Below, piece after piece: positions 1 to 24,274 of a stretch of 24,274 nucleotides of DNA (positions within the stretch are counted from its first letter, which is position 1; every line of letters begins with the position of its first letter). The notes under the pieces were generated by a model. The model saw only the letters and a program-made list of their open reading frames with translations, did not search any database and was not told the origin of the DNA. The position numbers were made by a program, and so were the translations under genes. Origin of the DNA: Pseudomonadota bacterium. Lineage in GTDB: Bacteria > Bdellovibrionota > FAC87 > UBA2466. Location of the stretch: assembly GCA_043767805.1 (NCBI GenBank), contig JAYUGC010000154.1, positions 1 to 24,274 on the forward strand. The letters are read 5' to 3'.

Positions 1-240
1 GCCCGCAAATATGCCTACCACGTCTTTTTCTCGCGCATGATTCCCGTGCCCTTTCTCAGAACTCAAAAAGACAACACGATGGAAGTGGCGCTCGATCGGC
101 TGGAGCGGCTAGGGCCGAGCCATTTCCCGGGACTCGACGTCATTTGCGACGGCATTCTCAAAGGCACTCCGTTCGTGCATCGCCCGAAGCCCTTGGTCGC
201 TGAGGGACAGGCCGCCAGTTTGTCCCCGGTACCGGCGTGA
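1..240 (+). CDS. C-terminal end of a 5'-truncated protein, probably capsule polysaccharide biosynthesis/GT-B-like
   Basis: Frame 1 is open from base 1 (ARKYAYHVFFSRMIPVPF...GLDVICDGILKGTPF...). Its TGA overlaps the next GTG (GTGA at 237-240). The family call rests only on recalled resemblance of this tail. Confidence 0.6.
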   Translation, partial: ARKYAYHVFFSRMIPVPFLRTQKDNTMEVALDRLERLGPSHFPGLDVICDGILKGTPFVHRPKPLVAEGQAASLSPVPA

Positions 241-1112
241 GCGCTCGGGAGCTGACTATTCTCACCGTCTGTTTTGGCTCCGCGCCGTGGATCGAGCTGA
301 ATCAATCGCTTTATCAGGAAAAAAATCCTGATCTGCCCGCTTCGTGGATCGTCGTTGAGAACGATGCCTCGCCTTGCGGAAACGGAAAAAGCTTTACCCG
401 CATTCCAGGTCCTCCGTCTTTTCCGGCGGGTCCTTCCAGCGCAAGCCTGCACCACGCGGCGGGAATTCGCGCCGGGATCAAAGACGTGCGCTCCCGCTTT
501 CTGCTCGTCCTGGACCCCGACTTTTTTCCGATGATGCCGGAATGGGCGGGTAAATCGATCGAGCATATGAAGGCTCACGAGCTCGCCGCCTTCGGCACGC
601 GCTGGGAGAGCGGCGACTTCACGAAACCCAAAGGCTTTCCCTCCCCGCATTTTTGTCTCATCGACACCGAGCGGCTACCGCTCGCTTTTCTGGATTTTTC
701 TCCCGATCCGGTGGCGACCGAGCTGTCCCGGCCGTGGAAGACAGCCCTCGACCGGTTTTCCGAAGTATCGGGAAAGCGAAGACTCACCCAGTGGCTCAGG
801 CGAAGACTTCTTTCCGGATCGAGCCACGACACGGGCGTGCGACTCGCCAAGCAGTTTCGGCAAGCCCCTGATTTGAAGATTGAATTTCTGGATGTAGTTA
901 GGAGCGAGGACGCCGGGACCCCGGAGTATGACTCGATTTTCTGGGGAGAAAGCCCCTTTGCCCTGCACCTAAGGCAGGTCAGGGCCCGGGATCGTGGACC
1001 GGGCTGGACCGAAGCGTCGGGCAGAAATCTGGTCGAGAAAATGGCCGAAAACCGAGGCGGCAACAGCCCTTCCGGAGGGCGCAATCGGGTTGATCGCCCT
1101 ATACTTTTGTGA
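237..1112 (+). CDS. Putative GT-A (GT2-like) glycosyltransferase; paralog of 3564..4589
   Basis: 291 aa. N-terminal strand ELTILTVCF, then WIVVEN and a DxD-like motif in RFLLVLDPD. Translationally coupled via GTGA. Confidence 0.7.
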   Translation: MSARELTILTVCFGSAPWIELNQSLYQEKNPDLPASWIVVENDASPCGNGKSFTRIPGPPSFPAGPSSASLHHAAGIRAGIKDVRSRFLLVLDPDFFPMMPEWAGKSIEHMKAHELAAFGTRWESGDFTKPKGFPSPHFCLIDTERLPLAFLDFSPDPVATELSRPWKTALDRFSEVSGKRRLTQWLRRRLLSGSSHDTGVRLAKQFRQAPDLKIEFLDVVRSEDAGTPEYDSIFWGESPFALHLRQVRARDRGPGWTEASGRNLVEKMAENRGGNSPSGGRNRVDRPILL

Positions 1113-1141
1113 TGTAGTCCCGAGCAAATTCAGGGGTAATT

Positions 1142-2341
1142 TTGGAGTTTTTCGAGACATTTAGGAAGCTTCCGGGGCGCAATCCTTTGACCCGCGCGGC
1201 CAAGTTGCTGGCGCGATTTTCTCAGCAGATTGAAGAGCTGAAAGCTACCCATGCCGACGCCATCGCCGCGCTTCGCGCCGAGACCCTTAACCTGGCAAAT
1301 TACACCAAGTCCGATCACCGCCAGCTTTCCAAAGCGACGCGGGAGCTGCAGGAGCAAAGTTTCGCCTACGCGTTCAAGGCGGCCAAGCTCGAGCCCCCCG
1401 CTCCCGAAGGCCAGCTCCGCCGCGTGCTCGACGCTCAGAATTTAAAGATGGTCGATATCGGCGGAAGAGGCGGCCCGCTTCCTTCGTTCCGCCACGCGGC
1501 CCCGTTCACGGACCTCTTCACCATCGATCCCGATCCGCAAGCGGCGAAGCAGCTCGAATCCGAGCCGAGCGTAAAGCTTTGGCGCTCGGCGAAGATCGTT
1601 CCGGAAGCCATCGGACCCGAGACGGGAACCGTTAAGCTCAACGTAACCCGAGATCCCGGCCTCAGCTCCGTGCTGAAACCCAATTTTCCGGTCATCGAGC
1701 GCTACTTCTCCCGCGAAGGCTGGGAAGTGGTGAAAGAGCTGGAAGTGCCGTGCCTGACTTTGGACGCGGCGGCCTCAAAATACGGGTTTACGGACGCCGC
1801 CATGTTGAAGCTCGACGTTCAGGGTTACGAGCTGGAGATTTTGAAGTCCGGCCCCGAGCTGCTGAAGCAGGTCGATGCGGTTTACGTCGAGCTGGAGTTT
1901 CTCCCCTTCTACGAAGGGCAGCCTCTCTTCGGAGACATCGATAGTTTCCTGCGCGAGCGTGGCTTCGCACTCATCGATTTGAAACGCTCCTTTTTCCGCC
2001 GGACGAATCGCGTCCCCGCCTCCTATTCGAAGCGTGAGCTCGTATGGAGCCATGGGCTTTATCTGCGCGTTGGGGATCCGCTGCTCGAGAATCTCACGGA
2101 AGCGCAGGCGCGGCGGCGTTTCGCCGTTTACACCGCCCTGGAAGAGTTCGACCTCGCCGTGAGCGTCCTCGAAGACAAACGCCTGGAGACTCTGTTCGAG
2201 GCGGATTTCGGCAAGGATCTTTTGCGGAGTTTGAGAGACCACGCCTTCGCCGTCGGAGAAACGTATTTCCGTACGTCTCCGGAGACGCGCAAGGTCTCGC
2301 TCTACCCCGAGGCTTATACGGATCGATACTGGGAACGCTGA
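1142..2341 (+). CDS. FkbM-family (Methyltransf_21) SAM-dependent methyltransferase
   Basis: Motifs MVDIGGRGG, TLD, MLKLDVQGYELEILK, VELEF..FYEGQPLF..ID.FL...GF. TTG start preceded by AGGGG. Confidence 0.85.
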   Translation: MEFFETFRKLPGRNPLTRAAKLLARFSQQIEELKATHADAIAALRAETLNLANYTKSDHRQLSKATRELQEQSFAYAFKAAKLEPPAPEGQLRRVLDAQNLKMVDIGGRGGPLPSFRHAAPFTDLFTIDPDPQAAKQLESEPSVKLWRSAKIVPEAIGPETGTVKLNVTRDPGLSSVLKPNFPVIERYFSREGWEVVKELEVPCLTLDAAASKYGFTDAAMLKLDVQGYELEILKSGPELLKQVDAVYVELEFLPFYEGQPLFGDIDSFLRERGFALIDLKRSFFRRTNRVPASYSKRELVWSHGLYLRVGDPLLENLTEAQARRRFAVYTALEEFDLAVSVLEDKRLETLFEADFGKDLLRSLRDHAFAVGETYFRTSPETRKVSLYPEAYTDRYWER

Positions 2342-2358
2342 CTTAGAAAGGTAACTAC

Positions 2359-3567
2359 ATGGACCTGCACACCGAGCCTACAGACAAGGCCAAAACGACG
2401 GCGAAGACGACGAAACCCGCGACGCACGAAACTGACAAAGATTATTCCAACTACGTTTGGGTGCGCGATGAGGTTCTTGGAGTTTTGAGACAGCAGAAGC
2501 TGGACGGCATCGCCGCTCCGAGCGAGTACTGGTCCGAAGAGCTGGCCGGCTTCGACTATATGCTGGAAGCGAGCCCGCTCCTCTTTCGGAAACTGCGGCA
2601 GCAGAGTTACCACCTGACGGGAATCAAGCATTACGAGTACCGCTCTTCCCAGACCAAGCTCAGAGACACTTTCGCGCTGAAACTCGCGGAGCTGAAGAAA
2701 GCCGACAAGACGGGCCTCTTCATTCCGGAAAGCCCGGCGCTCGGCGGATTCGGCCACACTATCGACGGACAACTCGTCAACATCGACACCCTGAAATTTT
2801 ACGAAAGCCTCATCGCCCTCGATCGCGGCGGAGTGCTGGAGAAACTCAAAGCCAATCCCCGCTCTCTCGTGCTCGAGATCGGCGCCGGCTGGGGCGGCTT
2901 CGCGTACCAGCTGCTAAAGACCTGTCCGAACACCACCTATGTGGTCGTGGACTTCCCCGAAGTGATTCTTTTCTCGGCCTCTTACCTGAAGACGATGTTC
3001 CCTGGGAGCCGGGCCCTCGTCGTGAAGAATGAAGCGGACAAGAAGGAGCTGCAGGCGAACGCCCGTGACTACGACTTCATCTTCATCCCTCAGGAGAAGT
3101 TCAACGACGTCTGGGATCAGCCGGCTGATCTGGCCGTCAATATGGTCTCGTTCCAGGAGATGACCTCCGAGCAGGTCGACAACTACGCCAAGCACCTCGC
3201 CGAGACCGGCACCAAATGCCTCTATAGCCACAACCGGGACAAATCAAAGCATAACGCCGAGATTTCCGCCGTTAGTGAAATCCTCGCGCGCCACTTCGAG
3301 CTCAAGCGGATCGCCTTTCTCGACGGCGACTACACCAATTTCAACGCGAAAGTGGCCAAGGGGAAGAAAGCGCCTCCGCCGCCCGCGCAGAATAAAATCC
3401 AGCTTCTGACGAAGAAGGTGGCGAATCGTTACCGCCGTTTCGTGAAAGAGAAGCTGCTGGGCGAGGCGGCGCCTCCCGTACTCCCGAAGGGACCGAAGCC
3501 CGGCACGGAATGGATGCTGTACCGGCATCTCATCGGGGCGCCGCGAAGCGCTCCGTCGAACGCATGA
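2359..3567 (+). CDS. Putative sugar O-methyltransferase (TIGR04371-like class I SAM MTase)
   Basis: Motifs PSEYW, VLEIGAGWGGFAY, YVVVDFPE, DLAVNMVSFQEM..EQV..Y. RBS-like AGAAAGG upstream. Confidence 0.85.
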   Translation: MDLHTEPTDKAKTTAKTTKPATHETDKDYSNYVWVRDEVLGVLRQQKLDGIAAPSEYWSEELAGFDYMLEASPLLFRKLRQQSYHLTGIKHYEYRSSQTKLRDTFALKLAELKKADKTGLFIPESPALGGFGHTIDGQLVNIDTLKFYESLIALDRGGVLEKLKANPRSLVLEIGAGWGGFAYQLLKTCPNTTYVVVDFPEVILFSASYLKTMFPGSRALVVKNEADKKELQANARDYDFIFIPQEKFNDVWDQPADLAVNMVSFQEMTSEQVDNYAKHLAETGTKCLYSHNRDKSKHNAEISAVSEILARHFELKRIAFLDGDYTNFNAKVAKGKKAPPPPAQNKIQLLTKKVANRYRRFVKEKLLGEAAPPVLPKGPKPGTEWMLYRHLIGAPRSAPSNA

Positions 3568-4589
3568 GGGGCTCTGAGCTCACTATTCTGTCCGTCTCTT
3601 TCCGGTCGGAGTCGCTGCTGGAGAGAAACCTCCGGCTCACGGCGGAGCTGAACCCACGCACGCCCCACGACTGGATTATCGTGAACAACGAGGCCGCGCC
3701 TTTGCCGAAGCTGGAGGCCGCGGCTCGCGACACGGGCATTCCCCTTCGGCTTATCGACGGGCCTCCTCCCATTCGCACCCAACACGATGCGGGAAGCTAC
3801 CACCACGCGACCGCTCTGATGGCCGGGCTGAAAGAAGTGACCGGTCGTTTTCTGCTCATTCTCGATCCCGATTGCTTCGTCCTTAAAACTGACTGGATCC
3901 CCTGCGCCCTTCAGCGGATGAAACAGGAGTCTCTCAGCTTTCTCGGCTCGCCCTGGGATCCGGTGAATATTTCGAAGCATCAGGGTTTTCCGAGCGTTCA
4001 CTTTCTATTGATCGACCTGGAGAAAGTTCCCCGGGCGCTGCTCGACTTCACTCCGGATCTTCCCGAGACGGCCGACACGCGCAAACGCATCGACTGGCTG
4101 AAGGACAAGTTCCTGGGCACGTCCCTTTTCCCCTGGGCCGAGATCGTTCGTATCGGGCTCGGCTTTCGATCCAGTCGCGATACCGGCTTCCGGATGTTCG
4201 AGCGGTTCAAGGATTCGGAGGAGCATCGGATCGAGCTTTTGAAAATGGCTCTTCCCAAAGAGAAAATGCGGCGGCTGGAAGACATCGCTAACCGCGTGCC
4301 GAGGCCTTTGAAGCGCCCCGCTCATTATCTTTTGAAAAAAACGCTGAGCCACGGGAAGGCGACGCCCGAGTCGCAGCTCAAGCTGACCTTGAAGCTTTTG
4401 GGCTCTCGCGATCTTCGGTTCGAATGGGACGAGTTTCTGTGGGAAGGAAAGCCTTTCGCGGTCCATCTCAGACGTGTGCTGCTCTCCCATCGTTCCGCCG
4501 CCCACTTTCAGTACGATAACGAAGCCAAGGCGAGTCTTTTTCTGGACACTCTGATTCGGCATCGCCGCGCTCCGGAGGCATCCGCATGA
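3564..4589 (+). CDS. Putative GT-A (GT2-like) glycosyltransferase; paralog of 237..1112
   Basis: Start revised from 3510 to the ATG at 3564. It forms an ATGA overlap with the upstream stop, and MRGSELTILSV aligns with the paralog's MSARELTILTV. DxD-like motif in RFLLILDPD. Confidence 0.7.
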   Translation: MRGSELTILSVSFRSESLLERNLRLTAELNPRTPHDWIIVNNEAAPLPKLEAAARDTGIPLRLIDGPPPIRTQHDAGSYHHATALMAGLKEVTGRFLLILDPDCFVLKTDWIPCALQRMKQESLSFLGSPWDPVNISKHQGFPSVHFLLIDLEKVPRALLDFTPDLPETADTRKRIDWLKDKFLGTSLFPWAEIVRIGLGFRSSRDTGFRMFERFKDSEEHRIELLKMALPKEKMRRLEDIANRVPRPLKRPAHYLLKKTLSHGKATPESQLKLTLKLLGSRDLRFEWDEFLWEGKPFAVHLRRVLLSHRSAAHFQYDNEAKASLFLDTLIRHRRAPEASA

Positions 4590-5494
4590 AAAGACCTATC
4601 GCAGTCCACGTGCTTTCAAAGACCGCCAAGCGGTGCTACTGGTCCGACCTCGCGCTCGCCGACGTGAAACAACGCCTCGCTATCGAGAATGCATTGGGTG
4701 TCGAGACGAGAACCGTCTACATCCAGGACGAGTTTCTCGCCGACAGAAATGTCACCCACGTTTTCCTCGAGCAAACCGAAGCCAATCCCCATTGGATGAC
4801 GGCCGTTCGAAAAGACTTTCCCAAGGCGAAAGTGTTTCTGCGCCTTCACCCTGGAACAGATTCTCCGGTGGTGTCCCCTTCCCGCTTCGGCCGCTGGTTC
4901 GCTCCGAAGACGCATCGCCAGCTGGCTCGGGAATGCGACGCGATGCTTGGCCTCAGCGACACGGAAACGCACCGGTATTGGCGCAAGCTCGCTCCGTCGA
5001 GCGATCCCTTTCGCACGATCTCCGTGCCCTATCTGGCTCAGGGGACCGGCACGCACACGAAGCGCGCCTTGGCCGTGGCCGACGCCGCCTTTCATGGCAC
5101 TGCGAATCCCGCGCTGACCGAGCTCCTGAAGAAAACCTTAACCGGAAGGTTTGAGAGCTGCGAAGTGGTATCCAAAGCCTGGATGCTGGGTGATTTTCAG
5201 GGACTGGCTTTGCTCGATCCGAAAAGCAAGGGGTACCTGCCGGAAGTCATGGGCCGCGTGGCCGCCAGACTGCCGGTCTGGCTGACTTACCCTCTCTATG
5301 ACGAGCTTCCTCTCGAACTGAAAGCCTATTGTCAGCCGCTCTCCGAAGTTCCGACCGCCGAGGAGATTGAGTCGGGGCTAAAGGCCGAAGCCATGAAGAC
5401 TTCCTACGATCCAATCGCCGAGCTCGATGCCAGGGTCAAGACGGCTCTTTCCTGGATCTACGAGAAAGCATCTTTCCAGCGGGAATCTCCCTAG
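4586..5494 (+). CDS. Hypothetical protein, possibly a divergent GT-B-like protein
   Basis: 302 aa ORF with an ATGA overlap that fills the operon gap. No diagnostic motif recognised. Confidence 0.65.
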   Translation: MKRPIAVHVLSKTAKRCYWSDLALADVKQRLAIENALGVETRTVYIQDEFLADRNVTHVFLEQTEANPHWMTAVRKDFPKAKVFLRLHPGTDSPVVSPSRFGRWFAPKTHRQLARECDAMLGLSDTETHRYWRKLAPSSDPFRTISVPYLAQGTGTHTKRALAVADAAFHGTANPALTELLKKTLTGRFESCEVVSKAWMLGDFQGLALLDPKSKGYLPEVMGRVAARLPVWLTYPLYDELPLELKAYCQPLSEVPTAEEIESGLKAEAMKTSYDPIAELDARVKTALSWIYEKASFQRESP

Positions 5495-5508
5495 CTATAC
5501 AGGTAAAT

Positions 5509-6336
5509 ATGTTAACCGAGCTTCAGGGACTTCTTTCCAAGGCTAGATCGAGGCTTCCCTTTCCTCCGAAGAAACGGAAGCTGAAAATCGACAGACCTCC
5601 GCTCGACCTCGCAGCGATCAGGAGCTTCCTGGAAGTGGCCACCTCGCTACCCCAAGGGGGCGCGTTGCAGTCAAAGGCGCACATCGCCGGTGCTACGCGG
5701 CTCGTTCAGGCCTTGGGACTTCCTTCCCACCACGACTCACAGAAGAACTGGGACACGCTGAAGATCCTTAACTATCTGCTTTCTCACGTCGATATCAGCG
5801 CGCCCATTCTGGACGCTGGCTCGGGCTCGAGAAGCGCGATTTTGGGTTGGCTGTACGAAGTGGGGTACCGAAATCTGTTTGCTTGTGACAGAGCACCGGT
5901 AAAGAGAAAGTTTTACACGTGCCGGAACATTCCCTTCACCGAGCAGGATCTCACCTCGCTGTCCTATCCGGATGAGCAGTTCGCCGCGGTCACTTCCATT
6001 TCGGTAATCGAGCATGGGGTCGACCTGGGTAAGTTCTTCGCCGAAACGGCGCGGATACTCAAGCCCGGTGGCTGGCTTCTCGTCTCCACCGATTATTGGC
6101 CCGAGACCGTCAACTGCGCGGGAATCTTCCCCTACGGCGAAGGGAACGGCGAAATGAAGATATTCAATCGGCAGGAAATCGAGAAACTCCTTCGCCTGGC
6201 CAAGAAGCATGGCCTGGAACTCGCGGACACCGTCGACCTCGCGGCGACGGAAAAATCCGTCCGCTGGGAAAAAGTCGACAGAGATTACACGTTTCTCTTC
6301 TTGCCCTTCTGCAAGCGCGCCAGTCAGGAAGCCTAG
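5509..6336 (+). CDS. Class I SAM-dependent methyltransferase (Methyltransf_11-like)
   Basis: Motifs ILDAGSG, QDL..LSYPDEQF..V..ISVIEH, RILKPGG.L..STDY. Confidence 0.88.
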   Translation: MLTELQGLLSKARSRLPFPPKKRKLKIDRPPLDLAAIRSFLEVATSLPQGGALQSKAHIAGATRLVQALGLPSHHDSQKNWDTLKILNYLLSHVDISAPILDAGSGSRSAILGWLYEVGYRNLFACDRAPVKRKFYTCRNIPFTEQDLTSLSYPDEQFAAVTSISVIEHGVDLGKFFAETARILKPGGWLLVSTDYWPETVNCAGIFPYGEGNGEMKIFNRQEIEKLLRLAKKHGLELADTVDLAATEKSVRWEKVDRDYTFLFLPFCKRASQEA

Positions 6337-6350
6337 TTACGGTGCTCTTC

Positions 6351-6372
6351 CGAACCTTCCGGGAAGGTTTCG
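6351..6372 (+). terminator. Short hairpin after the + strand operon, a possible weak terminator
   Basis: AACCTTC-CGG-GAAGGTT (6353-6369), 16 nt after the stop at 6336. There is no real U-tract. Confidence 0.25.
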
Positions 6373-6578
6373 CGTGTCCCGCCAGCTCGAGAACCCGGGG
6401 TCTTTTCCCAGGTACTCGTTCGCCTATTTTGGCCGCCGACCCAGTCGTACTCTCCGTCTACGATCACGATTTTCCGATGGTTTCTGAAGTGGGAAGGGAG
6501 CGAATTTGGGGGCCGCTTGTAACGGAACTGCGTCGATATATCTCGCCGCAGGTGACGTAATTTCCGTGTATATTTATC
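6373..6578 (-). pseudogene. cls: Frameshifted remnant of a cardiolipin synthase (PLD superfamily, first HKD region)
   Basis: Minus strand 6488-6426 reads FRNHRKIVIVDGEYDWVGGQN. After 5 nt (AGGCG, 6425-6421), another frame reads NEYLGKDPGFSSWRDT (6420-6373). There is no ATG/GTG/TTG start upstream of the HKD motif, and an in-frame TAA lies at 6599-6597. The 5' boundary is approximate. Confidence 0.8.
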
Positions 6579-6679
6579 ACAACGCAGGCGTGAATATTAT
6601 TTTGAGCGGCTCAGATGTGCTCAATTGGATAGATATTAATAAAATCGCTGATTGAGCGAATTGGAGAGATAGCAGTTCG

Positions 6680-6707
6680 CGGCGGTGACCAAGTTGAGTC
6701 ACCGCCG
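6680..6707. terminator. Perfect 10-bp GC-rich hairpin downstream of the dioxygenase stop
   Basis: CGGCGGTGAC-CAAGTTGA-GTCACCGCCG, 28 nt past the minus-strand stop at 6736. No U-tract, so it may be an mRNA stability element or an atypical terminator. Confidence 0.45.
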
Positions 6708-6735
6708 GGACGCGCGCTGCGAGAAAATCCAACGG

Positions 6736-7803
6736 TCAACCAATATGAGCCGGCTGATAGAGACCGTTGAGAAGGTAATTTACGAAGAATTTGTTTTCAG
6801 AGGAAGAAAATCGGGAGAGCGCGGGGCGAGCTCTCTTTCCAAAAACAGGAAACGCGGTTGAAAATGGAGAGAGGTAATGTAGGAATAGAAGGTACCTAGA
6901 TTTTTCTCCTGGCCTACTTCCGAAGTGGTAGCAGTTACTCGTGTCAACGAAAGCCAAATCTCCTCTTTTTCCTGTGAATTCCACCCAATCTCTTCTTGGA
7001 ACAAATCTTAGGACCTCGGTATCATCAAGCCTTTTCTGATAACTAAGATGGCCACCGCGAGAACGAATTTCCTGCGTCTTATCAAGAGGCAGAAAAGTTA
7101 GTGGGGAGTTCAATTCAGTAACATCTCGAATTGGTATGAATATTTTTACTTGCTTAAACCCCTCTGGATCAACGTGGAACAATTGAGATTCGCCGATTTG
7201 TTTGTCATTGGGGGAAAAGAGAATTCTTAGCGACCCTAAAACAGGAAAAACGCCGAGATAGGCAGTAACTATTTCCAGTATAGATGGGTGGCTCGCCAAT
7301 TTGAAGATGGACGACTTATTACTAAGATAATGGGTGAAAGGGATGTGCTTTATTGGATTGTTAATTGTCTTGCCGACCTCTTTCAAGAACAAACCTCTTT
7401 CCTCTTTATTAAGACGTTCAAGCGAAGTAGGTTGGGCTAAGTACTGTTCATAGCCTTGAATTGCCTCATCACATTCCCTTAAAGCATTTTCGACCAGGTC
7501 GGGGACAGAAGACTTCGTAATGAGGTATCCGTTCGAGAGGCGTTTTCCGTGGATTTCCGTTCCTATTTCTGTGTCATGAAGCCTAAGGAATTTTCTCCTA
7601 ACGAGAAGGTTTTCCGCGAATTGCCGCGGCCGAGCAGCTCTAGACAAGCCTTCTAGAAATATTCGCAATTTTCTGGGTACGACTTTTCCTCTGGTGGCTC
7701 CGGAAAAATCTGGGATTTCTTTGACACTATTAAAGAGGAAAAACCGCATTTGTCGCCAAAATATTGCTCTTCGGCCTGAAACAGACAGCTCTTGCGAACT
7801 CAT
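6736..7803 (-). CDS. Fe(II)/2-oxoglutarate dioxygenase, PhyH-like
   Basis: HxD in SQLFHVD, then VKIFI..D...SPLTFLP, GKRGD..FVDT..CYH (distal His) and a downstream Arg. RBS GAAAGGAAG. Low GC. Confidence 0.8.
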   Translation of the reverse strand: MSSQELSVSGRRAIFWRQMRFFLFNSVKEIPDFSGATRGKVVPRKLRIFLEGLSRAARPRQFAENLLVRRKFLRLHDTEIGTEIHGKRLSNGYLITKSSVPDLVENALRECDEAIQGYEQYLAQPTSLERLNKEERGLFLKEVGKTINNPIKHIPFTHYLSNKSSIFKLASHPSILEIVTAYLGVFPVLGSLRILFSPNDKQIGESQLFHVDPEGFKQVKIFIPIRDVTELNSPLTFLPLDKTQEIRSRGGHLSYQKRLDDTEVLRFVPRRDWVEFTGKRGDLAFVDTSNCYHFGSRPGEKSRYLLFLHYLSPFSTAFPVFGKRARPALSRFSSSENKFFVNYLLNGLYQPAHIG

Positions 7804-8161
7804 TTCTTCCTTTCAAATATGCTGCGGAGTTTTGCCAGTATTCGCGGTGACGTCAACCTCGAGCTGGGTGAGCGCGCGCGACGCGTCCAGAAGGGCATGG
7901 CCCATACAAAATGCGACATGCTTACGACGACCGGCAATAGAGCCGGCGACGTAAGCTTCAAGGCTTTGCTCAACGATCCGACGAAATATCCTTGCCGCCG
8001 GTCTGACGTCATACATTACTGGAAAAAGGATTCGTTCACCCAGTTTCTCCGACTGAGTTCGGATACAAGAACAAACGTTATGGCGGACCTTTTGCTTTCA
8101 CCAGAATCTCTGAAATCAAAAAGAAACAATTGCTCATGCTGCAACTCTGACTGCCGTTCGT

Positions 8162-9658
8162 TTAGCTAGTTGACGCCAGCCGACTGGAGCCGGCGGTTAC
8201 CGCAACACCGCGGCTCAAGGCTTTGGGAACGGCGGCGGCAACCTCCTCGGCCGGCATTCCTTCCCCCAATAGACCGATGGCCAAACTCTGGACTTCGCCG
8301 GCGGAACGAGACAAGCCGTGAGGGCGCACGAAGCTCGTAACGAAGCGCTGGCGATTCGCCTGCTTCGGATCCTTGCCCGCGATGACCTGGCTGATTCTCG
8401 CAAGGCTATCGGGCACCCCTTTTTCGACGTACAGCACGTCGGCATTGAGCAGATGCTGAAAATGATTTGCCTTGTCCTGAGTCGCCTCGTATTGGCTCAC
8501 CGCCAGCGCAATGGACGGGCTATCGACGATAACAGCCTCTAGCATCGCTGAAGTATTGATACCTATCGTAAGCGCGGCCTGGCTCAAAGAGAGATAGAGG
8601 TCGCGCACGGATTCGACGCTCTCGGGCACTCCCAGCTGAAACTCGAAAGGCGGCTTCGGCCAAAGGAACACATTGGGCTCTTTTAGCCCGAGGTAAGCTT
8701 CGAAATTGGCCGGATGAGGACGAGCCAATATCTGCAGACGATTGAGCTTCGGATCGTCACTGGCCGCCAAAGCCCGAGCCAGATCCCGGATGAGCCAGGT
8801 TTCGTCGGGCGCGATATTCTTGGAAGAGCCCAAATACGTGAGGAAGGGACGCGTCTCGTCCATGCCGATGCGCTGGCAATAGGCGACCAACTCTTCTTTC
8901 GGGACACAAGCCTGCGAAAACCATTTGTCGAAAAAGGGAGAGCCCGAATTGAGGCAACGGCTAGGTGAAATCCCATGGATCCGGATCGCCTCGTCGGCAT
9001 GGGCCTGATTCCACGCAAGCACGAGGCTCGGTTTTACGTGCATCAAACCCTTCGTGGTCAGGTTGTCCCAGCTCAGCACCGGCACGGCGGTGGGAATTCC
9101 CATGGCCTTGGCGGCCTTCACGTACTCGACCTCTTCCGAGAAGCGCATGTCGACTGGGGAAGCAACGACGACGTCCGGCGAAAGCTTCTTGAGAAACTGA
9201 ACGATTTTGGGATCGGCCGGAACGAAGGACTCCACCGCGCGCACACCCAAGTCGAACAGCCGGCTCCCAATGATCTGCCGAAGCAATGCGCCGACCCGGC
9301 GGCGAGCAAGGCGCGTTTGCATGGGTTTCGAAAGGTAGCTGCGCCACCGATTCAAATAGAAAGCAGACTGCTCTTTCCGGCGCAGATAGCTGGAGTAAGA
9401 CCGGAGCTCTCTCAAAGGAAATAGGAACTTGCGGTAGCCGTCTTTTCTCAATACCGCCCACTGAAACGGGGCGACCCCGCGCTTTGCAATCCAGGCGTTC
9501 ACATGTTCGGTGGAGCGCTCGCGGCTCCAACGGGGATCGAAAACCAAAGTCAGCTCGCAGCCGCGGTCCACCAGACCGTCGAGAGTCGTCACGTGGTACG
9601 GGAAATGCGCCAAAGAGCGCATTACGTAAATCACTCGCACCTTTTTTTCCTGCGCCAT
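8162..9658 (-). CDS. GT-B-like 'SWDNLTTKG' protein, putative CMP-ulosonate transferase (paralog 1)
   Basis: Motifs SWDNLTTKG, GSPFFDKW, RPHP, GINTSAMLEA. The ATG at 9658 is preferred over the TTG at 9673 because GGGAG precedes it. Confidence 0.7.
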   Translation of the reverse strand: MAQEKKVRVIYVMRSLAHFPYHVTTLDGLVDRGCELTLVFDPRWSRERSTEHVNAWIAKRGVAPFQWAVLRKDGYRKFLFPLRELRSYSSYLRRKEQSAFYLNRWRSYLSKPMQTRLARRRVGALLRQIIGSRLFDLGVRAVESFVPADPKIVQFLKKLSPDVVVASPVDMRFSEEVEYVKAAKAMGIPTAVPVLSWDNLTTKGLMHVKPSLVLAWNQAHADEAIRIHGISPSRCLNSGSPFFDKWFSQACVPKEELVAYCQRIGMDETRPFLTYLGSSKNIAPDETWLIRDLARALAASDDPKLNRLQILARPHPANFEAYLGLKEPNVFLWPKPPFEFQLGVPESVESVRDLYLSLSQAALTIGINTSAMLEAVIVDSPSIALAVSQYEATQDKANHFQHLLNADVLYVEKGVPDSLARISQVIAGKDPKQANRQRFVTSFVRPHGLSRSAGEVQSLAIGLLGEGMPAEEVAAAVPKALSRGVAVTAGSSRLASTS

Positions 9659-9691
9659 ACTCAAATCTCCCAATCGCGAAACCGAAACAGC

Positions 9692-11131
9692 CTACACCGG
9701 GACCCGCTCAGGCTCCAAGCCTCGAAGCTTCGTCTGCGGGGCCTCACTCAAGCCAACCAAAAGCTCGGTCAGAGCCGATGCCGCGGTGGCTCCGGCGGAC
9801 ACTTTCAGGCCCTGAGGCCGGACCAGACGGAGGACCAGTTCCAGACGGGCGCCGGCCTTGGTATCGCCCGCTCCTTGAAAATGGCGCTCTAACCAGCAAA
9901 CGGCTGCTTTCGGCCCGTCCACGATTTCCAGAGCGTCCGACTTGAGCAACTCCTGAAAGTGCTGGGCGTCGGCTTGCGTGCCCCGGCGGCTTTCCTGAAG
10001 CCAGCATAAGCACGGGTGATCCAACGCCACCGCGTCCATCATTCCAGTCGTGTTGATCCCGAGCGTGGTTTCGCTGAAGATCACGCTCGCCACGAAATCC
10101 GCGCGGCTCGACGCCGAGTCGGGAAGCACGCCTTCCCGCGGCCATACGGCGACGCCCACGCGACTTAGCCCCTGAAAGGCAGCCCCGTTGGCGGGATGAG
10201 GACGAACTAAAATCTGCAGCTCCCTTACGCGCGCCTCGGCGCTGGTGGAAAAAGCGAGGGCGAGCGCTTCGACACTCGGTTTTCCCGAGGGCTCCACCGC
10301 GGGCGAGGAGCCGAGATAAAGGAGATAGGGCCGCGCGGGATCCAACCCCACGTGCGCGCAGAAGGCATTTCGGTCGAAAGCGGAGCGGTCGATCTCCCAC
10401 CACTTGTCGAAAAACGGAGAGCCCGTGACTCGAACGCGAGCTTCACTAATCCCGTGAAGCTCCACGGCCTGACGGCGGTGCTCCTCGTTCCAGACCAGCA
10501 CGCGGTCGGCGTACGGCGGAAGCAGACCCTTCGTCGATAGATTGTCCCAGCTATGCACGGCGACCGCGTTCGCAATCCCAAGCTTGCGGGCTCCCTTCAC
10601 GTACTCGAGCTCTTCCGACTGAGCGTGGTTCGTCGGCGAAGCGACGACGAGAGAAGGCTGAAGACGTTTCAGATGTTCCACGGCGCGGGAATCGGCCGGC
10701 AGAAGCTGCTCGAGCCACTGCAGAAACGCATCCACCCCGGGCACTCGTAGCGCAAAGTCCACGGGAAACCACCGTGCGAGACGGCGGGACCAGGGCATCA
10801 GGTTCCCCCGCCACCGCTCCCGGTAATAAGACGATTGGCCACGCCGGCGAAGGTAAGAGCCGTAACTTCGGAGCTCTCGCAGACCGACCGTAAAAGCGGC
10901 GAGCCTGTTCCAGAGCCTTCCCGCCACCCATTCGATCGTCACCCGTCCCCCTGTCGACAGGATCAGCTCGCGGCAGGCGAGGTCGTTCACGTCCTTGGGA
11001 TCGGTGGAAGGAATCAGCACCGTGACCTGATACCCCTCGTCGACGAGCGCGCGAATGGTGGAAGCCTGGTAGGAAACTACTTTGACCCCCTCCAGTGCGA
11101 ACAGAACGTGGCGGCCGGAAGTCGCTGTCAT
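9692..11131 (-). CDS. GT-B-like 'SWDNLSTKG' protein, putative CMP-ulosonate transferase (paralog 2)
   Basis: Motifs SWDNLSTKG, GSPFFDKW, RPHP, GINTTGMMDA. ATGA overlap with the neuA stop. Confidence 0.7.
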   Translation of the reverse strand: MTATSGRHVLFALEGVKVVSYQASTIRALVDEGYQVTVLIPSTDPKDVNDLACRELILSTGGRVTIEWVAGRLWNRLAAFTVGLRELRSYGSYLRRRGQSSYYRERWRGNLMPWSRRLARWFPVDFALRVPGVDAFLQWLEQLLPADSRAVEHLKRLQPSLVVASPTNHAQSEELEYVKGARKLGIANAVAVHSWDNLSTKGLLPPYADRVLVWNEEHRRQAVELHGISEARVRVTGSPFFDKWWEIDRSAFDRNAFCAHVGLDPARPYLLYLGSSPAVEPSGKPSVEALALAFSTSAEARVRELQILVRPHPANGAAFQGLSRVGVAVWPREGVLPDSASSRADFVASVIFSETTLGINTTGMMDAVALDHPCLCWLQESRRGTQADAQHFQELLKSDALEIVDGPKAAVCWLERHFQGAGDTKAGARLELVLRLVRPQGLKVSAGATAASALTELLVGLSEAPQTKLRGLEPERVPV

Positions 11132-11859
11132 CCGTTCCTGTCCCGGAGGAGAGTTTCGGCGAGGACGAAGTCGAGAGGCAGATTGATGTCTACCGACTCC
11201 TCTTCGCTCATCGGGAACGCGAGCACGTTTTTTCCGATGGTCGTCTTGGAACGATAGATGACGCTCGGCCGGGTGATGTAGATCGAGGCGTTCTGAATCC
11301 AGATCTCAGGCAGCTGCTGATACGCGAGCGTGTGCTTCTGCGAGCCGACGCCGCCGACGTAAGGATGGGCAAGCTTGCCCCTCACGGTCCACATTTTGTA
11401 CGGGTGCTCAGCGCACTTGCGAATGGATCGGAGCGACTCGGACTTCGGATTGGCGAGCATCTCGCGGATCGCGCGGTCGATGGACGCGCTCTTTCTGAAA
11501 GGCGTCGTCGGGTAGAGGTTCACGATGAGATCGGCCTCGTACCCTTCATTCTCTTTCAGCCAGTCGAGCGCGTGCCGGTGGAACTCGTACTCGGTGGAGC
11601 TGGAGCCGGCGAGATCCTTCGGACGCAGAAAAGGGACGTCCGCGCCGTATTTTCTCGCCGCTTCGGCAATGGCCGGAGCGTCGGTGGAGACCACCACACG
11701 GGTCACGAGCCTAGACTTAAGCGCGGCCTCAATCGTGTACGCGATGAGGGGCTTGCCGCCCAGATCCCGGATGTTTTTGTTCTTCACGCGCTTGGAGCCC
11801 GCACGCGCGGGAATGAGCGCGAGAACTTCGGGCCGCCGGGATGTGCGTGCGCGCGCCAT
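11128..11859 (-). CDS. neuA: Acylneuraminate/ulosonate cytidylyltransferase (CMP-NulO synthetase)
   Basis: Motifs ALIPARAGSKRVKNKN, GKPLIAYTI, VVSTD, PFLRP, PTTPFR, QNASIY, SVDIN...DF. Confidence 0.93.
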   Translation of the reverse strand: MARARTSRRPEVLALIPARAGSKRVKNKNIRDLGGKPLIAYTIEAALKSRLVTRVVVSTDAPAIAEAARKYGADVPFLRPKDLAGSSSTEYEFHRHALDWLKENEGYEADLIVNLYPTTPFRKSASIDRAIREMLANPKSESLRSIRKCAEHPYKMWTVRGKLAHPYVGGVGSQKHTLAYQQLPEIWIQNASIYITRPSVIYRSKTTIGKNVLAFPMSEEESVDINLPLDFVLAETLLRDRNG

Positions 11860-11862
11860 GGA

Positions 11863-13779
11863 TTATCTGGTCTCGGCGATACGGCCCGCGAGCGTGCGGC
11901 CGTCGAGCTTGTGGGCGCTAAGCGCTTCCCAAGGCGTACCGCAGGCCGGGAAGCCTTCGACGCCGAACTTTTGGAAGCGGATGTTTTTCAGCAGATCCTT
12001 CTCGTTCAGAAAAGCGAGGAGCAAATCGCCCAAGCCTCCCGTGGGAGAGTGATCGTCGACCACGTAAAGGTGCTTGCAGCCCGCGAGCTCGGATTTCAGC
12101 CAGTCGAGGTCGAAGCGGTTCAGCCAAGGCATGTTGACGACCTTCACGCTCAGCTTCTTCTGATCTTTCAGAATTTCCTGAGCGAGCAACGCTTCGTTCA
12201 GCATCACGGGCCCATAGGCAAAAAGTACGGTGTCTTCACCCGGGGTGAGCGCCACGCCCCGACCCGGGGATACGCGGTAGCCCGACGGGAGCGGGATGAG
12301 CCGCGGGGACGGACCAATGTTTACGCGCATCATCACGGAATGCTTGCTCTCCAAGACCGCCCAATGCGTCAGCTGACGAAGCTCTTCGCCGCTCGACCCT
12401 TGCACGATGGTCATGTCCGGAAACGCGGAGAAGAGAGAAATGTCGCGGATGGCCTGATGAGATTTTCCCGGACCGGCGGGAATAAGCCCGGCGTAGTGAC
12501 AGGAGAAAATCATCTTATTGCGCTCGGTGAGCGCGTTGTAGATCTGCTCATTAGCGCGTGCCGCGAGGAAGTTCGCAAACGAGTGCATGATGGGCACGAA
12601 ACCCTGGAGCGCGAGACCGCTTCCCATGGAAACCATGTCCTGCTCGGCAATTCCCATTTCGAAAAAACGCTTCGGGTACTTGTCCTCGAACTTGCGAAGG
12701 CGGCAATCAAGAGACAGATCGGCGTCGAGCACGACGAAATCCTTGTCCTTCTCCGCGAGCTCCATGAGCGCGTCGCCGTAAGCGTCGCACAGGAACTCTC
12801 CGCTCATCTTCGCCACTGGCCGCGCTTCGACCGCGGGCTCTTTGCGCGAAGGCGTGCCGAGGCCGAGACGTTTCCACTCGGACTGAACGCCTTCCCAAAG
12901 CTCGTCGTAAGCGCGGGTGTAGGACGCGTCATCGGGCGCGCCGGAGTGCCACTTGTAGAAACCATTGTTCGCCGGAAGCGCCGTCGGGTGTTCCATGAAG
13001 GAAATGCCCCGGCCTTTGATAGTGTCGGCGATGACGAACTTCGGCTTGTCGTCGAACTTGCGCAACGTCGTGAAGGCTTTTTCGAGCTGGTCGTAGTCAT
13101 GGCCGTCGATGCGAACCACTTCCCAGCCGAAGGACGCGATCTTCTTGTCCAGATCGCCTAAAGAATTGATGCGATCGATGTAGCGATCGCTCTGCAGCTT
13201 ATTGTGATCCATCACCACGGTGACGTTGTGCTGCTTTTGCGAAACAGTGCTCTGGAGCGCTTCGAAATTCTCGCCTTCCTGAAACTCGCCGTCGCCCGTC
13301 ATCACGAAGACGCGGCCTTCCCAGCCGCGCATCTGCTTGGCGGTCGCCATGCCGCGGGCTTTCGAGATACCCATGCCAAGCGATCCGGTATTGGCTTCGA
13401 TGCCAGGGATCTTGGTATCGGGATGGCCATCGAGACCGCCCAAACGGCGCAGCGCCAAAAACTTTTCCTCGGGGATGAGGCCGAGCGAATAAAGGACCGC
13501 GTACTGCCCGGGAGCGTCGTGCCCCTTCGACGAGAAGTAGATATCGCGATCGGGGTGCTTGGGACCCTTCTCCTTCACGTTCAAGTGCCGGTAGTACATG
13601 TAAATGACGATATCCATCGCGCTTAAGGAAGAACCGAGGTGACCGCTTCCGGCGCGCTTTACTTCGAAAAGCGTATTGAGGCGGGCCATTTTGGCGATGA
13701 GCTCCAGCTGCTCTTTCCAGTTGAGCTTAGCCGCCGCGACTTTTTCGAATTCCTCTTTCGGAATGAATTTCATTTCCAT
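11863..13779 (-). CDS. Single-chain transketolase-like ThDP-dependent enzyme with a non-canonical acceptor site
   Basis: Motifs SGHLGSSLS, SKGH, GHP, TGSLGMG, ThDP motif GDGEFQEG...N, TIKGRG, FEMGIAEQ. RBS GGGAG. Confidence 0.9.
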   Translation of the reverse strand: MEMKFIPKEEFEKVAAAKLNWKEQLELIAKMARLNTLFEVKRAGSGHLGSSLSAMDIVIYMYYRHLNVKEKGPKHPDRDIYFSSKGHDAPGQYAVLYSLGLIPEEKFLALRRLGGLDGHPDTKIPGIEANTGSLGMGISKARGMATAKQMRGWEGRVFVMTGDGEFQEGENFEALQSTVSQKQHNVTVVMDHNKLQSDRYIDRINSLGDLDKKIASFGWEVVRIDGHDYDQLEKAFTTLRKFDDKPKFVIADTIKGRGISFMEHPTALPANNGFYKWHSGAPDDASYTRAYDELWEGVQSEWKRLGLGTPSRKEPAVEARPVAKMSGEFLCDAYGDALMELAEKDKDFVVLDADLSLDCRLRKFEDKYPKRFFEMGIAEQDMVSMGSGLALQGFVPIMHSFANFLAARANEQIYNALTERNKMIFSCHYAGLIPAGPGKSHQAIRDISLFSAFPDMTIVQGSSGEELRQLTHWAVLESKHSVMMRVNIGPSPRLIPLPSGYRVSPGRGVALTPGEDTVLFAYGPVMLNEALLAQEILKDQKKLSVKVVNMPWLNRFDLDWLKSELAGCKHLYVVDDHSPTGGLGDLLLAFLNEKDLLKNIRFQKFGVEGFPACGTPWEALSAHKLDGRTLAGRIAETR

Positions 13780-13807
13780 AGCGTTCTCCCGTTCAAATCC
13801 GCCGCCC

Positions 13808-15277
13808 TCAAACTCCCGAGGGATCGACGACGTGGTAAATCACTTTTACGTTTGAATAGACGTCCAAAGCTTCCGGACCCGGCTCGCGGCCGCCGTTGCC
13901 GGACGCTTTGACTCCGCCAAAAGGCATGTGAGGCTCGCTGCCGTGCGTGCCGCCGTTGACGGTCGCCACACCAACCTGCACCCGCCGCGTGAACTCGAGC
14001 GCGCGGTTGTAATTGCGGGTGTGGATCGAGGCGGTGAGGCCGTAATCACAATCGTTCACCAAGGCGATGGCTTCCTCGAAGCCCTTTACCCGATAGAGAT
14101 TGGTGATAGGGCCGAACAATTCCTTGCGCGAGACTTCGTCGTCCGCCGAGAGGCCTTCGATCACGGTCGGTGCCAAGTAGTAACCGCCCTTGTGGCTCGA
14201 GTCTTCGAGACGCGCGCCACCCGAGGCGTACTTCGCGCCGCGTGATTTGGCGCCCGATAGCGCGGTCACCATATTGTCTAACTGGCGCTGATTGATCACT
14301 GGGCCGAGATCGTCCGCGTCAGTGCAACCAACTTTAAGCTGCGCGACTTTCTCTACCAGACGCTTACGGAACTCGTCGTAAACGGCATCGAAAACCACGA
14401 GACGGCTTGAGGCCGCGCACCGCTGGCCCGCATTGCTGAAAGAGGAAAGAAGCGCCCACTTCACGGCGTTATCGAGATCGGCGTCATCGCAAACGACGAG
14501 CGCGTTCTTGCCGCCCAGCTCGAGACAAACTTTCGCCAGACGCTCGCCGCCTACTTTCGCGATTTGGCGGCCGACATTCGTCGAGCCAGTGAAGCTAAGG
14601 AGAGAAATTGCGGGGTTCTCGACGAGCGCCGCGCCGACTTCGTGCCCATACCCGTGCAGCACGGTAAGCGCGCCGTCCGGCAAACCGACTTTGGTCAGAA
14701 TGCGGGACAAGATCCACGCGGTGAAAGGCGTGTCTTCCGAAGGCTTCAAGATGGCTGCGTTGCCGCAAACGAGAGCGGGAAAGACTTTCCAGGCGACGTT
14801 GGCAATCGGCGTATTGGCCGCCGTGATGAGCGCGCAAATGCCGACGGGCTCGCGAACGACACTCGGATACCGATTGGGCTGCGCGCTGACCGTCGTGCGG
14901 CCAAAGAAACGCTGACCTTCCCCGGCCATGAAAAGCGCGAGCTGAATGGCTGCTCCGGTTTCACCAAGCGCATCCTTCACGGACTTTCCGGTCTCCAAAG
15001 CGACGAGCTCCGCGATTTCCTGGCGGCGGGCTTTCATCTCGTAAGCGGCATCGAAAAGAATTTCCGCGCGGCGCACGGGCGTAAAGGCCGACCAGGTTTT
15101 GAATCCAGCTTTCGCGACCTGAATGGCCCGCTCGACGTCCGAGCGATCGGAGCGCGTCACTTCCGCAATGGCCTCGCCCGAGTGCGGGCTATATTTCGTG
15201 AGAAAACGCCCGGAAGCGGAAGGCGCTTCCTCGGAACCGAATTGATTCAAAAGCCGGCTGGGCCGATTTTCCTGCAT
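13808..15277 (-). CDS. NAD(P)+-dependent aldehyde dehydrogenase
   Basis: Motifs KPSE, FTGS, LELGGKN (catalytic Glu), NAGQRC (catalytic Cys), ELFGP, PFGGVKASG. RBS GAGGAG. Confidence 0.93.
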   Translation of the reverse strand: MQENRPSRLLNQFGSEEAPSASGRFLTKYSPHSGEAIAEVTRSDRSDVERAIQVAKAGFKTWSAFTPVRRAEILFDAAYEMKARRQEIAELVALETGKSVKDALGETGAAIQLALFMAGEGQRFFGRTTVSAQPNRYPSVVREPVGICALITAANTPIANVAWKVFPALVCGNAAILKPSEDTPFTAWILSRILTKVGLPDGALTVLHGYGHEVGAALVENPAISLLSFTGSTNVGRQIAKVGGERLAKVCLELGGKNALVVCDDADLDNAVKWALLSSFSNAGQRCAASSRLVVFDAVYDEFRKRLVEKVAQLKVGCTDADDLGPVINQRQLDNMVTALSGAKSRGAKYASGGARLEDSSHKGGYYLAPTVIEGLSADDEVSRKELFGPITNLYRVKGFEEAIALVNDCDYGLTASIHTRNYNRALEFTRRVQVGVATVNGGTHGSEPHMPFGGVKASGNGGREPGPEALDVYSNVKVIYHVVDPSGV

Positions 15278-15291
15278 CGCAAAGTCTCCTC

Positions 15292-16110
15292 TTACCAGGC
15301 GGTCCAGCCGCCATCGATCATGAGATTAGCGCCCGTCACGTAGGACGAAGCGCGAGACGCCAGAAAAATAACGGCGCCCGTAAGTTCTTCGGAACGGGCC
15401 ATGCGGCCCATGGGAACACGCTTGGTATATTCCGCGAGAAAGGCCTCGTCCTGCCCGTTGAAAACCCCCGCGGGAGTTAGCGTGTTCACTCGCACGCCCT
15501 TACGTCCCCAATAGGTCGCCAGATAGCGGGTGAGATTCAAAATGCCGGACTTCGTCACCGAGTAGGCGACCGGCTTGTACCAGTCCTCGCCTTTTCGGCG
15601 GCGGTACTCGTAAATATCTTGGTTGGGCGAGACCACTCCGTAGATGGAGCTCACGTTGATGATGCTGCCCGAGCCTCGCGCGGCCATCGCGCCGCCCACC
15701 ACCTGGCAAGGCACGAGGGTGCCCTTCAAGTTCACGTGGACGACCCGGTCCCACGAAGCTTCCGGATAGGTTTCGAAAGGGCCGTTCTCGGCTGCGGGCG
15801 CATCCGGGGGAGAATCGATGGCGGCCGAGTTGACCAGGACATCGGGCGTTCCCGCCCAGGCTTGAACCGCGGCAAGGCTGGCTTCGACGCTCGCGCGGTT
15901 GGTGATATCTACGCGAAAGAGCTTTAAACGGTCGGCTTCCACGAGAGAAGACCAGTTTGGGTGAGTCGGAGAGCGTGGTTCTGACGCGACGTCCCATGAG
16001 GCGATGCGGGCGCCGAAATCCCCGAGAACCGAGCAGAAGTGCTGGCCCAAAAGGCCGCACGCCCCGGTCACCACAGCCACCTTACCGTCGAGTGAAAACA
16101 AGTCCTTCAT
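15292..16110 (-). CDS. Short-chain dehydrogenase/reductase (classical SDR)
   Basis: Motifs TGACGLLG, VNSAA, SSIYG, catalytic YSVTK, VRVN, IDGGWTAW. Confidence 0.92.
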   Translation of the reverse strand: MKDLFSLDGKVAVVTGACGLLGQHFCSVLGDFGARIASWDVASEPRSPTHPNWSSLVEADRLKLFRVDITNRASVEASLAAVQAWAGTPDVLVNSAAIDSPPDAPAAENGPFETYPEASWDRVVHVNLKGTLVPCQVVGGAMAARGSGSIINVSSIYGVVSPNQDIYEYRRRKGEDWYKPVAYSVTKSGILNLTRYLATYWGRKGVRVNTLTPAGVFNGQDEAFLAEYTKRVPMGRMARSEELTGAVIFLASRASSYVTGANLMIDGGWTAW

Positions 16111-16155
16111 GAAGCTTCGGAATCCGTTTCTAGGTATCGCGGGCGACCCTGAACT

Positions 16156-16704
16156 TCAAACCTTTTCCCAGCCAAAGAAGTGGGCCCAAGGCCCCTCGGA
16201 AACGGGCAGATCGTGGCGGGCGCAGTAGACGGTTTCGCAAAATTCCCGAAGCGCTCCCCGGCCTCCCGCGTGCTTCAAGATCCAGAACGCCGACGCCCGG
16301 GCTTCAGGGAAGGCATCACTGACCACTACCGGCAGACCGACGCGGCGGAGACAGGGAACGTCGTTTACATCATTACCGACGAAGGCGACTTCCGATGGTT
16401 TGAGGCCGCGGTCAGTGAGGAACTTTTCCAAAAGGCTCCCCTTGTCCTCGCACCCGGAAATGCACTCCAACGCGAGCTTTCGCGCGCGGGCTTGGACGAC
16501 CGGATTGACCTCGGTGGAAAGAATCATCGCGGAAAGCCCACAGGCTTTCAGCAAGCGCATTCCATAACCGTCACTGCGGTTACAAACCACGCTCTCTATG
16601 CCGTCTTGATTGACGATCACTTCGTTGGTCGTGAAGACGCCGTCGAAGTCGAATATGACGAGCTTCAGCGGGCGTATCCGGGACTCGAGGCCAGCGCCAC
16701 TCAT
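16156..16704 (-). CDS. KdsC/YrbI-family HAD phosphatase (ulosonate 8/9-phosphate phosphatase)
   Basis: Motifs FDFDGVFT, DG, ILST, K, GNDVND, GGRGALRE. ATGA overlap with the neuB stop. Confidence 0.9.
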   Translation of the reverse strand: MSGAGLESRIRPLKLVIFDFDGVFTTNEVIVNQDGIESVVCNRSDGYGMRLLKACGLSAMILSTEVNPVVQARARKLALECISGCEDKGSLLEKFLTDRGLKPSEVAFVGNDVNDVPCLRRVGLPVVVSDAFPEARASAFWILKHAGGRGALREFCETVYCARHDLPVSEGPWAHFFGWEKV

Positions 16705-17768
16705 TGATTGCGCAAGCTATCGAGAGTCGGAGACTCGTCCGAGCCCATATCGCGCGTCAGCGTTTGGCCGAGCACTTCGTCGAAGTGATACGGCGCAAGC
16801 CCGTCGCCAGGCGATTTGATGGTGATGTCTTCGGCCGAGATTACATGACCGGCTTTCAAGGGCCGGTTGAAAACGATCTTCTTACCCATCTTGATGAGGG
16901 GCTCGACTTCGCTCGCGTGCGTCGCCTTGATGTGGCTACCGAGGGCGAGACGCGTCCGTTTCAAATCGCGGATCATCTTCTTGATGCCCACAGGCTCGAG
17001 AGAGAACGCATGATCCGTGCCCTTCCAGGTGCGGTTCAGCGTGAAGTGCTTTTCGATGACGCGAGCGCCGAGCACGTAGCTCGCCACCGCCATCGCGATG
17101 CCGCTGTCGTGGGAAGAGAGACCGATGACCACATCCGGGAACGCGGTACGGAACGTCGAGACGACGTTCAGATCGAGCTCCTCGAACTTCGCCGGGTAAC
17201 CAGCCGTGCACTGCAAAATCGTCAGCTGCGTGTTGATCGGCATGATGGTGTCGTACGCGCGTTGCACGTCCGCCATGGTGCCGCCGCCGGTGCTGACCAC
17301 CATCGGCTTGCCGAGCTTCGCCACGTGCCGAAGCAGCGGGAGGCTTTTTAAATCGCCGGAGGCGATTTTGTACGCCGGCATATCGAGATCTGCCAAGAAG
17401 TCGGCGCTCGGAATGTCGAAAGCCGTCGAGAAAAACGTGATGCCGAGCTCTTTCGCGTACTCTTTGAGCTCGACGTACTCTTCCTTGCCGAACTCGAGCG
17501 CTTCGCGGTGCGCGCCGTAGGTGGCGCCGTAAGCGTTCTCGGAATTGTACGGCTTGTCGTACATCGCTTGAGTGAAGAGTGCCTTGTTGTCGCGCTTTTG
17601 AAGTTTCACGGAGTCGCATCCGCTTTCCTTCGCGACCCGGAACATCTCTTTGCAGGTGTCGACATTACCGCCGTGATTGTGACCAATCTCCGCGATGACG
17701 TAAGCGTCCGTACTGTCGTCAATCACGCGGCCGTCGATGATGAGCTGTCTCTTCAAAAGCTGTCCCAT
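16701..17768 (-). CDS. neuB: NeuB-family PEP-dependent ulosonate(-phosphate) synthase with C-terminal SAF/AFP-like domain
   Basis: Motifs IAEIGHNHGG, VKLQ, KIASGD, STG, LQCTAGYP, SSH, IEKHFTL, DH..SLEP, K.PGDG. RBS GGAGG. Confidence 0.93.
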   Translation of the reverse strand: MGQLLKRQLIIDGRVIDDSTDAYVIAEIGHNHGGNVDTCKEMFRVAKESGCDSVKLQKRDNKALFTQAMYDKPYNSENAYGATYGAHREALEFGKEEYVELKEYAKELGITFFSTAFDIPSADFLADLDMPAYKIASGDLKSLPLLRHVAKLGKPMVVSTGGGTMADVQRAYDTIMPINTQLTILQCTAGYPAKFEELDLNVVSTFRTAFPDVVIGLSSHDSGIAMAVASYVLGARVIEKHFTLNRTWKGTDHAFSLEPVGIKKMIRDLKRTRLALGSHIKATHASEVEPLIKMGKKIVFNRPLKAGHVISAEDITIKSPGDGLAPYHFDEVLGQTLTRDMGSDESPTLDSLRNQ

Positions 17769-17882
17769 ACTTGAAAAATCCTCCGAGAACTTCTCTAAAC
17801 GAGCCGAGAAGTCTGCCTAAAAACGCTTACACCACCTCGCCCAGAACCAAAGAGGAAGCTGCTTGAAGATCAACGGGGCGTA

Positions 17883-17915
17883 TGATTATTTGAACCGTAG
17901 CTGATCAAATAATCA
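17883..17915. promoter_or_regulatory. Perfect 11-bp inverted repeat in the divergent promoter region, candidate operator
   Basis: TGATTATTTGA-N11-TCAAATAATCA. Confidence 0.5.
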
Positions 17916-17957
17916 CGGGCAATATGAAACTAAGTGCGGAGCGGCCACGGGCCTTGG

Positions 17958-19466
17958 ATGTTTGACGTTTCGATTCTTTCGCCGAAAACCGCCGCGCCGC
18001 GAATCGTAGTTTTTCTCCGATCGATCAGTCACTTTTCGTACATTCAGTCGACTTTGGAAGCGTTACTCCACCATGGCGTATCTCTTCAGCTCGTTTTCGA
18101 CGCCGAAGCTAGCGCGGGCCACTCGACGGAATTCGTAAAGACTTGGGAAAGGCAGCACGGGCTTTCCCATTTCATTTACGCTAAGCGTCATAAAATGGGT
18201 TGGCGTAGGTACTTGCACGTCATCCGAGAGCTCGCTAGTTACGGAAGCTTTTTACGGCGGCGGGAACAGTCCGAGTTCTTTCTCCGGAGATGGCGAGGCT
18301 ACTTACCCAACCGGGTTCGCTTCTACCTTCAGCGCCGCACCGTAGGAAAAATTTTAAACGTTCTCATCGGGTCCCTTCCCTTTACTTGGATGGCACGGGC
18401 AATCGAACTCTTGGCTCCCGCGGATCCTGACGCCATGCTCCTACTCCGGCAATTACAGCCCGATGCTATTGTCGCGACTCCGGCCAACACCCGATTCTCG
18501 GCGGAAGTGGAATTTCTCAAAGCCGCTAAACGGCTGCACATTCCCTCGGCGGTCCCCGTTTACAGCTGGGATAATTTGACGACCAAAGGCCTCTTTCACT
18601 GCCGGCCGGATCTTTTGCTCGCGTGGAATGAAACGCACGCCGAGGAAGCCGTGCGGATTCACGGCATACCCCGGCATCGAGTCGCCATCACGGGAGCGCC
18701 TTTTTTCGATAAGTGGTTCACCGAGCCCGAACAAGGCCCCGAAAGCCGGCAACACTACTGCCGAAAAGTGGGCTTGGATCCCGCGCGTCCGTTTCTCACT
18801 TATCTCGGCTCCTCCTCCAACGTCGCGTCCGATGAGAGCTGGCTCGTAAAAGAGCTTGCGGAGACGCTGCTCAATCATGAGGATCCGGCTATCCGCCAAT
18901 ATCAAGTCTTGGTAAGACCGCACCCGGCCAATTTCAAAGGGCATTTGACTCCCCTTCCGCCAAATGCGGCGGTTTGGCCTCGCCCGCCTTTCGATTTCGA
19001 GCATGGCGTACCGGAAACCTCCGGGGCCCTTCGAGATCAAAGCCTCGCTCTGCAACTATCCGTCGCCACTATCGGCATCAATACCTCGGCAATGCTCGAA
19101 TCCATCATCGAGGACAAGCCTTCCTTTGCTTTTCTGTCGGATCTCTACCGTCCCACCCAGCAGGATACGACTCATTTTCAGACCCTGTCACGAACCGGAA
19201 CCCTTTATCCGATTCACACCCGCGACGAACTTGTGCGCGGTTTGCAACGGCTGGCACACGGTGAAGATCCCGCGCGAGGCGCAAGACGAGCCTTCGTCTT
19301 GAACTTCATGCGACCGCACGGACTTGCTGCTCCCGCAGCCACCCTGCAAGCTAGCGCCATCTTAGCGCTGAGCCGGGGCGTACCGGCACACATCATCAGC
19401 TCTCAGTTTTCCCCAAAGCGGTATGAAAGCTGGAAAAGGCCTCAGCCGATTTTTTCGGGAATGTAG
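17958..19466 (+). CDS. GT-B-like 'SWDNLTTKG' protein, putative CMP-ulosonate transferase (paralog 3)
   Basis: Motifs SWDNLTTKG, GAPFFDKW, RPHP, GINTSAMLES. Start uncertain (GTG 17934 or ATG 17958). Confidence 0.7.
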   Translation: MFDVSILSPKTAAPRIVVFLRSISHFSYIQSTLEALLHHGVSLQLVFDAEASAGHSTEFVKTWERQHGLSHFIYAKRHKMGWRRYLHVIRELASYGSFLRRREQSEFFLRRWRGYLPNRVRFYLQRRTVGKILNVLIGSLPFTWMARAIELLAPADPDAMLLLRQLQPDAIVATPANTRFSAEVEFLKAAKRLHIPSAVPVYSWDNLTTKGLFHCRPDLLLAWNETHAEEAVRIHGIPRHRVAITGAPFFDKWFTEPEQGPESRQHYCRKVGLDPARPFLTYLGSSSNVASDESWLVKELAETLLNHEDPAIRQYQVLVRPHPANFKGHLTPLPPNAAVWPRPPFDFEHGVPETSGALRDQSLALQLSVATIGINTSAMLESIIEDKPSFAFLSDLYRPTQQDTTHFQTLSRTGTLYPIHTRDELVRGLQRLAHGEDPARGARRAFVLNFMRPHGLAAPAATLQASAILALSRGVPAHIISSQFSPKRYESWKRPQPIFSGM

Positions 19467-20467
19467 GCTGATCCAAAGCGAGCCGGGGCGCGAAACAAAC
19501 TGTTGTCGCGCCGGGTAACGCGCTCGAAAAATCTTTCAAATTCCGTAGCTAGAGTTTCTAATGCAAAAGCTCCTCGCGTTTTTGCGAACACGGCCTTGAT
19601 ACGAGCGCGCTCCGCCGCATTCATGAGCTCTCCGAGCCCTTGTTCCAGTTCGGCCTCAGTCGAAAAAAACCGAACGCCCTCCGGCGCGGTCTCACGATAG
19701 GCATCGGCTTCCGAAGGCACTAGGCAAGGAACGCCGGCACCAATGAAGTTCGCCAATTTGACGTTAGACTTGTAACGACGGGCGAGGAAGCTATCGTGCT
19801 CACCGCCGCGAGCGGCAATCCCCAAGTCCATTTCCGCCAGATCCGGCGGATTGATTACGAAGGTGAGGCCGAACCGCTTGGCCAAAGTCTCGATGGCGCC
19901 TCGCCACGGTCCCAAAAATCGTTCGTCTCCCTCGTACGCCAAAGTGAGTGCCTTGGAGCGAGCGGGACGAGACAGAAGATCAGGGCGAAAATGATGATAG
20001 AGAACTTCGCCCGGCGCGACGTCTCTAAAATCCTCCCACATCGTGCGGTCGGGGTAGATCCAAGCACTCACCGGGAGCCCTCGCCACTTTTCCTCGAAAA
20101 GCCGGCGCGCCGAGGGCAAATCACCGTGGAGCAAACCGTCTTCGGGCTGCCGCCAGCCGTCGACGATATCGAGCACAACGGTTTTGCCCCCCGCTTTCAG
20201 GGCGTTCATCCGCTCCCGGTCGGGGTGCTTGATGTAACAGAAGACGTCGAAATCATCCCAGACCCGGGGAGAGGGCTCGGCAATCGCCTTCCAATTGGTG
20301 CGCGCGGAAGCTACCTGCACGCCGCGAATCTGCCACGACCCGCCCCGGTTCAGCCCACAAAAACAAACGCGTACAGAGGCCGCACGGGCAAAGGGAGCCT
20401 TCGCGGCGGCGCTATCCCGGCCGGCTAACCACCGCTGGTAAAAACGGTTTGAGGAAAAGAAGGGCAT
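19442..20467 (-). CDS. Hypothetical protein, likely a divergent GT-B (GT4-like) glycosyltransferase
   Basis: Motifs GSWQIRG, VVLDIVD, MDLGIA, KSNVKLANFIGAGVP (compare the GT4 pattern K..E..A.G.P). 25-nt convergent overlap with the neighbouring gene. Confidence 0.6.
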   Translation of the reverse strand: MPFFSSNRFYQRWLAGRDSAAAKAPFARAASVRVCFCGLNRGGSWQIRGVQVASARTNWKAIAEPSPRVWDDFDVFCYIKHPDRERMNALKAGGKTVVLDIVDGWRQPEDGLLHGDLPSARRLFEEKWRGLPVSAWIYPDRTMWEDFRDVAPGEVLYHHFRPDLLSRPARSKALTLAYEGDERFLGPWRGAIETLAKRFGLTFVINPPDLAEMDLGIAARGGEHDSFLARRYKSNVKLANFIGAGVPCLVPSEADAYRETAPEGVRFFSTEAELEQGLGELMNAAERARIKAVFAKTRGAFALETLATEFERFFERVTRRDNSLFRAPARFGSAYIPEKIG

Positions 20468-20574
20468 GAAAGTATCGTGTCGATGGGGACGGTAGCCTTG
20501 TCAAGGGCGCCCGGAGTCGGGGGTTGTCAAGCGGCCCCCGGTGCAAGAGGATGGGCGGCTAGGGGTCCAGTTTC

Positions 20575-22068
20575 ATGGAATGCGTTTTTGACAGGTTCTC
20601 ACGCGAAGGCTGGGCCGAAGCCAATTGGCTGATGCTGGGCAAAGGACCGTCCTTAAATGCCTTCGCTCGCCTGGACACTTCCGCTTACCGCACCGTCGCA
20701 TTGAACCACGTGGTCCGGGAACAAAAGGTGGATCTCGCTCACCTCATCGATCTCGAAGTCGTCGAGCAGGCCGGCGAAGCGCTCCTCGCGAACGCGGGCG
20801 CCGTGGTTCTGCCGTGGCACCCGCACATCGGCCACGTGCCTCTCGAACTGGAATTGCCCGAGATCGTCGCCGACAGTCCGATTCTCTCGAGGCTCGAGGC
20901 TGAAAATCGCCTTCTCTGGTACAACGCCGAAACTTCCCCGTTTCCGAACCCTCACTCTTCCTTGTTAGTGGGCGTTAAATTTTTTAGCGCCGAGGCCGTG
21001 ACGAACTTACTGGCCCTCGCCGGCGTCCGCCATATTCGCACTCTCGGTATCGACGGCGGCACAACCTATTACTCCCGCTTTGCGGACCTCAGGGGCAGCA
21101 CCCTACTTGCGAACGGACGCGCCACTTTCGACGTTCAGTTTCGCGAGATCGCGCAAACGATTCGCACCCGGCACTTGGATTTTGGCCCTCTCGATCAGCA
21201 GGTGCCCGCACGCGTTTTCGTCGGAACGACCCCCGAGCAGATGCTCGCGACGCAAGTCTTGGAATTTTCCATTCGTCAGCATGCTAGCCTGTCCGTCGAA
21301 GTCGTGCCGCTCTTTGAAGTAGTGCGCGAAACGCCCCTTCCCCGGGATCCTGCCAATCAGCCGCGCACCCCCTTTTCCTTCCAGCGATTCAGCATTCCGG
21401 AGCTGTGCGGACACAAGGGACGGGCCCTTTACGTCGATTCCGACATGCAAGTGTTCTCGGACTTGAGAAGGCTGTGGTCCCTTCCCTTCGAGGACGCGGA
21501 TCTCCTCGCGGTGGGAGACACTCAGAACCCGGACAGGCCGCCCCAGTTCAGCGTCATGCTCCTCGATTGCGAACGGCTCGGCTGGAAAATTTCCGATATA
21601 GTCGCCGGGCTCGATGCAGGAGAACTCGATTACACCTCTCTCATGCATCAGATGAAAGTGGCCAAGAAGATTGAGACTCGTGTCCCGCCGGAATGGAATC
21701 ATCTTGAAAAGTATCAGGACGGAAAGACCTGCCTCCTTCATTACACGGACATGAATCTGCAGCCGTGGGTCAGCCGCCGCAACCCGAATGGCTATCTATG
21801 GTGCCGCGCCCTTCGGGCAGCGGTCGAAGAAGGTTTCGTGACTCGGGAGTACGTCCAGGATCATGTGGAGCGGGGCTGGGTTCGCCCGTCGCTCCTCGCG
21901 CAGCTGGACAAAAAAATAGACGATCCGAGAAAGCTCGACGCCGCCGACCGGCTGCTCGACCGAGATTTTTGCGCGCCCTTCGAGGCCCTGGTCACCAAGC
22001 CCCGCTCTCCTTTAAAACGGCTTCGCAAATGGGCCGAACGAATGACCGGGGCCCAAGACAACGCTTAG
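20575..22068 (+). CDS. Two-domain glycosyltransferase: N-terminal GT42/Maf(DUF115)-like domain plus C-terminal GT8-like domain
   Basis: N-terminal part: LGKGPSL, ALNH, LAGVRHIRTLGIDG. C-terminal part: VFVG, TPFSFQRF.IPELC, YVDSD, SVML, EWN, LLHYT..QPW. Confidence 0.72.
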   Translation: MECVFDRFSREGWAEANWLMLGKGPSLNAFARLDTSAYRTVALNHVVREQKVDLAHLIDLEVVEQAGEALLANAGAVVLPWHPHIGHVPLELELPEIVADSPILSRLEAENRLLWYNAETSPFPNPHSSLLVGVKFFSAEAVTNLLALAGVRHIRTLGIDGGTTYYSRFADLRGSTLLANGRATFDVQFREIAQTIRTRHLDFGPLDQQVPARVFVGTTPEQMLATQVLEFSIRQHASLSVEVVPLFEVVRETPLPRDPANQPRTPFSFQRFSIPELCGHKGRALYVDSDMQVFSDLRRLWSLPFEDADLLAVGDTQNPDRPPQFSVMLLDCERLGWKISDIVAGLDAGELDYTSLMHQMKVAKKIETRVPPEWNHLEKYQDGKTCLLHYTDMNLQPWVSRRNPNGYLWCRALRAAVEEGFVTREYVQDHVERGWVRPSLLAQLDKKIDDPRKLDAADRLLDRDFCAPFEALVTKPRSPLKRLRKWAERMTGAQDNA

Positions 22069-22919
22069 TGGAACTTCCGCCGGGCGATGAGCAGAACGCG
22101 TTTGCCGTTTCTTTCAGCCCGCGTTTCGACGGGCTCAATGTCGGTGAAGCCCGCTTCCTTCAGCACCTGATGCAGATCGGATTCCAAAAGCCATTTGGCG
22201 TGGTCTTTCATCCCCGCAAAGACCGCTTGGTAACCGTCTTCCTTGAACTTGAAGTAGCGCCACTTGCGGCCGGCCACTTCGTACTCCCCATTGAGCTGCG
22301 CTTCGGTGGCCACGTGGGTATCGAGAAGGATCGTCTCGGAAACGCATTCCGCGAGCGTTCTCAGATGTCCCACCGGATCGGAGAGGTGATAGAGCACGCC
22401 GACATGAAAGGCCACCTCGGCCTGAATCCAGGCCGGAAAAGGCGACGCGAGCTTCTCCAAGTCGAAAACCACGACGCGCGGATGCTGTTCGTAAAAAGAC
22501 GTGCGCACGATGGTTTTCACCACGTTCTCGACGCGCGAATCGAGCGCCACCACCGCCTTCGCGCGCTGGGCGAGCGCGATGGTATGCACGCCTTCGAAAC
22601 AGCCGACTTCGAGGACGCGTTTGTCTTTCAAGCCCACCGCTTCGTCGAGAAGAACCACGCGTCTATCGGGAATGGACTGAGGAGTGACTCGCTTATTCAA
22701 TCCCGCGGGAAGCCCGAATCTGCGCCCCCGCCCGTCGACGGTAAAGCAGTTGAAATCGAGTATGCCATTCATCTCCTCGAGCTGATCGTCGGTCAGCATG
22801 TCGAGAAGCGGCACGGGCGCGGAAGGCGTCGGCCAGCCTTTCAAGGCAAGCGAGTGTTTATCCACCAACGGAGGGGCTTTCCACTGCTTCAAAAGGGTTC
22901 GGATTCCGTCTCTCAACAT
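22065..22919 (-). CDS. Class I SAM-dependent methyltransferase (CmoB/DUF1698-like)
   Basis: Motifs VLEVGCFEG, VALD, GVLYHLSDP, ILLDT. The ATG at 22919 follows GAGGG; the TTG at 22931 is an alternative start. Confidence 0.85.
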   Translation of the reverse strand: MLRDGIRTLLKQWKAPPLVDKHSLALKGWPTPSAPVPLLDMLTDDQLEEMNGILDFNCFTVDGRGRRFGLPAGLNKRVTPQSIPDRRVVLLDEAVGLKDKRVLEVGCFEGVHTIALAQRAKAVVALDSRVENVVKTIVRTSFYEQHPRVVVFDLEKLASPFPAWIQAEVAFHVGVLYHLSDPVGHLRTLAECVSETILLDTHVATEAQLNGEYEVAGRKWRYFKFKEDGYQAVFAGMKDHAKWLLESDLHQVLKEAGFTDIEPVETRAERNGKRVLLIARRKFH

Positions 22920-22927
22920 GGATGCCC

Positions 22928-23965
22928 TCAACTCGGCTCGGAGACCAGCTCGTTTAAGAGCGCGACTTCCGACTCCTTAAGTACCAGTAGGGGATGCCGC
23001 CTGAGCGATCCCTGCACCGGCAGACGGGGAACGCTTTGAAAGTCGTAGTTCAGAAATGAGAGCAAAAGCTGGACGCCAATGAAAAAGGGCAGCGCCGCGA
23101 GCATCACCGTGCCGCTAGAGGCGGTCACACCGGCAAGCGAAGCCTCATGCCATTTCACGAGCCCAATCGTCAGCCCCGCCGCTGATAGCATCAGGCCGAG
23201 CACGAGCTGAATGGAAGCCGGATTGAAGTCTCGCAAAAAATAGCCGTAGAAAATCCGTTTGAAGAAATTGATCCCGTGATGGAACAAAAACTCCGGAATG
23301 ATCCGGCCGATTTTGAGAGAGCTCTTCTCGTCGCCATAGCAGGCATCCATCGCCACGTCCTGGACGACCGCGCGCACGGTGGAAAGCCGGAAGAGCATGT
23401 CCGTTTCGAAAAAATAGCGGCGGGAAATCTTATCGAGTGGCAGCACCCGAACCACATTGGCGTGGATGGCGGTGTAGCCATTCGTGGGATCGAATAGCGA
23501 GTAGTACCCGGACGAAAGCTTCGTGAGAAGCGACAGCACGGCGTTGCCCGCGATCCGCAACGACGGCATCGAGGCCAAGCTCTCGATCCGGTAGAAACGA
23601 TTGCCCTTGGTGTAGTCGGCAAGGCCCGCTTCGATGGGGGCGACGAAACTGGAGATGAGGGCGGGATTCATCTGTCCGTCGCCGTCCAGTTTCACGAGGA
23701 TGGTGGCGCCCTCGCGGAGCGCGGCTTGGTAACCCGTCATGACCGCCGCTCCGACCCCTTGATTGGACGTATGAAAGAGCACGCGGACCCTCGGATCGGA
23801 ACAAGCGGCTAGTACCCGGTCTCCCGACTTTTCGGGGCAGGCGTCGTCCACGACGAAGATGGACTCGGCTTCCTTTCCAATTTTGGAAAGCAAATCAAGG
23901 ATTTGGTTCGCCACCCGGTAGGCGGGGACGATGACCGCCACGGTGCTGGAGGGACGCTCGTTCAT
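22928..23965 (-). CDS. GT2 glycosyltransferase, DPM1/GtrB-like, with two C-terminal transmembrane helices
   Basis: Motifs VIVPAY, VVDDACP, NQGVG, KLDGDGQM, KGNRF, R..GN, DPTNGY and two hydrophobic C-terminal segments. Start revised to ATG 23965, because the longer 24073 start overlaps the divergent gene. Confidence 0.88.
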   Translation of the reverse strand: MNERPSSTVAVIVPAYRVANQILDLLSKIGKEAESIFVVDDACPEKSGDRVLAACSDPRVRVLFHTSNQGVGAAVMTGYQAALREGATILVKLDGDGQMNPALISSFVAPIEAGLADYTKGNRFYRIESLASMPSLRIAGNAVLSLLTKLSSGYYSLFDPTNGYTAIHANVVRVLPLDKISRRYFFETDMLFRLSTVRAVVQDVAMDACYGDEKSSLKIGRIIPEFLFHHGINFFKRIFYGYFLRDFNPASIQLVLGLMLSAAGLTIGLVKWHEASLAGVTASSGTVMLAALPFFIGVQLLLSFLNYDFQSVPRLPVQGSLRRHPLLVLKESEVALLNELVSEPS

Positions 23966-23974
23966 AATCCGGCC

Positions 23975-24003
23975 ACTATATACAGGCGCCCTCGAAAGTC
24001 CAA
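23975..24003 (-). promoter_or_regulatory. Sigma70-like promoter for the 23965 gene
   Basis: TTGGAC-N17-TATAGT, ending 9 nt before the ATG. No SD present. Confidence 0.5.
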
Positions 24004-24013
24004 AACCCGCTTC

Positions 24014-24043
24014 TTGCCGCTTGGGGCAGCCGTGCACTAGTTT
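24014..24043 (+). promoter_or_regulatory. Sigma70-like promoter for the 24051 gene
   Basis: TTGCCG-N18-TAGTTT, ending 7 nt before the GTG. Confidence 0.4.
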
Positions 24044-24050
24044 GAGGGCG

Positions 24051-24274
24051 GTGTCCAAACTCACTTTTGCCATTCCTTACTACTCCGAGCCCGCCTATCT
24101 ACGGCGCGCGCTGGAGAGTCTTGCTTCACAGAGCGGGCGGGATTTCAAAATTCTCGTGGTCGATGATGGGGGTCTTAATGCCAAGGGCGAGGACGTCGTA
24201 AAAGAGTTTAAGGCGCTCGGCATTCGCTACGAGCGAAACGAGAAGAACCTCGGCACCGCCGGCAACTGGAACCG
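24051..24274 (+). CDS. GT2-family glycosyltransferase, N-terminal part (runs off the window; not in the ORF track)
   Basis: Manual translation: MSKLTFAIPYYSEPAYLRRALESLASQSGRDFKILVVDDGG...IRYERNEKNLGTAGNWN, a typical GT2 N-terminus. Confidence 0.88.
   Translation, partial: MSKLTFAIPYYSEPAYLRRALESLASQSGRDFKILVVDDGGLNAKGEDVVKEFKALGIRYERNEKNLGTAGNWN

Follow-up and report, generated by a model that had tools for sequence, protein, structure and literature searches.

An operon for a sialic acid-type sugar with three extra enzymes that may shorten an ulosonic acid and make it doubly acidic

What is a transketolase doing in an operon for a sialic acid-type sugar? The window (the whole stretch of DNA that was analyzed, 24,274 nucleotides) had been described in an initial annotation as carrying a tight operon, neuB-HAD-SDR-ALDH-transketolase-neuA. 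To our knowledge, the combination of a short-chain dehydrogenase (SDR), an aldehyde dehydrogenase (ALDH), and a thiamine diphosphate (ThDP) enzyme has not been described in any Neu, Leg, Pse, or Kdn pathway. Open reading frame checks and Pfam and NCBIfam profiles confirmed the six genes as real, along with their strand, families, and spacings (-4, 45, 14, 28, and 3 nt in gene order). Two further co-directional genes follow neuA, at -4 and 18 nt. The features are as follows.

17768-16701, minus strand: neuB (PF03102, 259 bits, plus SAF)
16704-16156, minus strand: HAD phosphatase (KdsC/YrbI subfamily TIGR01670, 100.2 bits, cut-off 106.95)
16110-15292, minus strand: SDR (adh_short_C2, 143 bits)
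15277-13808, minus strand: ALDH (PF00171, 499 bits)
13779-11863, minus strand: transketolase-like protein (Transketolase_N, Transket_pyr, and Transketolase_C)
11859-11128, minus strand: neuA (CTP_transf_3, 102 bits)
9692..11131, minus strand: paralogue 1 with a GT-B fold, 479 amino acids, overlapping neuA by 4 nt
8162..9673, minus strand: GT-B family paralogue 2, 503 amino acids, the last gene of the co-directional run
17934..19466, plus strand: GT-B family paralogue 3, 510 amino acids, divergent from neuB across a 165-nt spacer

Because the window is an entire 24.3-kb contig, the gene context is cut at both ends. Among its 22 larger open reading frames, Pfam and NCBIfam found no Epimerase_2 (NeuC), 4,6-dehydratase, DegT aminotransferase, or acyltransferase, in agreement with the initial annotation. 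Seven window open reading frames have no significant family (one of them has a sub-threshold GT2 match only), so the precursor enzymes are "not found" rather than proven absent.

The outer genes resemble a known route. NeuB (355 amino acids, with NeuB and SAF domains, the latter at 39 bits) belongs to the family of PEP-condensing ulosonate synthases. It scores 300.9 against TIGR03569 (cut-off 399.65), lies below the NeuB and PseI equivalog cut-offs, and has SpsE, NeuB, and PseI as its best PDB matches. The arginine that binds the N-acetyl group in Neisseria meningitidis NeuB (R314) is found in 0 of 11 cassette NeuBs, and the KxQ motif is followed by an invariant R59. Close homologues of the window's NeuB bear the JGI label "sialic acid synthase," which we take to be the label of the animal-type enzyme. 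NeuA (243 amino acids) is a cytidylyltransferase of the NeuA/PseF type (PseF TIGR03584, 143.6, cut-off 205.7; KdsB models, at most 63 bits) and is a putative CMP-ulosonate synthetase.

The HAD protein (182 amino acids, C0-type, KdsC/YrbI family) is presumed from its family to be an ulosonate-phosphate phosphatase. It scores 101 bits against KdsC NF007019, and its PDB matches are 3mmz (121 bits), KdsC (about 78-80 bits), and a Bacteroides thetaiotaomicron Kdn-9-P phosphatase chain, 3e81 (73 bits). However, it is not specific to the cassette. Three close loci (L001, L002, and L085) lack it, and L070 has a HAD protein of a different type. Among 20 relatives, 12 have KdsC-like genes, and only one of them also has the transketolase-like gene. 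Also, its own genome gave no second KdsC-family match. For these reasons, it may serve Kdo synthesis as well.

As far as the available text of the source describes it, the CMP-Kdn pathway of B. thetaiotaomicron and Prymnesium parvum consists of Kdn-9-P synthase, Kdn-9-P phosphatase, and CMP-Kdn synthetase (PMC6200933). It thus has a NeuB-family synthase, a KdsC-family HAD, a CTP_transf_3 cytidylyltransferase, no NeuC-type enzymes, and the same logic of phosphorylation and dephosphorylation as the cassette. It lacks the three strictly co-conserved extras, and the cassette's HAD scores too low for NF058599, the model for the Kdn-9-P phosphatase of B. thetaiotaomicron (87.6, cut-off 180). The vertebrate Neu5Ac-9-phosphate route (synthase, phosphatase, and CMP-synthetase), again from the available text, shares the phosphorylated aldose and separate phosphatase step that we propose here, but not the trio (PMC6200933). 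No supply of ManNAc-6-P was recognizable near the cassette; the host genome has one strong Epimerase_2 match, isolated and away from the cassette. The framing of the locus as a phosphorylated route therefore stands at the family level, as synthase, phosphatase, and CMP-transferase all lie beside the SDR/ALDH/ThDP trio.

Do the three extra genes belong to this pathway, or are they housekeeping genes that merely sit inside a sialic acid-like operon? All three are from very large families with many housekeeping members, and the genome contains eight or more further ALDH genes. However, it also has its own split transketolase and a DXS-like gene at other sites, and the cassette transketolases form a clade apart from 30 sampled ordinary transketolases. 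We found 15 loci with a transketolase of at least 40% identity, and 11 of these have enough flanking sequence to examine. SDR-ALDH adjoins the transketolase in all 11. NeuB lies inside the locus in 10 of the 11 and just outside the fetched stretch in the other (L004), and NeuA and HAD are also beside the transketolase in most of them. Among the remaining loci, three short contigs show whichever parts fit, and one shows the transketolase alone. The loci span Bdellovibrionota, Ignavibacteria, Anaerolineae, and Acidobacteria, with a distant version in Actinomycetota (an Aquiluna locus with NeuB-SDR-ALDH-NeuA-TK-HAD, transketolase 33% identical). The cassette transketolase is rare in the phylum (1 of 30 relatives and 2 of 300 genomes), yet it keeps the same neighbors in several other phyla. 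Since the same gene set surrounds these relatives in unrelated phyla, the arrangement is far beyond chance, and we disfavor the lack of any joint function as extremely improbable. Conservation of the six-gene cassette, a check proposed in the initial annotation, is thus borne out at 40% identity or more, except that the HAD is not everywhere. No ALDH-TK or SDR-TK fusion was seen among the longer proteins searched, which is weak evidence in either direction. A literature search found no paper on the cassette or its product.

The transketolase-like protein is full length (638 amino acids, three transketolase domains) and aligns to human transketolase (4kxu) with 213 bits. It shares the three-domain fold family of canonical transketolases (human 4kxu/3ooy and the Carboxydothermus split enzyme 6yak/6yaj), as well as the residues for ThDP, Mg2+, and catalysis (His and Glu). 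Equivalents of human H37, H77, H110, H258, E366, D155, and N185 are kept in 126 of 126 close homologues. Unlike the canonical enzymes, it scores below the NCBIfam transketolase cut-off (NF004559, 387.6 versus 488; DXS, 179 versus 466), and its substrate site is altered. Among the close homologues, the phosphate binders R318, S345, and R474 are replaced by A/V/S/C, by D (126 of 126), and by I (121 of 126), and the sugar-hydroxyl binder D424 is replaced by P (125 of 126). Both phosphate arginines and the aspartate are absent from 15 of 15 cassette transketolases. In contrast, ordinary relatives (about 33% identity, n = 71) keep R318 in 66, R474 in 67, and D424 in 69. Because these four positions are replaced, the substrate is probably not an ordinary sugar phosphate, and so we place this step after the phosphatase.

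This bears on whether the trio builds an unusual aldose (phosphate) for NeuB, with phosphatase and NeuA then acting as in the Kdn route. The aldose has to come from somewhere, as no NeuC, dehydratase, or aminotransferase was found in the window; transketolases normally use the free sugar phosphates of central metabolism; and the cassette NeuB departs from characterized NeuB, PseI, and SpsE at substrate-side positions. However, the KdsC-type phosphatase and the type of NeuB imply a phosphorylated aldose, which is at odds with a transketolase phosphate site lost in all 15 cassette copies. Furthermore, transketolases yield ketoses while NeuB requires an aldehyde, and the cassette has no isomerase. 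Since a non-acylating ALDH consumes aldehydes irreversibly, it would be a competitor of NeuB and not a supplier. Man-6-P is on hand without extra genes. We consider precursor building, which the initial annotation had listed, to be unlikely.

The SDR (272 amino acids) is of the classical NAD+ type; 13 of 13 cassette members have the glycine motif, the aspartate that ends beta-2, and the Ser-Tyr-Lys residues. Its best NCBIfam match is PRK09186 (166.8, cut-off 255), a type that we take to include Campylobacter PtmA. Next come gluconate 5-dehydrogenase, D-mannonate oxidoreductase, and KduD, and the PDB matches include gluconate 5-dehydrogenase and the sorbitol, galactitol, and mannitol dehydrogenases. 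Gluconate 5-dehydrogenase, mannonate oxidoreductase, and these polyol dehydrogenases oxidize the hydroxyl adjoining a terminal CH2OH. Such sugar-acid and polyol dehydrogenases are the nearest named relatives of the cassette SDR, although it matches them with only 105-150 bits, under every cut-off. We propose the same chemistry here: oxidation of the penultimate hydroxyl of the ulosonate tail to a ketone.

The ALDH (489 amino acids, non-acylating) reaches no NCBIfam equivalog. Its best match there is alpha-ketoglutaric semialdehyde dehydrogenase (395, cut-off 770), and its best PDB match is about 300 bits. All 14 cassette ALDHs have the catalytic cysteine and glutamate, and in each of the 14 an arginine directly precedes the cysteine, versus 2 of the 12 ALDH entries from its own genome. 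In GapN and methylmalonate-semialdehyde dehydrogenase, an arginine at this position binds the phosphate or carboxylate of short anionic aldehydes; a literature search for this anion-binding role found no confirmation.

With these pieces, the pathway may run as follows. NeuB would join PEP to a hexose 6-phosphate, by default Man-6-P but possibly ManNAc-6-P, to give a nonulosonate 9-phosphate, and the KdsC-type HAD would remove the phosphate; both steps follow family homology. The NAD+-dependent SDR would then oxidize the penultimate hydroxyl at C8, which would turn the tail into HOCH2-CO-CHOH-, the donor motif of transketolases. The transketolase-like enzyme, as the proposed ketol-cleaving step, would cut the C7-C8 bond and retain the two-carbon unit on ThDP. 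The proposed role of the ALDH is to oxidize the new C7 aldehyde to a carboxylate, which would give a 3-deoxy-hept-2-ulosaric acid, C7H10O8. Judging by their families, NeuA would come last, making the CMP-sugar, and the adjacent GT-B paralogues would transfer it to a surface glycan. It is equally possible that the three tailoring steps act on the CMP-sugar, after NeuA. Beyond the level of protein family, all of this is what we infer from sequence.

We put the probability that the product of the six genes is a chain-shortened dicarboxylic ulosonic acid in CMP-activated form at roughly 0.45. Removal of two carbons, which the initial annotation had offered, is the best fit to the transketolase sites, the SDR's relatives, and the ALDH's arginine, although the product is unproven, and it is the only linear scheme we found that would give all three extra enzymes a role. 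From the name of Kdn we derive that C7 and C6 of 8-keto-Kdn would be D-threo, like C3 and C4 of fructose and xylulose, as transketolase donors need. C6 bears the ring oxygen and has no free hydroxyl, which would fit the change from Asp to Pro.

Several points weigh against two-carbon removal. Transketolase requires an acceptor for the two-carbon unit; the usual ones (GAP, R5P, and E4P) fit badly without a phosphate site, and the cassette encodes no alternative. An aspartate is invariant where the phosphate site used to be; its charge would repel a carboxylate, and the substrate could be an amino or neutral one. Also, the gene order (SDR-ALDH-TK) differs from the proposed order of action.

If the enzyme instead added a glycolaldehyde unit (for example, from hydroxypyruvate) to an ulosonate aldehyde, the product would be a C11 or branched acid. 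The transketolase keeps all ketol-transfer residues, including H119 and H441 (presumably for recognition of the donor's hydroxymethyl group, by engineering work on bacterial transketolases), and the lost phosphate site agrees with a small unphosphorylated donor. But the ALDH, strictly kept beside the SDR in every flanked locus, would be left without a role in such an addition and would consume the acceptor aldehyde. We recognized no enzyme that forms hydroxypyruvate, and the closest relatives of the SDR oxidize secondary alcohols, not primary ones. This idea, also from the initial annotation, seems very unlikely to us.

Alternatively, the trio (perhaps with the HAD) might make or use a small acid such as glycolate, glycerate, or hydroxypyruvate, either as a substituent of an ordinary Kdn-type sugar or to feed another sugar of the same glycan. 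The arginine by the ALDH's catalytic cysteine would suit small anionic aldehydes, and D-glyceraldehyde dehydrogenase is among the ALDH's many mid-scoring relatives. Furthermore, a Micromonospora relative of the transketolase shares the site changes and forms a fusion with an NRPS condensation domain; its cargo is likely a two-carbon unit. However, the cassette is not accompanied by any transferase that would form an acyl, ketal, or ether linkage. Its five-gene core is constant while the neighboring transferases and methyltransferases vary between loci, which argues for action on the ulosonate itself, and we rate such a side supply as quite unlikely.

Two-carbon removal from an ulosonate has partial parallels. 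In Shewanella, Kdo8N is formed by oxidizing the tail of Kdo to an aldehyde and then transaminating it, using a metal-dependent alcohol dehydrogenase and an aminotransferase, with no C-C cleavage and no second carboxylate. There, too, the tail of an ulosonic acid is tailored after the synthase via an aldehyde, but the enzyme families differ, and our scheme adds the cleavage and the second carboxylate. The predicted product is in the same class (seven-carbon 3-deoxy-2-ulosaric diacids) as Dha, the 3-deoxy-D-lyxo-hept-2-ulosaric acid of plant rhamnogalacturonan II and prasinophyte walls. The available text of the sources gives both the biosynthetic route and the activated form of Dha as unknown (PMC3355719, PMC12168206). 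By our derivation, cutting Kdn at C7-C8 would give the L-arabino isomer, so the term "Dha-like" in the initial annotation should not be taken to mean Dha.

The 479-amino-acid protein beside neuA is the probable transferase for the CMP-sugar. Its AlphaFold model (pLDDT 84.4, pTM 0.84) has GT-B matches at Z 18-24, and its homologues come after neuA in L001, L002, and L085. It is 36-40% identical to its two paralogues, which are 47% identical to each other. The 479- and 510-amino-acid proteins have a weak BFO_1060 glycosyltransferase match, and no Pfam family was found for the 503-amino-acid protein. Overall, the product of the operon is probably an undescribed, doubly acidic surface sugar.

The cassette lies on a complete contig of 24,274 bp (JAYUGC010000154.1), from a source genome of 4.5 Mb in 204 contigs. 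Eight genes run in the same direction on the minus strand, with spacings (in order) of -4, 45, 14, 28, 3, -4, and 18 nt. The initial annotation had described the first six of these as an operon of neuB, a HAD phosphatase, an SDR, an ALDH, a transketolase-like gene (TK), and neuA, and this description was accurate: the ORF coordinates bear out the spacings, and Pfam and NCBIfam confirm all six families. A third relative of the two genes after neuA is divergent.

Cassette genes and the three paralogues next to them
17768-16701, minus strand: neuB
16704-16156, minus strand: HAD phosphatase
16110-15292, minus strand: SDR
15277-13808, minus strand: ALDH
13779-11863, minus strand: full-length transketolase-like gene
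11859-11128, minus strand: neuA
9692-11131, minus strand: 479-aa protein, overlaps neuA
8162-9673, minus strand: 503-aa protein, neighbour of the 479-aa protein; these two are last in the co-directional run
17934-19466, plus strand: 510-aa protein, divergent

The remaining 14 larger ORFs encode GT2 and GT8 glycosyltransferases, five methyltransferases (one of FkbM type), the third paralogue, and proteins without a family. The FkbM-type and four class-I methyltransferases, GT2, GT8, and several of the family-less ORFs form a glycan island at 237-6336 (plus strand) and 19442-24272. We saw no flippase, polymerase, or ABC exporter in the window, where the contig ends cut the context. A scan of positions 6300-18100 for promoter and terminator consensus sequences gave the same counts as shuffled sequences (4 versus 3.1 and 15 versus 15.1). 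No Rfam family matched, hence no TPP riboswitch, and no tRNA was found either. A low-GC stretch (46-52%, versus about 59% elsewhere) holds a 355-aa ORF (6736-7803, minus strand) that matches no family even at E 5. Its H-x-D ... H pattern resembles that of Fe(II)/2-oxoglutarate dioxygenases, and the protein may be another enzyme that tailors the sugar.

Among known systems, the CMP-Kdn pathway comes closest; the cassette differs from it by its co-conserved trio of SDR, ALDH, and TK. In the phosphorylated route of B. thetaiotaomicron, Prymnesium, and vertebrates, as outlined in excerpts of PMC6200933, PEP is condensed with a hexose 6-phosphate, the product is dephosphorylated, and CMP activation follows. 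The cassette's synthase matches PF03102 (259 bits) and has a SAF domain, and its metal- and PEP-side motifs are invariant among 11 cassette NeuBs. Its scores fall short of the equivalog cut-offs for both NeuB_NnaB (300.9 versus 399.65) and PseI (242.6 versus 340.25). In N. meningitidis NeuB, position 314 (located by alignment to the variant chain 4ipi) is an Arg that we take to be the binder of the N-acetyl group. None of the 11 cassette NeuBs has this Arg, and the Arg after the KxQ motif is invariant. In line with the initial annotation, Pfam and NCBIfam detected neither an epimerase of the NeuC type nor a dehydratase, DegT aminotransferase, or acyltransferase family among the window's larger ORFs. 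With no precursor enzymes found in the window, both synthase cut-offs unreached, and the Arg at position 314 absent, the cassette falls outside the bacterial Neu5Ac, legionaminic, and pseudaminic acid pathways. Close homologues of this NeuB are labeled "sialic acid synthase" at JGI, and the ESM Atlas returned generic NeuB clusters only. As for a supply of ManNAc-6-P, NanE has just a marginal match (27.2 bits) in the genome; the genome's one strong Epimerase_2 match is isolated, beside an inositol-monophosphatase-like gene.

NeuA is a cytidylyltransferase of the NeuA/PseF type (CTP_transf_3, 102 bits), and its best model is PseF (143.6 versus a cut-off of 205.7). The phosphatase belongs to the KdsC/YrbI C0 family (TIGR01670, 100.2 versus a cut-off of 106.95) and scores beneath all equivalog cut-offs. 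By NCBIfam models and by comparison with the PDB chains of KdsC and Kdn-9-P phosphatase, it falls between KdsC and the B. thetaiotaomicron Kdn-9-P phosphatase. It is also the sole KdsC-family match in its marker-complete genome, which has KdsA-like and KdsB-like genes elsewhere. A KdsC-like gene is present in 12 of 20 relatives, and just one of those 12 has the cassette TK.

With the TK protein as query, we scanned one genome per prokaryote species and found six loci (54-69% identity), in Bdellovibrionaceae, Pseudobdellovibrionaceae, Ignavibacteria, two Anaerolineae, and Pyrinomonadaceae. A metagenome scan added nine loci (40-68% identity). Eleven of the 15 loci had adequate flanking sequence, and in every one of these the SDR and ALDH genes adjoin TK. 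NeuB lies within the locus in 10 of the 11 (in L004 it is just upstream of the retrieved stretch), and NeuA is likewise present in 10 of the 11 (L089 starts at SDR). The other four are three short contigs with ALDH and TK; ALDH, TK, and NeuA; or TK and NeuA, and a 4.3-kb contig with TK alone. Conservation of the cassette across genomes had been set beforehand as one check on the proposal, and it holds, as the trio stays with NeuB at all of these flanked loci apart from the one whose NeuB is just outside the stretch. That the trio has no joint function with the neuA and neuB genes is a reading that we consider very unlikely. The KdsC-like HAD is clustered with the other genes in the window and in L003, L004, L006, L083, L087, L088, L089, and L091, and it is not in the cluster at L001, L002, or L085. 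Because this phosphatase is the only KdsC-like gene in its genome, has similar genes in relatives that lack TK, and is missing from three close cassettes, it may be shared with Kdo synthesis.

In Aquiluna (Actinomycetota), the genes run NeuB-SDR-ALDH-NeuA-TK, the HAD that comes next is of another type, and the TK, ALDH, SDR, and NeuA proteins are only 30-35% identical to the window's. Flanking transferases and methyltransferases vary from locus to locus. In the window's own lineage few genomes carry the cassette TK; searches at E 1e-100 and 1e-150 found it in 1 of 30 relatives and in 2 of 300 genomes sampled from the phylum. Overall, the genes look like a mobile module in which five form a conserved core and a phosphatase is added to them, patchily distributed across at least five phyla. 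At the locus of the closest relative (L001), a KdsA-like gene (DAHP_synth_1; 13024-13908, minus strand) lies just downstream of the cassette on the opposite strand, together with a GT2 and a DegT aminotransferase. One metagenome contig (L091; 1019-3962 and 6310-12994) has NeuB and NeuA in two copies each, and one of its NeuA ORFs is a possible fusion of 605 aa; another ulosonate pathway, of a different kind, thus accompanies the cassette there.

The cassette's TK departs from the transketolase family in two of the family's defining features. The closest solved structures are human-type transketolases (213 bits), which score above DXS (about 110 bits). The protein did not reach the equivalog cut-offs for transketolase (NF004559, 387.6 versus 488; TIGR00232, 145.6 versus 682) or DXS (TIGR00204, 179.3 versus 465.95). 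We aligned its residues to human transketolase (4kxu, whose chain numbering we take to agree with the native human numbers), to 126 close homologues, and to 71 ordinary relatives at about 33% identity. The ThDP/Mg2+ and catalytic positions (human H37, H77, H110, D155, N185, H258, and E366) are invariant in the close group (126/126) and in the ordinary group. In transketolases, R318, S345, and R474 grip the phosphate of the substrate, and D424 senses the hydroxyl adjoining the reacting carbon. In the close group, R318 is replaced by A, V, S, or C, S345 by Asp (126/126), D424 by Pro (125/126), and R474 by Ile (121/126); the window's TK has C, D, P, and I at these positions. Ordinary relatives keep R318 (66/71), D424 (69/71), and R474 (67/71), and have S or A at position 345. 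Both Arg and the Asp are absent from all 15 cassette-linked TKs, including the distant one from Aquiluna, and Ser345 is replaced in 14 (one retains Ser).

Since the cofactor and catalytic residues are kept and the sugar-phosphate site is replaced, we read the cassette TK as a ketol-transfer enzyme whose catalytic machinery is intact and whose substrate channel has been rebuilt. We rejected the view that it is a housekeeping transketolase: besides the replaced phosphate and hydroxyl site, the TKs of the cassettes and their close homologues group in a clade apart from 30 randomly sampled ordinary transketolases (FastTree local support 0.715, midpoint root), and the same genome encodes a separate, split transketolase (contig C7), as well as a DXS-like gene (contig C100). 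Two further observations concern TK relatives. A Micromonospora record (P0241, 1168 aa) has a 41%-identical relative fused to an NRPS condensation domain; it has lost the phosphate-binding Arg residues and has the Asp-to-Pro change, as in the cassette TK, and secondary metabolism, too, seems to have drawn on this clade. In a small subgroup (L046, L057, L075, and L080), the first catalytic His is Trp and the first phosphate-binding Arg is Gly, and no cassette gene is linked to these.

The SDR is of the classical type, with a TGxxxGxG motif, a Ser-Tyr-Lys triad, and an Asp ending beta-2 in 13 of 13 cassette copies. This Asp points to a preference for NAD+ and so to an oxidative role. Among named proteins, the SDR is most closely related to gluconate 5-dehydrogenase, D-mannonate oxidoreductase, KduD, and the dehydrogenases of sorbitol, galactitol, and mannitol, which convert the hydroxyl beside a terminal CH2OH to a ketone. 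The ALDH (PF00171, 499 bits) belongs to the non-acylating superfamily and attained no equivalog cut-off in NCBIfam; its best match among PDB sequences (E 1e-60) scores about 300 bits. Each of the 14 cassette copies has the catalytic Cys and the general-base Glu, and 13 of the 14 have the Glu of the NAD(P)-binding K-x-x-E. All 14 also have an Arg immediately before the catalytic Cys, and among 12 ALDH rows of the genome only the cassette's and one other have this Arg-Cys pair. In GapN and methylmalonate-semialdehyde dehydrogenase, the equivalent residue (Arg301) presumably holds short anionic aldehydes by their phosphate or carboxylate. A literature search for this role gave no confirmation, and we treat an anionic-aldehyde binder in the cassette ALDH as a lead.

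The extra trio argues for an end product other than Kdn or Neu5Ac. In the scheme that we favor, the core enzymes would condense PEP with a hexose 6-phosphate and remove the phosphate, with CMP activation last. The SDR would oxidize the penultimate hydroxyl (C8 of the nonulosonate) to give a HOCH2-CO-CHOH- tail, TK would cleave the C7-C8 bond, and the ALDH would oxidize the C7 aldehyde to yield 3-deoxy-hept-2-ulosaric acid. Either the free acid or the CMP-sugar could be the substrate of the trio; the TK step is placed after the phosphatase because TK has lost its phosphate site. Oxidation, removal of two carbons, and aldehyde oxidation to a diacid like Dha (3-deoxy-D-lyxo-hept-2-ulosaric acid) had been the first proposal of the initial annotation. 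We prefer it because it is the only linear scheme we found that employs all of SDR, TK, and ALDH, and from these sequences we put its probability at about 45%.

Stereochemistry derived from the systematic name of Kdn bears on the scheme. C7 and C6 of 8-keto-Kdn are D-threo, like C3 and C4 of fructose, as transketolase donors require. Kdn C6 bears the ring oxygen and has no free hydroxyl, which would fit the Asp-to-Pro change in TK. The product from Kdn would have the L-arabino configuration and not the D-lyxo configuration of Dha. Several points count against tail cleavage. The two-carbon unit requires an acceptor, and the cassette names none. The Asp that is invariant at TK's former phosphate site would disfavor a nearby carboxylate. 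The HAD, missing from three close cassettes, may also serve Kdo synthesis. Lastly, there were no informative gene fusions among longer proteins, where none of four TK relatives was fused to ALDH, SDR, NeuA, or NeuB (weak evidence).

Alternatively, the trio might build a precursor ahead of NeuB, TK might add two carbons rather than remove them, or the trio might supply a small acid; we consider each of these less probable than tail cleavage. We dropped a further idea, in which ALDH, SDR, and HAD would convert GAP to hydroxypyruvate for use as the TK donor: NeuB would then have no aldehyde substrate, and the route would repeat central metabolism.

The 479-, 503-, and 510-aa proteins are paralogues (36-47% identity), and their homologues come after neuA in L001, L002, and L085. 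A model predicted from six sequences has a GT-B fold (pLDDT 84.4, pTM 0.84). Its top structural matches are UDP-GlcNAc 2-epimerases (Z 20-24); next come MGD1, MurG, and PimA, which are glycosyltransferases, and the Kdo transferase WaaA (Z 18-21). This likeness of the modeled fold (Z 24) may reflect an epimerase-related activity. The family is outside Pfam Epimerase_2, two of the paralogues have no Pfam match even at E 5, and hhalign against the genome's own Epimerase_2 protein gave a probability of 0.12%. The 479-aa protein has no match among PDB sequences at E 1, and in the ESM Atlas it falls in "hypothetical" clusters, one with 12% Glyphos_transf. Invariant stretches of the family include S-W-D-N-L-T-x-K-G and R-P-H-P, the latter recalling what we take to be the "HP" motif of bacterial CMP-sugar transferases. 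These proteins are probably the transferases for the new sugar.

We found no paper on the cassette in the full-text literature; subscription-only articles and supplements lie outside that search. To our knowledge, the described routes to Neu, Leg, Pse, Kdn, and Kdo all proceed without a ThDP enzyme. The matches listed for "ulosaric" concern plant or algal Dha, and Dha biosynthesis in plants is still given as unknown in passages of PMC3355719 and PMC12168206. The boldest reading, which we hold slightly less likely than the tail-cleavage scheme itself, is that the cassette encodes the first enzymatic pathway to a 2-ulosaric (dicarboxylic) sugar: TK, specialized away from sugar phosphates, clips the two-carbon tail off an oxidized sugar of the sialic-acid type, ALDH caps the stump with a second carboxylate, and a CMP-activated seven-carbon diacid is displayed on bacteria of many phyla, with a transketolase for the first time tailoring a finished glycan building block. 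If true, it would be a chemical precedent for the origin of Dha-type sugars.

On microbial surfaces, nonulosonic and related acids occupy the outermost tips, where they affect recognition by phages, predators, and hosts. The conservation of the cassette across phyla and the rebuilt substrate site of TK together suggest a sugar that is absent from current glycan catalogues. Pathway predictors that read any neuB/neuA pair as "sialic acid" would miss or misassign it. If the product is an ulosaric diacid, the cassette would give this sugar class, which includes Dha, its first genes, and a new type of reaction for the transketolase family, perhaps useful in biocatalysis, would follow.

Follow-up and report, generated by a model that had tools for sequence, protein, structure and literature searches.

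The window analysed here, a stretch of 24,274 nucleotides, encodes a single-chain transketolase homologue (hereafter TKL; Table 1) that is part of a six-gene sugar-acid operon. The best explanation of its features, in which we place about even overall confidence, is that TKL is a specialised paralogue of the split-type transketolases, fused into one chain, which would have kept the catalytic core of transketolase (TK) and rebuilt its distal substrate channel. Because the residues that hold phosphate are lost, the core is kept and the gene is always found in a sugar gene set, TKL probably trims a sialic-acid-like sugar, turning it into an acidic sugar of the cell surface that is new to the literature searched.

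Table 1. Positions in the window of TKL, its residues and the neighbouring genes
Feature	Position	Strand	Description or basis
TK-like ThDP enzyme (TKL)	11863..13779	-	638 aa, single chain, PP + Pyr + TKC domains
ThDP/metal motif G-D163-G ... N193	13201..13293	-	D163, N193 invariant in alignment A1
Pyr-domain segments lining the distal substrate channel in TKs, TKL residues 327-490	12310..12800	-	conservation counts
C331 codon	12787-12789	-	
D358 codon	12706-12708	-	
C359 codon	12703-12705	-	
R362 codon	12694-12696	-	
E379 codon	12643-12645	-	
H428 codon	12496-12498	-	
Y429 codon	12493-12495	-	
G436 codon	12472-12474	-	
P437 codon	12469-12471	-	
K439 codon	12463-12465	-	
H441 codon	12457-12459	-	
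R445 codon	12445-12447	-	
I488 codon	12316-12318	-	
NeuB-family ulosonate synthase	16701..17768	-	355 aa, Pfam NeuB + SAF
HAD phosphatase, KdsC / Kdn-9-P phosphatase type	16156..16704	-	182 aa, NCBIfam
Short-chain dehydrogenase (SDR)	15292..16110	-	272 aa, Pfam adh_short_C2
Aldehyde dehydrogenase (ALDH)	13808..15277	-	489 aa, Pfam Aldedh, E 1.5e-149
CMP-ulosonate synthetase (cytidylyltransferase)	11128..11859	-	243 aa, Pfam CTP_transf_3
GT-like protein, candidate CMP-sugar transferase	9692..11131	-	no Pfam family, weak matches
GT-like paralogue	8162-9673	-	
GT-like paralogue	17934-19466	+	

TKL carries the Pfam domains Transketolase_N (PF00456), Transket_pyr (PF02779) and Transketolase_C (PF02780), and its best PDB sequence match by phmmer is human TK (3ooy/4kxu/3mos), aligned end to end with an E-value of about 6e-62. 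It scores below the curated TK models (NF004559, 387.6 against a cut-off of 488; NF004556, 273 against 575; TIGR00232, 146 against 682) as well as below those of DXS (TIGR00204, 179.3 against 465.95; NF003933, 149.5 against 395), and its sequence is nearer to TK than to DXS by both phmmer (E 6e-62 vs 3e-31) and NCBIfam (388 vs 179 bits). Database sources label its relatives either 'transketolase' or 'DXS'. The same genome possesses an ordinary split TK, whose halves score 335 and 317 on NF004559 and which retains all of the R, S, T, H, D and R residues, as well as a separate frame, on contig C100, with weak matches to DXS-related models; TKL is therefore an extra paralogue.

In our phylogeny, the TKLs linked to the cassette group in a single clade (SH-aLRT 99) that lies inside the split TKs. 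Of 200 other genomes sampled from the phylum, one had a TKL, and the gene always lay inside the cassette. By their names, the related loci belong to Bdellovibrionota, Ignavibacteriota, Chloroflexota and Acidobacteriota, i.e. at least four phyla; a distant version from Actinomycetota has the same residue losses. The scans recovered 15 close loci (at least 40% identity) and undercount the family, since their patterns were drawn from the TKL of the window itself and so retrieved close loci only. The genes neighbouring a sister family of fused TKs gave no informative context.

The catalytic core is well conserved. A MAFFT alignment with E. coli TktA pairs H26, H66, H100 and H261 with H47, H87, H119 and H278 of TKL, E411 with E379, D469 with P437, H473 with H441, and R520 with I488. 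Residues E379, H47, H87, H119, H278 and H441 are each present in 126/126 sequences of the TKL clade, and the equivalents of human TK R100 and K244 are also conserved, as read from alignment A1. TKL thus looks active, given that the GDG...N motif, Glu379 and the five histidines are invariant among the 126 sequences. The initial annotation had proposed that the ThDP motif, the catalytic Glu and the histidines were all retained; the first two are indeed invariant across the clade, and the statement on the histidines holds for five out of six. According to one study (PMC11387542), E. coli TK binds the substrate phosphate through R358, S385, H461 and R520, and its hydroxyls through H26, H100, H261, D469 and H473. 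The position of E. coli H461 (H416 in the human enzyme), read in ungapped register, is Tyr429 in TKL (Y113 F11 L2 in the clade vs H in 66/69 split TKs). His428, kept in 123/126 sequences, lies one residue earlier and is out of register; to align it with the H461/H416 histidine, HMMER and hhalign have to insert a gap.

The residues of the distal channel tell a different story. We counted residues in the 126 TKL clade sequences against 69 split-gene TKs, these being the 69 of 73 compared loci that consist of two adjacent genes, joined by tblastn read-through. A phmmer alignment with human TK places Cys331 or a gap at Arg318, Asp358 at Ser345, Pro437 at Asp424, His441 at Gln428 and Ile488 at Arg474. 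The equivalents of E. coli R358 and S385 were assigned from this alignment and from motif register, on the assumption that the E. coli and human residues correspond at these two positions; both MAFFT (with TktA) and hhalign misplace them, and alignments to TktA were consequently not used there. Position 331 (R358), which is Arg in 69/69 split TKs, has no Arg in any of the 126 clade members (A75 V27 S14 C7 N1 K1 T1). Asp is universal at position 358 (S385; 126/126, vs A39 S30 in split TKs), Pro nearly so at position 437 (D469; P125 A1 vs D68 N1), and position 488 (R520) is I121 A2 V2 M1, again with Arg in 0/126, vs R67 K1 and one gap. This pattern is not due to chance. The four replacements previously read by eye (R358 to Cys, S385 to Asp, D469 to Pro and R520 to Ile) and the placement of their motifs are therefore borne out, and the loss of the phosphate set and of Asp469 extends across the monophyletic TKL clade. 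A further claim, that of a new Lys in the same motif as the Pro, does not hold as a feature of the family, position 439 being K53 Q46 S17 among the 126.

The clade has also gained residues of its own: Cys359 (126/126, vs Thr in 69/69 split TKs), Gly436 (124/126, vs Glu in 59/69), Arg445 (126/126, vs Glu in 65/69), Arg or Lys at 362 (119/126), and Arg493 (110/126), the last within a clade-specific insertion. The conserved Arg gains at 362, 445 and 493 fall in the same channel-lining segments as the losses, and they may rebuild an anion site for a carboxylate, the phosphate of CMP or even a phosphate. Since these residues could still hold an anion, a non-phosphorylated substrate is likely rather than proven. 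The initial annotation had presented TKL as an active enzyme on a non-phosphorylated substrate, and this view is partly supported, by the invariant core, the replaced phosphate set, the separate split TK of the genome and the constant cassette setting, but tempered by the new arginines. The gene context suggests that the substrate may be a free or CMP-linked ulosonate.

The AF2 model of TKL has a mean pLDDT of 87.6, and below 50 in the active-site loop 434-440. Its monomer is closer to DXS structures (TM 0.72-0.77) than to human TK (0.45). DXS builds its active site inside a single chain, domain I sitting on domain II of one monomer. Folding a single chain of an obligate dimer may itself have produced the DXS-like arrangement of the model. 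If that arrangement is real, arguments from TK geometry by homology would weaken.

The cassette of the window is ordered as NeuB-type synthase, KdsC-type phosphatase, SDR, ALDH, TKL and CMP-transferase. The genes are closely packed, neighbours being separated or overlapping by 45 nt at most, and the CMP-ulosonate synthetase starts 3 nt past the TKL stop. The SDR-ALDH-TKL block here stands beside the NeuB-family synthase and the CTP_transf_3 enzyme. Its three genes are adjacent in all 13 related loci whose flanks are long enough, and NeuB and a CMP-transferase lie nearby. The synthase reaches 300.9 bits on TIGR03569, below the cut-off of 399.65, and its PDB matches are SpsE, NeuB and PseI. The phosphatase scores 101 bits with the NCBIfam model for KdsC and 87.6 bits with that for KDN-9-P phosphatase, in neither case reaching the cut-off; it is present in L003, L004, L006, L091, L095 and L096, and we could not find one beside the cassette in the close loci L001, L002 and L093.

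The nearest named relatives of the SDR are gluconate 5-DH, GolD/DthD, D-mannonate oxidoreductase and KduD, all below cut-off and all oxidising polyols or sugar acids at the omega-1 hydroxyl (PDB matches 1vl8, 4npc and 2wdz). The best NCBIfam models for the ALDH, alpha-ketoglutaric semialdehyde DH and 2,5-dioxovalerate DH, act on 2-keto-3-deoxy omega-aldehydo acids and are likewise below cut-off. These similarities are generic and under every curated cut-off, and we take them as hints to the roles of the two enzymes. The cytidylyltransferase scores 143.6 bits on PseF and 63 bits or less on KdsB models. The GT-like protein next to it matches Glyco_transf_4 (22 bits) and the BFO_1060 glycosyltransferase family (29 bits vs a cut-off of 200) weakly, and has no PDB sequence match. 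L001, L002, L005 and L093 carry a homologue after the cassette, as do L096 and L099 with a weaker match.

Taken together, we consider it quite probable that TKL acts on an intermediate of the cassette pathway that is not a sugar phosphate. A specific trim-and-oxidise route, each step of which is drawn from gene context, seems to us evenly balanced between right and wrong. NeuB and the phosphatase would produce a free nonulosonate that resembles Kdn and ends in a CHOH-CHOH-CH2OH tail, and the SDR would oxidise its omega-1 hydroxyl (C8) to give HOCH2-CO-CHOH, the ketol motif of a TK donor. TKL would then cleave C7-C8 into a C7 aldehyde and ThDP-bound glycolaldehyde, the ALDH would oxidise the aldehyde to a second carboxylate, and the resulting 3-deoxy-hept-2-ulosaric acid would be activated by the cytidylyltransferase for use by the GT-like proteins encoded nearby. 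CMP might just as well be attached before the tailoring steps. The cassette is predicted to yield a 3-deoxy-heptulosaric acid in CMP-activated form.

In TK, His residues hold the C1 and C3 hydroxyls of the donor, which must have the D-threo (3S,4R) configuration, and Asp469 binds the C2 hydroxyl of the acceptor and sets stereoselectivity. Derived from textbook stereochemistry, 8-keto-Kdn read from C9 should be D-threo (3S,4R). Its 'C4' oxygen would be the pyranose ring oxygen, thus offering no hydroxyl to a hydrogen-bond acceptor of the Asp469 type. The phosphatase of the cassette would free the terminal CH2OH needed by a TK donor. Counting against the route are the missing explanation of an acceptor or release path for the C2 fragment, the absence of the phosphatase beside the cassette in the three close loci named above, and the chance that the new Arg362, Arg445 and Arg493 rebuild a phosphate site.

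The cassette may alternatively build chains, TKL adding a C2 ketol to an aldehyde derived from the ulosonate tail or a precursor, and the SDR reducing the resulting ketone to yield a longer or epimerised sugar acid. TK reactions are reversible, the catalytic set of TKL is intact and an SDR could work as a reductase. However, the always-adjacent ALDH (13/13 loci) would be left without a substrate, the ketol donor would have to fit a channel lacking the phosphate site, and the required aldehyde is made by no enzyme of the cassette; we therefore regard this reading as unlikely. A slimmer chance is that the SDR, ALDH and TKL act before NeuB to build an unusual, possibly acidic, aldose from non-phosphorylated metabolites, which NeuB would then condense with PEP. 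Known nonulosonate pathways usually place tailoring before the NeuB-type step, and the cassette has no conserved epimerase or kinase that would make a standard precursor; yet a phosphatase of the KdsC type implies that the NeuB substrate is phosphorylated, whereas TKL has lost its phosphate site, and the ALDH yields a carboxylate whereas NeuB needs an aldehyde.

It is improbable that TKL works as a carboligase like DXS or AniP, or as an alpha-keto-acid decarboxylase, its ThDP attacking C2 of the ulosonate or pyruvate with loss of CO2 and the ALDH oxidising the aldehyde. The nearness of the AF2 monomer to DXS points this way, as does AniP, described in PMC11387542 as TK-like and devoid of the phosphate residues. 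The fold may however be the one-chain artefact noted above, and the sequence is nearer to TK. Moreover, the His set that binds the ketol hydroxyls is invariant in TKL and, according to that paper, absent in AniP, and loss of CO2 would leave a product without the anomeric C2 on which the CMP-transferase depends. An ordinary or redundant pentose-phosphate TK whose residues have drifted, as the database names might suggest, is very improbable given substitutions fixed across 126 sequences, the housekeeping split TK in the same genome, scores under all curated TK cut-offs, and the rarity of TKL in the phylum and its confinement to the cassette.

Compared with known TKs (EC 2.2.1.1; human TKT, 3MOS/4KXU; the split-gene TK of Carboxydothermus hydrogenoformans, 6YAK/6YAJ; E. 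coli TktA), TKL shares the three-domain fold, the ThDP/metal motif, the catalytic Glu and the equivalents of E. coli H26, H66, H100, H261 and H473. It differs from them in the replacement of the R358, S385, H461, R520 and D469 positions, in its new Asp358, Cys359 and Arg445, and in its location outside the pentose-phosphate pathway; unlike its nearest TK relatives, which are coded by two genes, it is a single chain. With DXS (EC 2.2.1.7) it shares superfamily and similar length, and its AF2 monomer model has a DXS-like arrangement that may stem from folding one chain, whereas the Arg that binds the phosphate of GAP (DXS R478, equivalent to TK R520 according to PMC11387542) is Ile488 in TKL. 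AniP, from anisomycin biosynthesis, is described in that paper as a TK-like enzyme acting on non-phosphorylated substrates; the R358/S385/H461/R520 set, D469 and the His-rich motif are all missing from it, and its donor is an aryl-pyruvate (an alpha-keto acid). By this description, TKL resembles AniP in belonging to a specialised pathway and in having lost the phosphate set and D469, but differs in keeping the His-rich motif, which points to a sugar-ketol donor. R358, S385, D469 and R520 are positions that engineers mutate to alter TK substrate range (PMC7661550); with natural replacements at these positions, the TKL clade would be a natural template for TKs taking non-phosphorylated acidic substrates.

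If the trimming role is true, TKL would be the first member of the transketolase family with an assigned role in tailoring an ulosonic acid. Many 'transketolase' or 'DXS' database entries are probable mis-annotations. The Kdn pathway of Bacteroides thetaiotaomicron consists of a Kdn-9-P synthase, a Kdn-9-P phosphatase and a CMP-Kdn synthetase. The cassette similarly has a NeuB-family synthase, a KdsC-type HAD phosphatase and a CMP-transferase, but inserts SDR-ALDH-TKL, which have no known counterpart in that pathway, as a fixed block. Our literature search found no paper describing the cassette, including among those retrieved on ulosaric and heptulosaric acids (Dha in RG-II, prasinophytes, LPS). 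Dha occurs, for instance, in the LPS of Acinetobacter haemolyticus NCTC 10305. The biosynthetic enzymes and activated form of Dha are still listed as unidentified (PMC12168206, PMC3355719, PMC4019464), the enzymes so in the 2025 RG-II review, and the cassette offers concrete candidate chemistry for heptulosaric acids. More tentatively than for the route itself, we propose that it represents an enzymatic counterpart of the periodate trimming of sialic acids, and a new route to CMP-activated 3-deoxy-heptulosaric acids (Dha class) for the surface glycans of many uncultured lineages; if so, this would be a new way to seven-carbon keto-diacid sugars. The predicted product belongs to the same class as Dha, 3-deoxy-hept-2-ulosaric acid, but differs in configuration: Dha is D-lyxo, whereas trimming of Kdn would by derivation give the L-arabino isomer, and Dha made by such trimming would need a precursor with the D-manno configuration at C4-C7.

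The transketolase-like (TKL) protein of the window, 638 aa long, matches Transketolase_N, Transket_pyr and Transketolase_C in Pfam and contains the stretch where the initial annotation had placed a loss of phosphate- and acceptor-hydroxyl-binding residues. Its top NCBIfam model is the short-form transketolase NF004559 (387.6 bits, below the cut-off of 488), and DXS models reach at most 179 bits. Within a tightly packed minus-strand run of six genes, TKL comes fifth; two paralogous GT-like genes follow the cytidylyltransferase, and the remainder encodes GT2 glycosyltransferases and methyltransferases (Pfam), so that the window looks like a surface-glycan island. Positions 6001-8000 have a G+C content of 0.46-0.52 against ~0.59 elsewhere, and may represent a junction or recent insertion inside the island. 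A plus-strand frame opposite TKL is regarded as spurious, a consequence of the 59% G+C of the sequence.

Coordinates of the features in the window
Feature	Position	Strand	Remarks
NeuB-family synthase	16701-17768	-	operon gene
HAD, KdsC / Kdn-9-P-phosphatase-like	16156-16704	-	operon gene
SDR	15292-16110	-	operon gene
Aldehyde dehydrogenase (ALDH)	13808-15277	-	operon gene
TKL	11863-13779	-	operon gene
CTP_transf_3 cytidylyltransferase	11128-11859	-	operon gene
GT-like paralogue	9692-11131	-	no Pfam family
GT-like paralogue	8162-9673	-	no Pfam family
GT-like paralogue	17934-19466	+	no Pfam family
ORF, 355 aa	6736-7803	-	in low-G+C stretch; no Pfam family
Open frame, 688 aa	11095-13161	+	antisense to TKL and cytidylyltransferase genes; Arg/Gly/Ala-rich, without support

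A phmmer search of all PDB chains aligned human transketolase (TK) to TKL end to end (E ~6e-62), as well as both chains of the split TK (encoded by two genes) of C. hydrogenoformans. Human Arg318 falls opposite Cys331 or a gap in TKL, and Ser345, Asp424, Gln428 and Arg474 fall opposite Asp358, Pro437, His441 and Ile488, respectively. With MAFFT, H26, H66, H100 and H261 of E. coli TktA correspond to H47, H87, H119 and H278 of TKL, E411 to E379, D469 to P437, H473 to H441, and R520 to I488. R358 and S385 were misplaced by both MAFFT and hhalign, and were assigned from the human alignment and the motif register, through an E. coli/human equivalence that we take to hold. According to an excerpt of a QM/MM study, the human residues named above form the TK active site together with His37, His110, His258, Glu366 and His416 (PMC8016368). 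In E. coli TK, R358, S385, H461 and R520 bind phosphate, and H26, H100, H261, D469 and H473 bind the sugar hydroxyls (PMC11387542, as excerpted), in agreement with the roles initially given to R358, S385 and R520 (phosphate) and D469 (hydroxyl).

A protein search recovered further TKL relatives of similar length at 55-70% identity, forming at least 119 clusters (clustered at 90% identity), and residues were counted in an alignment of 126 clade sequences and 69 split-gene TKs. The losses at R358, S385, D469 and R520, initially read from the window alone, are not only confirmed but strengthened, being fixed or nearly so in the clade.

Residues at substrate-binding positions of TKL and their E. 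coli equivalents
Position	E. coli	Clade (126)	Split TKs (69)
331	R358	A75 V27 S14 C7 N1 K1 T1	R69
358	S385	D126	A39 S30
359		C126	T69
429	H461 (ungapped register)	Y113 F11 L2	H66 S3
436		G124 A2	E59
437	D469	P125 A1	D68 N1
488	R520	I121 A2 V2 M1	R67 K1, one gap

Each position of the catalytic set is kept in all 126 clade sequences, as had been proposed for the ThDP machinery and the catalytic Glu. The same holds for the catalytic histidines, but not for a sixth, H461, which is out of register: Tyr429 occupies its place, and His428 (123/126) lies one residue earlier, where profile methods pair the two only via a gap. A supposedly new Lys439 does not stand as a feature, being variable in the clade (K53 Q46 S17). 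Arg445 is gained in 126/126 sequences (Glu in 65/69 split TKs), Arg/Lys362 in 119/126, and Arg493, within a clade-specific insertion, in 110/126. All three fall in segments lining the TK substrate channel, which suggests that TKL may yet bind an anionic group, at a different location.

The window's own assembly (4.5 Mb; completeness of 100% from marker counts) encodes on another contig an ordinary split TK, with Arg, Ser, Thr, His, Asp and Arg all preserved at the compared positions of its C subunit, and on contig C100 a ~655-aa frame weakly matching DXS-related models. TKL is therefore an additional, specialised paralogue.

Scans of genome and metagenome contigs identified 15 TKL-bearing loci at 40-69% identity. 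SDR, ALDH and TKL are adjacent in 13 of the 13 with enough upstream DNA, and NeuB and the cytidylyltransferase lie next to this block; the other two (L005 and L098) are cut short and lie outside this count. Named records belong to Bdellovibrionota, Ignavibacteriota, Chloroflexota and Acidobacteriota, and an Actinomycetota MAG (L070) has a distant TKL (33% identity) that lies among the same genes and shares the losses (here Val, Asp, Leu, Ala, Ser). In the 40-43% group, L096, L097 and L099 are without Arg331, His429, Asp437 and Arg488, and keep Cys359, His428 and Arg445. In a maximum-likelihood tree (55 rows, quick search), all cassette-linked TKLs fall in one clade (SH-aLRT 99), whose sister is a second fused family, both nested within split-type TKs; the placement of L070 is unsure because of its long branch. 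At an E-value of 1e-100 or better, TKL occurs in 1/200 other sampled genomes of the phylum and 0/32 of the window's own family. The cassette is locally rare yet spread over phyla, as usual for surface-glycan genes.

The second fused family (L046, L057, L075, L080, L136, L139, L143, L148; pairing with the cassette clade, SH-aLRT 100) lies outside the cassette, among uninformative neighbouring genes. It has Trp at H26 and Gly at R358 (Arg in L139), shares Cys359 (Met in L139) and His428-Tyr429 with the cassette clade, keeps Asp469 and mostly keeps Arg520. Apparent fused TKs at ~33% identity in loci L007-L080 and L100-L170 are mostly two adjacent split genes where tblastn read through the stop, and genuine single-chain proteins are few among them. 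In the near-identical metagenome loci L097 and L099, effectively one lineage, NeuB lies on the opposite strand to the rest of the cassette variant, L099 also has an upstream fused cytidylyltransferase/UDP-GlcNAc 2-epimerase gene, and Pro358, Leu429, Thr436 and Gly493 replace Asp, Tyr, Gly and Arg in TKL; these changes may represent tuning to an N-acetylated (Neu5Ac-type) substrate. The closest related locus, from a Bdellovibrionaceae MAG (L001), lacks a HAD phosphatase between NeuB and SDR, and carries near the cassette a Kdo-8-P-synthase-like gene (DAHP_synth_1; 13027-13908, minus strand) and a second CTP_transf_3 gene (3579-4502, plus strand).

An AF2 model of TKL, built on 37 sequences, has a mean pLDDT of 87.6, falling below 50 in the rebuilt loop 434-440. 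With Foldseek, human TK ranks first by E-value, yet with a TM of only 0.45, against 0.72-0.77 for DXS structures, pointing to a DXS-like domain arrangement of the single-chain model, unlike the sequence, which is closer to TK than to DXS. This arrangement may be artefactual, arising from the modelling of a single chain from an obligate dimer, or TKL may truly have a DXS-like, intra-chain arrangement.

As judged from the sequence, the ketol-transfer machinery of TKL is intact and its sites for the distal phosphate and the acceptor C2 hydroxyl are gone; its gene is fixed between the SDR/ALDH pair and the CMP-transferase, adjoining the NeuB/phosphatase pair. We infer a route of five steps, where NeuB and the phosphatase would yield a free Kdn-like nonulosonate, the SDR would convert its omega-1 hydroxyl to a ketol, TKL would cleave off C8-C9, ALDH would turn the new C7 aldehyde into a carboxylate, and the final product or its precursor would be CMP-activated. 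The closest named SDR relatives (gluconate 5-dehydrogenase, mannonate oxidoreductase, KduD, galactitol and sorbitol dehydrogenases) and the best ALDH models (alpha-ketoglutaric semialdehyde and 2,5-dioxovalerate dehydrogenases) provide weak hints only, because all are below cut-off. From textbook stereochemistry, 8-keto-Kdn read from C9 would be D-threo, as TK donors need, and its 'C4' oxygen would be the ring oxygen, making an Asp469-type contact pointless; trimming of Kdn would lead to a heptulosaric acid of L-arabino configuration, whereas Dha is the D-lyxo isomer. The initial proposal of an active enzyme with another substrate survives in part: TKL is probably an active, specialised enzyme of the ulosonate pathway with a likely non-phosphorylated substrate, and the gained Arg residues may hold an anion.

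The three GT-like paralogues (~480-510 aa each) have no match in a PDB sequence search, and match only weakly Glyco_transf_4 and the BFO_1060 glycosyltransferase family (29 bits, cut-off 200). Loci L001, L002, L005 and L093 carry homologues downstream of the cassette at 30-40% identity, with weaker counterparts in L096 and L099. The paralogues are candidates for transferring or polymerising the CMP-sugar.

No publication on a TK-like enzyme within a NeuB cassette emerged from our literature search, which for ulosaric and heptulosaric acids returned papers on Dha only. Dha is present in the LPS of A. haemolyticus (PMC4019464, as excerpted), and an excerpt of PMC12168206 still lists its enzymes and activated form as unidentified. 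The four positions R358, S385, D469 and R520, all changed in TKL, are those that engineers mutate to widen TK specificity (excerpt of PMC7661550). Like TKL, the TK-family enzyme AniP is without the phosphate set; however, as described in an excerpt of PMC11387542, it is also without the His motif, whereas TKL keeps the catalytic His set.
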